Source of the DNA: Verrucomicrobiota bacterium
GTDB lineage: Bacteria > Verrucomicrobiota > Verrucomicrobiia > Limisphaerales > Palsa-1400
Length of the DNA stretch: 64,000 bases
Direction: 5' to 3'
Assembly (NCBI GenBank): GCA_049510745.1
Contig: JBEKYR010000001.1
Span: 192,001-256,000, forward strand
The position numbers and the translations under genes are program-made. The notes beneath the pieces were generated by a model. It did not search any database and had not been told where the DNA came from. It saw nothing but the letters and a program-made list of their open reading frames with translations. Of this stretch, positions 1-64,000 are shown piece by piece. The stretch's first letter is position 1; each line of letters begins with the position of its first letter.

Positions 1-100
1 GACCAAATTCGACCAAAAAAACATTAGTCGGAACTTCGAACTCGTGTCCGCCATCCAATTTCTTTGGTTGCGGCTTGTCGGGCGCGGCGCGCGGATGCGC

Positions 101-511
101 TCACGCCGCCGGTTTGCGCCCTTTCCGCAAACAGTCGAGGCTCAACGCCCCCGCCCCGGCGGCGGAAAGATAGAGAAAGATGAGACAATAAACCACGGCC
201 AATTCACCGCCGTTTTGCACCGGCCAGAACCCCTGTTTGGCGTGCGCCATGAAATAGGCGAACGCCATTTGCCCCGATAATATGAACGCCACCGGCCGCG
301 TGAACAGTCCGACAAGAACGAGCGCGCCTCCGCCTAATTCCAAAATGCCCGCCACTCCGAGCAGGGATTGCAGCGGGACAGTGCCGTGTCCCGCCGGGTA
401 GTTGAAGAGTTTCTGCCCGCCATGCTGCATAAAGAGAATCGCCACAGCAATTCGCAGGACCGCCCGCAGCCAAAAGGCGCATCTGCCGCAACCGCAATTC
501 GAGTCAGCCAT
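101..511 (-). CDS. DoxX family membrane protein
   Basis: LRIAVAILFMQHGGQKLF, ELGGGALVLVGLFTR and NGGELAVVY motifs; four hydrophobic segments. Confidence 0.9.
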   Translation of the reverse strand: MADSNCGCGRCAFWLRAVLRIAVAILFMQHGGQKLFNYPAGHGTVPLQSLLGVAGILELGGGALVLVGLFTRPVAFILSGQMAFAYFMAHAKQGFWPVQNGGELAVVYCLIFLYLSAAGAGALSLDCLRKGRKPAA

Positions 512-559
512 AGGACTGAAACTTGGGCCGCGACAGGCATTCTGTCAACTCAGCCTTGT

Positions 560-1480
560 TCACCGGTCGCGTTTCAGCAGGTATTCCGCCAGCGCCGCCA
601 GGGCGGGCGCCTTTCCCTCGAAGCTCTCCAGCGCGCGAAAGGCCCGCCCCGTCAGTTGCGCCGCGATCTCCCGCGATCTTTCCAGGCCGACAATCGACGG
701 ATAGGTGGCCTTCCGGGCCGCTTGGTCTTTCCCGGCGGTCTTGCCCAATTGCTCGCTGCTTTGCGTCACGTCCAGAATGTCATCAATAATTTGGAAGGCC
801 AGCCCGACGTGGTGGCCGAAATCGCTCAATGCCTCCAACTGGGCGGCGGTGCAGTTGGCGCTCATCCCGCCCAAACGCACCGCGCAGCGCAGCAGGGCGG
901 ACGTTTTCCGCTCGTGAATGTATCTGAGCTGGCCGGCGGAAATCTTTTTCCCCTCGCCTTCCAAGTCGGCCACCTGCCCGGCGATGAGTTGTCTGGAGCC
1001 GGCCGCCTGTGCCAGTTCCAGCACGATCTCGCGGTGCGAATAACGCGGCCAGCCCCGGCACCGGCACGCCAGGGCAAAAGCCTCTGTCAACAACGCGTCC
1101 CCCGCCAGGATCGCCATCCCTTCGCCAAAGACCTTGTGGCTGGTCGGCTTCCCCCGGCGCAAATCGTCGTCGTCCATCGCCGGCAAATCGTCGTGGATGA
1201 GCGAATAGGTATGGATGCACTCGACGGCGCAGGCCAGGGGCAGGGCGTCGTCCGGGCGTCCGCCGCAGGCCTCCGCCGCCGCCAGGCAAAGGGCCGGGCG
1301 CATCCGTTTTCCTCCGGCGAAGAGGGAGTAGCGCATCGCCTTGTGGATGGTCGCGGGTTTGGCCGTGGGCGGCGGCAAAAGGCGGTTCAAGGCGCGGTCC
1401 ACCGCGGCCGTGCGCCGCGCCAGATAACCCCGCAAATCGAAGGCCCGATCGGACCGGTTTTTCCCGCTAATAAATGACAT
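560..1480 (-). CDS. ispA: Polyprenyl (farnesyl/geranylgeranyl) diphosphate synthase
   Basis: GGKRMRP, first Asp-rich motif HDDLPAMDDDDLRRGKPT, second motif FQIIDDILD, GKTAGKD. Confidence 0.93.
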   Translation of the reverse strand: MSFISGKNRSDRAFDLRGYLARRTAAVDRALNRLLPPPTAKPATIHKAMRYSLFAGGKRMRPALCLAAAEACGGRPDDALPLACAVECIHTYSLIHDDLPAMDDDDLRRGKPTSHKVFGEGMAILAGDALLTEAFALACRCRGWPRYSHREIVLELAQAAGSRQLIAGQVADLEGEGKKISAGQLRYIHERKTSALLRCAVRLGGMSANCTAAQLEALSDFGHHVGLAFQIIDDILDVTQSSEQLGKTAGKDQAARKATYPSIVGLERSREIAAQLTGRAFRALESFEGKAPALAALAEYLLKRDR

Positions 1481-1601
1481 CAGCGGTTTAGGTGCAAAAA
1501 CCGCGGCCGAAAATCAAGACTTTTCGGGCTGGACACATCGCTTCGCCCCGATGATTTTTTTTGAAACCTGGCCGGGCCGGGAAGCGTCTGCCCTGTTAAC
1601 T

Positions 1602-1970
1602 ATGAAAAATTTATCGTTCCGCTCGCTCCTCCTTCCATTGGTGGTGGGATGCTTCTTGGCCTTCACCGGCAGCCTCGATGCCGCCCCGGTCGATCTGTTG
1701 CGCCAGGCCTATGTCACCCTGGCCCAGGCCGACCACGACTACAAGGGCCACCGGATTGCGGCCATGAAACAGATCGAAGCCGCCGGGAAGGTGCTGGGGG
1801 TGAGCCTGCGTGGCGACGGCAAAAACCGCGAAAAGCAGGGTATATCCGATGAAAACCTCCGCGCCGCCCGCAGCCTTCTACAGGACGCCGCCAGCGGCCT
1901 GAGCGGCAAGGCATTGAAGCACGTTCGCGCGGCGGAGAAACAGATCAACACCGCGCTCGCCATCAAGTAA
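1602..1970 (+). CDS. Small secreted helical hypothetical protein
   Basis: Signal peptide from ATG 1602 (MKNLSFRSLLLPLVVG...LDA); helical body with DHDYKGHR. Confidence 0.7.
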   Translation: MKNLSFRSLLLPLVVGCFLAFTGSLDAAPVDLLRQAYVTLAQADHDYKGHRIAAMKQIEAAGKVLGVSLRGDGKNREKQGISDENLRAARSLLQDAASGLSGKALKHVRAAEKQINTALAIK

Positions 1971-1988
1971 CGCCGCCTCCGGCAGCAC

Positions 1989-2011
1989 GGTCTTGGTGGG
2001 ATGCCAAGACC
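1989..2011. terminator. Hairpin between convergent genes, possible terminator
   Basis: GGTCTTGG-tgggatg-CCAAGACC, 8-bp stem; no U-tract. Confidence 0.35.
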
Positions 2012-2043
2012 CTTGGCAGGGCCGAGGCCACCGGCCTGATCGC

Positions 2044-3021
2044 TTAATCCGGATATGGCCCAAGAAATCTTTCGCCGTTAAAATGAATGAGATGTGACGG
2101 GCTTTCAGCCACCCAGACCTCCGTCTCCCACGAAATCTGCGAAAGAAAGCTCTGCATGGATCGACGCGTTTCAAAAGCCGTCACGAATACCAGGCTCGAG
2201 CGGCATCCTTTGAACAACTCCTTCAATTCGTTCCGCCGTTTCCAATCCACCGCTCCCGCGCTGGTCACGGCTTCCACCAACAGCAGCCAGTTGCGCCGGG
2301 TGTCATGCACCACAACGTCGGGCATCTTTGCCGCCGGAGCGATCACGACGCCAAGACCTTCCAGGTAGGCCGCTTCCAAATGCAGGAACTTGCTCTCCGC
2401 ATCGCCGATGTAAACGACCGTCCCTCCCGGCGCGAAGCGCGGAAAGAATTCCTCGATGATTTGTTTGATGAGCGGATTCTGCCCGCCCGGCGAAAGCATC
2501 ACCGTTTGGCCTGAAGGCAATTTAACCGGAATACGTGCCAGGTTGCGCTCGCGCCGCGCCATTTGGCGAATCTCTTCCCGGCCCGCCAAATACTCTTTCA
2601 ACTGCCCCAGCCATGAGTTTGTTCCATACTTGCGCAATAGTGCCAGCGCTGTCGGTTCGACTTGATAAACGGTCTTTCCACTGTTGGTCGGGCGATTGGG
2701 ATCGTCCGGGTTTCGCAGCACCAAGCCTGCTTCAACGAAGTACTTGACTGCCTCGTCACGGATCGTCTCCCGCGTGTTTGGGGCGTATCTGACGCCGTAG
2801 GATTCCGCGATAAACCGGATGATGGGCGTGATGCCCCGGAGCGGATTTGAGGCCGCTTTCCACGGCGCACTGGCTCTCAATTCGAGCAGCGCAAGAAGGG
2901 TGTAAGCCGCGACTTCATTGCTCTGCCTCGGGCCAAAGCCAAAGCACTTCAGGATTTCCATCGCCTCCGCCATCTTTCGGCTTCGGGCGGCGGTTGCGGC
3001 GCGCGTGCTCGGGGCAGCCAT
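2044..3021 (-). CDS. BsuBI/PstI family type II restriction endonuclease
   Basis: YAPNTRETIRD, RPTNSGKTVYQ, LSPGGQNPLIKQIIEEF and KMPDVVVH...LVEAVTS catalytic region; overlaps the methyltransferase stop. Confidence 0.92.
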   Translation of the reverse strand: MAAPSTRAATAARSRKMAEAMEILKCFGFGPRQSNEVAAYTLLALLELRASAPWKAASNPLRGITPIIRFIAESYGVRYAPNTRETIRDEAVKYFVEAGLVLRNPDDPNRPTNSGKTVYQVEPTALALLRKYGTNSWLGQLKEYLAGREEIRQMARRERNLARIPVKLPSGQTVMLSPGGQNPLIKQIIEEFFPRFAPGGTVVYIGDAESKFLHLEAAYLEGLGVVIAPAAKMPDVVVHDTRRNWLLLVEAVTSAGAVDWKRRNELKELFKGCRSSLVFVTAFETRRSMQSFLSQISWETEVWVAESPSHLIHFNGERFLGPYPD

Positions 3022-4541
3022 CAGACCAGCTCCTTTTCAACCATCGCTTCCAATTCGATGCCATCGGGAAACGTCTCGCCAATTTTCCGACCGATCGCTT
3101 CGAGTTGCGCGCGAGTTGGGTAGTGCAACTTCCGCAGGTCGGTCGCGTTGACCTGAGTGTGGCCGTTGAATTGGCGGAAATAGACATCGACCAGGGCCGA
3201 GTTCAAGAAGGCGGTCAAACCCTTGGCCAGGTCCATTGGCAGACCACGCCCGCGAGCGTGGAAGTAGTTCAAATGATTCTCGAAGCCAACCCGCGCGGCG
3301 CGGATGCGATGCGGGTCATAGACGCAGGCGACCAGCCGTCGCCGCTCTTCCTTGGATGTAAAGCGTTTCACCAACACGTAAATCGCTCCCCGCACCAGGA
3401 GTTCTTGGGTCTGCTCGGTGTCGGCGATGGCATTCGGTTTTCGTCCAACCGGTTTGGGCCAATGCACGAAGCCGGCGTTGAAATGGCACGGATAGATCAG
3501 CGGCACAGTGTCGTCTCGCGCTTCGCCCACAAGAAACCGCCTCGCGCGAAAATCCACCACGCGCCCCGTCGAGACTTCCAATCCAAGCTGCGCCAGTAAA
3601 GTGGTAAAGCGCGCCATTTTCAACCGGGCGGCTTCATCCGCCTGGCCTGTGACGAGGTGAATAAACCGGTCCGGATCGCAAGGACAAACTACTTCGGAGT
3701 AGGGAGACGCGCGAGATCGAACGTCGCCGCCCCGTTCTCCGCTACTGGCGGAGATGATGACGAACCGGGGTTTCTCGCGTGACTTCACCGCATGAATAAT
3801 AATGTTCTCCTGCAGAACCTCCTCCTGACGGAACGCGGCAGACCGCGAGTCGAAAACATGCACTCGCCGCAGCGACATCATGTCGAGAAACTGTTCCCGG
3901 AATGGTTTGAAATAAGGGCCATTGCAAAAACTCCGCGGACAGATGGCAACCATTTCGCCTTCTTCGCGGAGAAGTTTGGCGGCGAGGGCGAGAAATCCCG
4001 TGTAGAGATTTGTCGTTTCAATGCCCGCTTCGCGCAGCAGGCGCCGCGTTTTCGAATCACTCTTAATTTTGCGGTAGGGTGGATTGAGAATAGCGGCGTT
4101 GTAAGGCGTTGTGGAGGCGCCGAACAAATCGCGGCGCGCGTTCGAAACCGCGACTTCAATGAAATCCTCGCCGTGAAGCTCGGCGGAAAACTGAATCCCG
4201 CTTCGACCGCACTCGGCCGCGCACCACCGCAAAGTCCGCTCTAGGGCCGGATGGATTCCCCGGTCAATCTCGTAGGCCGCAACGAAAATCCGTTTTGGCG
4301 GGCTGCCGCTGGCGCACCACCTTCTTACGAACGCAGCGGTCAGCGCCCCGCTTCCGGCCCCCGCGTCCAAGAGTCGTATCTCCGCCGGGTGGGCTTCGAA
4401 CAGAGATGCCATGAACGAGCCGATATCATCAGGGGTCAAGAATTGCCCCAACTCCTGTTTCCTCCCGGCGTCGGGATCGGCGGCCAGCCTGGAACGCCCA
4501 CTTTCACCGACGGCACTTCGAACTGAATCCAGCGCCTGCAT
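3021..4541 (-). CDS. BsuBI/PstI-type N6-adenine DNA methyltransferase
   Basis: LGQFLTP, motif I LDAGAGSG, motif IV NPPY, C-terminal FNGHTQVNATDL; ATG 4541 preferred over TTG 4550. Confidence 0.92.
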   Translation of the reverse strand: MQALDSVRSAVGESGRSRLAADPDAGRKQELGQFLTPDDIGSFMASLFEAHPAEIRLLDAGAGSGALTAAFVRRWCASGSPPKRIFVAAYEIDRGIHPALERTLRWCAAECGRSGIQFSAELHGEDFIEVAVSNARRDLFGASTTPYNAAILNPPYRKIKSDSKTRRLLREAGIETTNLYTGFLALAAKLLREEGEMVAICPRSFCNGPYFKPFREQFLDMMSLRRVHVFDSRSAAFRQEEVLQENIIIHAVKSREKPRFVIISASSGERGGDVRSRASPYSEVVCPCDPDRFIHLVTGQADEAARLKMARFTTLLAQLGLEVSTGRVVDFRARRFLVGEARDDTVPLIYPCHFNAGFVHWPKPVGRKPNAIADTEQTQELLVRGAIYVLVKRFTSKEERRRLVACVYDPHRIRAARVGFENHLNYFHARGRGLPMDLAKGLTAFLNSALVDVYFRQFNGHTQVNATDLRKLHYPTRAQLEAIGRKIGETFPDGIELEAMVEKELV

Positions 4542-4696
4542 CGCAGCCAAGTTTAATCAGCCGTTCCGTTGACGCAAGGTTCGCGTTGGATGAATTTTTG
4601 TGGTTTTGACCCCGTTCCGATGGCGTGATGGCGGCGTGATTTTTTGCCGCTTTTTTAAGTTGCGTTCGATTTTCCAGCAGGTAGCTTAGACGGCTC

Positions 4697-4951
4697 GTGA
4701 ACAGCGAATACGTAAAGCAAGCTCTGGCCAAGGTGGGCAACCCCAATGTCCTGGTCAATCTTATCTCACGCCGCGTCCGGCAATTGACTTCCGGCGGCGG
4801 CAACAGCCGTCCGCTCATCGATCAGCCGGGCACCTTGGGGGCGGCGGACATCGCCTTGCTCGAACTCATCGAGGGCAAAATGGGCTTCGAAGCCAACCTG
4901 GAGGCCGAGGAGGAAGCGCAGCCGGTGGCCAAGAAACGACGCGGACGCTGA
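4697..4951 (+). CDS. rpoZ: RNA polymerase omega subunit
   Basis: AKVGNPNVLVNLISRRVRQL...DIALLELIEGK omega-like motifs. Confidence 0.8.
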   Translation: MNSEYVKQALAKVGNPNVLVNLISRRVRQLTSGGGNSRPLIDQPGTLGAADIALLELIEGKMGFEANLEAEEEAQPVAKKRRGR

Positions 4952-5001
4952 GGCCCGCTCCGCGCCGCGCGCCGCCGAGGGCTGCCATGCGCCTGCAGCT
5001 T

Positions 5002-5457
5002 ATGGCCGAAATCCTGCACAATTCCAAAGCCCGGCGCGATTACCTCATTCTGGATACCTTCGAGGCCGGCATTGTCCTGCACGGGTCGGAGGTCAAAACG
5101 CTCCGCGCCGGCAAAGCGCAGATCAACGATGCCTTCGGCCGCGTGGAGAAAAACGAAGTCTGGCTTTACAACGCGCACATTGACGAATACGCCCAGGCCA
5201 ACCGCTTCGGCCATCAGCCCAAGGCGCCGCGGAAATTGCTGCTGCACAAGTCGGAAATCCGCAAGCTTTTCTCCCTGGCCTCCGTCAAAGGCAACGCCCT
5301 GATTCCCCTCTCGGTTTATTGGAAAAACGGCAAGGTCAAAGTCGCCCTCGCCGTCGGCAAGGGAAAAGTCGAGTTCGACAAACGGCAGGACATCAAGGAA
5401 CGCGACGCGGACCGCGAATTGAAACGGGCGACGATGCGGCGGTTGAAACGAAAATAG
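5002..5457 (+). CDS. smpB: SsrA-binding protein
   Basis: NSKARRDY, FEAGIVLHGSEVKTLR, RKLLLHKSEI, GKGKVEFDKR. Confidence 0.97.
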   Translation: MAEILHNSKARRDYLILDTFEAGIVLHGSEVKTLRAGKAQINDAFGRVEKNEVWLYNAHIDEYAQANRFGHQPKAPRKLLLHKSEIRKLFSLASVKGNALIPLSVYWKNGKVKVALAVGKGKVEFDKRQDIKERDADRELKRATMRRLKRK

Positions 5458-5469
5458 CCGCAAAGGGCT

Positions 5470-5742
5470 TTACGTGGCGGCGGGCGCCGGCGCCGTTTTG
5501 CTCCAACGCCGCTTGGGCGCTTTGCGCACAAGGCCTTTTTTGAGCGCCCGCGCCGAGACGCGGATGTAGCGGACTTCGCCGTCAATGAGGGCCTTGACGC
5601 GTTGCAGGTTGGGCAGGAAACGCCGCTTGGTAATGGCGGTGATGTGCGTGCCGATGCCACCCTTTTTCTTGGCCTTGCCGCTGCGCCAAATGTGACTGCC
5701 CTTGATCGGGCCTACTCCGGTAAGTTCGCAAAATCGGGACAT
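5470..5742 (-). CDS. rpmB: 50S ribosomal protein L28 (PVC-type long form, single Cys)
   Basis: MSRFCELTG...TKRRFLPNLQ...VSARALK with KAKKKGGIG insertion. Confidence 0.95.
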   Translation of the reverse strand: MSRFCELTGVGPIKGSHIWRSGKAKKKGGIGTHITAITKRRFLPNLQRVKALIDGEVRYIRVSARALKKGLVRKAPKRRWSKTAPAPAAT

Positions 5743-5763
5743 AATGTTATTTCAAAGCCGGAC

Positions 5764-5818
5764 AATCTGAATCATATCGGCCTGGGGTTCAAGTATTAAT
5801 TTTTGGGTATTAATTTTT
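5764..5818 (-). promoter_or_regulatory. Putative rpmB promoter with upstream AT-rich direct repeat
   Basis: Minus strand TTGAAC-N17-CAGATT; GTATTAATTTTT repeated at 5793-5804 and 5807-5818. Confidence 0.45.
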
Positions 5819-5880
5819 CCACGGAGGCGGATCGTCTTGCGCGCGCCCGGAACGACTCCGCGCCCGCCTCTGCGCGGCCT

Positions 5881-7065
5881 TTACGGCGACTGGAACGTCC
5901 ATTGTTGGTTGGACCCTGCGTCAAAAGACAATAGTTTGCCGCTGCCTGCGTTGACCAAACCGTAGGAGCCGTTTGCGTTGGACACCATCGTCCACTTTTG
6001 GTTGTTGCCGTTGGTATAGTCGGCGATGTTCACTGAGGCGCCGTCGGTCTTGGCGGCGCCCGCCACCTGCAAAGCGCGCCCGCTTTGGCGGCCAAAAATG
6101 GCGTATTGGCTGGAGCCTAAATGGGCCAAGGTCCATTGTTGGTTCAGCCCTGCGTTGTAAGGCGATTGATCGAGCGAGGAGTTATTGGCCGTGGCTTGAT
6201 TGCCCAAACCCAGGGCCTCTCCCGTGCTTTGCGCCACAATTTTCCACGCCCCGTTGGCGATCGGACCGGCGCCGACGCCGGACACGTTGAGCCGCCTGAC
6301 AACGATATTCGATGCATACGTATAAGTGGTGAAGGAAGGGCCTGGCGCGCCGGACGATCCCTCCATCTGGAAGTCGATGATCAGCCAGCAAGGCCGGCCC
6401 GCGAACGTCGTCGAGGTTTGCTCGGATTCCATCGCGCCGTCAATGTAGTAGTGGAAATCCACCCTGTTTGAATTCTCCAGGCAGGCGACGACTCGATAGG
6501 TGTGCCAGGCGGTGTCGGCGGTCGGAATCGTCGTCGTATGAACCTGCCACCGGCCGTTGTAGGTATTCTGCAGGCAGCTTGAGTTACCCTTGAATTCCAT
6601 CACATCGCTTTCCGGCGGCCAACCATGCGCGCCGGTCAGCCAGAAGGCCGGCCACGTGCCGGTCAGCGTCGGCGCCTTGAATTGGCCGCTGATGTCCCAG
6701 ACCGGATACTGCGGGCTGATGGTGATTTCCTGCTTGAGGTAGAAAGTCCCCGAGTTGTAACGAATCGTCAAGTGGGGATTGGCCGTGCTGACCCCTTCGT
6801 ACTTGTTGGTCAGCGACGACGTCAAAGTCACCGTTCCGCCCGAGACGGTGATATTGGTGGCGTTCATGACCGCGCTGCCGTTGTGATTGGTGCCCCAGGG
6901 ATAATTGTAATTCCACGAACTCTCAAAGGCGCTGGCGCAGTTGAAGGAGTCGCCGCTGACCAATGTGTCCCAGGTGGCGCTGGCTTGGACCGGCCCTGGC
7001 TGCATCAAAAACAGCGACGCGGCCAGACAGGCGTCTTGAATCCAACTCACGCCTTTCCGCTTCAT
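5881..7065 (-). CDS. Secreted GH16 glycoside hydrolase (endo-beta-1,3-galactanase-like) with C-terminal ricin-B/CBM13 domain
   Basis: WPAFWLTG..WPPESDVMEFKG (E-x-D-x-x-E), YPWGTNHNGSA, NQQW/NQKW ricin repeats, signal peptide. Confidence 0.82.
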   Translation of the reverse strand: MKRKGVSWIQDACLAASLFLMQPGPVQASATWDTLVSGDSFNCASAFESSWNYNYPWGTNHNGSAVMNATNITVSGGTVTLTSSLTNKYEGVSTANPHLTIRYNSGTFYLKQEITISPQYPVWDISGQFKAPTLTGTWPAFWLTGAHGWPPESDVMEFKGNSSCLQNTYNGRWQVHTTTIPTADTAWHTYRVVACLENSNRVDFHYYIDGAMESEQTSTTFAGRPCWLIIDFQMEGSSGAPGPSFTTYTYASNIVVRRLNVSGVGAGPIANGAWKIVAQSTGEALGLGNQATANNSSLDQSPYNAGLNQQWTLAHLGSSQYAIFGRQSGRALQVAGAAKTDGASVNIADYTNGNNQKWTMVSNANGSYGLVNAGSGKLLSFDAGSNQQWTFQSP

Positions 7066-7162
7066 TCTGGGTGAATTCCATAAACACGGGGTCTGAGCAA
7101 GCCAATTCCATTGCGCGAACGGGTAATCATTGGAGTCCGCGATCGGGGCGCTGAACTCCTTT

Positions 7163-7207
7163 TTTTACAAAACCATGACATTTGTGCTCCTCACGATTGG
7201 CTAATCT
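7163..7207 (+). promoter_or_regulatory. Putative response-regulator box plus -10 upstream of the kinase operon
   Basis: TTTTACAAAACCATGACA, 16/18 identical to 10040-10057, followed by TAATCT at the same spacing. Confidence 0.55.
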
Positions 7208-7234
7208 GGCTATCAATGAAGTGATCCAGCGCTC

Positions 7235-9358
7235 ATGGCAAAATTCAGTCCCAGTCAAAAACCAGGATTCTTCTGGCAGGGAGTGTTGATTCTGCTGCCG
7301 GTGGCTGCGCTGGCAGTCGTCAGCCTGGTTTCGTTGCGTCAGGATGAGCGGGCCGCCGAAGAGGAGGCCCGCCACCGCGCCGCCGAAAATGCGCAGAGCC
7401 TCGCCCGCGCCGTGCGTCCTCTTGTGGATGACGAGCTGCACCGTTTCCTCACGCTGCAAAATGATTGGATGACGGGATTGCACTCCGCCAGCCAGCCCTT
7501 GGTCAGCATGGCGTTTCCCCCCTCAACGTTATCAGCAGACATCGAAAAGTGGGAGCAGGATTATCCGGGACTCAAGCTGGCGGATTTGGCCACGCCGCAC
7601 GGTGAAATCTTGACAGATGGCCGGCAGATCGAGCCGCCGGAATATCCCCCTGTTCCCGCCCCGCCCAACTGGTTTCAGGAACTTTCGCCGCGGCAAAAAA
7701 GCCAGTGGGAAGATTTCCGTTCCGCCGCCAACCCCACAGAAATCAAAACGCGCCTGCAATCTTTTCTTGCCGGCAATCCGTCCGAGGATGCCCGGCTGGC
7801 GGCGCTTTGCCTGACCTATCCGCCGGAACAAATTCTCGGCGGCGTCCGTTTGCTGGCGGCGGAATCGGGAATTTCCTTTCAAGACATTGCTTGCTCTCGC
7901 CTGCTTTCCGCCACAAACGCGCGCCTGTCGGTCTCGCTTCTCAATTCCGTGTGGCATCAGGCGATTGAAAATCCTTCGTTCGTCGCGCCCAGATTGCTGG
8001 AGCTGGCCCAAGGATTGACCAACCGGGCGGACGCCGTCCTCCGGCAGAAGTTTTTTTGGATGCAATTGTTCTGCAACTGCCAGGCGCGCGCTGCGGAATG
8101 TCTTGGTCCCATTCGACGGCTGCCAGAATTGCAGCCTTGGAAATCGCTTTGCTGGTCGCATTGGACAGACCATCCCGAAATGCTGGCGATTTTTGAACCG
8201 ATGACATCTGTGCGTCCGGGAGTTGATGCGCAGGGCGTGTCGCCCTCCGGCCGGGGCTACCAAGTCTGGTTTGTGCCGGGCGCGGTGGTCGAAGCCATCT
8301 TTGCCAGGGCGCTGAGGGAGAATAAATTTTTGATCCCGGCATATGCTCGAGCCGCCGTCACGATTGAAGGAAAGCCGCTGCGTTCGCGCGGCGAGACCGC
8401 GGCCGGCAGTGAAGAAAATCTTCTCGGAAGCGCCGTGCAGAAGGCGGGGAATTACTTTGCGCGGGATGCCATCCGCTTCGACCTGAAACTTTTTCTCACC
8501 AGCCGGGAACAGATGCTTTCCGCCGAGCGGCGGCGGGCAAGACTTTTTGCCGGGTTGATCCTGGGAACGGTGTTCGCGGCGCTGGCGGGCTGGCTGGCGG
8601 CGTGGCGCGCTTTTCACCGGCAATTGCAGCTCAATGAAATGAAATCCAATTTCGTCTCCAGCGTCTCGCATGAGTTGCGCGCGCCCATTGCCGCCGTGCG
8701 CCTGATGGCGGAGAATCTGGAACGCGGCAAAATTCCGGACACGCCCCGGCAGAACGAATACTTCCGTTTCATCGTGCAGGAGTGCCGCCGGCTTTCCTCG
8801 CTCATCGAAAACGTGCTGGATTTCTCGCGCATCGAACAGGGCCGCAAACAGTACGAATTCGAACCAACCGATCTTGTGGCGCTGGCGCGGACCACGGTGA
8901 AACTTATGGAACCCGGCGCGGCGGAAAAAGACGTGAAGCTGGAAATAGCGCCGGCCGCGCCGGAGCAAGGCGCAGGCGGGAACATCGAATTGAACGTGGA
9001 TGGCCGCGCGCTTCAGCAGGCGCTGGTCAACCTGATTGACAACGCCATCAAACATTCGCCCAAGGGCCAAACGGTGACGGTGGGAGTGGAAATGAAAAAT
9101 GGACCCGCCGCGACGACCGTTCATATATTCGTTTCCGACCACGGCCCCGGCATCCCGGCGGCGGAGCATGAGAAGATTTTCGAGCGGTTTTACCGGCGCG
9201 GTTCCGAGTTGCGCCGTGAAACCCAAGGTGTTGGAATCGGCTTGAGCATCGTGCAACACATCGTCGCGGCGCACGGCGGGCGCGTGGTTGTGCGGAGCGA
9301 AGTTGGCAAAGGCAGCCGGTTCACCATCGAATTGCCGGTGAGGAATCAAAATGAATGA
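7235..9358 (+). CDS. Membrane sensor histidine kinase
   Basis: Two TM segments, H-box VSHELRAP, N-box NLIDNAIKH, G1 DHGPGI, G2 GVGIGL. Confidence 0.95.
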   Translation: MAKFSPSQKPGFFWQGVLILLPVAALAVVSLVSLRQDERAAEEEARHRAAENAQSLARAVRPLVDDELHRFLTLQNDWMTGLHSASQPLVSMAFPPSTLSADIEKWEQDYPGLKLADLATPHGEILTDGRQIEPPEYPPVPAPPNWFQELSPRQKSQWEDFRSAANPTEIKTRLQSFLAGNPSEDARLAALCLTYPPEQILGGVRLLAAESGISFQDIACSRLLSATNARLSVSLLNSVWHQAIENPSFVAPRLLELAQGLTNRADAVLRQKFFWMQLFCNCQARAAECLGPIRRLPELQPWKSLCWSHWTDHPEMLAIFEPMTSVRPGVDAQGVSPSGRGYQVWFVPGAVVEAIFARALRENKFLIPAYARAAVTIEGKPLRSRGETAAGSEENLLGSAVQKAGNYFARDAIRFDLKLFLTSREQMLSAERRRARLFAGLILGTVFAALAGWLAAWRAFHRQLQLNEMKSNFVSSVSHELRAPIAAVRLMAENLERGKIPDTPRQNEYFRFIVQECRRLSSLIENVLDFSRIEQGRKQYEFEPTDLVALARTTVKLMEPGAAEKDVKLEIAPAAPEQGAGGNIELNVDGRALQQALVNLIDNAIKHSPKGQTVTVGVEMKNGPAATTVHIFVSDHGPGIPAAEHEKIFERFYRRGSELRRETQGVGIGLSIVQHIVAAHGGRVVVRSEVGKGSRFTIELPVRNQNE

Positions 9359-10034
9359 ACGGATTTTGATCATCGAAGACGAAGTGGCCATGCGCACGGC
9401 GCTGGCCGACTTGCTCTCCGTCGAGGGCTACCGGGTGCTCTCGGCCGCGGACGGGGAGAGCGGCCTCCGGCGCGCCCTGGATGAAAAACCCGCCCTCATC
9501 CTGCTCGACATCATGATGCCCAAGCTGGACGGCTTCGCTTTGTGCGCCGAGTTGCGCCGCCTCGCCAACCCCGTGCCGGTCCTCATGCTCACGGCCAAAG
9601 GCCAGGTCGAGGACCGCGTCGCCGGCCTGGACGCCGGGGCGGACGATTATCTGGTCAAACCGTTCAGCACCGAGGAACTGCTCGCCCGCGTGCGCGCGCT
9701 GCTGCGGCGCGTGGAACGGAAAACCCGGCTGCCGGCGAAATTGAAATTGGGCGAGGTGGAAATTGACCTGGCCCGGCAGACCGCCGTGCGCGGCAAACGT
9801 CCCGTTCATCTCACGGCCAAGGAGTTTGCCATGCTGCGCTTGATGGCCGAGGCCGAGGGCGAACCGGTCACGCGCGAAAAGTTTCTCGACGCCGTCTGGG
9901 GTTACACCGCCTTTCCGACCACCCGCACGGTGGACAACCACATCGCCAGCCTGCGCGCCAAACTGGAGAAAAACCCCGACGCCCCGCGCCACCTCAAGAC
10001 CGTGCATGGCGTGGGCTACAAACTGGAGTTCTGA
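9351..10034 (+). CDS. OmpR-family response regulator
   Basis: IIEDE, LLDIMMP, LTA, KPF receiver motifs; winged helix TRTVDNHIASLRAKLE...GVGYK. Confidence 0.96.
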   Translation: MNERILIIEDEVAMRTALADLLSVEGYRVLSAADGESGLRRALDEKPALILLDIMMPKLDGFALCAELRRLANPVPVLMLTAKGQVEDRVAGLDAGADDYLVKPFSTEELLARVRALLRRVERKTRLPAKLKLGEVEIDLARQTAVRGKRPVHLTAKEFAMLRLMAEAEGEPVTREKFLDAVWGYTAFPTTRTVDNHIASLRAKLEKNPDAPRHLKTVHGVGYKLEF

Positions 10035-10039
10035 AACGA

Positions 10040-10084
10040 TTTTGCAAAAGCATGACAATCGGGGGCGGGCGGATTTGGCAGACT
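10040..10084 (+). promoter_or_regulatory. Second copy of the putative regulator box plus extended -10
   Basis: TTTTGCAAAAGCATGACA, then TGG-CAGACT, ATG 6 nt later. Confidence 0.55.
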
Positions 10085-10090
10085 GAAACC

Positions 10091-12292
10091 ATGCAAATTA
10101 TGAAAACGAAATTGTGCGCTTTGACTTTTCTTCTGGCGGCGGCGTTTGCCCCGGCGCAGACCAACAGCCTCACCGCGCTGCTGCAACAGGGGTTGCTCGA
10201 AGAACAGGCCAACCGCAATCTCGACGCGGCCATTGCGGATTACCAGTCGCTGGCCGCGCAGTTTGACAAGGACCGGCAACTGGCGGCCACGGCGGTTTTC
10301 CGGCTCGGCGAATGTTACCGCGCCCAGGGCAAAACCAACGAAGCCGCCGCGCAATACCAGCGCATCCTCCGCGAATTTCCCGACCAGCAAACGCTCGCCA
10401 CCATGAGCCGGCAGAATTTGACCGGACTGCGCGCGACTGCGCCTGAAGCGGCGCCATCGGAAAAAAATGATGTCATCACGGATGAAGACAAGGAAATCCA
10501 GCGCATCCGGCAACTGATCCAGGACAGCCCGGATTTGATCAATACAACGGCGGACGGCAGCGAAGACCCGCCTCTGATCCATGCAGCCAAGTCGGACCAA
10601 CTCCGCGTGGCGCAATATCTCCTGGACAGCAACGCAAATGTAAATGTGAAAAATGGCGCCGGCGACACACCACTGACGTGGGCGGCTTCTCAGGGACACA
10701 AGGCGATGGTTGAGTTGCTCTTGAGTCGCGGCGCGGAGGTGAATGCGAAGGGGGGCAACGGTGACACGGCGCTTCACCGCGCCGCCTTGCACGGTTTTCA
10801 AGCGGTGGTGGGAGCGCTCCTGGCTGATCACGCCGACGTCAATGCTCTCAACAGCGGAGGAGAGACACCCTTGTTTTTGGCCGCGCAGGACGGACGGACA
10901 AGAATCGTTCAAATGCTTTTGACCGCCGGCGCAAAGGTGAACGTGGAAGCGAATAATGGGCGAACGCCGTTGAGTTACGCCGCAGAGAGGGGTTCGCCGG
11001 AAACCGTGAAAATGCTGCTCGCCGCAAAGGCCGACCCCAACGGCGGCAAGCTGGACGTTCCGCTTCTGTGTGCCATTCACAAAGAAGATGCCAAGTCCGC
11101 CGAACTGCTCCTGCAAAATGGCGCGGCGCCGAATGTGAAAGAAATGGTTGATTGGCCGGTGGTCATCAATCGCACCAGTTATGGTAGCGGCCGTGGCCTT
11201 AGTCCAGCCTCGGTCACGCCACTGTGGGCCGCTGTTTTGGCGAACCAGCTTCCGATGGTGAATCTTCTTCTGAAATTCAAGGCCGACCCGAATGATTCGC
11301 AAACGGACGGGCGGCCGTTATTGTTCACTGCGCTGGCGCTGTCCAACCGCGATATTCTCGAAGCGCTGCTCGACTATCACGCCGATCCGAACGTGCGAAA
11401 CAATGACGGGCAGACGCCATTGAATTGCGTCAACACTTCAGAAGACAAAAAAACCGCCGGCGGCATTGCGGATTTGCTGCGCCAGCACGGCGCGTTGGAC
11501 AACCCGCCGAATTGGGACCTTATCACCATCAGCCGTCCCTCGGCCAATTTTTCGCACACGATTTTCACGGCGGGAACCAATGATTGGAACCGGTTCGGAC
11601 TGCTGGAAACAATTCTCAACTTCTATGAATACTCACAACAGCACTCCTATAACGCAAACGGTTTATGGACTACCCAATCCGCCGCTTCCGCCACGCCGTT
11701 TCCCGACCTGGCCCGCATCGTCATTGTGCGTCCCAGTCATGGCTCAACCAACCAAACGCGGATTGCGGTCAATTTGCTCAACAGCGCGAACGGAATTGAC
11801 TGCTCGAAAGATGTCCCCTTGGAGTTTGGCGACGTGGTGGAAATCCCGGAACGCGGCCATTCGTTGGGTGACAGCCCGGTCGGGTTGACCAGCAGCCAGT
11901 GCGACTCCCTTGTCAATTATCTGAAAGGAAACGTTCAACTCGTCGTGCGCGATCAGAAAGTGGAACTTCCGCTTAATCCCGTTGGCGATCAGTCAATCAT
12001 CGGCACCGTGCTGGGCCGGCCGGAAGCCCGAAATATCATATTGTCTTCGTCCGACCTTTCGCGCGTGAAGGTCTCGCGCCACGATCCGAAAACCGGCAAT
12101 ATGCGCGAATGGATTCTGGATTGCAGCAATCCGCAATCGCGGGCCAATGGGCTGCCTCGTCCTGGCATGCCTGGCGCGCTTCAATATCAGTGGGCTCCAT
12201 CACCTTTTGGTCCTGCGCCAAATCAGCCGCCACCGTCGCCCGATCTCCGGCTCCGTGACGGCGACGTGATCGAAGTGCCGGAGAAACTTTGA
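10091..12292 (+). CDS. Secreted TPR + ankyrin-repeat protein with C-terminal SLBB-like motifs
   Basis: Signal peptide; TPR-like FRLGECYRAQGKTNEAAAQYQ; multiple GDTPL/GETPL/GRTPL ankyrin repeats; LEFGDVVEIPE and LRDGDVIEVPE. Confidence 0.85.
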   Translation: MQIMKTKLCALTFLLAAAFAPAQTNSLTALLQQGLLEEQANRNLDAAIADYQSLAAQFDKDRQLAATAVFRLGECYRAQGKTNEAAAQYQRILREFPDQQTLATMSRQNLTGLRATAPEAAPSEKNDVITDEDKEIQRIRQLIQDSPDLINTTADGSEDPPLIHAAKSDQLRVAQYLLDSNANVNVKNGAGDTPLTWAASQGHKAMVELLLSRGAEVNAKGGNGDTALHRAALHGFQAVVGALLADHADVNALNSGGETPLFLAAQDGRTRIVQMLLTAGAKVNVEANNGRTPLSYAAERGSPETVKMLLAAKADPNGGKLDVPLLCAIHKEDAKSAELLLQNGAAPNVKEMVDWPVVINRTSYGSGRGLSPASVTPLWAAVLANQLPMVNLLLKFKADPNDSQTDGRPLLFTALALSNRDILEALLDYHADPNVRNNDGQTPLNCVNTSEDKKTAGGIADLLRQHGALDNPPNWDLITISRPSANFSHTIFTAGTNDWNRFGLLETILNFYEYSQQHSYNANGLWTTQSAASATPFPDLARIVIVRPSHGSTNQTRIAVNLLNSANGIDCSKDVPLEFGDVVEIPERGHSLGDSPVGLTSSQCDSLVNYLKGNVQLVVRDQKVELPLNPVGDQSIIGTVLGRPEARNIILSSSDLSRVKVSRHDPKTGNMREWILDCSNPQSRANGLPRPGMPGALQYQWAPSPFGPAPNQPPPSPDLRLRDGDVIEVPEKL

Positions 12293-12330
12293 ACTTTGCA
12301 GTTTGACCTCGTCCAGACATCCTCGGCGCC

Positions 12331-13269
12331 ATGCGTGTTGGTGTTTTGTGCCGGGCGGACGAATTGGCGTGGGTGCAGAAGCTGGGCTTGCGGTCCATGG
12401 AATGGATGCGCTTCGCCCAATCTCCCGCCGCGCCGCCTCACGCCGATTGGCAGCCTTTCGCCGACAAATTGGCGGCGGAAGCCACGGAGCGCGGCATCCG
12501 CCTCTCCGCCATCGGCGCGCTCTACAAGAATCCGCTTGACCCCAGACAAACCGAAACCGCCCGCGCCGTCTTCGAGCGCGCCATCGACGTGGCGGCGCGG
12601 ATGGGCATCCGCACCGTCTCGGGGTTTGCCGGCGCGGTGATCGAGCTGGAAACGAACGAGCGGGGCGGAAATCCTCTTTACAAGCCGTTCGAGAATTATC
12701 TCCCGCAACTGCTGGCCTTTTGGGAGCCGCTGGCGCGCCGGGCGGCGGAACGCAACGTGCGCCTCGCCTTTGAAAATTGCCCGCAAGGCCCGTGGCATCT
12801 GCCGTTGATGCACTACAACATCATGGGCCAGCCGGCCCTGTGGGAACGGCTCTTCAACGAAACCAAATGCGACAACCTCGGCCTGGAATGGGACCCCAGC
12901 CATCTCCTCTGCCAGTTCATCGACCCGGTGGCGAACATCCGGCGTTTTGGCGCGCGCATCTTTCATGTCCACGCCAAGGACGCCTTTATCAACCGCCGGC
13001 TGCTGGAAACTTACGGCCCGTGCCATCCGGGCGTGGCCGAGCACCGCTTTCCCGGCCTGGGCCAGGCCAACTGGGGGGAAATCATCCACGCCCTCTTGCG
13101 CGCCGGTTACGATTCGGATTTGAACATCGAAGGCTGGCACGACCCGGTGTACCGCGACCACGAGGGCGGCCCGAAGCTCGAAGAAGCGGGATTGCTCCTG
13201 GCCCGGAAGACCCTCGAACCTTTCACCGCCGGCACCGAACCGCCGCCGTGTCCCAATATGTCCTCATGA
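12331..13269 (+). CDS. Sugar phosphate isomerase/epimerase (xylose isomerase-like TIM barrel)
   Basis: LAFENCP, LEWDPSH, HVHAKD, PGLG, LNIE metal-binding motifs. Confidence 0.88.
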   Translation: MRVGVLCRADELAWVQKLGLRSMEWMRFAQSPAAPPHADWQPFADKLAAEATERGIRLSAIGALYKNPLDPRQTETARAVFERAIDVAARMGIRTVSGFAGAVIELETNERGGNPLYKPFENYLPQLLAFWEPLARRAAERNVRLAFENCPQGPWHLPLMHYNIMGQPALWERLFNETKCDNLGLEWDPSHLLCQFIDPVANIRRFGARIFHVHAKDAFINRRLLETYGPCHPGVAEHRFPGLGQANWGEIIHALLRAGYDSDLNIEGWHDPVYRDHEGGPKLEEAGLLLARKTLEPFTAGTEPPPCPNMSS

Positions 13270-13440
13270 ACGGCTTTCTCGTTCCTCGGCGACCGCCTTG
13301 CCGATGGCTTCACGGTCGAGCGTGTACCCGGTAGGAACCTGGAAAAACAGCCCTTCTCCCCGTTTGACCAGTTTCGCAACAACCCGCCTCGGTCCGGGCT
13401 TTGGGACCACGGAAACAAGTTTTATCTTTTTGGAGATCAT
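13264..13440 (-). CDS. Small hypothetical protein downstream of higBA, possible orphan antitoxin-like protein
   Basis: Short ORF co-directional with higBA; no diagnostic motif. Confidence 0.3.
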   Translation of the reverse strand: MISKKIKLVSVVPKPGPRRVVAKLVKRGEGLFFQVPTGYTLDREAIGKAVAEERESRS

Positions 13441-13480
13441 GGCCTTGGTCAAGACTTACGGTATCGCGAGGCCAACGCCT

Positions 13481-13906
13481 TCACGACAGGAACAAGTCGG
13501 CAGACACTCCAAAGTGCCGCGCCAGCGTTCGCACGTGATTGAGCGTAAGGTTGCGTTCGCCGCGCAAAATCATCGCGCCCAAGTTGCGGCTGCCGCCCAA
13601 AAGGCGCGAGAGGTCCGCCGCCGCAAGACCCTGTTCTCCAAGCAGATGTTTCAGCGCATCCACGCCCGTGACCTTCGGCCACTTGACATGCTTGGAATCG
13701 TATTCTTCGATGAGCGAGCAAAGCAGCTCAAAATAGTCCGCTTGGTCGCCGTTGAAATCATCGTGCCACAAGACCATCGCATCGGCCACTTCCACAATGT
13801 TCGCGTAGTCCACCGCGTCGCGGATGGGGCGCGGCAAAAACACACGACACAGGGCCGCGTAGTCCTTTGGCAAGTCTTGAAAGCGGAGTTTCGTCTTGGT
13901 CTTCAT
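13481..13906 (-). CDS. higA: HigA-type antitoxin (HTH)
   Basis: PRPIRD..DY, LCSLIEEYD, ILRGERNLTLNHVRTLARHFGVS; overlaps toxin stop. Confidence 0.9.
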   Translation of the reverse strand: MKTKTKLRFQDLPKDYAALCRVFLPRPIRDAVDYANIVEVADAMVLWHDDFNGDQADYFELLCSLIEEYDSKHVKWPKVTGVDALKHLLGEQGLAAADLSRLLGGSRNLGAMILRGERNLTLNHVRTLARHFGVSADLFLS

Positions 13907-14211
13907 AATTCGTCTTTCCAGTCGTCGCGATCGTATTCGGCGTGCGTCAGGAAGCGGAGCGTGAAGGCCATCTGGCTGTTAAAGTGCATGGCCACGATGA
14001 GCCGATACGTATTGCCGCAGACGTTGAACACAATCACCGGCCTTCCACTACGGACATGCACAACGTCCGCGCTGGCGTAACAATTGCGCACCTCAACCAT
14101 GTTTCGCCATGCCGCCGCCCGCACGCTCGCCGTCCAGGCCGCCAAATACTTCGCGGCCTTCGGATATTGTTCCGCCGCGTCGCGGAGGAACTTTTCCTTA
14201 ATAATCCGCAC
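13903..14211 (-). CDS. higB: HigB-type mRNA interferase toxin
   Basis: MRII, SAD, VFNVCGNTYRLI, FLTHAEYDR. Confidence 0.92.
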   Translation of the reverse strand: MRIIKEKFLRDAAEQYPKAAKYLAAWTASVRAAAWRNMVEVRNCYASADVVHVRSGRPVIVFNVCGNTYRLIVAMHFNSQMAFTLRFLTHAEYDRDDWKDEL

Positions 14212-14246
14212 GCATACAATCTGTATTCATTGGCCGGATTTGTCAA
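14212..14246 (-). promoter_or_regulatory. higBA promoter (probably leaderless) with operator-like palindrome
   Basis: TTGACA-N17-CAGATT, GTG start 6 nt later; ATACA-N3-TGTAT at 14214-14226 overlaps the -10. Confidence 0.6.
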
Positions 14247-14279
14247 ACTCGAAGCGCGACATTGTAGTGAAAAGCCCGT

Positions 14280-14513
14280 TTAAGCTGCCTGTAACTCGCG
14301 CACGTGAGCGACATCACGGCGGGAGACTGGGCGGAGTTGGCTGCTCTCAACCGTGGCCACTGTCAAGGTGCGTCCGTCGAGCGTGGTGAATTCCACTTCG
14401 TAAGCCGCCCCGCCCTTGTGAATGTGGACCACCGTGCCGACATCGCCCGCCTTGAGCTTCTCGCCGGGCAAGTCCGTCGTCAACACCACACAATCATGTT
14501 CCTTGATCTTCAT
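14280..14513 (-). CDS. DUF4926 domain protein
   Basis: MKIKEHDCVVLTTDLP..LKAGDVGTVVH....AYEVEF; GGAGG SD before ATG 14513. Confidence 0.85.
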   Translation of the reverse strand: MKIKEHDCVVLTTDLPGEKLKAGDVGTVVHIHKGGAAYEVEFTTLDGRTLTVATVESSQLRPVSRRDVAHVRELQAA

Positions 14514-14566
14514 TCGTCCTCCAAAGGATACGCGGTAATCAAGCGGGGCGCAACGTCGCCAGAATT
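14510..14566 (-). pseudogene. 3' remnant of a DUF6883-like gene
   Basis: Reads NSGDVAPRLITAYPLEDE*; its stop overlaps the DUF4926 ATG (ATGA); no start codon. Confidence 0.55.
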
Positions 14567-15604
14567 TCAATCCTCCACCGGCTCGATTACCACTTTGCCC
14601 AGCACCTCGCGCCGGCGCAGCGCGGCGAACGCTTCCGGCGTCCGGCTCAACGGATAGACTTCGTGGGTGGCGGGTTTGATCTTCCCTTCCGCCGCCCATT
14701 CCAGCGTGGCCAAAATGTCCTTTCGATTTCGCCCGTAGCTGCCCACCAGCTTTTGCTCTTTGACAAACAGCGGCCACAATTGCAGCCGCACCTCACGCCC
14801 GGCCGTCGCGCCGCAAGTGACAATCGTCCCGCCGCGCGCCAAGCAGGTGAAACATTGCGCCAGTACTTCGCCGCCAATGTGTTCGACCACCAAGTCTGCG
14901 CCGCGCTTGCCCGTCAGCTTGCGCACTTCGGCGGGCCAGGCCGGATTGGAACTATCGACGACATGCTCGGCGCCCAAGGCCAGGGCGAACCGGCGCTTGG
15001 CGTCGGTCGAGCCGGTGCTGATGACGCGCGCGCCCAGTTGCCGGGCGATTTGAATCGCCGCCGACCCGACGCCGCTGGCCCCGCCCATCGCCAGCACCCA
15101 ATCGCCGGGCCGCACCTGCGCGCGGCGCGTGAGCATGTGCATGGCCGTGCTCGCGGCCAGGGTCAACGCGGCGGACGCGGCAAAATCCACCTTCTCCGGC
15201 AGGCGCACCAGGGCCGACGCGGGCACGGCCACCCGTTCGGCAAATCCGCCGTCGCGCTGCACGCCGAGGATCTGGCCGTTGAGACAGGTGGACTCGTCCC
15301 CGCGCGCGCAGAACTCGCACTTGCCGCAAAAGAGATTGGATTGCACGGCCACGCGGTCGCCTGGGCGCCAATCCACCGCGTCCCGGCCCACCGCGAGCAC
15401 TTCGCCGGAAATTTCTCCGCCCGGCACGCGCGGCAAAGCGACCGTTATGGGCAGCCCCCCTTCCTCCAACCACAGGTCCAGCCGGTTGAGGCCGCAGGCG
15501 CGGACGCGGACGACGATTTCATTGGCGGCAGGGCTGGGGTCGGGGAGGTCGGTGTAGCTGAATTTCCCCGGCGCGCCATGAGCGATGAGTTGGACGGCTT
15601 TCAT
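14567..15604 (-). CDS. Zinc-binding alcohol dehydrogenase / MDR oxidoreductase
   Basis: PGGEISG, CGKCEFC..G....C structural Zn cluster, GGASGVGS nucleotide-binding motif. Confidence 0.92.
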   Translation of the reverse strand: MKAVQLIAHGAPGKFSYTDLPDPSPAANEIVVRVRACGLNRLDLWLEEGGLPITVALPRVPGGEISGEVLAVGRDAVDWRPGDRVAVQSNLFCGKCEFCARGDESTCLNGQILGVQRDGGFAERVAVPASALVRLPEKVDFAASAALTLAASTAMHMLTRRAQVRPGDWVLAMGGASGVGSAAIQIARQLGARVISTGSTDAKRRFALALGAEHVVDSSNPAWPAEVRKLTGKRGADLVVEHIGGEVLAQCFTCLARGGTIVTCGATAGREVRLQLWPLFVKEQKLVGSYGRNRKDILATLEWAAEGKIKPATHEVYPLSRTPEAFAALRRREVLGKVVIEPVED

Positions 15605-15711
15605 TGGCGCAACTTGATTACAACCGACCGACGGGATTCGCCAGAGGAAACTCCGCCGGCCCGCCGTGTCATTGCGCTTTAAAGTGAACCGCCGACAGTC
15701 TAGGCTTTTGG

Positions 15712-16452
15712 ATGCTTTCGGAAAAACCCTGGGCCATCGACAGCGTGGTGCGACTCTTCTTGTGCATTGCTCTCACGTATTGCGTCGGGATGCTGCCCAT
15801 TGGCCTGCTGGACCGCGTGACGCTCTGGCCCAAAGCGGAGCGGGAATTCCTGCAAATGCTGGCCGGCGCCCTGTTTTTGCAGATCGCCGTGCTGGTTTGG
15901 GTCCGCTTTTTCCTGCGCCAATACGCCTTCGGGTGGAAGGAGGGCTTCGGGTTGAATTCGTCCGAAGCGGCGTCGGCCACGGCATACGGCATTCTGGCGG
16001 GCGCGCTCTTTTTTCCGGTGGCCCAGGGGCTGCAATGGCTCTCCGCGTGCCTGATGGAATTGGCCCACAAAACACCGGAAGCGCAAGCGGCGGTGCAGGC
16101 CCTGCAAGACCCGAATGTTTCGGTCGGGGAGAAAATTGTTTTTGGCGTGGTCGCCGTGGTGCTGGCGCCGTTGGTCGAGGAATCGCTCTTTCGCGGGATT
16201 CTTTACCCGGCCATCAAGCAACTCGGCTACCCGCGGCTGGCCTTGTGGGGAACGTCGGTTCTATTTGCGGCGTTGCACTTTAACGAGCCGACGTTTGTGC
16301 CGCTGGTGGCCTTCGGGCTGGTGCTGGTGCGGCTCTATGAAGCGTTCGGGAATCTACTGGCGCCCATCGTGGCGCACAGTTTCTTTAATGCCGCCAACTT
16401 TGTTATTCTGATCTTCCAGGACCAGCTTGAACATCTGTTCCACCTGACATGA
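15712..16452 (+). CDS. CPBP (CAAX/Abi) intramembrane metalloprotease
   Basis: EESLFRG, FAALH, AHSFFN motifs; multi-TM. Confidence 0.92.
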   Translation: MLSEKPWAIDSVVRLFLCIALTYCVGMLPIGLLDRVTLWPKAEREFLQMLAGALFLQIAVLVWVRFFLRQYAFGWKEGFGLNSSEAASATAYGILAGALFFPVAQGLQWLSACLMELAHKTPEAQAAVQALQDPNVSVGEKIVFGVVAVVLAPLVEESLFRGILYPAIKQLGYPRLALWGTSVLFAALHFNEPTFVPLVAFGLVLVRLYEAFGNLLAPIVAHSFFNAANFVILIFQDQLEHLFHLT

Positions 16453-17381
16453 ATGAATTTGAATTGATCGCGCGGCTCACGCGCGCGCTGCCCGTCAACC
16501 CCTCGGTTGTCGTCGGGGCGGGCGACGATTGCGCGGTGCTCGACGGCGGCCGGCCCGGGCATTACCTGCTGCTCAAAACCGATGCCGTGGTCCAGGGGGT
16601 TCATTTCACGGCGGCGGCCACGCCGGAGCAAATCGGGCACAAAGCCCTGGCGCGCTGTCTGAGCGACATCGCGGCGATGGCGGGACAGCCGCTGGCCGCG
16701 CTGGTCACGGTCGCGTTGCCGACAGATTTCAAACCGGACGAGGTTGAGCGGATTTACGCGGGCATCAACGGCCTGGCGCAACGATACGGGGTCGCGATCG
16801 TCGGCGGGGAGACGACGAGCAACCCGGAGCGCCTGCTGCTTTCGGTCGCGGTGCTGGGAGAGGTGGCGCGGGACAAATGCATTCTGCGCAGCGGCGCGAA
16901 GGAGGGGGACGCGCTGTTTGTGTCGGGAGAATTGGGCGGCTCGCGGGCGGGAAAACATCTGGAATTTGAGCCGCGGCTGGCGGAGGCGCAATGGCTGGCG
17001 GCGAATTTTTCCATCCACGCCATGATCGATTTGAGCGACGGGCTGGCGGGGGATTTGCCCCACATTCTGCAACGGAGCGGCGTCGGCGCGGAACTGCTGG
17101 CCCAAGCCATCCCGATCAGCCGCGCCGCCAAACTCCAGGCCCGGTCCGAATCCTCCGCCAAACCGCCGCTGCTGGCCGCGCTGGGCGACGGGGAGGATTT
17201 TGAATTGCTCTTCGCCGCGCCCAGCCGTCAGGCGGTGCCGTTGCTGGACGGCTGGAAAAAACAGTTTCCGCGAGTGCGCTTGAGTTGCATCGGGCGGATC
17301 ACCAAGGGGCATGGGGTGAAACTGCGGGACAAAACGGGCCTTCATTCCTTGAAGACGCATGGCTACGTTCATTTCGCATAG
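16449..17381 (+). CDS. thiL: Thiamine-monophosphate kinase
   Basis: MNEFELI, GDDCA, LSDIAAMAG, GGET, IDLSDGL, GEDFEL. Confidence 0.95.
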   Translation: MNEFELIARLTRALPVNPSVVVGAGDDCAVLDGGRPGHYLLLKTDAVVQGVHFTAAATPEQIGHKALARCLSDIAAMAGQPLAALVTVALPTDFKPDEVERIYAGINGLAQRYGVAIVGGETTSNPERLLLSVAVLGEVARDKCILRSGAKEGDALFVSGELGGSRAGKHLEFEPRLAEAQWLAANFSIHAMIDLSDGLAGDLPHILQRSGVGAELLAQAIPISRAAKLQARSESSAKPPLLAALGDGEDFELLFAAPSRQAVPLLDGWKKQFPRVRLSCIGRITKGHGVKLRDKTGLHSLKTHGYVHFA

Positions 17382-17805
17382 CCCCGCCGAAACGGCGCTC
17401 CTGGGCGAACAATGGGGGCGCGCCGCGCGCGCAGGCTGGCTCATCGGCTTGAGCGGCGCTCTCGGCACGGGCAAAACGCTGCTCGCCGGCGGCCTGGCCC
17501 GCGGTTTGGGCGTGACCGCGCGTGTGCCTTCGCCCACTTTCGCGCTGGTAAACGAGTACCGGGGCGGACGCCTCCCCCTGTGGCATCTGGACCTTTACCG
17601 GCTGGCGACGCGCGCGGAAATCGTCGCCGCCGGCTTGGAGCCGTATCTGTGCCGGCCGCCCGGTGTGGTCGTGGTGGAATGGATCGAACGGTGGATGGAC
17701 CAGGAGCCTGGCCCGCTGGCGCCGGGCGTGAGATTTCGCCGGGTCGAAATCAAAACCGCCGGCGAGGCGGAGCGGAGAATTGTCTATGAAGATTTTGGCG
17801 GTTGA
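17359..17805 (+). CDS. tsaE: tRNA t6A biosynthesis ATPase
   Basis: GALGTGKT, SPTFALVNEY, HLDLYRL, VVEW. Confidence 0.94.
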   Translation: MATFISHSPAETALLGEQWGRAARAGWLIGLSGALGTGKTLLAGGLARGLGVTARVPSPTFALVNEYRGGRLPLWHLDLYRLATRAEIVAAGLEPYLCRPPGVVVVEWIERWMDQEPGPLAPGVRFRRVEIKTAGEAERRIVYEDFGG

Positions 17806-18442
17806 GTTTTCGTCGGAACAGCGCAGCGTCGCCTTGATGGAGGACGACGCGAGCGCGGCTCCCGTGCTGGCGGGCCGGGCGGCGGAAATTTCCGGCCGCC
17901 GCGCCCTGGGCCTGGTCGAAGAGGCGCTGCAACAAGCCGGCTGGCAACGCGAGGAGATCCAGACGCTGGCCGTCGGGCTGGGGCCGGGGTCGTACACCGG
18001 CATCCGCGGGGCCATTGCGCTGGCCCAGGGTTGGCAGTTGGGCCGCGGCGTGAATTTGCTCGGCATCAGCAGCGTCGAATGCCTCGCGGCCCAGGCGGAA
18101 GCCGAAAAAATGTTCGGCCCGGTTCATATCGTGGTGGATGCGCAACGCAATGAGTTTTACCTGGCGGGATATGAAATTGCGCCGGGCCGGCGGCACGAAG
18201 CGCAGCCGCTGCGGCTGGCGGGGTTGGCCGAAATCCAGCGTCTGGCGGATGCCGGGGCCAGGATCATCGGCCCCGAGGCGGCGCAATGGTTCCCGCAAGC
18301 CGCAACGGTTTTTCCCGACGCGGCGGTTCTGGCGCGGCTGGCCTGCGGCCGGCGCGATTATGTTCCGGGCGGAAAACTGGAGCCGATTTATATGCGACAA
18401 ACAACGTTCAAGAAAGCGCCGCCTTTGCGGGTTGTAACATGA
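17786..18442 (+). CDS. tsaB: tRNA t6A biosynthesis protein
   Basis: MKILAVE, GPGSYTGIR, DAQRNEFY, EPIYMR. Confidence 0.92.
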   Translation: MKILAVEFSSEQRSVALMEDDASAAPVLAGRAAEISGRRALGLVEEALQQAGWQREEIQTLAVGLGPGSYTGIRGAIALAQGWQLGRGVNLLGISSVECLAAQAEAEKMFGPVHIVVDAQRNEFYLAGYEIAPGRRHEAQPLRLAGLAEIQRLADAGARIIGPEAAQWFPQAATVFPDAAVLARLACGRRDYVPGGKLEPIYMRQTTFKKAPPLRVVT

Positions 18443-19374
18443 AACGGTTTATTGTGATGACTCTGGCCGCGGTGATGGGCGCCGCCCTGCCGGCCCCGGC
18501 GGCCGATGACGTCGCGCCGCCCGCCATGCCGCACCGGGATATCGCGCCGCCCAAGGACCCGCCCCGCGGCGAGACGGTCAATCTGAAGGACGGCGATATC
18601 GCGTTCACCTTGTTTTTGCCGGCGGGCTGGCAGGTGCCGCCGACGGGCGAGACGCCGCTGACGGTCCATTTTCACGGGGCGGCCTGGTTTGCCATTGACG
18701 AACACTTGCGGCACGGGTTGAGCACGCCGCTGCTCGCGGCCTATTTGGGCGAAGGCTCGTCCGTCTATCAAAAACCGTTTGCGGACCGGGAGCGGTTCGA
18801 CCGCTGGCTGCAATTGGCGGTGCAGGCGCTGCGCGAGCGCGGAGCGCCGGCCAACACCCGCATCAGCGCGGTCGATGTCACCAGCTTCAGCGCCGGTTAC
18901 GGCGCGGTTCGGGAGTTGCTGAAATCTCCGAAGTATTCCGAGTTGATCCGCCGGATTGTGTTGAGCGACTCGATGTACGCCAGCCTGGCGGAAGGCTCCA
19001 ACGCGCCGGTGGAGACGCCCTATGGCATCTTCCGCCAGCCCGCCCGCGACCAGATCGACGTCTGGGTCCCGTTTGCCCGCGCGGCGGCCCGGGGCGAAAA
19101 AACATTTGTCTTGACGGTCTCGGAGGTGCCGACGGCCGGCTATGCCAGTTCCGGCGAGTGCGCGGCAGCCCTCATCCGCGAGTTGAACGCGCCAGTGACG
19201 GTGATCGCGCCGCTGTCCAGCGCGGCCGCGAGCGACCCGGACTTTCCGCTCAAATTCCGCGCCGACCTGGGCAATTTTCACATCTGGGGCTACGGCGGGA
19301 CCAACGCGCAAGCACACATGAACCAGGTGCGCCACATGGCCGACGTTTGGCTGGCGCTGGACGCCCGGAAATGA
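18439..19374 (+). CDS. Secreted alpha/beta-hydrolase-like hypothetical protein
   Basis: Signal peptide; HFHG, SFSAG nucleophile-elbow-like motif, LSDS, C-terminal His. Confidence 0.6.
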   Translation: MKRFIVMTLAAVMGAALPAPAADDVAPPAMPHRDIAPPKDPPRGETVNLKDGDIAFTLFLPAGWQVPPTGETPLTVHFHGAAWFAIDEHLRHGLSTPLLAAYLGEGSSVYQKPFADRERFDRWLQLAVQALRERGAPANTRISAVDVTSFSAGYGAVRELLKSPKYSELIRRIVLSDSMYASLAEGSNAPVETPYGIFRQPARDQIDVWVPFARAAARGEKTFVLTVSEVPTAGYASSGECAAALIRELNAPVTVIAPLSSAAASDPDFPLKFRADLGNFHIWGYGGTNAQAHMNQVRHMADVWLALDARK

Positions 19375-19377
19375 CGC

Positions 19378-20721
19378 ATGACCGCGGACGCTCCATTGCG
19401 CATCGTCCAGATCACGCCCGGCGCGGGCAAAATGTTCTGCGGCGCCTGCCTGCGCGACAACGCCCTGGTCACGGCCTTGCGGCGCCTGGGCCATGCGGCG
19501 GTGATGGTGCCGCTCTACCTTCCGCTGACGTTGGATGAAGAGGACCAGACTTCCGGCAGCCCGTACTTTTTCGGCGGCATCAACGTCTATCTGGACCAGC
19601 AATCGGCGCTCTTTCGCAAGGCCCCGGCCTGGTTGCACCGCCTCCTGGCCTCGCCCGCCCTGCTCCGGCTGGCCTCGGCCGCGGCGGGACGGACGCCGGC
19701 GGAGGAGTTGGGAGAACTGACCCTTTCCATGCTGCGCGGCGACGAGGGGAACCAGGCGCGGGAACTGGACGATTTGATCGGATGGCTGCGGGCGGAGAAC
19801 CCCGGCGTGGTGTGTTTGTCCAACGCCCTGCTCGCGGGCATGGCCCGCAAAATTCGCGCCCAACTGCGCGTGCCCGTGGTCTGCTCCTTGCAGGGGGAGG
19901 ACATTTTTCTTGACTCCCTGCCCGAACCCCATCGCCACCTGGCCTGGCGCCTGGCCGCCGAGCGGGCGGCGGAACTGGATTTGTTCATTGCGCCGAGCCG
20001 GTATTACGGCGCGCGGATGGCCGAACGCCTGAAGATTCCGCCGGAACGCCTCAAGATCGTCCCCAACGGCATCAACCTGGACGGCTACGCCGACGCCCCT
20101 CCGGCCGCCGCCAAAGGCGGCCCGCCGGTGCTGGGGTATTTTGCCAGGATGTGCCGGGAGAAGGGCCTGGACCAATTGGTCGAGGCGTTTATCCGGTTGA
20201 AGAGCCGGGATGGCCTGCGGGATTTGAAACTGCGCGTCGGCGGCAGTTGCGGCCCGATGGACCAGCCGGTGGTGGAGGCGGCGCGCCGCGCTTTGGCCGC
20301 CGCGGGCGTTTTGGGTGACGTCGAGTTTTGTCCCAATCTCTCGCGCCGCGACAAGCTGTCGTTTTTGCGGACCCTCTCGCTTTTCTCCGTGCCGGCAAAT
20401 TGCGGCGAGGCCTTCGGACTCTCTGTCATCGAAGCGATGGCCTCGGGCGTGCCGGTGGTGCAGCCGGAGCACGGGGCCTTTCCCGAACTGATCGCCGCCA
20501 CCGGCGGGGGCATCCTCTGCCGGGCCAACGACCCCGGCGCGCTGGCCGGCGCCCTCGAAACCCTCCTGCGGGCGCCGGAGCGGGCGCGCGCGCTGGGCCG
20601 GGCCGGACAAGCGGCCGTGCGCGAACGCTTCACCGTGGACATCATGGCGCGGGAAGTGGCGGCCCTTTGCCGGGAAGCCGCGCGGAATGCCTCAGTGACG
20701 GCGAAAAAAAGTAGCGCTTAA
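19378..20721 (+). CDS. Glycosyltransferase family 4; C-terminus altered by an inserted element
   Basis: VPNGI, EKG, EAFGLSVIEAMASGVPVV. Confidence 0.92.
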   Translation: MTADAPLRIVQITPGAGKMFCGACLRDNALVTALRRLGHAAVMVPLYLPLTLDEEDQTSGSPYFFGGINVYLDQQSALFRKAPAWLHRLLASPALLRLASAAAGRTPAEELGELTLSMLRGDEGNQARELDDLIGWLRAENPGVVCLSNALLAGMARKIRAQLRVPVVCSLQGEDIFLDSLPEPHRHLAWRLAAERAAELDLFIAPSRYYGARMAERLKIPPERLKIVPNGINLDGYADAPPAAAKGGPPVLGYFARMCREKGLDQLVEAFIRLKSRDGLRDLKLRVGGSCGPMDQPVVEAARRALAAAGVLGDVEFCPNLSRRDKLSFLRTLSLFSVPANCGEAFGLSVIEAMASGVPVVQPEHGAFPELIAATGGGILCRANDPGALAGALETLLRAPERARALGRAGQAAVRERFTVDIMAREVAALCREAARNASVTAKKSSA

Positions 20722-20865
20722 AAAAATTCTCATTTTGCCGTCTGCACATCTTCCTGTCTGCGCCTTTTCCTTGACAAATGGAGAGAATTTAATTTAGCAT
20801 ACCCGCATTGCGGCTTTCAATGCGGGTATGCTCAATCTCACATTTTCCGCCCTCACTGAGGCATT
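20686..20865. mobile_element. Non-autonomous MITE-like element (~180 bp)
   Basis: 23-bp terminal inverted repeats (20686-20708 / 20843-20865, 21/23 match); direct repeat AGCCGCGCGGAAT at 20676-20688 and 20868-20880; internal perfect 15-bp stem 20796-20832. Confidence 0.8.
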
Positions 20866-20921
20866 ACAGCCGCGCGGAATTTTCCCTCGTAAAATCCGGC
20901 CCCAAAATTTACATTCCGCGC

Positions 20922-21362
20922 ATGGCTTACGAATTCAAAGCAATCCGCCGGGTGGAGTTTTCCGAAACGGACATGGCCGGGCTTATGCACTTCTCCAATT
21001 ATTTCCGTTTCATGGAAACGGCCGAGCACGCCTTTTTTCGCTCGCTGGGATTGTCGGTTTTTTCCAGGCAGACGGATCCCCCGGCGGGCTGGCCGCGCGT
21101 CCATGCCGAATGCGATTACAAAACGCCGCTCCATTTCGGGGACGAAGTGGAAATCCACCTCCTGGTGCGCGAGAAAAAGCCCAAGGCCCTGAGCTATCTT
21201 TTCAAATTCCGCAAACTCAATGCCACCCCGCCGCTGGAAGTGGCCCGCGGCGTATTGACGGTCGTGTACGTCCGCCTTGAAGGCGGGATGATGAAAGCCT
21301 GCGCCATGCCCAAAAGCGCGTCGGATAAAATCCAGCTTGCGCCGCCCGAGTTGTTGCGGTGA
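20922..21362 (+). CDS. Acyl-CoA thioesterase (4HBT/YbgC hot-dog fold)
   Basis: RRVEFSETDMAGLMHFSNYFRFME. Confidence 0.9.
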   Translation: MAYEFKAIRRVEFSETDMAGLMHFSNYFRFMETAEHAFFRSLGLSVFSRQTDPPAGWPRVHAECDYKTPLHFGDEVEIHLLVREKKPKALSYLFKFRKLNATPPLEVARGVLTVVYVRLEGGMMKACAMPKSASDKIQLAPPELLR

Positions 21363-21376
21363 GAAGGCTTGACGGG

Positions 21377-22447
21377 TTACTCGAGGGACACGGCGCGGCC
21401 GCCGTACAGGGCGGAATCGCGGCAGGCGTCCATGACCTGCTGCGTTTTCAAGGCCCACATCGGCCAGTCGCCGTTGAGTTTTCCGCTGGCGACCTGCCGG
21501 GCGAAGTTGCGGAACATTTGCGAGTCCTGGGCCGGGGCGCGGCTCTCGCTGTGCTGGCCGGCGCAGTCGCAACACTTGACCCGCTCTTCGGCCCCGTTGA
21601 CCTCGATGGCAGGCTCATGGGCGCTGGCCGGATGAACAAAATCGGCCACGCGCAGATAGCCGTTCGCGCCGCCGACCTGCACCCAACCCTGATACTGGGC
21701 GCGGAAGGAACAGTAAAAACCCAGCGATGAGCCGTCGGCGAAAATCAATTCGCCGGAAAAATCGGTCGGCGCCGTCGAGGGGCTGAGACGGCTGCCCCGG
21801 GCGGAGAGGATTCTGCCCGTGACTTCGCGGGGCAGGCGCCAGTTCATCGCCCAGAGCGCGAAGCGCAGGCAATACCAGCCCAGGTCCCCCAGGCAGCCGG
21901 CCGGCTCCAGCCCGGCGTGGACCCGGATGTTGGCGTCAAAAAAACTTTCATCGGCTCCAAAACTGAAAACGGACATGATGCGCCGGATCGGCCCGATCGT
22001 TTTGCCGTCGTCGAGCAGCTCGCGCAGGCGGCGCTGCCGCGGGTTGTGCATGAACATGACGCCGTCCATGAACTGAACGCCGTTTTTTTGGCAGGCATCG
22101 GTCATTTCGCGGACATCCCCCAGGCTCAGGCCGCACGGCTTTTCGCACAGGACGTGTTTGCCCGCGGCGGCGGCGCGCAAGACCCACTCCTTGCGCAACC
22201 CGGTGGGCAACGGGATGTAAACGGCATCCACGTCCCTGCAGGCGATCAACGTCTCGTAACCGCCGAGGGCGGCGGGGGTCGATTCCGAGGGAGCCTCCCG
22301 TTGGCACTCGTCGATGAATTTCCGGCTGCGCGCCGCCTCGCGGCTGGCGACGGCGGTGACGACCGAATTGCCGCTGTCGCGAATGGCGCGCCAGTTTTGC
22401 CGGGCGATGCCGGCCGTGCTCAAGATGCCCCAGCGAAGTTTATTCAT
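21377..22447 (-). CDS. Gfo/Idh/MocA oxidoreductase
   Basis: LRWGILSTAGIA, GKHVLCEKP, GCLGDLGWY. Confidence 0.92.
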   Translation of the reverse strand: MNKLRWGILSTAGIARQNWRAIRDSGNSVVTAVASREAARSRKFIDECQREAPSESTPAALGGYETLIACRDVDAVYIPLPTGLRKEWVLRAAAAGKHVLCEKPCGLSLGDVREMTDACQKNGVQFMDGVMFMHNPRQRRLRELLDDGKTIGPIRRIMSVFSFGADESFFDANIRVHAGLEPAGCLGDLGWYCLRFALWAMNWRLPREVTGRILSARGSRLSPSTAPTDFSGELIFADGSSLGFYCSFRAQYQGWVQVGGANGYLRVADFVHPASAHEPAIEVNGAEERVKCCDCAGQHSESRAPAQDSQMFRNFARQVASGKLNGDWPMWALKTQQVMDACRDSALYGGRAVSLE

Positions 22448-22587
22448 CACGTTAGACCGCCTCAAATCTTGGGGAAGGCTGGGCCGCGGTCAAGCATTTC
22501 CTGGAGCCGTTGGTGAAGGCGGCGAACATCGAATGGTTAAGCGGGTCGGACTGGCCACGGACGGTAGCCAACGAAGAGGCATCTGAG

Positions 22588-23030
22588 ATGAAACCAGGAC
22601 GAAATCGACTCCAGTTAAGCGTGTTCAAGCGGCTTGAAGCTGGTTTGCCGCCCACGCGCTGGCAGCAGCTCCGCCTGCACATGCATCCAGCCTGGAGGCG
22701 CGGGCGCCGTTTGAATGTCCAGAGGTTATGGTTTCACGTCAAAGGGGTGTTGCGCGTTTTCTGGATGCCCTGGACCCTGTTCCGCTTCCGAAGTGTTCCG
22801 GTGCAAATCCACTCCACGTTTCTGATCTATCCAGTGGGCTTCTTCACTTGGGACAGATACGTCGAAGACGCCGGTGCAGGAGTTCTTCGGGGCATCGTTT
22901 TTCTGCTCGTGTATTCCTGTTCGCTGCTGGTGCATGAGTTCGCCCACGTTTTTACCGCCCGCCGCTGGGGAATCGCCAGCCGTTGCGTCATCCTGATTCC
23001 ATTTGGAGCTGTGGCTGAATTGGTAGGACG
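22588..23030 (+). pseudogene. Truncated site-2 protease (M50) fragment
   Basis: VPVQIHSTF, LVHEFAH (HExxH), ILIPFGAVA; resemblance ends there and the distal Asp motif (NxxPxxxLDG) is missing. Confidence 0.6.
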
Positions 23031-23143
23031 GGCATCTCGGCCACTATATTGGCCGCCATCGAGACAGCGTCCAGAACATGACTCAGAATTTCCCGCTAAA
23101 GCACCTCTCATTGATACGATAGAGAGACGTTCGCAGGCTGAAA

Positions 23144-24235
23144 TCACCTGCGATTCTCGTTCGGCCAAGTTCGCGGATCGCCATCAAACTCGGCATCAAC
23201 GACTTCGCGAATATCGCCCTCCAATGGCATGGGTTTGCCGGCCCGGATATGCACCTTGACTGGCACCCAAAGCACTGGCGACGGACCCTTCGCGGACCAA
23301 GGCAGTTCGGTGACGATCTGTTTGACCACGGCAGCGGTCCCGAAAGTCGCCGGACCGGCCAGGCCGGAAACGACCAGCCAGACGTTCCCCGCCGCCCGCC
23401 GCTGCGCGGCAATGATTCCGTGCATCGTCCATGATTGGGCCTCAACGCGTGACTCGTGCGGCGTGCCTTCGAGGATGAACGCGGAGGATTCATCGCGTTC
23501 GACGCGGGAAGCCAGTTCCGGATGGTCAGCCTGCAGTTCGCGCGGGGTGAGCCCGAAGGCGCTGTGAAATCCTTCGGCGAGCATCGGACGCCACACGAAG
23601 AAAAATGGCACCGGCCGCCCCGTCTTAAAGTGCGGGGTCTCGAACGGCTGCACCCCGAACATCCGCGCCAGCATGATTTCACTGCTCAAAGCGGCCAGCG
23701 GGGAGCCAATTGAAACCACCGACGCTTGATCGTCGTCGAGAACTCGATACCAGGATTCGGAGCGAATGGCCGCCGGATCCACCGGACTGCGCCACAACAC
23801 GTCCTCGGTATCGAACTTCCGATGCATCCCCATCTGCGAAACCTGGGTCAGCAGTTCGGTGTGCGAGCGAGTGTCCCAACGGCTGAGGTCGGTGCGGCGC
23901 TCCTCCGGTCGCGGCTTGGCTCCCAACAAGAACACCAGTCGCCGCGCGTCCACCAGCACTTCCAACACCCCCCTCGTTTCGAGGATGGGCAGATGCTGGA
24001 GACTGGCCCCGTGCTTTTTGAAATACGTATGCAGCGCCACCAGGATGTTCCAGGTCAGGCCCACTTTTTCCGGATTATCCCGGATTTTCTTGAGCATTTT
24101 GCCGCTGACGCGGCAATTGGTGCCAGCTTCCTCGTTGGCGCTTCTGATAAGTTCCGCGAGCCGGTTGATGGAGATCGCCCGCGCAGTTTCCTGCGCGATG
24201 AGCCTGCTCACGCGCAGCGGGGGTTTTGTGAACAT
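23144..24235 (-). CDS. Putative transcriptional regulator: N-terminal HTH-like region plus uncharacterised alpha/beta domain
   Basis: SINRLAELI...VSGKMLKKI resembles an XRE HTH; VSIGSP and VSGLAGPATFG in the C-domain; divergent from the operon. Confidence 0.5.
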   Translation of the reverse strand: MFTKPPLRVSRLIAQETARAISINRLAELIRSANEEAGTNCRVSGKMLKKIRDNPEKVGLTWNILVALHTYFKKHGASLQHLPILETRGVLEVLVDARRLVFLLGAKPRPEERRTDLSRWDTRSHTELLTQVSQMGMHRKFDTEDVLWRSPVDPAAIRSESWYRVLDDDQASVVSIGSPLAALSSEIMLARMFGVQPFETPHFKTGRPVPFFFVWRPMLAEGFHSAFGLTPRELQADHPELASRVERDESSAFILEGTPHESRVEAQSWTMHGIIAAQRRAAGNVWLVVSGLAGPATFGTAAVVKQIVTELPWSAKGPSPVLWVPVKVHIRAGKPMPLEGDIREVVDAEFDGDPRTWPNENRR

Positions 24236-24512
24236 GTCACCATTTCGTCACATTCCGCCCGAATTTACAAGGGCATTCGCGGCCAATTCTTGGCCGTTTG
24301 TGCATAACACGGTTGGAAATAAATAGGCCTCAATCTGCCGTAGGCACGCTCCGAAAAAGCGATAAAATGGGAAGAAGTCACAAATGAACACCACCTTGTC
24401 AAACATGGAGCCAGCATCCAGCGCCGCCCACTCTCACGCCGTCCGCCGTGTCCGTGGCAAGCGAATCGGCGCAAAAAGGAAGGCTCAAAACTGATGCAGA
24501 GTTGCCTTTGCG

Positions 24513-25115
24513 TTGCTCCCCATGCGCCCGCAAGTCAACAAACCTACTGTCGAAATCGTCGCGGCTTGGCTGGCATCGATCGGGCGAAAGATCGACCGTG
24601 CCCGGGCACTCGCCGACAAAACCGAGGAACTCCTGTATGGCATTGCTTGCGAGTTCGATGAATTGCGCCGCCAAATCTCGCCTGTTAACCCGACGATGGC
24701 GCCCAGAATCCAGAGGCGTCGTCCATTAGTCCTTGAATCTATGCCAAATGCAGGCTCCGTGACCCTGGTCGTGAGTGGCGATGGTTCTTCCGCTGTATCT
24801 ATCGACGGACGAACGGGCATTCCCCTCACTCCGCTCGTGACGGCCTTGCTCAGAGTTCTCAAGGCTGACTGTGGCTTAGTCAACGATCACTTGGTCGGCT
24901 GGAAGTCAGTCGATGTGATCCAAGCCGCGCTCAAGGAATACACCCGACAACAGCACAGCAAGGCGGCGGTCAAAGAACTTGTTTACCGCTTGCGCAACCT
25001 CCTTGACCGCCAGCCCGATAATTCCGGCCTGGTGCAGACCAACCACCGTCTGGGTTACCGTTTCGCCGTGCGGCGGCGCGCGCCTGGATCGACGACAGAA
25101 CACGACGACCAATGA
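24513..25115 (+). CDS. Winged-helix (OmpR/PhoB-type C-domain) protein without receiver domain
   Basis: LTPLVTALLRVL...AVKELVYRLRNLL...VQTNHRLGYRF; start uncertain. Confidence 0.65.
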   Translation: MLPMRPQVNKPTVEIVAAWLASIGRKIDRARALADKTEELLYGIACEFDELRRQISPVNPTMAPRIQRRRPLVLESMPNAGSVTLVVSGDGSSAVSIDGRTGIPLTPLVTALLRVLKADCGLVNDHLVGWKSVDVIQAALKEYTRQQHSKAAVKELVYRLRNLLDRQPDNSGLVQTNHRLGYRFAVRRRAPGSTTEHDDQ

Positions 25116-25133
25116 GCGAATTTCGAAATACAT

Positions 25134-25264
25134 CTGACGGTCAGTATGTGACCCGTTGTGACTGCATTGAAGTTTTGCAGCATATTCTCCAGTGGATGCA
25201 GCCCTCCGTTTGTGACCAAGCCCGAAGTTTGGCCTCTGTGACTGTGCATATGTTAAAAAGTCAC
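25134..25264 (+). promoter_or_regulatory. Cluster of TGTGAC repeats upstream of the Ubl/Pup operon
   Basis: TGTGAC at 25147, 25157, 25211, 25237; GTCAC at 25260; CTGAC-G-GTCAG at 25134. Confidence 0.5.
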
Positions 25265-25280
25265 CGGAAACGAAATTTTT

Positions 25281-25817
25281 ATGGCTCATTTCTGGATCAC
25301 TAATGGCGCGGGTGAATGGGGAGTCCACTCGCTGGCCGGGGAGAGTTGCCTGGCTGTATGTGCTGAACACAACGTGCGCTTAACAGCCCCTGCGGATCAG
25401 CCAGGTCTTGCCGAAATCCGCATCCTGCCGCCGGACCCAACTGGTGGGTCGCCGTCATGGACATTGCTGGGGGGCCGGGAGGCATCCCTGCGCGTCAACG
25501 GTCAGCCGTTGGTGCTTGGCATCCGTGCCCTGCGCGACCGCGATGAGATTTCCCTTGCTGGCCATCGATGCTTCTTTTCCACGGAAGAACTCGCACGCGT
25601 TGTGCCGTTCCCAGGGCTGGCTCAACCCGCCTATTGCCCGCGCTGCAAACAAAAAGTGGAGCCTGGGGATCCCGCCGTCGCCTGCCCCCACTGCCGGGCG
25701 TGGCATCATCAGTCGGAAAAATTTCCCTGCTGGACCTACGGCCCCACTTGTGCGCTGTGCCAACTGCACTCCACCGCACTCGACGCGGGCTATGCGTGGA
25801 CGCCGGCAATGCTGTGA
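25281..25817 (+). CDS. Degenerate FHA-like domain + prokaryotic RING finger (putative E3)
   Basis: WTLL...VNGQPL...LRDRDEI FHA-like strands; CPRC...CPHCRAWHH...CW...CALC. Confidence 0.75.
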   Translation: MAHFWITNGAGEWGVHSLAGESCLAVCAEHNVRLTAPADQPGLAEIRILPPDPTGGSPSWTLLGGREASLRVNGQPLVLGIRALRDRDEISLAGHRCFFSTEELARVVPFPGLAQPAYCPRCKQKVEPGDPAVACPHCRAWHHQSEKFPCWTYGPTCALCQLHSTALDAGYAWTPAML

Positions 25818-25818
25818 C

Positions 25819-27003
25819 ATGAAACCCAATCGCCCAGCCGATTCGCGCCAAGCTTTGCAACCCCGTTGCCTGCATGGTGGGGGCAAGCACCTCGTCGTGT
25901 TGGGCGCGGGCGGAAACATCGGTTCGCATCTGGTTCCGCTGCTGGCGCGAATGCCCGGCGTCAAGCGGCTCACGCTCGTGGACTGCGATTGCTATGAGGA
26001 GAAGAATTTGCAGTCGCAGGACATCAGGCCATCGGACATAGGCCAGGCGAAAGCCCGCCTGCAGGCCCGCCGCGCCCGGCGCATCAATCCGAAGCTTGAA
26101 GTTGTGTCCATCGTTGACCGGCTTGAAAACGTCCCGCTCGGCTGCTTGCGAGGCGACATCATCCTCGCTTGTCTTGATTCCAAGGAAAGCCGGCGGTGCG
26201 CGAATGAAATCGCGTGGCGACTGGGCGTGCCCTGGATCGATGCCGGTGTGGAGCCGAGCCTGATGCTGGCGCGGGTGAACGTCTATCTGCCGGCGGCGGA
26301 TCAACCGTGTTTGGAGTGCGCGTGGAGTGAGCGCGACTACGCCGAATTGGCCACGATCCATCCATGCGACGGCGGTGGCTCTAAAAATCCGGCGACCAAC
26401 TCGCCGGCGTGCCTTGGCGCGCTGGCCGCCGCGTTGCAGGCCATTGAATGTCAGAGACTTCTCGCCGGACAATCGGCTTTGATCGGCCGGCAGGTGCTGA
26501 TCGAGGCGGCAACGCACCGGCATTTCGTCACTGCTTTTCGCCGCAACCCCAACTGCCGCTTTGACCATGCGACTTGGAAGATTTCCTCCTGGTGCCAGAC
26601 GCCGCGGAATCTCTCCATCGGCGCGATCCTCAAGCTGGCTCGCCGATCGGGTGCTTCGGCCGCGCTTGCGTTCGGCGGCCAGCCGCTCGTTAAAAGACTT
26701 GATTGTCCGGGGTGCGGCTTCACTCGGCGCGTTTTCCGTTTGCAGCGCCGTCTCAAGCACACCGATCGAGTCTGCGATCGTTGCGGCCGCGAAATGCTTT
26801 CCGCCGGTTTCCACATGAAAACCCGGTTGTCGAACGCGGATCTGGGTCCGGGTGACGCCAGTCGTTCGCTTGCGAGTCTTGGCTTGCAGACGGGCGACGT
26901 CATTTCCTTGGGCAACGGCGCGAGCGAAGAATTCTTCGAACTGCGCCCCGGACCCGGCCCGCACCCGCAAAGAGCGAAATCAATTCAACGGAGGGATTCA
27001 TGA
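25819..27003 (+). CDS. E1-like (ThiF/MoeB family) activating enzyme with C-terminal extension
   Basis: VLGAGGNIGS, VDCDCYEEKNLQSQ, GQAKA, CLDS, WIDAG, PCLEC, candidate catalytic Cys in IHPC; extra CPGC...CDRC. Confidence 0.9.
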   Translation: MKPNRPADSRQALQPRCLHGGGKHLVVLGAGGNIGSHLVPLLARMPGVKRLTLVDCDCYEEKNLQSQDIRPSDIGQAKARLQARRARRINPKLEVVSIVDRLENVPLGCLRGDIILACLDSKESRRCANEIAWRLGVPWIDAGVEPSLMLARVNVYLPAADQPCLECAWSERDYAELATIHPCDGGGSKNPATNSPACLGALAAALQAIECQRLLAGQSALIGRQVLIEAATHRHFVTAFRRNPNCRFDHATWKISSWCQTPRNLSIGAILKLARRSGASAALAFGGQPLVKRLDCPGCGFTRRVFRLQRRLKHTDRVCDRCGREMLSAGFHMKTRLSNADLGPGDASRSLASLGLQTGDVISLGNGASEEFFELRPGPGPHPQRAKSIQRRDS

Positions 27004-27536
27004 GCGACCAGATTTACGAAGCGTTCTTGCGCCGGCAGCTTGAAGAAGGCATGGCGCTGGCCAGCGGCAGCGACGTTCTGGACCTGACGCCGCTTCCAGG
27101 CGGAGAGCCGCCTTTCCGTTATATCGCGCATTTCGAGGGCCGCCGCGGCTTGGTGCGCGACGAGCGGGGCCAAATTGTTGAGTTTGAGAAGTTCATGGTT
27201 GGAATCTGGTTTCCCGAGGACTACCTGCGCCATGTGAACATCCCGCAGGTGCTTACCTACCTCGGCCCCCATCCCGAACCGTGGCATCCCAATATTCGTC
27301 CGCCGTTCTTGTGCGCGCACATTGAGCCAGGCACCGCGCTGGTTGATATACTTTACGCGTGCTACGAAATTTGGACGTGGAACCTGTTTGCGACGGGCGA
27401 CGAGGGCTTAAACCACGCGGCGTCGCAATGGTCGCGCAAACAAGATCGCTCCCGCTTTCCAATTGACCGGCGTCCGCTCCGGCGTCGCGCCGTGGAACTC
27501 GACGTGACCCCGGCTCCGGGAAAGGAAATCGCATGA
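27000..27536 (+). CDS. E2/UBC-like conjugating enzyme
   Basis: IWFPEDY...WHPNIRPPFLC (HPN + Cys)...LNHAASQW; ATGA overlap with E1. Confidence 0.85.
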   Translation: MSDQIYEAFLRRQLEEGMALASGSDVLDLTPLPGGEPPFRYIAHFEGRRGLVRDERGQIVEFEKFMVGIWFPEDYLRHVNIPQVLTYLGPHPEPWHPNIRPPFLCAHIEPGTALVDILYACYEIWTWNLFATGDEGLNHAASQWSRKQDRSRFPIDRRPLRRRAVELDVTPAPGKEIA

Positions 27537-28414
27537 ATCACGTCCACGACGAGGCCATTCGCACGGCCATTGCCGCCGTGACGACGAAACTGGCGCCAGT
27601 GGGCAACTCCGGCTGGCAATTCACTTTGCTCAATGGAGCACCGCACGTTGTGACTGCGAAAACCGACGGTGACTGGGTGTTATTCGAGACGGACTGCACC
27701 GGAGCAGCGCAATGTGCGGATTCTTTCTGGGAAGCCCTTGTGCGCAACGCCTCCTTCGACGGCCTGGCGAAAATCGTGCTGACGTACGATGGCAGCCCGC
27801 GACTGCGAGCTGAAATCCCCGTAACGGAAGACGTTGTCCTCACGACGCGGGTTCGGGAGGTGTGCCGCGGATTCGAAGCCGAATGGACGCACAAAGATGA
27901 ACATTCTCTTGCGGAAGCATCGCCTGAGGGGGCAGAGCCGATGGACCTCAAAAGCCTGTGCTCCGAGGCCGGCTGGCCTTTTGTGGAGCGCGGCGACCGG
28001 AAACTCGCCGTGGAACTTGAAGTTCCGGGCGGGTTCAGCCAGGCGCTCCTGATTCCGACGGAACACGGCGTTCGCATCACTTGCGAAGTCGCGACGCTCG
28101 ACGCCATCGCGGAGGAATGCCGGCAGGCAGTCAGTGGATTCCTGCTTGCCGCTTCTGGGCTTGTTCGCATGGGACGCGCGTCGGTGAACGCGATTGGAAC
28201 GTCGCCGGCGGCCCAGTTCGAGGTTGTCTTCGGAACCGCGCCAAGTCCGCCAGAAATTTCCAGTGCATTGGAATGCCTCTCCATCGCGTGCAGCCTCTGT
28301 GGCGAGGAAATCAAAACGCTGCAAGTGCCGGCCATCGCCGAACGCTACCTTGCCCTGCGCGGTTGGGATGCGGCTCCGGCGGCCCGGCGAAACGAAAGGA
28401 CAGTAACACCATGA
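27533..28414 (+). CDS. Hypothetical protein, probably two tandem YbjN/type III chaperone-like domains
   Basis: Two helix-strands-helix-strands-helix halves (EALVRNASF.GLAK..LRAEIP; SGFLLAASGLVRMGR..FE); ATGA overlaps at both ends. Confidence 0.55.
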   Translation: MNHVHDEAIRTAIAAVTTKLAPVGNSGWQFTLLNGAPHVVTAKTDGDWVLFETDCTGAAQCADSFWEALVRNASFDGLAKIVLTYDGSPRLRAEIPVTEDVVLTTRVREVCRGFEAEWTHKDEHSLAEASPEGAEPMDLKSLCSEAGWPFVERGDRKLAVELEVPGGFSQALLIPTEHGVRITCEVATLDAIAEECRQAVSGFLLAASGLVRMGRASVNAIGTSPAAQFEVVFGTAPSPPEISSALECLSIACSLCGEEIKTLQVPAIAERYLALRGWDAAPAARRNERTVTP

Positions 28415-28707
28415 TTGATGAACCCAAACTCGACATCCTCGCAAGCGATGTCACAGGCCAGACGGTGGTCAACGTCGGCATCGATGCCGGCGACCGGGAG
28501 ATGAGCGTGGGCGAGTTGCTCGACGGCCTGGTGCCGCGGATGAAACTGCCGCGGCTCGGGAACGGCGGGCGGCCGTTGACGTATCACGCCCGGCTGGAAC
28601 GGGAAGGAAGGCATCTGCATGCGACCGAGGTGGTGGGCGAAGCCCTGCAACCCAAGGATCGCATCATGATCCAGCCAACCATCGAAGCGGGAGGCAACCA
28701 CCGATAG
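28411..28707 (+). CDS. Ubiquitin-like beta-grasp protein, 98 aa, ending EAGG-NHR
   Basis: Beta-grasp pattern (SVGELL...GRHL....V...LQPKDRIMI); diglycine 3 residues from the C-terminus; lies between E2 and JAB. Confidence 0.82.
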   Translation: MIDEPKLDILASDVTGQTVVNVGIDAGDREMSVGELLDGLVPRMKLPRLGNGGRPLTYHARLEREGRHLHATEVVGEALQPKDRIMIQPTIEAGGNHR

Positions 28708-28728
28708 CCCGCCAGACCGAGAGGAACC

Positions 28729-29835
28729 ATGAACACTCGACAGCCATACAAATTCGTAATGGAACTGCACAAACGAGATGGCTCTCCACTCGGCCAGGTC
28801 CCGGTGGCGGCCGATTGGGAACCGGCTTGGGAGGCGGTACGCTTCCTGGCCATGCGCCGGTTTCCGCTCGCCGCCCTCGGGGCCGATGCGGTGGCCGAAC
28901 TCCGGCCAGCCTGGCATGAGGAACTCGGTCAACCTTACATCAGCGCAGTGGACGTGGCACTCCAAGTTCCTGGGGCCGGCGAGCTCTCGTGCCGCGTGCC
29001 GAAAAACTTTTTCAAATCGCTTGCCAGTGATGCCAGCGTCCCTCTCGTAGAAAAGGGATCACTCCAGGCGGGCGAGCTTTTCAATTATCTCGTCACCGCG
29101 TTTCCCAGTCCGCAAGAAACGCGTGGTCGCACCCAACCGCGGGCGCGATTCGAGATCGAGGAAGTGCCGACCCCGCTGCCGCTCAAATCCTCGTTGCTGG
29201 CGAAATTTAACGCGCGGTCCGTCGCAGCCGGCGAGCAAAACGAGGAGGACATTCCAGTGTTCATTCCACAGAACGTTCTTGCGGAAACAGATCAATTGAC
29301 ACGCGAGGCGGCGGGGGTGGAAACCGCGTCCGTCCTTATCGGGCATATCCATCGCGACCCGTTGGGCGGAGAGTTGTTTCTCGAAGTGACGGCGCAGATT
29401 CCCGCCCGAAACTCGCAGGCCACCGCCACGAAGGTGAGCTTCGGGCCCGAGACGTGGAACGCAGTTCATGGCGCGCTCGCGTTGAGGAGCGAAAATGAAC
29501 AATGGGTGGGTTGGTTTCATTCGCACCCTGCCGCATCGTGGTGCAATTCCAAATGCTCACCCGAGAGCCGCGCGAAATGTCCGCTACAACGCTCCTTCTT
29601 TAGCGCCGATGACTGCGATGTGCATCGGACCGTTTTTTCCAAGGCGTTTCATATCGCCCTGCTGGTCACGAACACGGACGCCGGGTTACAGCATGCGCTG
29701 TTCTCGTGGCGCAACGGCGTGATTGTGCAACGTGGATTTCACATTCTTGGAAACGAAGGAGAACAAAACCCGGCCGTCGCGCCTGTCGCGGCGGCCACCA
29801 TTGGAGATGCCGAAAATGAAAAAACCTGCCCTTGA
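28729..29835 (+). CDS. JAB/MPN+ metalloprotease with N-terminal extra domain
   Basis: ETASVLIG (Glu), VGWFHSHP, FFSADD; GAGAGG SD. Confidence 0.9.
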   Translation: MNTRQPYKFVMELHKRDGSPLGQVPVAADWEPAWEAVRFLAMRRFPLAALGADAVAELRPAWHEELGQPYISAVDVALQVPGAGELSCRVPKNFFKSLASDASVPLVEKGSLQAGELFNYLVTAFPSPQETRGRTQPRARFEIEEVPTPLPLKSSLLAKFNARSVAAGEQNEEDIPVFIPQNVLAETDQLTREAAGVETASVLIGHIHRDPLGGELFLEVTAQIPARNSQATATKVSFGPETWNAVHGALALRSENEQWVGWFHSHPAASWCNSKCSPESRAKCPLQRSFFSADDCDVHRTVFSKAFHIALLVTNTDAGLQHALFSWRNGVIVQRGFHILGNEGEQNPAVAPVAAATIGDAENEKTCP

Positions 29836-31483
29836 CGAGACTGTTGAGCTAGTGCGCGCCATGCTTTCGGTCGAGGGCCCCCAAAGCCTTGACGGAACTA
29901 TCGCGAGCCTGCAACAGGTCCGCAGCCTGTCTGCGGAAACTGCCGCCGTCGTGGATCGGACGCTGGTGGAAACCGTCGCCGAGTATCGCCGCGCCCTGAA
30001 GCGTGCGCAGCGTGATATTCATCAGTGCCGCGAATTGCTCGAACAACTGTCCGCGCCTCCCCTGCATCCCGCCGTTTTCCATCGAGTGATCAACGCCACC
30101 GGCGCACTCAAGGCCCTGGTCCAGGCGGGAAACGCCCGGCGGGTCGTTTCTCCTGGAGAAGAAATCAATCTTACGAGGTTCGTTCGCGGCGACGAGGTTT
30201 TCCTCAATAACGAACAGAATCTCATCATTGCCGCCTCGCCCGATGGCCCTCCAAGCTGTGGCGAAACCGCGGCGTTCGAGCGTTGTCTGCCCGATGGACG
30301 GCTGGTGCTGCGCCATCACGACGATCATATCGTGGTGGACGTCTGCGGAAAACTGGCGAACACCAAGTTCAAAGCCGGGGACGCCGTGCGTTTCGACCGT
30401 ACTATTTGGATGGCTTATGAGAAAATCGAGCTTGAAACCTCCCGGCGCTACTTGCTGGAGGAAGTGCCGAACCTTCCGCTGGACTCGGTAGGCGGCCAAG
30501 GCGCAAATCTGGAGAGCCTTTTGTCCGTGCTCACGATGATTCTAGTCAACCCGAAACTCGCCGCCACCTACGGCCTGAATGGTCGCAGCTCCATCCTCAT
30601 GGCCGGGCCGCCGGGTTGCGGGAAAACCCTGATGGCCCGCGTCGCCGCGAGCGAAGTCTCACGGCTTACTGGGAAGAAATGCCGTCTTGCCGTGGTGAAA
30701 CCGTCCGAATGGGAATCGCCCTGGGTTGGCCAGACACAGGAAAACATCCGCCAATGCTTCCAAGCGCTTCGCGAGGTGGGCGAGGATGGTTACGCCGTGC
30801 TGTTTATGGACGAAATTGAATCCGTCGGACGGATACGCGGGGGCGCGGTTTCACATCATTCGGATAAGTTTCTCGCAGCTCTGCTGGCCGAACTGGACGG
30901 ATTTACCGACCGCAAGAACGTGGCCATCATCTGCGCCACAAATCGGAAAGATTTGCTTGACGCCGCGCTCTACGAGCGATTGAGCGATTTGGAAATCAAC
31001 GTGGGCCGGCCTGAAATGAAGGGTGCGCGCGCCATCTTCCAGATCCACCTTCCGGAGAGCGTCCCGTTCCATCCGAACGGCGAGCTGGCAATGCCCACGC
31101 GCGAGGCATTGATCGACCACGCCGTTTCCCAGTTCTACAGCCCGAACGCCGGCAACGAGCTTTGCACGCTCCGGTTTCGCGACGGCAAGCAACGGATCAT
31201 CGTCGCGCGCGAATTGGCCAGCGGACGCCTGTTTGAGAATGTGTGCCGCAGTGCGCGCCGTAGCGCATTCCTGCGCGAGGTCCGCGGCGGCGTCGCGGGG
31301 GTGCAATTGATGGACATGCAGGAAGCGGTCAGCCAGACGCTGGAACGAATGCGCACGACTTTGACCATTCGTAACGCCCAGGCGTATCTGCCCGATTTGC
31401 CTCAGGACGTGGATGTGGTCAGCGTCGAACCCATTGTCCGCAGGGTGAAGCAACCCCACAAGTATCTCAATCAACCGGCCTGA
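29816..31483 (+). CDS. arc: ARC/Mpa-like proteasomal AAA ATPase
   Basis: Coiled coil-LSAPP, beta-rich interdomain, LLEEVP..VGG, GPPGCGKT, VLFMDEIES, LLAELDG, ATNRKDLLD, ASGRLFENV. Confidence 0.85.
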   Translation: MKKPALDETVELVRAMLSVEGPQSLDGTIASLQQVRSLSAETAAVVDRTLVETVAEYRRALKRAQRDIHQCRELLEQLSAPPLHPAVFHRVINATGALKALVQAGNARRVVSPGEEINLTRFVRGDEVFLNNEQNLIIAASPDGPPSCGETAAFERCLPDGRLVLRHHDDHIVVDVCGKLANTKFKAGDAVRFDRTIWMAYEKIELETSRRYLLEEVPNLPLDSVGGQGANLESLLSVLTMILVNPKLAATYGLNGRSSILMAGPPGCGKTLMARVAASEVSRLTGKKCRLAVVKPSEWESPWVGQTQENIRQCFQALREVGEDGYAVLFMDEIESVGRIRGGAVSHHSDKFLAALLAELDGFTDRKNVAIICATNRKDLLDAALYERLSDLEINVGRPEMKGARAIFQIHLPESVPFHPNGELAMPTREALIDHAVSQFYSPNAGNELCTLRFRDGKQRIIVARELASGRLFENVCRSARRSAFLREVRGGVAGVQLMDMQEAVSQTLERMRTTLTIRNAQAYLPDLPQDVDVVSVEPIVRRVKQPHKYLNQPA

Positions 31484-31487
31484 CCCA

Positions 31488-33251
31488 GTGAATCCAATGC
31501 CCACATCCACCAGCCAAGCCGGTTCACACAACGGCGAGTCACCACGCCCCCGCCTGCCGAAGCTCTGCGGCGCTGATTTCGAGCTGGGCAACCTCGTTCT
31601 CGGAATCGACCTGCCAAAGGGCACGGGTGCGCTTGCTTCTCATTTGCTCTTGCGGGAATTCGACGGTCTGCCTTTGGCGCGCAAAGGCCAGTCCATCTGT
31701 TACTGTCAAGCCTGCACGGCGCGGCGGCGGGCGTTGGAGGATGGTTACACCACGGCCGAGTTCCTGGGCGAAGAGTGTTCCATGACCAAGTACGGCTCGG
31801 CCTACAATGCGCAGGACTGGGCGCGCAAATTCCTCAGCAACGGCGGCTGCGCTTACATTGATCTCGATCATCTCGAATTGTGCATCCCGGAGGTTCTGAG
31901 CGCGCGTGACCACGTTGCGGCGTCGCACGCGATGTTGCGCAAGGCGCGCGCGGCCCTGCAAATGGCCAACGCGCGATTGCCGGAAGGAAAGAAAATTGTC
32001 GCGCTGGCGAACAACTCCGACGGGCAGGGCCATTCTTACGGCAGCCACCTGAATTTTCTGGTCACGCGCCGCGCTTGGAGCGATTTGTTCGAGCGGCGGT
32101 TGCAACATCTGCTCTTTCTTGCCGCCTACCAGGCCTCCAGCATCGTGTTTACAGGGCAGGGGAAAATCGGCGCCGAAAACAACCGTCCGCCGGTGCAGTA
32201 CCAGATTTCGCAGCGGGCGGATTTCTTCGAGGTGTTAATGGGGCCGCAGACGACGTGGAACCGCCCCCTGATAAACAGTCGCGATGAGGCTTTATGTGGT
32301 CCGTGGTATGGAGCCAGCGCGAGTCCAGACTCGGTAGAAAAGGCACGGTTGCACGTCATTTTCTATGACCAAACTCTTTGCCACACCGCCAGCCTGCTCA
32401 AGGTCGGGGTGATGCAGATTATTCTCGCTATGATCGAGGCCGGAAGCGTTCGCACCAGCATCGTGCTTGATGATCCAGTTGAAGCGGTTTGGCAGTGGAG
32501 CCACGACCCGACACTGCATTGCCGCGTGCGGCTGGCGGACGGCCGCAACCTCACCGCCGTCGAGTTGCAGATGCTGTTTTGGGAGGAGGCGCAGCGTTTT
32601 GTCGCCAGCGGCGGCTGCACCGACATCGTGCCGGACGCGCCACACATCCTCGAACTCTGGTCAGACACACTGGGCGAACTGCGCGCGCGCGACTATGCCG
32701 CACTGGCGCGCCGGCTGGATTGGGTCCTCAAACTGCAGATCCTCCAGCGCGCGCGACAGCAACGGCCCAATCTCACCTGGGCCTCGGCGGAGCTCAAACA
32801 TTTGGACTTCATGTACGGCAGCCTCGAAGACGGACTGTACTGGGACCTCGAAAAAAACGGCCTGGTTAACGCTCTTGTCACCAGCGAAGAGATCGAACAC
32901 TTCCGCAATGAACCGCCGGAAAACACACGCGCGTGGACCCGCGCGAGGTTGCTGCGCCTGGCCGAACCGCAGCAGATCGAGCGTGTGGACTGGGACAGCA
33001 TCACCTTTTCGCTCAAGGGCGACCATTACTGGCCGCGCGAAAGCACGGTCAATCTGACCAATCCGCTTGGCTTTACGCGAACTGCCTGCCAACGGGTCTT
33101 TCAGCTTTCGACTACCCTGGAGGAGGCGTCGGCCATGTTAAGCGCCAATCAGGACGGAACGGCAGCCATTTCGCCAACAAACGCAGCCGTGCAGGAACCA
33201 ATCCAAATTGAAGGAGATCACCATGAATCAACGCGAACGCCCCCAGCATGA
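31488..33251 (+). CDS. dop: Dop-like Pup deamidase/depupylase (PafA/Dop family)
   Basis: GADFELG, long loop, FLSNGGCAYIDLDH, NNSDGQGHSYGSH, SQRADFFE, INSRDE, RLHVI, LDWVLK, PPENTRA, DWDS. Confidence 0.8.
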   Translation: MNPMPTSTSQAGSHNGESPRPRLPKLCGADFELGNLVLGIDLPKGTGALASHLLLREFDGLPLARKGQSICYCQACTARRRALEDGYTTAEFLGEECSMTKYGSAYNAQDWARKFLSNGGCAYIDLDHLELCIPEVLSARDHVAASHAMLRKARAALQMANARLPEGKKIVALANNSDGQGHSYGSHLNFLVTRRAWSDLFERRLQHLLFLAAYQASSIVFTGQGKIGAENNRPPVQYQISQRADFFEVLMGPQTTWNRPLINSRDEALCGPWYGASASPDSVEKARLHVIFYDQTLCHTASLLKVGVMQIILAMIEAGSVRTSIVLDDPVEAVWQWSHDPTLHCRVRLADGRNLTAVELQMLFWEEAQRFVASGGCTDIVPDAPHILELWSDTLGELRARDYAALARRLDWVLKLQILQRARQQRPNLTWASAELKHLDFMYGSLEDGLYWDLEKNGLVNALVTSEEIEHFRNEPPENTRAWTRARLLRLAEPQQIERVDWDSITFSLKGDHYWPRESTVNLTNPLGFTRTACQRVFQLSTTLEEASAMLSANQDGTAAISPTNAAVQEPIQIEGDHHESTRTPPA

Positions 33252-33426
33252 AAATCCATTCTCCGCCGCCCCCGGACCAGCAGGCGGTCCGGATGGAGCC
33301 AACTTAAACGCCATTCGTCAAACTGCCGCCGGCATGCTGGCCGCCGCCGATGAAGCAATCAGCCGCGTGCTTTCTGGCGACAGCCAGGCTTTCAACGCCG
33401 CCGCGCGGCAGGAGGGCGGACAGTAA
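33223..33426 (+). CDS. pup: Pup-like prokaryotic modifier, 67 aa, ending GGQ
   Basis: Low-complexity N-half; ADEAISRVLSGDSQAFNAAARQEGGQ parallels the Pup C-terminus (DEIDDVLEENAEDFVRAYVQKGGQ); AAGGAG SD; lies between two PafA/Dop homologs. Confidence 0.85.
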   Translation: MNQRERPQHENPFSAAPGPAGGPDGANLNAIRQTAAGMLAAADEAISRVLSGDSQAFNAAARQEGGQ

Positions 33427-33446
33427 TATCGCGAGGAGGCACGGGT

Positions 33447-35864
33447 ATGGCGCAACGATTGTTCGGCATGGAAATCGAGTACGGCTGCGCGGCGCGCAGC
33501 CGCGATGCCGCGCGGACAGTTCGCAACCGTGACTGGGTGGGCGAGTTCATGAGAATCGCCTGCGAACGCCTGCCGCACCTGCCTTCGATGGAAGGCGGGG
33601 GAATTTTCCTCGAGAATGGAGCGCGGTTTTACGTGGATTGCTCGCATCCTGAAATGACCACGCCCGAGTGTTCCAATCCCTGGGACGTGGTCCGCTACAT
33701 GCAGGCTGGCGAAAAGATGTTGACTGCCGTCGCCGAGGAAATGCAGCGGCGGCAGCCCTCATTGGCCGAAGTGATGATCTTTAAAACCAACGTGGATCAT
33801 AGCGGCAGCGGCGCGACCTGGGGTTGCCACACCTCCTTTATGCATCTCGGAAACCCGGAGAAGTTCCCAGATCAAATCATTCCACATTTGGTCAGCCGGA
33901 TTGTTTATTCCGGCGCTGGCGGATTGGAGTTGGTGGATGGGCGTTTTCGTTTCACGCTCTCGCCGCGCGTCAGGTTTCTCGAACGTGAAGTTTCGCACAA
34001 CAGCACCAGCGAGCGTGGCATTTTCCATACGAAGGACGAAACGCTGGCCAACGAGGGATGTCATCGCCTGCACATTATCTGCGGGGAGAGCCTCTGCTCG
34101 GAAACCGCGCTCTGGCTGAACATGGGAGCGACGGCCGTGATCGTGGCGCTCATCGAGGCGGGCTTGCGCCCTGGTCAAGCCGTGCGTTTGCAGGATCCTT
34201 TGGGTGCCATGCGGCGCTTCTCCCTTGACCCCACCTGCCGGGCCGTGGCGCAGACCCTTGGCGGAAAGAAATTGAGCGCCGTGCAGATTCAGCGCCACTA
34301 CTTGGAAATTGCCCAGACGCACCTCGGCGCTCCCTTCATGCCGCCCTGGACGGACCAGGTTTGCATCCAATGGCGCGCAATGCTGGATCGTCTGGAAAAC
34401 GGGGCTCCCGGCTCCGTGGCCGCAACGCTGGATTGGGCCATGAAGTTGGGCCTGTTCCTGGATCGCGCAGAGCGGAGGGGGCTAGGCCCCCAACACTGGC
34501 ATCCCATCGGTCCGGCAGTGCTACAGGAACTCGATGGCGATGAACCCGGCCTCTGCGATGAAGCGCCAGCCTCCAAGAAACCCGCTTCCGCTTCTGCGGC
34601 GGTCTGCAAGGTTCACCAGGAACTCTGCGAGATAGACACCCGGTTCGCCCAACTCGGGGACAACGGCATCTTCGCCGCTTTGAGCCGGGCGGGAGTGTTG
34701 GCCCATCACTTGGCCGGGGTGGACAACATTGAGCACGCCCTGGCCAATCCACCGGCCATCGGCCGCGCGCGGTTGCGGGGTCTGTGCGTGCAGCGGTTCA
34801 AGGGCCAGAACCACCGCTACTCCTGTAGCTGGCGCAACGTCGTGGACCGCGAGAAAAACCTGTTGCTCGACCTTTCCGAGCCGTTTATCTCCGAGGAAAA
34901 ATGGCTGCCTGTGCCCGCGAGTTTTCGAGACCCGGACACCTCCATCCAAGGCCACTTGCGCCGGATATTAAGCGAGGCTCGCATGCGCCACGACCGCGGC
35001 GACCATGAGTCCGCCGCGGCGATTCTGCGCCAGATGGAAGGTTTCCAATCCGCCCTCGAATTGGAAAATCACTCGGAATATCTGCGATTGCGAGCTTGGA
35101 TCCAGAGTCGCAGAGGCTTCCTCGACAGCATACCCGCTCTCGATGCTTTGGCGCAGTCGGAGTTGATGACTCTCTCCCTCGCCAACTCATACGTGTGCGC
35201 CTACCGCTACCAGGGACTGATGCCGCCGCCGGCGATTGAGGCCTGGATCCGGCGCGGACGCGAATTCCTTTCTCCAAGACCCGATCGTTCTGACGGGGCC
35301 GCGTTGCCCTTCCTTGGACATTGGGGCTACTTCCTGCTGCGCAGCGGGCAGCCCTATGACGCGCTCCGCACGTTACATGATGCGTGCCAGCCCATCCGGC
35401 GGGAAAGCGCCAATCCCGCCGCCATCTCCCGGGCACTGGCGGACTACGGCGACGCCTGTCGCGCGGTTGGGCAACACTTCGAAGCCAAAGCCTTGCTCGA
35501 CGAAGCCCAAGCCATGCAGACGGAGCATCAACTCGAAGGGGACTTGTCGGACTTTGCCCTGACTCATCGCGCCAAACTTGAGACCCATTCTGAGCGCGCG
35601 TTGGAACTGCTTGCCCAGGCCAGGACCATTCAAACGCGCCTGGGAAACGTCATGGGGGAAACACGAACGCTGCTGTTGGAAGCCCGGTTCCTGCGCCATC
35701 GCACACTCACCGTGCAACATAAAGCACGCCTCCATGAACTGCGCGGAATGCGCCCGGCGCTTTCCCAGTGCCGGCTCTTTGGTAAAATCCTCGACAAATG
35801 GGAAGCCTGGACCAGCGGCGGCGCTGACCCGGACGGTGGAGGGGATACATTCTGGTGGCTGTGA
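33447..35864 (+). CDS. pafA: PafA-like Pup ligase fused to a C-terminal helical-repeat (TPR-like) region
   Basis: RLFGMEIEYG, FLENGARFYVDCSHPE, GCH, TKDE, RLHIICG, LDWAMK, RARLRG; then ~300 aa of helical repeats. Confidence 0.82.
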   Translation: MAQRLFGMEIEYGCAARSRDAARTVRNRDWVGEFMRIACERLPHLPSMEGGGIFLENGARFYVDCSHPEMTTPECSNPWDVVRYMQAGEKMLTAVAEEMQRRQPSLAEVMIFKTNVDHSGSGATWGCHTSFMHLGNPEKFPDQIIPHLVSRIVYSGAGGLELVDGRFRFTLSPRVRFLEREVSHNSTSERGIFHTKDETLANEGCHRLHIICGESLCSETALWLNMGATAVIVALIEAGLRPGQAVRLQDPLGAMRRFSLDPTCRAVAQTLGGKKLSAVQIQRHYLEIAQTHLGAPFMPPWTDQVCIQWRAMLDRLENGAPGSVAATLDWAMKLGLFLDRAERRGLGPQHWHPIGPAVLQELDGDEPGLCDEAPASKKPASASAAVCKVHQELCEIDTRFAQLGDNGIFAALSRAGVLAHHLAGVDNIEHALANPPAIGRARLRGLCVQRFKGQNHRYSCSWRNVVDREKNLLLDLSEPFISEEKWLPVPASFRDPDTSIQGHLRRILSEARMRHDRGDHESAAAILRQMEGFQSALELENHSEYLRLRAWIQSRRGFLDSIPALDALAQSELMTLSLANSYVCAYRYQGLMPPPAIEAWIRRGREFLSPRPDRSDGAALPFLGHWGYFLLRSGQPYDALRTLHDACQPIRRESANPAAISRALADYGDACRAVGQHFEAKALLDEAQAMQTEHQLEGDLSDFALTHRAKLETHSERALELLAQARTIQTRLGNVMGETRTLLLEARFLRHRTLTVQHKARLHELRGMRPALSQCRLFGKILDKWEAWTSGGADPDGGGDTFWWL

Positions 35865-36101
35865 AATTTCATTTTTCCCGTGACAAAAAGCGGCCTCTAT
35901 GGTAGTTATCCTTAAAGCTGATTTTGTTCACGAGGTTCGTGAGAGAAATCAAGCTGATGGTCTGGGTTCCTTTCTTCCTCCACCCGCTCCATTTGTAAAT
36001 GGGTTTGGCCATTTCCTCCATTGCCTGACTCCGGTTGCGCGCGCCCTGTTGGCGGCGCATAGTCAATACTATACTTTAAACGATGAACGCCTTGTTGTCT
36101 T

Positions 36102-39100
36102 ATGAAACGTCTTCTTGCCGCTGGCGCCGCCCTATTGCTGCTGGGCTGCGATCTCCATCATAATCGCTCTGAACACGTCGAACTGATTCTCAATCCTTCC
36201 CCGGCTGTTCCCGCCACAACATTTGAACTGCGGTTTGACCAACCGATGGTGGGACCGGACAGAATCGGCCGTCCGGCGGAACCGTCGCCTCTGGTCATCA
36301 AGCCGGCCCTGGGCGGCGTCTTCACCTGGCTCAGCACGCGGAGTGGCACTTTTGTGCCGTCCGATCCCCTAGCGCTGGACCACCGATACAAACTATCACT
36401 GCGGTCCGGCTTGATGGGCGCGGACGGACGCCCCTCTCCGGCCGTCTTGCACGACCGCGTGGAAACGCCGCGGTTCTCGATGGTCGATTCGGCTCCCCGG
36501 CGGAACCAGGCGGATTTGAATTCGGAACAAATCGTGACGCTCGTTTTCAACGCGCCCGTGCGCGCCGCAGATTTGGCGCCGTATCTCGAATTCCGCGACG
36601 CCGGGGGTCAGCACCGGGCGGCTGAAATCCGGCAGGGCACCAACGAAGATATGCCTTGGGACTATCGGCGTTTGGATTTGCCGGCCAATCTCGTTTCCAA
36701 CTTGGTCTTGGCCGCGCCGCAAAAACCATTGCCGGTTGGCCAAGATTGGCGGTTGGTCCTTCGACCCGGTCTCCCCGCCGTCGAGAAGGGATTGCGCTTG
36801 CGCGCCCGCGACGAAATCCAATTGGGCGACGTCCATCCGTTTGTTTTCAAGGAAGCCATCGCGCATCATTTTATCGAAGGCGGCGCTTCAATTGTTCTCC
36901 AGTTTTCAAAGCCGGTTGCGCTGTCCTTGGGCGACAAATGGAACCGTTGGATTCACCTGGAGCCGATCGCATCCAATATCACGGCGGAGGCGGACGGCAA
37001 ATGTCTGACTTTGCAGGGCGATTTTCGAGGTGGAACCTGCTACCAGCTTGCCGTGAAAACCGGATTGCCTGCCGAGGAATCCTTCATCTTGGACGATGCC
37101 GCGTTGACCAACATCATCATGCCCGGCATTCCGCCGCGGCTCTATTTTTCGGCCTTTTCCGCGGATCAACAGGCGGTGGGACGGCGCCAGTTCCCCCTGC
37201 TGGCCGTGAACGTGCCGACCATCCGTCTTCGTGCCAAATTGCTGGAACCTGACGCGGCCATTCACGCTTTGCGCGGCTACGGCAGCTACTTCCGCTCCTG
37301 GCCTGATTATGACACCCACGGCGAGCGTTACCAGCGTGTCGATTATAATTTAATCGCCGGTCGAACGATCTTCGATGAAGAATTGGCCGGCACGCCACAA
37401 TCGGACATGGCCACCAACGTGATGCTGGACTGGGATCGGGTTTTGGGCGGGCGCAAAACCGGGGTCATTTTTGTCGAGGCCGAGCGCGCGGGCGAGCGTT
37501 CTGAATCCAGCCCGCGCCTGGGCACGCAGGCCCTGATGCAATTAACCGATCTCGGCGTGGCCTGGAAATCCGCCGCCGGGGAGTTGGATGCCTTTGTCTT
37601 TTCGCAAAGCACCGGAGAGCCTGCCACCGGCGCGGCCGTCCGATTGTTCGACGACGAGAACCAAGTGCTGCAAGAAGCGCTCACCGACGATCGAGGACTG
37701 GCGCATCTGCAATGCCCGAGCAACGCTCAATGGCTGGGGGCTGCGCTCGGACAGGACTTCCACGCCTTGAAAATCGAGGACCACGGCATCCCGCTTTACG
37801 GGTTCGATCTTCCGCAGTCCTGGGGCGGTGGAACCGCGAGCGCCCGGCCTGTGTTGATTTTCAGTGACCGCCAGTTTTACCGTCCGAATGAAACGCTCCA
37901 TCTCAAGGCGCTGGCGCGAGAATGGACGCGTGATGGTCTGGCTATTCCGTCCGAACTGGCCGGAACGCTGGAATGTTGTGACGCGCGGGGAAAATCGTTC
38001 TTTTCGAACAATGTCCACTTCAGCGGACGCGGTGCCTGCTCGGTCGATGTGCCCCTGCCGGCGGGGCCGTGCGGCGATTATGTCGCGCGCTTGCATCTGG
38101 GAGATTCGGGCGATTCGGTTTACGAGCACGCCTTCCAAGTCCAGGAACTCAAGCCGAACCCATTTGAAGTGACCGTGCAAGCCAAGCCCGAGTATGCAGC
38201 TGGTGACAAAGTGGAGATTCCCATATCGGCCCGTTATTACTTTGGCCAGCCGTTGTCCGCGGCGCGGGTGAAATGGACGTTGGAAGTGGATGAGAGCGGT
38301 TTCAAGCCTGCGGGCTTCGACTCATTCAGTTTTCTTCGAGCTTCGCCTGGATCGCATCTGGCCTTTTCCGGCGAGACGCGCATGTCCAACTCTCCCGTCT
38401 GCGTGATAAAGCCGGTAATGCCGTCGAATAATGCAGCGCCCGGCCCGCGCCGGATGTCGCTTCTAGTCGAGACGACCGACCTTGACCAGCAAACCGTTTC
38501 CAGCAGTGCGGAGTTCACCTGTCACAGCTCGGACTTTTACCTGGGCTTGTGCCAGACTGACTCGGTTTGGACCGCCGGCCAGGAATCGCCTCTGCAAATC
38601 GTCGCCGTCGGGGCCGACGGTCAGCCGTGGCCGCAACCGGTGGCCGCGCACTTGCAACTCCAGCGCGTGGATTGGGAGCCGGTGCGCGTGCAAGGCGCCG
38701 GCAGCACCCTCCGCTATCTCCCTCAATCCGCTTCTTCCAACGTGCTCGATCGCGACATTGAAATCCACGGGCTGACCAACCAGCTCCTGGCCGCCGCCGA
38801 GCCGGGACAATACGCGCTGGAGATTTCTGCCACGGACACACATGGACGCGCGGTGGCCACATCCCTTGAATTCTCCGTCTCCGCGCCCGGCAGCCTGGCT
38901 TGGAATTACCGCGACGAAGTCCGCATGGAACTCCAACCCGACCGTTCCGAATACGCACCCGGAGAAACGGCGCGAGTGCTGGTCAAGGCGCCTTTCAGCG
39001 GCATGGCGTGGGTCACGGTCGAACGCGACAAAGTGCTCCGCTCCTTCTCCGCGCAGTTGGACGGCAACGCGCCCGCGATTGAAATCCCCATCGGGCGTGG

Positions 39101-41528
39101 CGATTTGCCCAATGTTTTTGTCTCGGTCCTTCTGGCGCGCGGTTCCGAAAACTGCCCGAGGGAAGTCAAGGAGCCGGAATACCGCATCGGTTACTGCCAA
39201 CTGCCTGTGCGCAACCCGGCCAGCCGGCTCGCCGTGTCGGTCGTTTGTGCGGCCACGAATTATCTCCCCGCCCAACCAGTGGAGATTACGGTTAATGTCA
39301 ATTATATTTCAAACGCTCCCGTGGCCGGCGCGGAAGTGACCCTGTACGCAGTGGACGAGGGCATCCTCAGCCTGGGCGACCCTGGACTGCCCGATCCGGG
39401 CGCGATCTTTTATGCATCGCGTCCCTTGGAGGTCAGTTCCGCCATTTCCCTGGCGAACCTGCTGCCGGAGGATCTCGAACCGCGCCGGTTGGCCAACAAA
39501 GGTTACTTGGGCGGCGGTGGCGGCCGTTGCAATGTGCGCAAGAACTTCCTCGCCTGCGCGTTTTGGAACGCGACTTTGGTCACCGGCCCGCAAGGGTCGG
39601 TCACCGCCAGATTTCTTGCGCCCGATAGTATGACTCGCTATCGGGTCATGGCGGTCGCGCATTTGGACGACCGTTTCGGCTCTGGACAATCGGCCTTTGA
39701 AGTCAGCAAGCCGTTGCTGATTGAACCGGCCCTGCCGCAGTTCGCCCATGTCGGTGATCAACTCATCGCGCGCGCCGTGATTCACAACCAAAGCCACCAC
39801 TCAGGCGACGTTGTTGTGAAATTGGAACTGGATGACAAGGCGCAGGCCAAGGGCACAGAGAAACAGATTCAAATTGCCGCCGACGGCTCGAAGGTGGCCG
39901 AATTTCCCGTCACCTTCGCCGCCGCCGGGCCGGCGAAATGGATTTGGCGCGCTTGGTTTGCCGATGCGCCGCGCGAATTCACCGACGCCACCGAATGTTC
40001 GCTGGAGGTCGGTTACGTTTCGCCACTCTTGCATGAAACGTTCTGCGATACGGTCGAGGGATTCTCGACCAACTTGTTGGCCAAGGTGAACCCGCAGTTT
40101 CTGGCCGGAACCGGCACCGTGACCATCCGCGTCTCCAACACGCGCCTGAGCGAATTGGGCGAGGCCGTCTCGCAATTGCTGCATTATCCCTACGGCTGCG
40201 TCGAACAAACCGGTTCCAGTATGCTGCCGTGGATTGTATTGAGCGACGCGCCCGCGCTGCGTTCCGTCATGGGATGCCGTTCCAACGAGATCGCGCGCGC
40301 GATCAATTACGGCATTGAGCGGCTCTTTACGATGCAAACGCCCGGCGGCGGCTTGGGATACTGGCCGCACGCGCGCGAACCGATGCTCTGGGCCAGCGCG
40401 TATGGGGCCATGGTGTTGTCACTGGCCCAACAGCGCGGCTGGACGCTGCCCGAACCGGAATTCGACAATCTGCTTTCTGGTCTGAGCGCGCAACTGCGTG
40501 AACCGGGCGGCGGCGCAAGTTCGCTTTCCGACACCTGCCTGGCCCTTTACGCCCTGGCCCTGGCCGGGCGGGCAGAACCGGGTTACCACGAGAAAATCTT
40601 CTCCCGGCGCGGCGAGCTTTCGGCCGAGGACCGGGCGCTGTTGGCGCTGGCCATTCTGCAAGCCAACGGCCCGCCGAAAATGGCCAGGGAATTATTGACA
40701 ACAAACCAAACTTCCCGCCGCGCGGAGCCAGACGACTTCGATTGCCTGTCGCGCGAACAGGCCATCCTCCTCCTGGCCTGGATTCGATTGCAACCCGAAA
40801 GCCGGGAAGTGACATCCGGATTCGACGCGCTCATGCGCGAACAGCGCGAAGCCCATTGGGGCACGACCCAGGGCGACGCCTGGGCGCTGCTGGCTTTGAC
40901 GGAATACTCGCGCCGCGTCGAGGGCTCTCCCCAGTCCGCCGCCGGAGAACTGCGCTGGCGCGGCAAGGCCATTCCCTTCCAGCTTGACGCACGGACGTCT
41001 ACATTCGACAAGACATTCGATTTGACAGGAAATGCGGATTCGTCTCCTGCCATCCTGAATTCCTCGTTGCACCGCCTCTACGCCTCCGCCGCCTTCGAAA
41101 TCCGTCCGCCCGGCCCCGTGCAACCCCGACAAGACGAAGGCTTCGGACTACAGCGGAGCTATCAGCGTTTGGATGGGTATAACCAGCCTTGCTCGGGCGC
41201 ACTGACCGTCGGCGACCGCGTTTTGGTCACGCTCGAATTGTCGGCGCGGGAGGCGGCCCGATACATTGTAGTTGATGATTCGTTGCCGGCTATTCTGGAA
41301 CCAATTGGGGTCGGCGAGGAGCGGAACCGGATGTGGAGTTTTCATGAATTCCGCAAAGATCGCGCCTTGTTCTTCGCCAACGATTTGCCTGCCGGAAACT
41401 ACACGGTGCGCTATTGCGCTCGCGTGCGCGCGGCGGGCCAGGTCGGCGCTCCTTCGGGCAAGGTGGAGGAAATGTATCATCCGCAACGTTTCGGATTGAC
41501 CGGGACGCAAACCCTCGAGGGAAAATGA
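36102..41528 (+). CDS. Bacterial alpha-2-macroglobulin lipoprotein
   Basis: Lipobox LLLGC, DRQFYRPNE (MG2), AVDEGIL, PDSMTRYR, intact thioester motif YPYGCVEQT, EEMYHP. Confidence 0.93.
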   Translation: MKRLLAAGAALLLLGCDLHHNRSEHVELILNPSPAVPATTFELRFDQPMVGPDRIGRPAEPSPLVIKPALGGVFTWLSTRSGTFVPSDPLALDHRYKLSLRSGLMGADGRPSPAVLHDRVETPRFSMVDSAPRRNQADLNSEQIVTLVFNAPVRAADLAPYLEFRDAGGQHRAAEIRQGTNEDMPWDYRRLDLPANLVSNLVLAAPQKPLPVGQDWRLVLRPGLPAVEKGLRLRARDEIQLGDVHPFVFKEAIAHHFIEGGASIVLQFSKPVALSLGDKWNRWIHLEPIASNITAEADGKCLTLQGDFRGGTCYQLAVKTGLPAEESFILDDAALTNIIMPGIPPRLYFSAFSADQQAVGRRQFPLLAVNVPTIRLRAKLLEPDAAIHALRGYGSYFRSWPDYDTHGERYQRVDYNLIAGRTIFDEELAGTPQSDMATNVMLDWDRVLGGRKTGVIFVEAERAGERSESSPRLGTQALMQLTDLGVAWKSAAGELDAFVFSQSTGEPATGAAVRLFDDENQVLQEALTDDRGLAHLQCPSNAQWLGAALGQDFHALKIEDHGIPLYGFDLPQSWGGGTASARPVLIFSDRQFYRPNETLHLKALAREWTRDGLAIPSELAGTLECCDARGKSFFSNNVHFSGRGACSVDVPLPAGPCGDYVARLHLGDSGDSVYEHAFQVQELKPNPFEVTVQAKPEYAAGDKVEIPISARYYFGQPLSAARVKWTLEVDESGFKPAGFDSFSFLRASPGSHLAFSGETRMSNSPVCVIKPVMPSNNAAPGPRRMSLLVETTDLDQQTVSSSAEFTCHSSDFYLGLCQTDSVWTAGQESPLQIVAVGADGQPWPQPVAAHLQLQRVDWEPVRVQGAGSTLRYLPQSASSNVLDRDIEIHGLTNQLLAAAEPGQYALEISATDTHGRAVATSLEFSVSAPGSLAWNYRDEVRMELQPDRSEYAPGETARVLVKAPFSGMAWVTVERDKVLRSFSAQLDGNAPAIEIPIGRGDLPNVFVSVLLARGSENCPREVKEPEYRIGYCQLPVRNPASRLAVSVVCAATNYLPAQPVEITVNVNYISNAPVAGAEVTLYAVDEGILSLGDPGLPDPGAIFYASRPLEVSSAISLANLLPEDLEPRRLANKGYLGGGGGRCNVRKNFLACAFWNATLVTGPQGSVTARFLAPDSMTRYRVMAVAHLDDRFGSGQSAFEVSKPLLIEPALPQFAHVGDQLIARAVIHNQSHHSGDVVVKLELDDKAQAKGTEKQIQIAADGSKVAEFPVTFAAAGPAKWIWRAWFADAPREFTDATECSLEVGYVSPLLHETFCDTVEGFSTNLLAKVNPQFLAGTGTVTIRVSNTRLSELGEAVSQLLHYPYGCVEQTGSSMLPWIVLSDAPALRSVMGCRSNEIARAINYGIERLFTMQTPGGGLGYWPHAREPMLWASAYGAMVLSLAQQRGWTLPEPEFDNLLSGLSAQLREPGGGASSLSDTCLALYALALAGRAEPGYHEKIFSRRGELSAEDRALLALAILQANGPPKMARELLTTNQTSRRAEPDDFDCLSREQAILLLAWIRLQPESREVTSGFDALMREQREAHWGTTQGDAWALLALTEYSRRVEGSPQSAAGELRWRGKAIPFQLDARTSTFDKTFDLTGNADSSPAILNSSLHRLYASAAFEIRPPGPVQPRQDEGFGLQRSYQRLDGYNQPCSGALTVGDRVLVTLELSAREAARYIVVDDSLPAILEPIGVGEERNRMWSFHEFRKDRALFFANDLPAGNYTVRYCARVRAAGQVGAPSGKVEEMYHPQRFGLTGTQTLEGK

Positions 41529-43765
41529 AAAGACGGCGATTCTTCGTTGGGCTGGGCGTGATGATATTGGTGATCCTGAGCGGGCCGATCCTGGTCTCCT
41601 TCGTGCCCTTACCGCCGGCCTTGTTCACCCCTCCCCGTCCAGCCGTCGAGTTGTTGGACCGGAACGGAGAGCCACTGCGCCTGACCCGCGACGGCGACCG
41701 CCCTTTTCAGCAATATGCTGGGCTGTCGGAAATGCCCCAGGCGCTGGTCAGTGCAACGCTGGCGGCCGAGGACAGCCGGTTTTGGAGTCATCATGGCGTG
41801 GATTGGCGGGCGGACTTGCGCGCCGGTTGGCAATTGATTTGGAACCGGCGCATCATCTCAGGAGCTTCGACCATCACGCAGCAGTTGATCAAGTTAAGCG
41901 CGCCGCGGCCGCGGACGTTCAAGGCCAAAATCATCGAGACAGCGCAGGCGTTGCGCCTGGAGCAAATCTGGGACAAGCAGCGGATTTTGACCGAGTACCT
42001 GAATCGGGTTGATTACGGCAACTACAACTGCGGCTGTGTGGCGGCGGCCCAATTCTACTTCGCCAAACCGCCGCGCGATTTGAGCACGGCCGAGTGCGCG
42101 TTGCTGGCCGGATTGCCGCAGTCCCCATCGCGATTGAATCCGCGCACGCATTTCGCCCGCGCCCTTCGCCGACAAGTTTGGATTCTGACGCGCATGAACA
42201 AGGAGGGTTGGCTGGCCGCTGATGAATTCCAACGGGCTTTGCAGGAGCCGCTACGCCTGGCTCATGGCGGCCGCGTCTTCGAGGCACCCCATTTTGTGGA
42301 TTTGCTGTTAGAACAGGGAGGCGTGGCGGCGGGCAATTCCAGCGTCCGCACCACGCTGGACCTGCGTCTCAATCGCTTCGCCGGGCAAATCCTGCGTCGG
42401 CAGCTTGGCGCGTTGCAGGCCGAACACGCCGGCGAGGGCGCCATTGTGGTCATCGAAAATCAAACCGGCAACCTGCTCGCCCTGGTTGGATCGCGCGATT
42501 ATTTTTCGGCGCAGTCCGGGCAAGTCGATGGCGCCTTGGCGCCACGCTCAACCGGATCGGCGTTGAAACCGTTCCTGTACTGGCTGGCGTTCGAACGGGG
42601 CGCGACGCCCGCCTCCATCGTGCCCGATGTTCCAACGGATTTTGCCACCAGCACCGGCTTGTTCTCGCCTGTCAACTATGATCGCCATTGTTACGGCCCC
42701 GTGCGCTATCGCGTGGCCCTGGCCAATTCGCTCAACATTTCGGCGGTGAAGATTCTTGATTCGTTGGGTGGAGCGGGGCCGCTGCTTGATTTGCTGCGGC
42801 GCTGCCGTCTCTCCACGCTGACCCGTGCGGACAACAACTATGGACTCGGTCTTGCCATCGGCAACGCGGAAGCGCGCCTGCTCGAACTGGCCAATGCCTA
42901 CGCCAGCCTGGCCCGTTTGGGCGTCTGTCGGCCGTACCGCCTACTGCCATCCGCAGACAGCCAGAACGCCGGCGAGCGCGTTGGCGACGCTGACGCCGCA
43001 TGGCTGATCGCCGACATTCTGAGTGACAATGACGCCCGTGCGGCCGCTTTCGGCCCGGAATCCTCATTGCGTTTTGATTTTCCAGTGGCCTGCAAAACGG
43101 GCACCAGTTCGAATTTCCGGGACAATTGGGCCTTTGGTTACACGCCGGAATTCACCGTGGGAATTTGGGTGGGGAATTTTGACGGCTCGCCCATGCGGCA
43201 CATCTCCGGCGTCACAGGCGCGGCGCCCATTCTGCACGATCTCTTCGATTATCTGCATTCCCAATACGGCACAACTTGGTATGCCCGCCCCGCAGACATC
43301 GTGGAACGTAGGATCGATCCTCTCAGAGGCAATCTCTCCTCCAAACAAGATGCTGTCAGCGAAAGATTCATGGCCACTGTCCTGCCACCTGCAAACAGGG
43401 CCGACGACTACGACGACGCTGGGTGTGTCCGCCTTGGCCCGGAATATCGGCAATGGCTGGCCAGCGCGGACAATTGGCTGGCTGGCCGGGCCGTCTTGCG
43501 CGAAACTGGGCAAGACCTGCGCGTCACATTCCCGTTGCCCGGCACCATTCTCTTTCTCGACCCTGACCTTCCGGACCACGGTCGCCGGCTCTATCTGACC
43601 AGCCAGGGGACGGACGAGGCCGAGTGGTCCAGCGATTCTCTGGAGTGCCTCCGGCAAGGCGATCGGAGTCTGGCCCTCCTGGCATTGGGCCAGCACGAAT
43701 TGACCGTGCGCGACCCGCGCACCGGCGCCACGCGGCAAACCTGGATCGAAGTCAAAGAACGGTGA
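41525..43765 (+). CDS. pbpC: Penicillin-binding protein 1C
   Basis: AEDSRFWSHHGVD, GASTITQQL, SALK (SxxK), SLN, KTGTS; coupled to alpha-2-macroglobulin. Confidence 0.93.
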   Translation: MKRRRFFVGLGVMILVILSGPILVSFVPLPPALFTPPRPAVELLDRNGEPLRLTRDGDRPFQQYAGLSEMPQALVSATLAAEDSRFWSHHGVDWRADLRAGWQLIWNRRIISGASTITQQLIKLSAPRPRTFKAKIIETAQALRLEQIWDKQRILTEYLNRVDYGNYNCGCVAAAQFYFAKPPRDLSTAECALLAGLPQSPSRLNPRTHFARALRRQVWILTRMNKEGWLAADEFQRALQEPLRLAHGGRVFEAPHFVDLLLEQGGVAAGNSSVRTTLDLRLNRFAGQILRRQLGALQAEHAGEGAIVVIENQTGNLLALVGSRDYFSAQSGQVDGALAPRSTGSALKPFLYWLAFERGATPASIVPDVPTDFATSTGLFSPVNYDRHCYGPVRYRVALANSLNISAVKILDSLGGAGPLLDLLRRCRLSTLTRADNNYGLGLAIGNAEARLLELANAYASLARLGVCRPYRLLPSADSQNAGERVGDADAAWLIADILSDNDARAAAFGPESSLRFDFPVACKTGTSSNFRDNWAFGYTPEFTVGIWVGNFDGSPMRHISGVTGAAPILHDLFDYLHSQYGTTWYARPADIVERRIDPLRGNLSSKQDAVSERFMATVLPPANRADDYDDAGCVRLGPEYRQWLASADNWLAGRAVLRETGQDLRVTFPLPGTILFLDPDLPDHGRRLYLTSQGTDEAEWSSDSLECLRQGDRSLALLALGQHELTVRDPRTGATRQTWIEVKER

Positions 43766-43901
43766 TGTCCGCCAACTCCGTGATTGGCACGGTAATTACG
43801 TCTAATGTCCCGATGGCCCATCGCTCGGAATCGCTTGGAGCAGCCCTCGACAGTTTTATCGCCTTCGATAGAACTCCTCAAATAGGCATTTGGCTTAATG
43901 T

Positions 43902-44675
43902 ATGACTCCTGAACAACACGCACGTCGCTTGGTCACTGAAAAGTGCCTCATTGCAACGGATGTCGACCAAACAATTTTGGCCCAGACGAAAGATCGCCTG
44001 GAAGAAAGGCTTACTTTCTTCAGACAGTTGGCGCCTCAACTTGTGGAAGCCGCCCGGCTCGGAGGACACGTTGGTTTTATCACCGGAAACAGCATGCATG
44101 AGTTGTGCTCGCGTTTTCTCGACTTATTGGTGGAGCCCCTTTGCTACACGGGGGATTTGAAGGTGATTTCTCGCTTCCATTTTTTCTGCAATTCCAGGGG
44201 AATCTATTTCCATTTTCCAAGCACAGTTGTTGACCAGGCAATCCAACGCACGGCTGAACACCCAGGACGGCTCCGAAACAATTTCTGGCACGCCATAACA
44301 ATTTCCAAAGGGAGTGAATTGCATGTCCATTCTCAGTTTGTTGACTCTGGCTATGTTACTCGATCGCTCATTCCCAGCAGTGATTCTACAATGATCGATT
44401 CTGTTTTGCGAAAAGTCGCTCAAAGCTACGTGCAAGATCTGAACTCTAGACGCCAGGACTATGAGCAGAAGTACGATCTCGCATGGGTGCTCGAGAAAAA
44501 CGGCAGCATAACGGAACCGAAGGTGGAATTGCGCTCCGCCACGTATCGATGCGCTTCATCAGAAGAGATTGCGACGGTTCAGATTACCGTGATGGTCGGG
44601 TGCGGTGCGGGCGCATCTCACTGTTTGGACTCGTGCCCTCGCGATGAGTGGCCAGCCTCCATCCGCCGAGGATAA
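43902..44675 (+). pseudogene. HAD-superfamily protein, probably truncated
   Basis: Motif I ATDVDQT and motif II ITGNS present; motifs III/IV not seen; visibly more AT-rich than flanks. Confidence 0.45.
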
Positions 44676-44994
44676 ATGACGAATTTCAATGGCCTAATGA
44701 TAACTTGGTGTCCCAAGACGCGGTTGGCGTTGGAAACAATATCGCTGGCGGCGGAATCGAAGCCGAGGAGCGGCGTCTGATAACGATACCAATCGCCCAA
44801 TCAATTTACTGGAACCCGGCCTATCCCTCATATACGATGATCGTCATATTGCGGCGTCGGCCTCTAATCGTGAGACTTCACCCGGCAGTTGACGCCACAA
44901 TGCGCCTTCCGGCGGCCATGATCCACCGGCTCCGTACCGGCGGTCGGCGTTTTTTGTTGCGCGGCGCCGGTAACGGCACTTGTATCGTCTCGAA

Positions 44995-47340
44995 ATGAAA
45001 ATCTGCACCCACCGACTGGTTTGTTCTGTAATTCTCATGGTTTGCTCCGGTGTGGGGTCTGCCGCCGAGCCTCAATTCACCGGAAACGCAGCCGCGCCCC
45101 GCGAACCTCTGAGCCTGTGGTACCGCCAACCGGCGGCCAAATGGGTGGAGGCGCTTCCTCTCGGCAACGGACGAATCGGCGCGATGGTTTTTGGCGGAAT
45201 CACCCGCGAGCGGCTCCAGTTGAATGAGGACACACTCTGGGCCGGGGGACCTTACGACCCGGTCAACCCTGAAGCCAAGGCGGCCCTTCCCGAAGCGCGC
45301 CAGTTGGTGTTCGAAGGCAAATACCGTGAAGCCGCCAAGCTCATCAGCAGGCGGGTGATCTCCAAACCCGCAGGCCAGATGCCCTACGAACCGGTGGGCG
45401 ATTTGATTCTCACGTTTCCCGACACGCCCTCCGTCGAGAATTACCGGCGCGACCTCAACCTGGACACAGCCATGGCGACCGTTGAGTATATCGACCGGGG
45501 GACTCGATTCCTGCGGCAGGTCTTTGCCAGCCCAGCGGATCAGGTCATCGTTGTCCGTCTGACTGCCGACCAAAAGGGCGCGATCTCATTTACCGCCGAA
45601 TTGGAAACGCCCCAAAGAGCTGCGATTGAAACGGAATCGGGCAACACTCTGGTGATGCGTGGCGTCAATGGGGATTCGCAGGGAATTCGCGGCGCGCTCA
45701 AATTTCAGGCGCGCGTCCGGGTGCTGGTCGATGGCGGAACCATCAGTGCCGCTTCCAATGCGGTCGCTGTCGCCAAGGCGGATTCAGCCATCCTTCTTAT
45801 CGCGGCGGCAACGAGCTGCCGAAATTACCAGGACGTGAGCGGTGATCCGGAAGCCATTGTCAAAAGCCAAATCGCGGCTGCTGAATCCAGGCGCTTTGAT
45901 GCGTTGCTCGCGCGGCACATCCAGGAACATCAGCGGCTCTTTCACCGTGTGTCCCTCGATCTGGGCGCTACCGATGCCGTCAAGTTGCCGACCGATGAGC
46001 GCATCCGGAATTTCCGGAACGGCAACGATCCGCAGTTTGCGGCGCTGTACTTTCAGTTCGGGCGCTACTTGCTGATCAGCTCTTCGCGTCCCGGAGGTCA
46101 GGCGGCAAATCTGCAGGGCCTCTGGAATGAAAGCATGAATCCGCCGTGGCAAAGCAAATACACCATCAACATCAACACGGAGATGAACTATTGGCCGGCC
46201 GAGCCGTGCAACCTTGCCGAATGCACAGAGCCGCTCATTGCGATGGTGAAGGATCTTTCTCAGACCGGCGCGCGAACCGCCGGGGAGATGTATGGCGCGC
46301 GCGGCTGGGTTGCCCACCACAATACGGACCTCTGGCGGGCAACCGGCCCCATCGACGGCCCGGAGTGGGGCATGTGGCCGATGGGCGGCGCATGGCTTTG
46401 CGATCACCTCTGGGATCATTACGAATTCAGTGGTGACAAGGAATATCTCAAGGAGGTGTATCCCATTATGCGCGGCGCGGCGCAATTCTTCCTCGATACT
46501 CTTCTCGAGGAGCCCACACACAAATGGCTTGTCACCAATCCGTCCATTTCCCCGGAGAACCAGCATCCGTTTGGATCTGCCGTTTGCGCGGGGCCGGCCC
46601 TGGACTCCGAGATTCTCCGGGACTTGTTTTCGCATTGCATTGACGCGTCCAGAATTCTGGATACCGACGCGGAATTCAGGAAGCAGTTGGAGCAGACCCG
46701 GGCACGCCTTGCCCCGCTTCAAATCGGGAAGAAAGGGCAGTTGCAGGAGTGGCTTGAGGACTGGGATGCGCAGGCGCCGGAGCAACAACACCGCCATATT
46801 TCCCATCTGTATGCGCTCTATCCGGGCGCGCAGATTACGCCTCGTGGCACGCCGGAGCTGGCCGATGCTGCCAAAGTCACTCTCAACACGCGCGGCGACA
46901 TCACGACCGGCTGGGCAATCGCCTGGCGCATCAACTGTTGGACCCGACTCCATGATGGCGACCGCGCGTACAGCATTCTCAATCACCTGTTCGATCCGAC
47001 GCGGACGTATCCGAACCTGTTCGATGCGCACCCGCCGTTTCAGATTGACGGCAACTTTGGCGGCGCCTCCGCGATAGCCGAAATGCTGCTGCAGAGTCAC
47101 ACCGGCGAAATCGAACTGCTGCCCGCACTGCCCAGCGTCTGGGCCGCCGGCCGCGTCTCAGGCTTGCGCGCACGTGGCGGCTTCGAAATTGAAATTGCTT
47201 GGGACGGCGGCAAGCTGGCCAGTGTCAAAATCCGATCGGTGGGAGGACGCAACGCAGTCGTCCGATATGGCAGCCGCACGGCAAAAATCGAACTGAAAAA
47301 TGGCGAGGGAGTTCAACTCAACTCCGAACTTCGACCTTGA
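44995..47340 (+). CDS. GH95 alpha-L-fucosidase/alpha-L-galactosidase
   Basis: ALPLGNGRIG, LNEDTLW, FQFGRYLL, NINTEMNYW, HRHISHL, FQIDGNFG. Confidence 0.95.
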   Translation: MKICTHRLVCSVILMVCSGVGSAAEPQFTGNAAAPREPLSLWYRQPAAKWVEALPLGNGRIGAMVFGGITRERLQLNEDTLWAGGPYDPVNPEAKAALPEARQLVFEGKYREAAKLISRRVISKPAGQMPYEPVGDLILTFPDTPSVENYRRDLNLDTAMATVEYIDRGTRFLRQVFASPADQVIVVRLTADQKGAISFTAELETPQRAAIETESGNTLVMRGVNGDSQGIRGALKFQARVRVLVDGGTISAASNAVAVAKADSAILLIAAATSCRNYQDVSGDPEAIVKSQIAAAESRRFDALLARHIQEHQRLFHRVSLDLGATDAVKLPTDERIRNFRNGNDPQFAALYFQFGRYLLISSSRPGGQAANLQGLWNESMNPPWQSKYTININTEMNYWPAEPCNLAECTEPLIAMVKDLSQTGARTAGEMYGARGWVAHHNTDLWRATGPIDGPEWGMWPMGGAWLCDHLWDHYEFSGDKEYLKEVYPIMRGAAQFFLDTLLEEPTHKWLVTNPSISPENQHPFGSAVCAGPALDSEILRDLFSHCIDASRILDTDAEFRKQLEQTRARLAPLQIGKKGQLQEWLEDWDAQAPEQQHRHISHLYALYPGAQITPRGTPELADAAKVTLNTRGDITTGWAIAWRINCWTRLHDGDRAYSILNHLFDPTRTYPNLFDAHPPFQIDGNFGGASAIAEMLLQSHTGEIELLPALPSVWAAGRVSGLRARGGFEIEIAWDGGKLASVKIRSVGGRNAVVRYGSRTAKIELKNGEGVQLNSELRP

Positions 47341-47347
47341 AAACTTT

Positions 47348-47379
47348 CAAGCCTCCGGCTCTGCCGGAGGTCGCTGACT
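47348..47379. repeat. Palindrome resembling an IS200/IS605 end or REP
   Basis: CAAG-CCTCCGGC-TCT-GCCGGAGG-TCGCTGACT. Confidence 0.5.
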
Positions 47380-47544
47380 CTTTCGCCGGAGTCGGCGGGA
47401 ATCTTCTGTCGGCGGGAATCTTCTTGCTTTGTGGCCGCCTGGTCCCCAACTTAACCGATGCGAAAACATATTGAACAATCCATTCAAATGAGAACGTTAT
47501 TCGCTGAGGCGAAGAAGGCAGCCTTTCCAAGTGACCGACTTGCC

Positions 47545-48603
47545 ATGAAACGCAGCATCTGTGCAGCTTTTGTCCCTGAATCACTCAACCTCCAACGCTT
47601 TTGCGCATTCGGCTTTGTTCCGCTCCTGATCGCGGCTGCGGCAACTGCCCAAGTGCCCGATGGCGCGAGAACCGATGGTGGGCCAGCAGCCAATCCGCCC
47701 GCAGCAACCAATGCCCCGGCGAATCCTGCTCGCCGGAACCTTGGAGGATTCGGCTTCGGTCGTCCTGCGCCGTTGCCTGCCGGTATTAAAGCCGAGCGAA
47801 ACATTCCCTACGTCGAGAACGGCCACCCCAATCAGGTCTTGGATCTTTTCCTGCCCGAGCAACCCTCCGATAAACCTTTGCCGCTGATGATCTGGATTCA
47901 CGGCGGCGCGTGGATGGGCGGCAGCCAGGCCAGTCCGCCCGTGCTGTATTTGGTGAGCAGGGGCTTTGCCGTGGCCAGCATCCAGCACCGGTTCTCTCAG
48001 GACGCCGTCTGGCCGGCGCAATCTTACGATTGCAAGGCGGCCATTCGCTTCCTCCGCGCCAACGCGGCCAAATACAACCTCGACGCCGATCACTTCGGTG
48101 TGGGCGGCGATTCCTCGGGCGGACATCTCGCCGCGTTTGTCGGCACCAGCGGCGATGTGAAAGAAATGGAAGGCGACCTGGGCAACACCAATGTCTCCAG
48201 CCGCGTGCAGGCCGTCGTGGATTGGTTCGGCCCCACCGACTTCACGCTCATGGCGCAGCAGTCAGGCCCCCACAGCATGATCCAGCACGAGACGCCCAAT
48301 TCGCCCGAAGCACGCCTTCTGGGCGGCCGGGTGCAAGAGAAGCCCGATTTGGCCAAGACGGCAAATCCGTTGACCTACATTGACAAGAACGATCCTCCTT
48401 TCTTGATCATGCATGGCGACAACGATCAATTGGTTCCGCTGGGACAGAGCGTTATCCTGGCCAAGGCGTTGATTGACGCCGGCGTCGAGGTGACCATGAA
48501 AACGATCGCCGGCGCCGGTCACGAAGGCCCGCAGTTCCGCAACGCGGAAAGCCGGCGGCTGATTGAGGAATTCCTTTCACGAAAGCTCAAGGTGGACAAG
48601 TGA
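47545..48603 (+). CDS. Secreted alpha/beta hydrolase (HSL-like esterase)
   Basis: IHGGAW, GDSSGG, HGDND, GH; start uncertain. Confidence 0.88.
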   Translation: MKRSICAAFVPESLNLQRFCAFGFVPLLIAAAATAQVPDGARTDGGPAANPPAATNAPANPARRNLGGFGFGRPAPLPAGIKAERNIPYVENGHPNQVLDLFLPEQPSDKPLPLMIWIHGGAWMGGSQASPPVLYLVSRGFAVASIQHRFSQDAVWPAQSYDCKAAIRFLRANAAKYNLDADHFGVGGDSSGGHLAAFVGTSGDVKEMEGDLGNTNVSSRVQAVVDWFGPTDFTLMAQQSGPHSMIQHETPNSPEARLLGGRVQEKPDLAKTANPLTYIDKNDPPFLIMHGDNDQLVPLGQSVILAKALIDAGVEVTMKTIAGAGHEGPQFRNAESRRLIEEFLSRKLKVDK

Positions 48604-48677
48604 CCGACACCTTCGTTCGTCACCCATGTGTTATGGCAAGAGTCCCCCAATTTACTCAAACAAATTTTTTTGTTCAT

Positions 48678-51208
<2,531 letters not shown>

Positions 51209-51234
51209 AAACGTCGGCCTATCCTTGCAATCCT

Positions 51235-53310
51235 GTGAAACGTCTCCTGTTCAAAATAATCTTCCTCACCGCCGCCTGGGCAGCCCAGGCGCAGTCCACA
51301 ACTCCTGTTGCCAACATTGACGCTGCCAAGCCGGGCCCGCCGATTTCTCCTTACGTTTACGGCCAGTTCCTCGAACACATTGGCAGCCTCATTTACAGCA
51401 GCCTCTGGAGCGAGATGCTCGATGACCGCAAGTTCTATTACGACGTGATGCTCAAACCAGCGGAAGCTCCCAACGCCGGCCAGCGTGGCGGGCCCGGTGG
51501 TTTCGGTCCAGGCCGCCGCCGCAATGTCGGGCCGGGACGGTGGAATCCGATCGGCCCGGTTGATTCCGTCGTCATGGACGCCAGCAATCCTTTCGTCGGT
51601 GATCACACGCCGTGGATCAAACTCGCCGGCTCCGAGCCTCGCGGCATCCGTCAGACCGGCGTTAATTTCACCCAGGGCGTCACCTACAATGGCCGCTTCC
51701 AGTTGGCCGGTGATCCCGGCGCGAAAGTTTCCGTCAACCTCGTCTGGGGCACCAATGACGGCGCGGCGCGCCAGACTGTTTCACTGGGCGAATTAAGCCC
51801 GGACTACAAGAGTTTTACGTTCTCATTCACGGCCGAAAACTCCGGCGCGGCACAAGTCGAAATCAGCGGCGCCGGCGCCGGGTCGTTCCACATTGGCGCG
51901 GTTTCCCTCATGCCCGCCGACAACCTCGACGGCTTCCGCCCCGATGCCATCGCCGTCCTCAAGAGCCTCCGCTCCGGCGTTTACCGCTTCCCCGGCGGCA
52001 ACTTTGTCTCCGCCCACGAATGGCGCAATGCCATTGGCGATCCCGACAAACGTCCGCCTGTCTATGATCCTGTTTGGCGCGCACTTCAACCCAACGACAT
52101 CGGCACTGACGAGTTCATGACCCTGTGCAAACTCCTCGGCGTCGAGCCTTACATCACTCTCAACGCCGGCCTTGGCGACGAGTGGTCCGCCGCTCAATAT
52201 GTCGAATACGCCAACGGCTCCGTCTCCACACCGATGGGCAGGTTGCGCGCCGGCAACGGCCATCCCGAACCTTATCACGTGAAGTTCTGGGGTATCGGCA
52301 ACGAAGCCTGGGGTTTCAGTTACCAGTATGGCGCCATGAAGCTCAATCAGTTTGAGTTTAAGCACAACCAGTTTGCCAGGGCCATGAAGCAAGCGGACCC
52401 GGCCATCAAACTGATCGCCTGCGGCGCCATGCCGGACACGATGACCGGTTCCAAGGAATCGTTGAACTTGGGCACCAATCTGGTTCCACCTTACCTCTCA
52501 CCGGCGGACTGGACCGGCGGACTGCTTTCAAACTGTTTCAACAACATTGATCTCATCAGCGAACACTTTTACAACTATGGCAACACACACTTCAGCCTCG
52601 CCGAAGGCCGCCAGGTGCCGAATGATCCCAACGAACCCGTCACGGACTGGATGCGCCGCCCGGCCAACCATATCCGCATCAAATACGAGGAATACAAGGA
52701 TTACGAGAAAATCTTTCCGCAGCTCGTTACCCGTCCGAAGCCGCTGAACATTGATGAATGGGCTTACATGGGCGGCCGTCATCCGGTTTACCCATCCTAC
52801 GCCTGGGTCTTCCATGAAATGTTCCGCCACTCGGACATGTTTCAAATGGCGGCTTACACCTTTGCCACCTCGCTGCTGGCGCGGGATGGAACGAACGTCT
52901 CGCTCAATGCCAACGGCCTCGTTTTCAAAATCTACCGCGACCACTTTGGTTCGATCCCAGTCGATGTTTCCGGCAACTCGCCGCAACCCAAACCCACCGA
53001 TCCTCCGGGCGGCGAGCAACCCGTGGTTAACGCCGGCAGCGACACCTTTCCTGTCGATGTCGCCGCGGCTTGGACCGAAGATCATCGTGCTCTTACAGTG
53101 GCTGTCTTGAATCCCACCGATGTGGATCAACCGCTCAAGCTCAATGTCACCGGCGCCGCGCTTTCCGGCAAGGGCACCCTGTGGCGGCTTGCGTCCGCTG
53201 GCAACAGCGGCCAGAATCCCAGCATCAGCAATTCCCCGGTTGATGCCGTCCCCGATTCGCTCACCCTGCCGCCGTTCAGCGTGAATATCTACGAGCTCAC
53301 GGTGAGATAA
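51235..53310 (+). CDS. GH51 alpha-L-arabinofuranosidase
   Basis: YGQFLEH, RFPGGNF, GTDEF, WGIGNE, IDEW. Confidence 0.93.
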   Translation: MKRLLFKIIFLTAAWAAQAQSTTPVANIDAAKPGPPISPYVYGQFLEHIGSLIYSSLWSEMLDDRKFYYDVMLKPAEAPNAGQRGGPGGFGPGRRRNVGPGRWNPIGPVDSVVMDASNPFVGDHTPWIKLAGSEPRGIRQTGVNFTQGVTYNGRFQLAGDPGAKVSVNLVWGTNDGAARQTVSLGELSPDYKSFTFSFTAENSGAAQVEISGAGAGSFHIGAVSLMPADNLDGFRPDAIAVLKSLRSGVYRFPGGNFVSAHEWRNAIGDPDKRPPVYDPVWRALQPNDIGTDEFMTLCKLLGVEPYITLNAGLGDEWSAAQYVEYANGSVSTPMGRLRAGNGHPEPYHVKFWGIGNEAWGFSYQYGAMKLNQFEFKHNQFARAMKQADPAIKLIACGAMPDTMTGSKESLNLGTNLVPPYLSPADWTGGLLSNCFNNIDLISEHFYNYGNTHFSLAEGRQVPNDPNEPVTDWMRRPANHIRIKYEEYKDYEKIFPQLVTRPKPLNIDEWAYMGGRHPVYPSYAWVFHEMFRHSDMFQMAAYTFATSLLARDGTNVSLNANGLVFKIYRDHFGSIPVDVSGNSPQPKPTDPPGGEQPVVNAGSDTFPVDVAAAWTEDHRALTVAVLNPTDVDQPLKLNVTGAALSGKGTLWRLASAGNSGQNPSISNSPVDAVPDSLTLPPFSVNIYELTVR

Positions 53311-53456
53311 TTAGCTCCACCATGGCGCCGGTTTTTCCAACGAGTCGCCGGTTGATTGCTCGCGAGCAAAGTCGCCGGCATGTTGTATCTGATTCGGGCG
53401 GTTTAACGCTGCCTCGTCGGATTCCCCATCCCCGCCTCACAACTATAGCAGATCGA

Positions 53457-55541
53457 ATGAACAAATCCCTCGTTTCAATTGCTGCCGTTTTACTGCTGAT
53501 TAACGGCGGCGCCATCTCCATCCTCGCCGCGTCGCCAAGCTCGGCCAAACTCCCCGCCGCCGCGATGCAACACTGGACTGCCGACAACGGCAACGGCACC
53601 TACTCCAACCCGCTGTTTTACGAGGAGTTCGAGGACCCGGACCCCATCCGCGTCGGCAACGACTATTATCTCGCCAGCACCACGATGCACATGAATCCGG
53701 CTGTCATCATCATGCATTCCAAGGACCTCGTGAACTGGGAACTTGCCGGCTACTGCATGGATCGGCTGGACTTGGGACCGGCCTTCCGTCTGGAGGGTGG
53801 AAACATCTATGGCAACGGCATCTGGGCGCCTTGCATCCGTTACCACGATGGGATGTTCTATGTCTTCTGCAACGTCAACCGGGCGGGCTTGCAGATTTTC
53901 CGCTCCAAGTCCGCCAGCGGCCCCTGGCAGCGCAACCAGATCCAGGGTTTCCATGACCTGTCGGTTCTTTTCGATGATGACGGCAAGATCTATCTCGTCT
54001 TCGGCAACAGGAATCCCTACACTATCCTGGAACTCAACAAGGACCTCACCGATGTGGTCCCCGGCGCCACCCACCAAATGAACGCCCCGGGCCTGGGCGA
54101 AGGCCACCACCTCTACAAGATTAACGGCAAATACTATGACATTTCCGCCATCCCTGGCGCCCAAACGGACCAGATGGTCGCCCGCGCGGATTCAATTGAC
54201 GGGCCTTGGCAGGTTGAGCGCATGGTCCAAGGCGAGTCGTTGGGCGTACCCTCCCAGCCCCCACTGCGCGGCAGCGGTCCCAGCCCGAAGGACCGCGGTT
54301 TGACCCTGCATCAGGGCGGCATGGTTGACACCCCCTCCGGCCAATGGTGGAGCATCATCATGCAAGATCATGGCAGCATTGGCCGCATGGTTGCGCTGGT
54401 TCCAATCACCTGGGACAACGGTTTCCCGATCATCGGCCTGCCGGGCAATCTCCGCAAAGCACCCAATACTTGGATCAAGCCCGACACCGGCTACACTCAG
54501 GATCCCAAGCCGGCCTTTGTCCACGAGGACAACTTTGACGGCGGCAAGCTCAACCCGCTCTGGCAGTGGAATCATGTCCCGGATGACAGCAAGTGGTCGG
54601 TCACGGAAAAGCCCGGCATGCTGCGTCTCCATTCCCTGCCCGCAAGCGACTTCTACACCGCCCGCAACAGCATCTGCCAGCGGCCGCCCGGACCCGAATC
54701 CATCATGACCGTCGAACTGGACGGCTCGGGCTTGGCTGCCGGAGACACGGCGGGTCTGGCACTGTTGAGTAATCCTTATGCGTGGATTGGCCTGGTGAAA
54801 TCCGCCGATGGCCTCACCCTGCGGATGTTTGATCAAACCACTCGCAAGACCAACGACGCCCCGGTTAACCCAACCCGCGTCTGGCTGCGCGTTGCCTGCA
54901 ACTTTGACACCGATTATGCCATTTTCAGTTGGAGCACTGACGGCAAGCAATTCACGCCGCTCGGTGACCCCTTCACCATGACCTTCCAGCTTAGGACCTT
55001 CCAGGGCGTTCGTCCCGCCCTGTTCAACTACAACACGTCCGGCCAGCCCGGCGGCTATGCCGACTTCGACAACTACACGGTCGAGGAACCGCGAGCACGG
55101 GGCATCGAACGCATGATTCCCTTGAGCAAGACCATTACGCTGACCGGCGGCGCCGACGGCAGTTTGCTGGCTGTTGACACCCAAAGCATGTCGTTGGCCA
55201 GTGTGCCAGCCGATTCGGCTAACGTGGTCGCGCAGAACGTTCAATTCCAAGTCGTAGATCTCGGCACGGGCCGTGTGGCGCTGAAGGCTTCCAACGGCCG
55301 GTTCGTTTCCGCCGCTGACAACGCTGTTGCGTTGAAGGACCTTGCCGGAAAAACGCCTGGCGATGCGGAATCCTTTCAATGGGTCAACTTAATGCGCGGC
55401 GACGCCATGCTCATGTCTCTGGTCAATCATCGCTATTTGGCCACCAAACCCAACGAGCCAGGACCGGTCACGGTTTCCGGCGCCGGTCCGCGACCCGACC
55501 GCAAAGACGGCGCGTGTTTCAAATGGAAAGCAGTCGAATGA
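53457..55541 (+). CDS. GH43 beta-xylosidase/arabinosidase with beta-sandwich and C-terminal beta-trefoil-like domain
   Basis: EDPDPIRVG, IWAP, FDDDGK, EGHH, HQGGMV, WQWNH. Confidence 0.9.
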   Translation: MNKSLVSIAAVLLLINGGAISILAASPSSAKLPAAAMQHWTADNGNGTYSNPLFYEEFEDPDPIRVGNDYYLASTTMHMNPAVIIMHSKDLVNWELAGYCMDRLDLGPAFRLEGGNIYGNGIWAPCIRYHDGMFYVFCNVNRAGLQIFRSKSASGPWQRNQIQGFHDLSVLFDDDGKIYLVFGNRNPYTILELNKDLTDVVPGATHQMNAPGLGEGHHLYKINGKYYDISAIPGAQTDQMVARADSIDGPWQVERMVQGESLGVPSQPPLRGSGPSPKDRGLTLHQGGMVDTPSGQWWSIIMQDHGSIGRMVALVPITWDNGFPIIGLPGNLRKAPNTWIKPDTGYTQDPKPAFVHEDNFDGGKLNPLWQWNHVPDDSKWSVTEKPGMLRLHSLPASDFYTARNSICQRPPGPESIMTVELDGSGLAAGDTAGLALLSNPYAWIGLVKSADGLTLRMFDQTTRKTNDAPVNPTRVWLRVACNFDTDYAIFSWSTDGKQFTPLGDPFTMTFQLRTFQGVRPALFNYNTSGQPGGYADFDNYTVEEPRARGIERMIPLSKTITLTGGADGSLLAVDTQSMSLASVPADSANVVAQNVQFQVVDLGTGRVALKASNGRFVSAADNAVALKDLAGKTPGDAESFQWVNLMRGDAMLMSLVNHRYLATKPNEPGPVTVSGAGPRPDRKDGACFKWKAVE

Positions 55542-55630
55542 AACGCGACGCCGTCAGTTCGATTTTACAAGTTGTTGGCGCTGTGCCACCATGAGATCGC
55601 ACCAAAAACGATGGCCTTTTTACTTGATAG

Positions 55631-57604
55631 ATGATCATCCAAAAATACAGACAAACGCTGGCCGTTCTTCTGGCATTCGGAACTTTGGCCGTCTCCGTCC
55701 AGGCCCAGGGCCATTACAGAAGCTTCATCGTCTCCACTTATGCGACGCAGGGAACGGTGCAACGCCTGATGGACGGCAATCTTGACCCTGCGGAGTCTTG
55801 GTCTAATCTCACGCGCAATCTCAAGATTGACAAAATCTATATCGAGGTCATGCGCAACCACACGCTCGTGGACGAGGCTGGCCTTGAGAAACTCAGAAAG
55901 TTCTACCAAGACCAAGGCGTGCAGGTTTGTGGCGGCTTGGCCTTTAGCGTTAGCGAAGCCAATGGCTACCAGGGTTTCGACTACGCCGATCCGGAAAACC
56001 GCGCCTTCGCAAAAAAAGCCGTGGAACTGGCCGCCCGCCATTTCGATGAAATCCTGCTCGACGATTACTTCTTCTTCGACCGCAAGACGGATTACGACAT
56101 CAAGGCCAAAGGCAACAAATCCTGGACACAATACCGCCTGAAAACCATGCGCGAAGTCGCGAATGACCTTGTCGTCAAACCGGCCAAAGCGGTCAATCCC
56201 AAGTGCAAGGTCATCATCAAGATGGCCAACTGGTATGACCAATACGCCGGCATGGGCAACGACACCGAAAAAGTCCCTCTCATTGCCGACGGCATGTTCT
56301 CCGGCACGGAATCCCGTCTCTGGGTCGGACAGGAGCAGCACCTTCAGCCCTACCTCAGCTACGACATCATGCGGTTCATGGACAACCTCAAGCCGGGCGT
56401 CAACAAAGGCGGCTGGGTTGACCAAGGCGGCTCCAATCCGATTGACCGGTATTCTGAAGAACTGTTGGATACGGTTTTTGCCCGCTGTCCCGAGATGTGT
56501 TGTTTCCACTATGGCGGCATGCTCATGCGCATCCGTCCGAATTCCATCAACAGCCGCACCTGGTCCAACCAACCAACCAGCCTGAATCTCGCTGAAGTGC
56601 AGAAAACCCTCGGCCCCGATGACACCCTTGCTTTCGCCGACATCGCCGCCTACACGCTGGGGAAGGTTGACCAGGTGTTGACCAATGTCGGCAAGCCGGT
56701 TGGCATCAAGACCTACACCCCCTCTCACGCCACGGGCGAAGAGTTCGTGCATGATTATTTGGGCATGATCGGCCTGCCGATGGACATCTTCCCGCAATTT
56801 CCAATAAATGCCGACATGGTTCTGCTGACCGAACAGGCCAAGTTTGATCCCGACATCATTCAAAAAATTAAAACCCAGCTCGAAGCTGGCAAATCGGTCT
56901 GCGTTACCTCGGGCTTTTTGCGTGCCATGAAGGGTAAAGGCATGGAAGACATCTGCGAAGTTGAAACCACCGGCGCCACCGTGCCCGTGCGGCGCTTCGC
57001 TTTCGCCGGCGGTCCAGGAGCGCCGTTTCCAGGCCGCGGCATGGCCCGACGCGACGGCGAGCCTGATCCGTTAGCGGCTGCGCGCGACATCCTCATTCCC
57101 GAAATCAAGTATGCCAACATCCTGACCCACGATGCGTGGGGCGACGCCTTGGGCATCTCCGCCGGTGGCACGACTTATCCGGTCGTCCTCTCTTGTGAGT
57201 ACTCCAAGGGCAAATTCTATGTCCTGACCATCCCCAACGATCCTGCGGACCTTTACGCTCTCCCGCCAGCCGTGCTTTCGGTGATCCGGGCCGCGCTGGG
57301 AAGGACTGAACCTGTTCGCATTGATAACGCGCCGGCGCAGGTCGCATTGTTTCGTTACGATAATAATACGTTCATCGTTCAAAATTACCTCTCCACCCAG
57401 GCCGAGGTCACGGTTTCCGTGGCTGGCACCGCAACGGAGATTCACGATTTATTGACGGGAAAAACTTTGTCTGCCGCGCCAGAACCCGACCGCGGCTTCG
57501 GGCGCGGCGGCTTTGGCGGACGTGGCCCGGCCGCTCCGCCGCGGCGCACGTCATTCACGTTCACCGTGCCGCCGCATTCCTATCTGCCTTTCGCCGCCAA
57601 ATGA
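55631..57604 (+). CDS. Secreted uncharacterised protein, possible glycoside hydrolase-like barrel
   Basis: Signal peptide, EILLDDYFF, GTESR; embedded in the CAZyme cluster. Confidence 0.6.
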   Translation: MIIQKYRQTLAVLLAFGTLAVSVQAQGHYRSFIVSTYATQGTVQRLMDGNLDPAESWSNLTRNLKIDKIYIEVMRNHTLVDEAGLEKLRKFYQDQGVQVCGGLAFSVSEANGYQGFDYADPENRAFAKKAVELAARHFDEILLDDYFFFDRKTDYDIKAKGNKSWTQYRLKTMREVANDLVVKPAKAVNPKCKVIIKMANWYDQYAGMGNDTEKVPLIADGMFSGTESRLWVGQEQHLQPYLSYDIMRFMDNLKPGVNKGGWVDQGGSNPIDRYSEELLDTVFARCPEMCCFHYGGMLMRIRPNSINSRTWSNQPTSLNLAEVQKTLGPDDTLAFADIAAYTLGKVDQVLTNVGKPVGIKTYTPSHATGEEFVHDYLGMIGLPMDIFPQFPINADMVLLTEQAKFDPDIIQKIKTQLEAGKSVCVTSGFLRAMKGKGMEDICEVETTGATVPVRRFAFAGGPGAPFPGRGMARRDGEPDPLAAARDILIPEIKYANILTHDAWGDALGISAGGTTYPVVLSCEYSKGKFYVLTIPNDPADLYALPPAVLSVIRAALGRTEPVRIDNAPAQVALFRYDNNTFIVQNYLSTQAEVTVSVAGTATEIHDLLTGKTLSAAPEPDRGFGRGGFGGRGPAAPPRRTSFTFTVPPHSYLPFAAK

Positions 57605-57689
57605 GCGCCCTAACCCACCCTCTTGAATGGGGAACAGCCCTTGAACATACGACACTCGTCATATATTCCCGGGAGGTTCACCCAAGTAA

Positions 57690-60711
<3,022 letters not shown>

Positions 60712-60843
60712 GCCAACCGCGAAGCTCCGCTGTTTGGGAGAACAAACCGCTCACCCTCGGCGGCAACGCGAGATTTTCAATTGTGACTCCGATATGAGAC
60801 GAGCCTGGCGACGAAACCAATTCCCCTCCCAAACCTTACACTC

Positions 60844-62133
60844 ATGAAAACTCACATTCCAAACTTCAACTCACGATTCACTCTGCTGACTTCTGCGCTG
60901 CTGGCCATTGGTGCAACGGCACGGTCTGCCGGCATTTCCACCCTCAAGGACGCCTACAAAGATCAGTTCTATGTTGGCGTGGCCATCAACCGCACCATTG
61001 CGATGAGCACGGGGGTCCGCGCGGACAACGTCAACCGGACCCAGGAACAGGTCAACAAAGACATTGCTCTCGTCAAGGAACAGTTCAACCAGATTGCTCC
61101 GGAAAACGACCTGAAGTGGGCGCTCATCCATCCGCAGGAAGGCCCGGACGGCTATAATTTCGGCCCGTCTGACGCTTATGTGAACTTCGGCGTGAGCAAT
61201 AACATGTATATCGTGGGACACACACTCGTCTGGCACGCCCAGACGCCCAACTGGGTATTCGCCGGCACGAATCCGCCTCCGCGAGCCACCAACGCCTCAC
61301 CCGACGCCGTCACGACCACGAATGCGCCCGGGACAAACGCGCCGGAGCGGGGAAGTTTTGGCCGTGGTTTCGGCGGCGGTTTCGGTCGCGGCGGTTTCGG
61401 GTACAACGGACCGCGCGCGTCGCGCGAGGAGTTGCTCCAGCGGATGCGCGATCACATTCACACCGTCGTCGGCCGCTACAAGGGCAAGATCAAGGTCTGG
61501 GACGTCGTGAACGAGGCAATCGCCAACGGGGGCACCAACCTGCTGCGGAACTCGCTCTGGCTGCAAATCATCGGGCCGGACTTCATCGCCAAGGCCTTCG
61601 AATACGCCCACGAAGCCGATCCGGACGCGATCCTCCGCTACAACGACTATGGACTGGAGAATCCGGGAAAACGCCGCAAACTGATCACTCTGATCAAGTC
61701 CCTGCAGGAACAACACGTTCCGGTGATGGCCATTGGCTCGCAAACCCACGTCAGCGTTTCTTCGCCGAGCTTTGAGGCCGAAGATGCCGCTCTGACAGAA
61801 CTCGAACAGCTCGGGCTGCCCATTCACATCACCGAACTCGACGTCAACAGCGCGCAGGGCGGGCAGCGCGATACCGGGGCGGACATCGCCAACAACGCCG
61901 CGACCACCCAGGGCGGCCTCGTCGATAACGCCAATCAGCGACTCGCCAGTCAGTATGCCACGCTCTTCCGCGTGTTTCTAAAGCACCGCAATTCCGTGAA
62001 GGTGGTCACTTTCTGGGGCGTAAACGACGGCGTTTCCTGGCGCGCCGGTGGACGTCCGCTGCTGTTCGACGCCAAAGATCAACCCAAGCCGGCCTTGGAC
62101 GCGGTCATTGGCGCCGCAACACTTCAACATTAA
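60844..62133 (+). CDS. GH10 endo-1,4-beta-xylanase
   Basis: PENDLKW, GHTLVWH, WDVVNE, YNDY, ITELD, TFWG. Confidence 0.96.
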   Translation: MKTHIPNFNSRFTLLTSALLAIGATARSAGISTLKDAYKDQFYVGVAINRTIAMSTGVRADNVNRTQEQVNKDIALVKEQFNQIAPENDLKWALIHPQEGPDGYNFGPSDAYVNFGVSNNMYIVGHTLVWHAQTPNWVFAGTNPPPRATNASPDAVTTTNAPGTNAPERGSFGRGFGGGFGRGGFGYNGPRASREELLQRMRDHIHTVVGRYKGKIKVWDVVNEAIANGGTNLLRNSLWLQIIGPDFIAKAFEYAHEADPDAILRYNDYGLENPGKRRKLITLIKSLQEQHVPVMAIGSQTHVSVSSPSFEAEDAALTELEQLGLPIHITELDVNSAQGGQRDTGADIANNAATTQGGLVDNANQRLASQYATLFRVFLKHRNSVKVVTFWGVNDGVSWRAGGRPLLFDAKDQPKPALDAVIGAATLQH

Positions 62134-62144
62134 AACCAACTGTC

Positions 62145-62999
62145 ATGAAAATGAAACCGGGATTGTTCATGCTGGCGGGATTATTCTTTTTGAACGTGAA
62201 CGCTTTTTCTCAGGATACGAATCTTTTCGTTTTCCTGTGCTTTGGACAGTCAAACATGGAGGGCTTTCCAGGAATTGAACAACAAGACAAGACGCCAGTG
62301 GATGCTCGCTTTCAGGTCTTGGCCGCTGTTGATTTTCCAAACCTGGGCAGAAAAACGGGTAATTGGTATCCTGCTGTCCCTCCGCTGTGCCGAAGCTCTT
62401 CAGGTCTATGCCCGGCCGATTATTTTGGCAGAACGATGGTTTCCAATCTGCCGGCAAACATCAGGGTGGGTATTGTCAATGTTTCCGTCGCCGGCTGCAA
62501 AATTGAACTGTTCGACAAGACTAATTACCAGTCATACGCATCAACGGCGCCCCCGTGGATGACTAACATCATCAACGCCTACGGCGGAAATCCCTATGCG
62601 CACCTTGTCGAGATGGGAAAACTGGCCCAGAAAGACGGGGTCATTAAAGGGATTCTGTTGCATCAGGGAGAATCGAACACGAACGACAAGGAATGGCCGG
62701 ACAAAGTCAAAGGTATCTACGACAATCTGATCAAGGACTTGAATCTCAAGGCCGGAGAAGTGCCGCTGCTCGCGGGTGAACTCGTCGATGCTGATCAAAA
62801 AGGCGCTTGTGCGGGCATGAATACAATCATTGACGGGTTGCCTGGAACAATTCCCAATTCGTACGTCATTTCTTCGATGGGTTGCACCAGCCGTCCAGAC
62901 CATCTGCATTTCAATCCGGCAGGCTACAGAGAGTTGGGAAAGCGATACGCGGAGAAAATGCTTTCAATACTGGGTTATAAGATGACCGATCCCAAATGA
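62145..62999 (+). CDS. CE6/SASA acetyl xylan esterase
   Basis: FGQSNM, HQGESN, DHLH. Confidence 0.92.
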   Translation: MKMKPGLFMLAGLFFLNVNAFSQDTNLFVFLCFGQSNMEGFPGIEQQDKTPVDARFQVLAAVDFPNLGRKTGNWYPAVPPLCRSSSGLCPADYFGRTMVSNLPANIRVGIVNVSVAGCKIELFDKTNYQSYASTAPPWMTNIINAYGGNPYAHLVEMGKLAQKDGVIKGILLHQGESNTNDKEWPDKVKGIYDNLIKDLNLKAGEVPLLAGELVDADQKGACAGMNTIIDGLPGTIPNSYVISSMGCTSRPDHLHFNPAGYRELGKRYAEKMLSILGYKMTDPK

Positions 63000-63034
63000 C
63001 CTGAAGCGGCTTCCAAATCCGGCGCCATCCCCCA

Positions 63035-64000
63035 TCAGCTCGAGCCCGGAACAGGTCTTTTGCTGAAGCGTCCGAAGTATTCCAAAATCTGGTCGCGCCA
63101 CTTCGCCGAGTCCGCGGCTTGAATAGCCAGGCGGTCGGCCACTTCCTTATGCCGGCGTGAATCAATTTTGCCGGCGAGTGATTGCCATGTTTTCTGCAAT
63201 GCCGCCGCCTGTTCCGCGCCGTCGTGATACTTGGCGCAAAGTTCGTCCCACAATGTCTTGCCCGACTTCATCCGATAGTCCCACGCACAACGATGAAACC
63301 AAAGGAGAAACTTCTCCGGGCAACTCGCGAGATCATCGAACAGGTCACAAACAGGCGGGAAGTATTGCTCAACCGCGTGGTCGCCCTGCTTCGTTCGATC
63401 GAATCCGATGGCTTTCTCCGAGGCTTGATGATAATAGACCGCCGTCCAGTCGGCTCTCGGTGCGCGATCGTTCCAAGGCATCGGCGCGTAATGCTCGCCG
63501 CCGATCAGATGATGCAGTCCGAGCGGCACGGTGTAATTCACGAAGGTTTCGCGCGAGGACATCATCATGTCGCGGATGACAGCCGCGGTTTTGCCGTCAG
63601 GGGTGAAAGTCAGGCGCGTCCACTCGTCCGCGATTCTTTCGGCGGACGACTCCGGGTTCCACGCCAGCCGTCCGAACGCATACCAATTCGACTGCGAGAA
63701 ATGATGCCCGCACCAGTTGGTGTCCAGTCCGGGATTCGTCACGGAGACCATTCCCGTGATGCAACTCGGATGAATTTTTCCCGCCAGCACTTTGGCGACG
63801 GTTGAGCCGCTGCCCTTCGCGCGCGTGTCCGAGTCCAGAAACTCCTTCCACATCGTGCCGAGATAAACCAGATGTTTGGCCTGGCCGAGATATTCCTGCG
63901 TGGCCTGAATTTCGGCGACGACCGGGGTCTGCTGCATCGCGCCAAACAGCGGATGAAACGGCTCGCGCGGCTGAAAATCAATCGGGCCGTTCTTGACCTG
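63035..64000 (-). CDS. aguA: GH67 alpha-glucuronidase, C-terminal part (runs off the window)
   Basis: QVKNGPIDFQPREP, QEYLGQ, NWCGH, YAFGRLAWNP, LLWFH. Confidence 0.93.
   Translation of the reverse strand, partial: QVKNGPIDFQPREPFHPLFGAMQQTPVVAEIQATQEYLGQAKHLVYLGTMWKEFLDSDTRAKGSGSTVAKVLAGKIHPSCITGMVSVTNPGLDTNWCGHHFSQSNWYAFGRLAWNPESSAERIADEWTRLTFTPDGKTAAVIRDMMMSSRETFVNYTVPLGLHHLIGGEHYAPMPWNDRAPRADWTAVYYHQASEKAIGFDRTKQGDHAVEQYFPPVCDLFDDLASCPEKFLLWFHRCAWDYRMKSGKTLWDELCAKYHDGAEQAAALQKTWQSLAGKIDSRRHKEVADRLAIQAADSAKWRDQILEYFGRFSKRPVPGSS

Follow-up and report, generated by a model that had tools for sequence, protein, structure and literature searches.

In the window, the 64,000-nucleotide stretch of DNA analysed here, a peat bacterium carries ten co-directional open reading frames for the apparent components of a ubiquitin-like (Ubl) cascade and of a pupylation module, preceded by a regulator gene (Table 1). 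The ten genes are all found where the earlier note had placed them, with their catalytic motifs conserved, and the junctions are as it described: ATGA overlaps at 27000, 27533 and 28411, and an overlap of 29 nt between the JAB and AAA+ ATPase genes. A fourth ATGA overlap lies at 33223, provided that the Pup-like gene begins at its ATG. The gaps measure 21 nt (Ubl/JAB), 4 nt (AAA/Dop), 20 nt (Pup/PafA) and 1 nt (RING/E1); at the last of these, the E1 begins at position 25819 rather than within the RING gene.

Table 1 Genes of the cassette and its upstream regulator, as positions in the window.
Gene	Product	Position	Strand	Basis
g0	Winged-helix (OmpR/Trans_reg_C-type) regulator	24513..25115	+	Trans_reg_C match
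g1	FHA-RING protein, putative E3 or adaptor	25281..25817	+	Prok-RING_1, AF2 fold
g2	E1-like adenylating enzyme, zinc sites and C-terminal domain	25819..27003	+	ThiF match
g3	E2-like (UBC-type) enzyme	27000..27536	+	HPN...C motif, Atlas clusters
g4	Tandem T3SS-chaperone/YbjN-like protein (pseudo-dimer)	27533..28414	+	AF2 model, fold matches
g5	Ubl, YukD/SAMP-like beta-grasp candidate	28411..28707	+	Alignment, weak profile matches
g6	JAB/JAMM isopeptidase, ~170-residue N-terminal domain	28729..29835	+	JAB match, invariant E...HxH...SxxD motif
g7	Mpa/ARC-like AAA+ unfoldase	29807..31483	+	AAA and Prot_ATP_ID_OB_C
g8	Dop-like enzyme (candidate deamidase/depupylase)	31488..33251	+	Pup_ligase, TIGR03688
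g9	Pup-like tag, 67 aa, ends GGQ	33223..33426	+	Equivalent ORFs, PDB profile matches
g10	PafA-like enzyme (candidate ligase), C-terminal TPR-like extension	33447..35864	+	Pup_ligase, TPR_12

HMM searches, as the earlier note had suggested, match ThiF, JAB, AAA and Pup_ligase, but the E2 has no Pfam match and the RING of the window stays below the cut-off (Prok-RING_1, 27.1 bits against 29.1). Prok-RING_1 is matched in 20/20 family members, and a C4HC3 pattern emerges from invariant C119, C122, C135, C138, C150, C157 and C160 with near-invariant H143. Pfam detects no FHA domain in this protein; in its AlphaFold2 (AF2) model (pLDDT 92.1), residues 1-105 fold like an FHA domain (VIA Z as high as 10.2, with FHA domains in almost every one of the top 48 rows) and residues 103-173 resemble a RING (7r70, Z 6.3). 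The GR and SxxH residues with which FHA domains canonically bind phosphothreonine are not conserved.

The E1 (ThiF, 96.6 bits) has ThiF, MoeB, UBA7 and UBA5 as its best solved relatives. Its GxGxxG loop, R44, D120, C164/C167, C183, C246/H250, C296/C299 and C319/C322 are invariant, and the lone C183 presumably occupies the site of E1 catalytic cysteines. In the E2, which has 227 homologues, H96-P97-N98 and C105 are invariant among 16 sequences; the nearest ESM Atlas clusters have UQ_con in 13-41% of members, one being named UBC core, and there is a weak PDB match to a ubiquitin-conjugating enzyme (E 0.25). The next protein, g4 (AF2 pLDDT 88.7, pTM 0.87), belongs to a family of 1759 clusters at 50% identity (E<=1e-3). 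Its single domains match SicP, SycN-YscB, ExsC and SchA with a Foldseek probability of 0.99-1.00; the VIA matches (Z 9.3-6.0) cover both tandem domains, and each of the top 20 rows is a T3SS chaperone, a member of the YbjN family or an uncharacterised protein of similar size.

The Ubl had been thought to end in GG. C-termini read in all loci give [D/E]-A-G plus tail instead: A93 and G94 are invariant among the 19 aligned sequences and are followed by tails of 0-12 residues. Since the terminus in the window reads EAG/GNHR (tail after the slash), its 'GG' is partly tail. Weak end-anchored matches link the protein to SAMP1/MoaD (E 0.06-0.07), and among the Atlas clusters that have a name, YukD (14% of members), phenol hydroxylase P4 and TmoB come nearest. 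The JAB protein, at 23.3 bits, clears the cut-off of 22.5, and its E...HxH...SxxD motif (E198, H264, H266, S292, D295) is invariant in 20 sequences.

In the second half, the ATPase matches AAA (95.6 bits) and the proteasomal OB domain (28.6 bits); it aligns with TIGR03689 over model positions 15-481 of 512 at 246 bits, short of the cut-off of 504.75. Across 59 sequences its C-terminus is conserved as ...PHRYLNxA, with the Tyr several residues before the end and no end-standing HbYX or GQYL. The Dop-like enzyme (Pup_ligase, 313 bits) prefers the Dop model TIGR03688 to that of PafA (272 vs 217 bits) and solved Dop to solved PafA chains (232 vs 113 bits); D30, E32, D125, H128 and E130 are the same in every sequence, and the site of the Dop loop is taken by a variable insert some 50-90 residues long. 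Equivalents of the Pup-like tag in 56 loci end in GGQ (37), GGE (17) or SGE (2), the GGQ endings implying a deamidase. Of the seven best PDB matches of the tag profile, six are to Pup chains (E 0.075-0.49), with F..x..Q.GGQ as the anchor; only 1 of 18 family members matches Pfam Pup (E 0.12). The tag of the window contains zero lysines and the 19-sequence Ubl alignment no invariant one, which leaves a coupling of tag on tag without support.

What had been called PafA-TPR is sound in its Pup_ligase domain (288 bits), whereas the TPR match is weak in the window (TPR_12, 17.1 bits) and a long C-terminal tail (at least 700 aa) occurs in some lineages only: 14 of the 51 related genes measured, and the window's own. 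The enzyme aligns with PafA from residue 2 and has no Dop-loop; among solved chains it nevertheless scores higher overall with Dop than with PafA (169 vs 111 bits). In the tree, the Dop-like enzymes of the cassette type are a clade to themselves, and so are the PafA-like ones (23/23 rows, SH-aLRT 100); the two clades lie apart from those of ordinary Dop and PafA and are grouped internally mostly by phylum. Both paralogues retain a Dop-length motif around the catalytic Asp, judged by Table 1 of Hecht et al. 2020. With both paralogues scoring nearer Dop than PafA, the predicted division into a deamidase (g8) and a ligase (g10) is uncertain.

Using the E2 alone as query, we collected 78 related loci in the genomes searched; their record titles name six phyla, and include Verrucomicrobiota, Acidobacteriota, Gemmatimonadota, Myxococcota and Gammaproteobacteria. 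Wherever at least 7 kb lie downstream, Ubl, JAB, AAA and Dop-like genes follow in order (62/62); RING and E1 are present in 68 of the 72 loci with room upstream, and all seven genes from RING to Dop-like keep the same order in 56 of the 58 with room on both sides. The neighbourhood survey proposed earlier thus recovers the same gene order in related loci, and the view that both halves are one conserved unit stands. Searching in reverse, the Dop-like profile recovered 22 loci at 49-80% identity. Of the seven that extend 5 kb or more upstream, six hold E2 through JAB, and the remaining one holds RING and g4. The ordinary Mpa-Dop loci (57, at 32-40% identity) contain no gene of the Ubl half.

Variants of the cassette tell where it breaks. 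In three genomes g0-RING-E1 has a separate location and E2 through PafA remain one block, so that the natural break points lie between E1 and E2, not at the Ubl/Pup border. Pairwise distances in 44 loci correlate across the halves (JAB-AAA 0.77, Ubl-Dop 0.72) as strongly as within them (E1-E2 0.64, AAA-Dop 0.64). One single contig, L096, keeps RING, g4, AAA and Dop and is missing E1, E2, Ubl and JAB, so the Pup arm may work without the Ubl arm; two distant E2-E1-JAB loci (L088, L089) are without a Pup half. In a peat metatranscriptome, contigs 90-98% alike match genes from both halves; none spans the JAB/AAA junction, and these RNA contigs may derive from contaminating DNA. No conserved substrate gene was found in the cassette or its flanks in the neighbour survey of related loci. 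Altogether, the two halves belong together as one conserved unit of ten to eleven genes. The probable eleventh component is g0 (Trans_reg_C, 21 bits, E 3.5e-4), whose family adjoins the cassette in 39 related loci, 23 times upstream on the same strand and 13 times downstream on the opposite strand, and which moves together with RING-E1 in the split variants.

A strong match to the 20S beta model occurs in 1 of 40 host genomes, and 32 of the 40 hold exactly two Pup-ligase genes, i.e. none beyond those of the cassette. The hosts being MAGs of unknown completeness, 20S genes are here 'not found' rather than 'absent'. The window's own genome has a separate canonical UBact-proteasome system, and its cassette ATPase could therefore in principle borrow a 20S core.

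Gene content, intact catalytic motifs, fixed order, co-inheritance and hosts in which no 20S genes were found are seen directly. With moderate confidence, we favour the reading that the cassette is an inducible, self-contained tagging and unfolding system with two chemically unrelated tags and no proteasome core. JAB would cut off the short tail of the Ubl and expose its terminal Gly; E1 would adenylate this Gly, load the Ubl on Cys183 and hand it on to Cys105 of E2, with the FHA-RING protein choosing the target lysine. In parallel, the Dop-like enzyme would deamidate the GGQ end of the Pup-like tag to give GGE, and the PafA-like enzyme, which has no loop, would join the tag to target lysines. 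The Mpa-like ring may then bind the Pup-like tag, take its disordered N-terminus as a threading handle, and unfold or extract the marked protein, the tags being recycled by JAB and Dop. The 26S proteasome, our analogy here, requires both ubiquitin and an unstructured initiation region; in the cassette, selectivity would come from the Ubl arm and the handle from the Pup arm, with the tandem chaperone-like g4 and the FHA-RING protein as the likeliest bridge. Sequential tagging, in which one tag marks the target and the other routes it to the unfoldase, is plausible, and such routing would have to operate without a 20S core in most hosts. Because most hosts are without that core, the marked protein is predicted to be unfolded, disassembled or passed on to a housekeeping protease.

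Alternatively, the machinery of the cassette could be an anti-phage or other conflict system that tags and unfolds proteins of an invader, or host proteins that an invader requires, much as phage tail proteins are tagged by Bil systems. The distribution is very patchy: among 401 genomes sampled from the phylum of the window, the E2 was found in one, yet the loci span six phyla by title. Five loci have a NACHT/DUF4062 neighbour. E1-E2-JAB defence has precedents in Bil and CBASS Cap2/Cap3, and Kaur et al. 2020 group related Ubl systems with conflict systems. We nonetheless find a defence role unlikely, and the earlier suggestion of one unsupported: PADLOC returns only generic, low-scoring superfamily matches for E1, JAB and AAA and nothing for the other eight proteins, the window's flanking genes are housekeeping and glycan-degrading, a search of viral contigs yielded no relative of the E2, the genes that recur nearby encode transcription regulators and are not defence genes, and the Dop-like and PafA-like clades sort mostly by phylum.

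Cap2 primes the CBASS cyclase, a model for one arm regulating the other, for instance if the Ubl were attached to the ATPase or to the enzymes of the Pup arm and so primed or restrained them. This would fit a cassette whose surroundings offer no conserved substrate gene, the 29-nt JAB/AAA overlap with the strongest co-variation, and L096, which suggests that the Ubl arm can be spared and so may have a modulating role. L096 is one contig only, though, and a complete E1-E2-RING set that includes an FHA recognition domain is a lot of machinery for self-regulation, so that we hold this to be decidedly improbable. Ubl conjugation and Pup tagging are chemically unrelated and each works alone elsewhere; L088, L089 and the ordinary Mpa-Dop loci show either half apart. 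That the cassette merely houses two independent systems as neighbours or under a common promoter is still very hard to credit, given the gene order fixed across the loci, the separate clades of its two Pup-ligase paralogues, cassette-type Dop-like genes always accompanied by part of the Ubl half where flanks sufficed, and natural splits that fall at E1/E2.

The pairing of the two tagging sets has one mention in print and no characterised example in the literature found. That no example is characterised had been stated before; the lack of any precedent needs softening, as one sentence in the accessible text of Kaur et al. 2020 pairs E1/E2/RING/JAB/Ubl with Pup conjugation and takes this as a hint of Ubl tagging linked to degradation. 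That text names Thermofonsia and Planctomycetes only and gives no gene list, counts or anatomy; to it we add five further groups and the finding that most hosts are without a 20S core.

As in the actinobacterial Pup-proteasome and UBact, the ATPase gene is followed by those for a Dop-like enzyme, a small tag and a PafA-like enzyme, in this order; the tag ends in GG[Q/E] with the F..x..Q.GGQ motif, the Dop-like enzyme keeps the GhExE-type and catalytic Asp/His/Glu residues, and the ATPase combines an OB domain with an AAA module as Mpa/ARC do. The known Pup-proteasome set comprises Mpa/ARC, Dop, Pup, PrcBA and PafA, and UBact is its Gram-negative form, with a tag ending in R[T/S]G[E/Q]. The cassette departs from these in holding no 20S genes, in an ATPase below the equivalog cut-off and without the end-standing Tyr motif, and in ligase paralogues outside the ordinary clades; the genome of the window keeps its ordinary UBact-proteasome set separate. 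Prokaryotic tri-ligase Ubl systems (E1, E2, RING, JAB, Ubl) were reportedly described by Burroughs, Iyer and Aravind in 2011. With these, Bil, Bub and CBASS, the cassette shares a prokaryotic RING of C4HC3 type, a JAMM peptidase, an E1 with a candidate catalytic Cys, the HPN...Cys of its E2 and a small beta-grasp tag requiring C-terminal trimming. It differs in an Ala-Gly Ubl end and in being joined to a Pup module and an unfoldase; it fits no PADLOC Bil or CBASS model past generic matches, and its E1 is nearer in sequence to ThiF/MoeB (79 bits) than to BubCD (42 bits) or Cap2 (37 bits). Two further likenesses are analogies only. The JAMM gene overlaps that of a PAN/Rpt-type ATPase, recalling the base and lid of the 26S proteasome (Rpt ring, Rpn11 JAMM), which has a 20S core and no second (Pup) tag. 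The phosphopeptide pocket of g1 is not conserved, unlike that of the FHA-RING ligases RNF8 and CHFR; an FHA domain followed by a RING is nevertheless the architecture of RNF8, whose FHA domain is among the fold matches of g1.

All ten co-directional open reading frames described in the earlier note are present on the forward strand of the window, and their junctions are as it had said: the three ATGA overlaps it named are there, and a fourth is found provided that the Pup-like gene begins at its ATG (see the table). The JAB and ATPase genes overlap by 29 nt, and the intergenic gaps measure 1, 21, 4 and 20 nt. In order, the cassette encodes an FHA-RING protein (g1), an E1 (g2), an E2 (g3), a tandem chaperone-like protein (g4), a ubiquitin-like protein (Ubl, g5) and a JAB peptidase (g6), together the Ubl half; the Pup half follows with an Mpa/ARC-like AAA ATPase (g7), a Dop-like protein (g8), a Pup-like tag (g9) and a PafA-like protein (g10). 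A winged-helix regulator, g0, is encoded upstream.

Most of the family memberships expected of these proteins were recovered in profile searches: ThiF in E1 (96.6 bits), Pfam JAB in the peptidase (23.3 bits, cut-off 22.5), Pup_ligase (PF03136) in the Dop-like and PafA-like proteins (313 and 288 bits, respectively), and AAA in the ATPase (95.6 bits), which also matches the proteasomal OB domain (28.6 bits) and TIGR03689 (246 bits, cut-off 504.75). Prok-RING_1 scores slightly below its cut-off in g1 (27.1 bits) and is found in 20/20 members of the g1 family. The expected Pfam match of E2 did not materialize: E2, g4 (293 residues), Ubl and the Pup-like tag of the window have no Pfam or NCBIfam family match.

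Coordinates of the cassette, its surroundings and its natural variants
Feature	Sequence	Position	Strand
Cassette, ten ORFs	window	25281-35864	+
ATGA overlaps, first three	window	27000, 27533, 28411	+
ATGA overlap, fourth	window	33223	+
Four direct TGTGAC copies	window	25147-25242	
Alpha-2-macroglobulin (1808 aa), then class A penicillin-binding protein with PBP-C terminus	window	36102-43765	
56-residue tag ending RTGQ, two proteasome subunits, PafA-like gene	C5, contig of the window's own genome	125312-128460	-
Mpa-like and Dop-like genes	C30, contig of the window's own genome	31206-34746	+
FHA-RING, g4, Mpa-like ATPase and Dop-like genes in a row	L096, metagenome contig	2558-7309	
Separate g0-RING-E1 unit	L169	1495-3559	
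Separate g0-RING-E1 unit	L170	544-2589	
Separate g0-RING-E1 unit	L171	1504-3672	
P-loop protein of about 390 residues	L050	18517-19695	

A neighbourhood survey for this gene order, seeded with the E2 profile alone and with one genome per species, gave 80 loci; two are distant E2-E1-JAB loci and the remaining 78 were scored by tblastn. The two halves joined in the earlier note do co-occur elsewhere: RING, E1, E2, Ubl, JAB, ATPase and Dop-like genes are all present in 56 of the 58 loci with room on both sides. Where at least 7 kb is available downstream, Ubl, JAB, ATPase and Dop-like genes follow in order in 62/62 loci, and g4 is detected in 55 of these 62. RING and E1 were found in 68 of 72 loci with at least 1.9 kb upstream, and at least 8.5 kb downstream reveals a Pup-like ORF in 55 of 60 loci and an adjacent PafA-like gene in 48 of the same 60. 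Record titles name Verrucomicrobiota, Acidobacteriota, Gemmatimonadota, Planctomycetota, Myxococcota/Deltaproteobacteria and Gammaproteobacteria, a few of the MAG labels looking unreliable.

The reverse search, using the Dop-like profile on metagenome contigs, returned 22 loci at 49-80% identity and 57 at 32-40%. Seven of the 22 close loci have at least 5 kb upstream, and six of them hold E2 through JAB; in the 57 distant ones no Ubl-half gene was seen, an Mpa-like gene lying upstream in many. Pairwise-distance matrices for the eight larger families (44 loci) give cross-half correlations as strong as those within halves, which shows co-inheritance of the halves and is not in itself a sign of co-evolution.

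The seventh close reverse-search locus, on a single metagenome contig (L096), lacks E1, E2, Ubl and JAB; in this reduced form RING and g4 accompany the Pup arm. Three Blastocatellia-type genomes have g0, RING and E1 as a three-gene unit of their own, away from the intact run of E2 through PafA; in one of these genomes the unit lies about 40 kb off on the same contig. Two further loci (L091 and L111) appear split alike. Since g0-RING-E1 is what separates, the cassette breaks between E1 and E2, not at the border of Ubl and Pup halves. Together with the split variants, the reduced locus suggests that RING and g4 are the parts touching both arms. The PafA-like gene is displaced in 12 Acidobacteriaceae-type loci. 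In 16 loci, the window not among them, the Pup-like or PafA-like gene is followed by one for a P-loop protein of about 390 residues, with a ClpA/B-type lid (AAA_lid_9, 32.6 bits) and an N-terminal domain without family assignment; it may be an optional twelfth component.

In the Ubl arm, the E1 family alignment keeps GxGxxG, R44 and D120 invariant, and a lone invariant cysteine between zinc ligands, C183, is a candidate for the catalytic thioester residue. For E2, 227 homologues were found; H96-P97-N98 and C105 are invariant across 16 aligned sequences, and UQ_con occurs in 13-41% of members of the nearest ESM Atlas clusters. The best UBC match in the PDB is weak (E 0.25) and Pfam gives none; judging by the motif and the Atlas neighbours, g3 is likely an E2. 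In the JAB family E198, H264, H266, S292 and D295 are invariant, corresponding to an E...HxH...SxxD metal site, and its profile finds no relative among solved structures at E 0.01.

Both folds assigned to g1 in the earlier note are visible in the predicted model (pLDDT 92.1): an FHA sandwich spans residues 1-105 (Z up to 10.2), and a part resembling a RING spans residues 103-173 (Z 6.3). Its zinc ligands are invariant in a C4HC3 pattern, an arrangement that a 2024 review (PMC11354881) gives for prokaryotic RINGs. An FHA domain was taken as an eleven-strand beta sandwich with phosphothreonine-binding Arg, Ser and His; in the g1 family (20 sequences) the corresponding GR and SxxH residues are not conserved. 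Pfam FHA is unmatched in the family, and Yop-YscD_cpl appears in one of 20 members (E 0.026).

The Ubl had been read as ending in Gly-Gly, and this has to be revised. A93-G94 is invariant in the family and is followed by variable tails of 0-12 residues, so that the 'GG' of the window would be the putative conjugating glycine plus the start of a GNHR tail. Matches to SAMP1 and MoaD are end-anchored and weak, and the Atlas neighbours are YukD, TmoB and P4; all of these we take to be beta-grasp families.

The g4 protein is predicted to comprise two tandem alpha-beta domains (pLDDT 88.7). Its fold was judged against an alpha-beta3-alpha-beta2-alpha domain that dimerises, and both domains resemble T3SS class I chaperones and YbjN; Foldseek probabilities for single domains are 0.99-1.00 and VIA Z is 9.3-6.0. 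The label 'chaperone-like' is apt as a description of the modelled fold; the likeness to T3SS chaperones is one of fold only, the cassette containing no secretion system. Clustering the g4 family at 50% identity leaves 1759 clusters in public data; if g4 sits in this cassette throughout, the system would be common among soil and peat bacteria. In loci L018, L033 and L037, the space for g4 between E2 and Ubl is about 515 nt, compared with about 880 nt elsewhere, and g4 is undetected by tblastn; these loci may have a single-domain g4 or have lost it.

The Pup-like ORF of the window ends in GGQ, in agreement with the first description. Over 56 loci the end is GGQ in 37, GGE in 17 and SGE in two. 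The best PDB matches of the family profile are Pup chains, aligned on ...F..x..Q.GGQ, and the Pfam Pup model matches one of 18 members. In the Dop-like family the acidic pair D30/E32, D125, H128 and E130 are invariant, with a variable insert at the position of the Dop loop. In the PafA-like protein a Dop-type loop is missing and the alignment to solved PafA begins at residue 2; the protein's overall score is nonetheless nearer Dop. According to Hecht et al. 2020 (PMC7947786), the Dop-loop promotes hydrolysis and its loss ligation. As g8 has an insert at the loop position and g10 has none, we infer that g8 is probably the deamidase/depupylase and g10 the ligase; the assignment stays provisional because both keep a motif of Dop length beside the catalytic Asp. 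Neither reaches its NCBIfam equivalog cut-off (272 vs 492 and 208 vs 551).

For the phylogeny, 116 candidates were reduced to 84 rows by removing near-duplicates and short rows. In the resulting quick unrooted tree the rows of each cassette paralogue make up a separate clade (23/23 rows, SH-aLRT 100), and both clades, borne on long stems, fall apart from the ordinary Dop and PafA rows, the tree leaving their relation to Dop and PafA unsettled. The rows from the window's own genome lie on long branches, and the PafA-like clade groups with the own-genome PafA (support 93), which may be long-branch attraction.

The cassette has no 20S genes. Among 40 host genomes, the bacterial 20S beta model (TIGR03690) is strong in one (174 bits), and the other 15 matches, at 32 bits or less, are at the level of HslV-type matches in control genomes. 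Because the hosts are MAGs, the 20S core is to be called not found rather than absent. Exactly two Pup-ligase matches, the cassette's own, occur in 32 of the 40 hosts, and ordinary high-scoring Pup-ligase genes only in one, G423. The window's own genome additionally holds an ordinary Pup/UBact-type proteasome set on two other contigs. The C-terminal tail of the ATPase is conserved as ...PHRYLNxA (...HKYLNQPA in the window), with Tyr not in penultimate position and hence no terminal Tyr-X docking motif. G423, a Chthoniobacteraceae MAG and host of L047, carries two pairs of cassette-type Dop/PafA genes, separated by about 25 kb on contig C81, besides an ordinary high-scoring Dop/PafA pair and the sole strong 20S match; G408, another host, seems to carry two cassette copies.

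The cassette of the window is flanked by housekeeping genes, including glycoside hydrolases and an alpha-2-macroglobulin/PBP pair. Alpha-2-macroglobulin and PbpC are a usual pair, and the pair is not conserved beside the cassette in other loci. Within the phylum, E2 was found in one of 401 sampled genomes, that of the window itself. Genes that repeatedly neighbour the cassette encode regulators: members of the g0 family at 39 loci, sigma-54 activators at 15 and SorC-type proteins at 13. Of the 15 loci with a sigma-54 activator, six have a -24/-12-like element no more than 350 nt upstream of the RING gene, against one of 52 without the activator; loci with the element or an activator upstream of this gene include L030, L032, L040, L055 and L013. 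In Gemmatimonadota the activator seems to replace g0. No sigma-54 promoter was found upstream of g0 or g1 in the window, where 7 matches stand against 7.7 expected, and a scan for sigma-70 promoters and terminators did no better than shuffles. The 165-nt spacer between g0 and the RING gene carries four direct copies of TGTGAC, of 19 in the whole 64 kb. This repeat may be an operator for g0; related loci do not conserve it ahead of their RING genes. Cassette DNA recurs in peat metagenomes, and one peat metatranscriptome (X20) has contigs 90-98% alike on E2/g4, g4/Ubl, JAB, ATPase, Dop/Pup and PafA, a hint that a relative may express both halves. No RNA contig of X20 bridges the JAB/AAA junction, uncovered stretches proving nothing.

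What would such a cassette do? The earlier note had proposed phage defence or stress. Defence finds no support here: PADLOC (2023 library) yields matches to E1-E2 models that cover the Rossmann part and score 17-34 bits, a JAB match of 19.8 bits and generic AAA matches, none of them specific for Bil, CBASS type II or another of its systems, with 8 of 11 proteins lacking any match; nor was an E2 relative found in viral contigs. The idea that one tag is attached to the other was dropped, since the Ubl has no invariant lysine and the Pup-like tag of the window has none at all. On our reading of the alignment, the commonest Ubl lysine follows Q17 and is Lys in 12 of 19 sequences. The lysine content of cassette proteins is no different from that of neighbouring genes.

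We suggest, tentatively and with more doubt than confidence, a two-tag bacterial counterpart of the ubiquitin-proteasome system. An E3-directed Ubl mark would select the protein, and a disordered Pup-like handle would let a proteasome-type ATPase without 20S, together with its own JAMM peptidase, unfold or dismantle it, the FHA-RING and tandem chaperone-like proteins coupling the two chemistries. With somewhat more confidence, we favour one system in which the E3-directed Ubl mark and the Pup-like handle would serve a single Mpa-like unfoldase, with JAB and the Dop-like protein as tag recyclers; the outcome would be unfolding or hand-over, not built-in proteolysis. We infer all biochemical steps of this two-tag mechanism.

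Full-text literature searches turned up no study of the cassette. The only mention of the pairing found is one sentence in the accessible text of Kaur et al. 2020, and that of Iyer et al. 2008 does not link ubiquitin-like and Pup systems; the supplements of both may list such neighbourhoods. The present analysis adds the split and reduced variants, the predicted folds of g4 and g1, the true end of Ubl, a tree of the paralogues and a survey of the hosts. Tagging of the ubiquitin type and of the Pup type is a textbook case of unrelated solutions reached by convergence, and the two have been studied separately. The cassette locks both tag types together around one unfoldase, in bacteria whose record titles name six phyla and in most of which no proteasome core was found. 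This raises the questions of what capability two tags give over one, and what role a proteasome-type ATPase plays without a protease. Being a compact ten-gene set, the system could be expressed in a laboratory host for direct tests.

Compared with the Pup-proteasome system, the cassette lacks both a linked 20S and the terminal docking motif of the ATPase. The gene overlap and strong co-variation of JAB and ATPase recall, by analogy, Rpn11 on the Rpt ring, and raise the question of bacterial forerunners for a JAMM peptidase paired with an Rpt-like ring, as in the lid and base of the eukaryotic 26S proteasome.

Follow-up and report, generated by a model that had tools for sequence, protein, structure and literature searches.

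Pupylation is usually described as lacking the layer of substrate receptors to which ubiquitination owes its precision, one ligase, PafA, tagging many proteins. The 64,000-nucleotide stretch of Verrucomicrobiota DNA analyzed here (the window, whose numbering is used throughout) encodes an 805-residue member of the Pup ligase family that carries a helical domain at its C-terminus, which raises the question of what such a domain does on a tagging enzyme. A sequence-only reading of the locus had suggested a built-in substrate receptor or sensor. The gene contains the following features.

33447..35864, + strand: whole gene, 805-residue Pup_ligase-family enzyme with a C-terminal TPR-type domain (open reading frame, PF03136, AF2)
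33447..34913, + strand: catalytic core, residues 1-489, carboxylate-amine ligase fold
34482..34622, + strand: variable, low-confidence insertion in the core, residues 346-392 (pLDDT, pairwise identity)
34944..35861, + strand: TPR-type solenoid, residues 500-805, about 17 helices (pLDDT, fold matches, TPR_12)
35844..35861, + strand: conserved C-terminal tail D-x-F-W-W-L; family consensus D-x-[FY]-W-x-[LVI]-COOH

Catalytic core and its boundary

The 805-codon reading frame is open throughout and its final residues are GGGDTFWWL. PF03136 matches the protein with 287.7 bits (Pfam gathering cut-off 25) over residues 4-350 and a second stretch. The core carries an N-terminal GMEIEYG motif (residues 7-13) and the catalytic-Asp motif YVDCSHPEMTTPE, in which the catalytic Asp is followed by HPE (YVDCSHPE, residues 62-69); the GxExE and catalytic-Asp motifs align to those of Dop and PafA. 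Residues Glu9, Glu11, Asp64, Glu69, Arg207, and His209 are invariant or nearly so, the first four over alignments of 19 and 71 rows. Fold comparison of the core with Dop (9cku_G) and PafA (4bjr_A) gives Z scores and RMSDs of 45.9, 2.1 (374 residues aligned) and 39.4, 3.1 (431 aligned, model span 1-488), respectively. Between residues 346 and 392 the core is interrupted by an insertion whose pLDDT falls below 50 at residues 364-378, and whose mean pairwise identity is 0.35 in a close set of sequences and 0.215 in a broad set, compared with 0.73 and 0.385 for the core.

The PafA-like core had been proposed to finish near residue 490, to be followed by helical repeats terminating in TFWWL. Both points are borne out: BLAST alignments of the 805-residue protein to orthologs stop at residues 486-489 and the fold match ends at 488, while the end of the reading frame and the predicted helices agree with the described C-terminus. 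Position 34944, where the flagged region starts, is codon 500. Canonical PafA indeed has no such extension, the NCBIfam PafA model comprising 457 positions and the solved PafA chains 493 and 517 residues including tags; in a PDB sequence search the solved PafA chains do not match the query past about residue 481.

The C-terminal domain is a TPR-type solenoid

Residues 500-805 are predicted to be entirely helical, with about 17 helices and a pLDDT of about 90 even with a shallow alignment. With a 71-row alignment the AF2 model of the whole protein has a mean pLDDT of 92.5, with values of 94-96 over the last ten residues, and a pTM of 0.72. The pTM value would also suit a regulatory arrangement in which the solenoid packs against the core. 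Structure prediction, which had been put forward as a check on the extension, thus returns a structured and conserved TPR-type module (pLDDT about 90 or more), and the counter-proposal that the region is unstructured fails because it folds confidently and is conserved.

The best solved fold match, over model residues 500-797, is APPBP2 (8jal_A, VIA; Z 25.6, RMSD 3.1, 286 aligned), to which the solenoid is 8% identical, high Z scores being common among helical repeats. An APC/C subunit (Z 20.1), peptide-bound Rap (18.8), and NprR (18.5) follow at a clear distance, with MalT domain III (17.3, model residues 470-797), AimR (17.2), and PEX5 (13.6) lower; many TPR chains match model residues 494-800 at Z 14-26. 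CHIP did not turn up in the fold searches. Foldseek independently retrieves LGN/Pins, Rap, and NprR (E 2e-4 to 3e-3), and a look-up in the ESM Atlas gives generic TPR look-alikes only. At the sequence level, TPR_12 matches residues 625-692 with E 0.0064 and 17.1-20.9 bits, under the curated cut-off of 30.1; it is matched by 13 of 14 members of the solenoid family at E≤1 (best 2.4e-9). PF17874 (TPR_MalT) is matched by five of the 14 (best E 1.5e-6), and this model does not match the 805-residue protein itself.

A peptide- or protein-docking receptor that renders tagging by the putative ligase of the locus selective is the reading we prefer, and we consider it to have about an even chance of being correct. 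Under this proposal, one Planctomycetota/Verrucomicrobiota subclade of the enzyme would have acquired the 300-residue C-terminal solenoid, which would hold a particular partner beside the active site; that partner would most likely be either the tagging substrate itself or an adaptor that carries it. This would make tagging selective, by analogy with APPBP2 and CHIP, whose TPRs direct a ubiquitin ligase to its targets.

Sequence family and conservation of the solenoid

The extension belongs to a family whose matches lie far above chance. An exhaustive search with it returned 282 representative clusters at E≤1e-3, of which 188 reach ≤1e-10 and 76 reach ≤1e-30, and a word-indexed search returned 25 clusters at E≤1e-3, every one with PF03136 and 18 of them 794-829 residues long. 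Misassembly is rejected as the source of the fusion, since the fused frame recurs in those 18 close clusters (of 25), in 66 representatives that are 700-900 residues long, and in seven other genome loci. The domain is nearly complete in 110 sequences, which include the 66 enzymes of 700-900 residues and three TIR-NACHT proteins of about 1380 residues; in all 110 it lies at the extreme C-terminus, with five residues or fewer after it.

Twelve positions are 86-99% conserved (Arg555, Arg587, Trp600, Arg662, Arg672, Lys710, Arg740, Arg747, Trp785, Trp788, Asp800, and Trp803), and the conserved residues of the solenoid are mostly basic and aromatic. In the tail, Asp800 is conserved in 95%, Phe802 in 82%, and Trp803 in 94% of the 110 sequences, the commonest endings being FWGL (32), FWGV (22), and YWGL (10). 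In the HbYX motif the penultimate residue is Tyr. An HbYX-like proteasome-docking tail was considered here in view of the conserved C-terminus and set aside, as the penultimate residue is mostly Gly and the genes that accompany the enzyme include none for a proteasome.

Mean pairwise identity of the TPR domain is 0.62 in the close set and 0.31 in the broad set, slightly under the values for the core. The suggested check on variability among homologs therefore did not reveal a hypervariable domain, and an "arms-race" sensor of that kind is rejected.

The same domain terminates three TIR-NACHT representatives (P0093, P0157, and P0160; E 1.9e-33 to 4.5e-20), which contain TIR_2 and NPHP3_N/NACHT domains. 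There it occupies the C-terminal sensor position and retains nearly all of its conserved residues, an arrangement that speaks for a sensor or autoinhibitory module: in the manner of MalT and other STAND NTPases, the solenoid would bind a signal, either a small molecule or a peptide, and turn the enzyme on or off, making activity conditional while substrates remain broad. The TPR_MalT matches within the family and the fold match to MalT domain III point the same way, and the pTM of the two-domain chain may hint at fixed packing of solenoid on core. However, MalT trails the best fold match, a degron receptor, by 8 Z units, and substrate docking and sensing are not mutually exclusive. A module acting chiefly as a switch is judged unlikely.

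A metagenome scan with P0093 found five loci (L057-L061, on short contigs of 2.1-6.6 kb), in which neither the C-terminal domain nor any of the nine proteins of the cassette described below was matched. P0157-type proteins, P0160, and a domain-only family member, P0034, lie on contigs of up to 95,531, of 58,935, and of 956,817 nt, respectively. Separately, in five Acidobacteriaceae genomes an orphan paralog adjoins TIR-NB-ARC-TPR genes; the domain was sought in these five genomes, where a single-protein search returned nothing and a profile search one marginal TPR match (E 2.5e-4).

The enzyme belongs to a nine-gene cassette

The 805-residue enzyme is the last of nine genes in a conserved order (E1, E2-like, a 293-residue protein, Ubl, JAB, Mpa-like AAA, Dop-like, Pup-like, 805-residue enzyme). 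The eight that precede it are as follows.

25408..27003, + strand: E1-like ThiF-family adenylating enzyme (PF00899, 96.6 bits; weak PADLOC E1-E2 matches)
27000..27536, + strand: E2-like protein, 178 residues, motif WHPNIRPPFLC, conserved in the cassette
27533..28414, + strand: conserved cassette protein, 293 residues, orthologs in most loci
28411..28707, + strand: ubiquitin-like protein (Ubl), 98 residues, terminus IEAGG-NHR (translation)
28729..29835, + strand: JAB/MPN peptidase (PF01398, 23.3 bits, cut-off 22.5), conserved in the cassette
29723..31483, + strand: Mpa/ARC-like AAA ATPase (PF00004 and proteasomal ATPase OB C-terminal domain)
31488..33251, + strand: Dop-like paralog, 587 residues (PF03136, 313 bits), with an insertion of Dop-loop size
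33223..33426, + strand: Pup-like modifier, 67 residues from its ATG, terminus RQEGGQ (open reading frame)

Pfam searches returned no match for the 178-residue, 293-residue, or 98-residue protein. The E2-like label reflects HPN followed by Cys, which we take to mark an E2. Over a 15-row alignment the Ubl ends in [ID]AG plus 0-4 residues, with one tail of 19 residues. TIGR03689 matches the AAA ATPase with 246 bits, under the model cut-off, and the true start of this gene is probably at a later ATG. The Pup-like gene, which has no match in NCBIfam, is conserved between the two ligase-family genes in related loci; its alignment ends in RQQGG[QE], most of the tags finishing in Gln. The genome also has a canonical UBact-proteasome set (UBact-prcB-prcA-PafA and Mpa-Dop) on other contigs. 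There are no proteasome genes within the cassette, which moves as a self-contained unit without conserved flanks, and a search for a candidate substrate gene among its neighbors found no conserved one outside the cassette.

The domain HMM matches eight of 37 loci, all within the one Planctomycetota/Verrucomicrobiota subclade, so the solenoid is an accessory of only one subclade of the enzyme family. Enzymes of the other 29 loci stop 9-134 residues past the core or bear unrelated extensions of about 180-210 residues, and because these loci lack the TPR extension, the basic reaction can proceed without it. In all six extension-bearing loci for which upstream sequence is available, the gene order of the cassette is the same, and in each of five extension-bearing genomes the gene is present as a single copy within the cassette.

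A further possibility is that the solenoid is an assembly scaffold which binds a fixed operon partner or itself and physically couples the two tagging pathways. Candidate partners would be the Ubl, alone or on a tagged protein, the Pup-like tag through its free N-terminal half, the AAA unfoldase, and the Dop-like paralog. A single copy inside a mobile, self-contained cassette fits such a role, as do a conservation rate close to that of the core and the pairing of a basic conserved solenoid surface with an acidic conserved middle of the tag. Complex predictions of the TPR domain with the cassette Ubl and Pup-like tag, each entered as an alignment and run without controls, speak neither for nor against binding, the runs scoring 0.42, 0.00, and 0.00 where the mark was 0.32. 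Yet the same partners occur without the extension in 29 of the 37 loci, no difference in length or motif in any cassette protein tracks the extension, and the TIR-NACHT proteins bear the domain outside any shown cassette context. We regard a scaffold as rather unlikely. The earlier suggestion of a receptor or sensor fits the collected observations: a structured TPR module with the folds of peptide or degron receptors and STAND sensors, reused on TIR-NACHT proteins and confined as an accessory to one subclade.

Ligase or Dop-type hydrolase

The gene had been called a Pup ligase. Membership of the Pup_ligase family stands on both PF03136 and fold; the ligase label itself is less secure, the core being nearer Dop than PafA. 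In PDB sequence matches the core scores 172 bits with Dop and 113 with PafA. The NCBIfam equivalog models for PafA (TIGR03686) and Dop (TIGR03688) give the 805-residue protein 208.4 and 223.6 bits, under their respective cut-offs of 551.3 and 492.3. With this resemblance to Dop, the ligase assignment is an inference.

According to PMC7947786, a Dop-loop marks Dop orthologs and its absence is a criterion for PafA. The loop is absent from the 805-residue protein, in which 44 residues separate GxExE from NGxRxYxD, as in PafA; in the upstream paralog 83 residues lie between GADFELG and NGGCAYID. In Table 1 of PMC7947786, enzymes of the PafA type have an additional residue following the catalytic Asp, carry Ala where Dop has Pro, and differ in their α-loop residues. 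The catalytic-Asp motif of the core aligns without gaps to VDHAHPEYSTPE of Dop and needs a gap against LDVGSHPEYATAE of PafA, so that, relative to the features in that table, the spacing and Pro around the catalytic Asp are those of Dop and not of PafA. Of nine α-loop positions compared with the same table, three are Dop-type and one is PafA-type. A quick tree of 25 rows gives four long-stemmed clades without a resolved branching order and with a long-branch warning; the enzyme forms a fourth clade of its own, not joined to canonical PafA.

The opposite assignment, in which the 805-residue enzyme would be a targeted tag remover or deamidase of Dop type, the upstream paralog the ligase, and the TPR domain would pick conjugates to untag, draws on this proximity to Dop in sequence and fold and on the Dop-like spacing and Pro at the catalytic Asp. 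Dop likeness does not separate the two cassette paralogs, however, because for both the Dop model gives more bits than the PafA model does (272 versus 217 bits for the 587-residue protein). Moreover, it is the upstream paralog that has an insertion of Dop-loop size and the 805-residue enzyme that lacks one, and the four clades radiate without resolution. We hold the hydrolase assignment to be very improbable. The case for a ligase consists of the missing Dop-loop in the 805-residue enzyme together with the insertion of that size in the paralog, and it gains from the need of Gln-ended tags for a deamidase as well as a ligase. The Dop-loop-less enzyme is most likely the ligase for the Pup-like tag of the cassette.

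Links to phage and defense

A phage protein had been offered as an example of a target. No observation points that way: PADLOC has no match for the 805-residue protein, viral contigs yielded no relative, and the domain lacks hypervariability. Specifically, PADLOC-DB 2.0.0 at E≤0.01 returned no families for the 805-residue protein, the 587-residue paralog, or the Pup-like tag, and searches of viral contigs returned no relative of the enzyme or of the TIR-NACHT protein P0160. Elsewhere in the cassette PADLOC gives generic matches only, namely IetA/TRIP13 for the AAA, E1-E2 for the E1, and a weak match for the JAB protein.

One may nonetheless picture the cassette as an immune or conflict system in which the TPR domain is a sensor shared with TIR-NACHT NLR-like proteins: it would recognize a short peptide resembling a degron, displayed by an invader or by damaged self protein; the fused enzyme would attach the Pup-like tag to the protein in question, and the Mpa-like AAA of the cassette would unfold or extract it. 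We think this improbable. If true, this enzyme would be the first of the Pup family to have an E3-like target receptor built in, and pupylation chemistry would be linked to NLR-type sensing for the first time.

Comparison with known systems

A literature search found no paper on a TPR-bearing Pup ligase or on a composite Ubl-plus-Pup cassette. Should the docking-receptor reading hold, a Pup-family enzyme with a conserved receptor-type domain would mean that built-in targeting also evolved in pupylation chemistry. The solenoid offers a handle on a cassette uniting Ubl-like and Pup-like pathways around one unfoldase, and the TPR ligand, whatever it proves to be, would be a strong candidate for the target of the cassette.

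The closest structural parallel for the solenoid, APPBP2 (8jal), is a TPR solenoid substrate receptor of the CRL2 ubiquitin ligase and presents a short degron peptide. It is a separate cullin-RING subunit; the present solenoid, in contrast, forms one chain with an ATP-dependent enzyme of glutamine-synthetase fold. At 8% identity there is no sign of common descent. CHIP/STUB1 combines a TPR docking module and a U-box ubiquitin ligase in a single chain, in the reverse domain order and with unrelated ligase chemistry.

Among prokaryotic TPR proteins, the RRNPP receptors (Rap, NprR, and AimR) wrap a solenoid of about 300 residues around short peptides (Z 17-19, Foldseek E 5e-4 to 3e-3). They are quorum-sensing regulators of Firmicutes and the phages of these bacteria that share no sequence family with the present domain and have no such enzymatic partner domain. 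The STAND NTPases (MalT domain III, 1hz4; TIR-NACHT/NB-ARC-TPR) place a TPR sensor at the C-terminus, and three TIR-NACHT proteins carry a homologous domain. In contrast to STAND proteins, the solenoid described here is attached to a tagging enzyme without an NTPase switch and has its own C-terminal [FY]-W-x-[LVI] tail.

With PafA and Dop (PF03136; 4bjr, 4b0t, 4b0r, and 9cku) the 805-residue enzyme shares the catalytic fold (Z 39-46) and the conserved active-site residues, and its gene, as in the Pup-proteasome system, adjoins a small tag ending in GGQ, a paralog, and an Mpa-like AAA ATPase. It differs from both in the 300-residue TPR domain, in scoring under both equivalog cut-offs, and in forming a separate clade, and its core combines residues of Dop type with the lack of a Dop-loop that is typical of PafA.

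Domain organization

The gene under study is an 805-codon ORF at 33447-35864 (+), whose product ends in GGGDTFWWL. PF03136 (Pup_ligase) was assigned by Pfam to residues 4-350 and a second stretch (287.7 bits), and a weak TPR_12 match at residues 625-692 (E 0.0064) lies under the curated cut-off. A PafA-like core to about residue 490, followed by helical repeats running to TFWWL, had been proposed from the sequence, with the region of interest starting at 34944 (codon 500). This description proved right in every checkable particular: sequence similarity between orthologous cores stops at residue 486-489, the match to the solved PafA fold covers residues 1-488, and approximately 17 helices follow.

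In the literature searched, neither a TPR-bearing enzyme of the Pup family nor the composite cassette detailed below is described. In the available portions of Iyer et al. 2008 (PMC2588565), Pup systems are recorded in verrucomicrobia and planctomycetes, and a membrane-inserted ligase variant is described but a TPR fusion is not. The architecture is already present, uncommented, in databases, for example as PF03136 + PF13424 or simply as a 'tetratricopeptide repeat protein'.

The gene cassette

The 805-residue protein is encoded by the last gene of a tightly packed operon, a nine-gene cassette (25408-35864, +) combining a ubiquitin-type set (E1, E2-like, Ubl, and JAB) with a Pup-type set (AAA, Dop-like, Pup-like tag, and ligase-family enzyme). 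The eight genes preceding it are:

25408-27003, +, ThiF-type E1
27000-27536, +, E2-like protein with WHPNIRPPFLC
27533-28414, +, 293-residue protein of no known family
28411-28707, +, 98-residue ubiquitin-like protein (Ubl), end IEAGG-NHR
28729-29835, +, JAB peptidase
29723-31483, +, Mpa/ARC-like AAA ATPase
31488-33251, +, Dop-like paralogue (587 residues)
33223-33426, +, 67-residue Pup-like tag, end RQEGGQ

Scanning one genome per species yielded 36 related loci; they belong to Verrucomicrobiota, Planctomycetota, Acidobacteriota, and, in one MAG, Myxococcota. Gene order, compared by tBLASTn and ORF-level BLAST, is identical in almost all loci with sufficient flanking sequence and spans these four phyla. 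Beyond the cassette, extension-bearing loci share no conserved flanking genes except, in Planctomycetia, one or two small ORFs on the upstream side. Directly downstream in the window (36102-43765, +) are two genes, one for a bacterial alpha-2-macroglobulin of 1808 residues and the other for a penicillin-binding protein of the PBP1C type with transglycosylase, transpeptidase, and BiPBP_C domains; the pair is not conserved beside the cassette in other extension-bearing loci.

The same genome carries a canonical set on contig 5 (L062, 6313-9461, -), ordered UBact (NF033388, 82.8 bits)-prcB-prcA-PafA-type gene, and on contig 30 (L063, 3207-6747, +), with an Mpa-type ATPase (422.7 bits) and Dop (435.2 bits). 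With this UBact/proteasome set located elsewhere, the cassette is thus a second, separate tagging system, and the genome runs two of Pup type. Two further ORFs match the Pfam Proteasome family over their N-terminal ~190-200 residues, one of 330 residues on contig 24 (L002, 1174-2166, -) and one of 286 residues on contig 12 (L003, 862-1722, -); both have Lys/Glu-rich C-terminal tails and are unlinked to either Pup system.

The C-terminus of canonical Mpa is a docking motif. Cassette AAA ATPases carry an H-R-Y-[LVIR] motif 3-5 residues short of the C-terminus (window 31409-31483, HKYLNQPA, and orthologues). In a 15-row alignment of the cassette Ubl (28411-28707), A-G is invariant, with 0-4 variable residues beyond it in all rows but one, whose tail is 19 residues long; three rows end directly at AG. 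The residues beyond A-G suggest that the Ubl C-terminus is processed by the adjoining JAB peptidase in most lineages.

Ligase or hydrolase

Both Pup_ligase-family proteins of the cassette score under the NCBIfam cut-offs, the 805-residue protein at 223.6 with the Dop model versus 208.4 with the PafA model, and the 587-residue paralogue at 272.1 versus 216.6. Against solved chains, the core of the 805-residue protein scores 172 bits with Dop and 113 bits with PafA, and the fold Z scores are 45.9 and 39.4, respectively. Its catalytic Asp region, YVDCSHPEMTTPE, aligns with Dop YVDHAHPEYSTPE without gaps, whereas alignment with PafA YLDVGSHPEYATAE requires one. Of nine α-loop positions in Table 1 of PMC7947786, three are Dop-type and one is PafA-type. 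The same source describes the Dop-loop as conserved in Dop and missing from PafA. The 805-residue protein lacks the Dop-loop, and the spacing from GxExE to NGxRxYxD is 44 residues, compared with 83 in the upstream paralogue. In a quick tree that carries a long-branch warning, the Dop-like and PafA-like proteins of the cassettes and the canonical Dop and PafA proteins form four long-stemmed clades that radiate in no resolved order. From these comparisons we conclude that the 805-residue protein is a distinct Pup_ligase-family member. We infer a ligase role because of the Dop-loop criterion and because the system needs a ligase. The earlier label 'Pup ligase' is provisional as to function, the core scoring nearer to Dop than to PafA.

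Fold of the C-terminal domain

An AlphaFold2 model built from 19 close sequences has pLDDT ~90 over residues 500-805 and a poorly folded core. A second model, built from 71 diverse full-length rows, has a mean pLDDT of 92.5 over the entire chain and a pTM of 0.72; values below 50 are confined to residues 364-378, and the final ten residues score 94-96. The sequence-only reading had named an unstructured extension as an outcome that would count against a built-in receptor or sensor. Given these confident models and the helices they contain, that objection therefore fails. The pTM only hints at a defined arrangement of solenoid and core.

With the first model as Foldseek query, the C-terminal part matches LGN/Pins, Rap/NprR, and TPR subunits of APC/C at E 2e-4 to 3e-3. 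In VIA-align comparisons of the better model with 48,161 representative chains, the top TPR row is APPBP2 (8jal_A), a CRL2 substrate receptor with its RxxGP degron bound (Z 25.6, rmsd 3.1, 286 residues aligned over model residues 500-797, 8% identity). Below it are an APC/C subunit (20.1), peptide-bound Rap (18.8), NprR (18.5), MalT domain III (17.3), AimR (17.2), and PEX5 (13.6); helical repeats often reach Z ~13-14 from arrangement alone, and only APPBP2 is clearly apart from the other matches. Pfam TPR_12 matches 13 of 14 family members and TPR_MalT five of 14, and an ESM Atlas look-up returned generic TPR look-alikes. From the fold matches and the Pfam matches within the family, the extension is thus predicted to be a solenoid of the TPR class. 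The solved structures closest to it in shape are binders of short peptides.

Conservation of the domain

Residues 490-805 as query retrieved 25 clusters at E<=1e-3, all with PF03136 and 40-80% identical; proteins in 18 clusters are 794-829 residues long, and the remaining seven clusters are on short contigs. When this 316-residue query was run exhaustively against 1.84 billion representatives, 282 proteins reached E<=1e-3, of which 188 were at <=1e-10 and 76 at <=1e-30. The 110 near-complete domain sequences analyzed (109 of 148 listed representatives plus the window's own) comprise 66 enzymes of 700-900 residues, 25 N-terminally truncated proteins, 16 domain-only sequences (the query itself among these), and three proteins exceeding 1200 residues. 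At most five residues follow the domain in all 110. The final four residues conform to [FY]-W-x-[LVI], with FWGL in 32 sequences, FWGV in 22, YWGL in 10, and the window's FWWL once. The conserved set is rich in basic and aromatic residues, with R555, R587, W600, R662, R672, K710, R740, R747, W785, W788, D800, and W803 each 86-99% conserved. Nearly all conserved positions are retained in the three long proteins (P0093, P0157, and P0160), where TIR_2 and NPHP3_N/NACHT-type STAND modules precede the domain. The domain-only protein P0034 is encoded on a 956,817-nt contig and so is not simply a contig-end fragment.

The domain diverges only slightly faster than the core, with mean pairwise identities of 0.62 versus 0.73 in the close set and 0.31 versus 0.385 in the broad set. 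The region that truly varies is an insertion spanning residues 346-392, at 0.35 and 0.215 in the two sets.

Distribution

The domain is rare. Its profile matches eight of 37 loci (the window, L021-L024, L027, L029, and L030). In most other cassette copies the enzyme stops 9-60 residues past the core, and in three at 108-134. An unrelated extension of 180-211 residues occurs in Acidobacteriaceae 'orphan' paralogues, the Myxococcota locus, and a Vicinamibacterales MAG. All eight extension-bearing rows fall within one 13-row Planctomycetota/Verrucomicrobiota group of a quick tree, which as drawn requires three changes for the extension; its well-supported branches are compatible with one origin. 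Among 401 genomes of the window's phylum, six have a match at E<=1e-3, and all but two of these, the window's genome and another at 3.1e-11, are marginal. In Planctomycetota, three of 401 genomes match at E<=1e-10, centre genome included. The domain is single-copy in each of five extension-bearing genomes.

In L027 (9995-12525, a Planctomycetia MAG), the domain is spread over two overlapping frames (795- and 159-residue ORFs), reflecting either a frameshift or an assembly error. L022, on a contig labelled uncultured Bifidobacteriaceae MAG, encodes an 805-residue orthologue of the window's protein, with 61% identity in the core and 53% in the C-terminal domain. In the tree this orthologue is nested within verrucomicrobial rows, and the label is probably a binning error. 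More distant ligase-family genes in L012 (G413, of the window genome's family) and L006 (G215), with open frames of 765 and 769 residues, resemble the second half of the domain only (query residues ~150-316, E ~1e-12) and may represent a form of the extension that is shorter or older.

NLR-like neighbors and proposed role

The domain is common to the 805-residue enzyme family and the three TIR-NACHT representatives. TIR-NB-ARC-TPR or DUF4062/TIR-NACHT-TPR genes adjoin five of 11 Acidobacteriaceae orphan-paralogue loci (L037, L039, L044, L045, and L051), which are closely related to one another; at the remaining six, the adjacent genes are of housekeeping or regulatory type. The specific C-terminal domain was not found in the genomes of the five. 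This neighborhood of NLR-like genes is a hint, no more, of a conflict-system setting. No PADLOC model matches the 805-residue enzyme, the 587-residue paralogue, or the tag, and no relative was found on viral contigs. In these five loci and L041, all from Acidobacteriaceae MAGs, the orphan is a second ligase-family paralogue a few kb from the cassette, with an unrelated ~190-residue extension, and TIR-NB-ARC-TPR, TIR, or DUF4062-NACHT-TPR genes often adjoin it. RyR-domain genes lie near it in L039 and L041, and a sigma-54 activator gene in L039.

In the best-supported reading, the extension would act as a docking receptor within the tagging enzyme's own chain, a peptide-binding solenoid that would deliver a selected protein or adaptor to the active site. 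A MalT-like sensor or autoinhibition module and a scaffold within the cassette are both live alternatives, and neither is exclusive of a receptor role. For a docking receptor, the logic would be analogous to that of APPBP2 in CRL2 or of CHIP.
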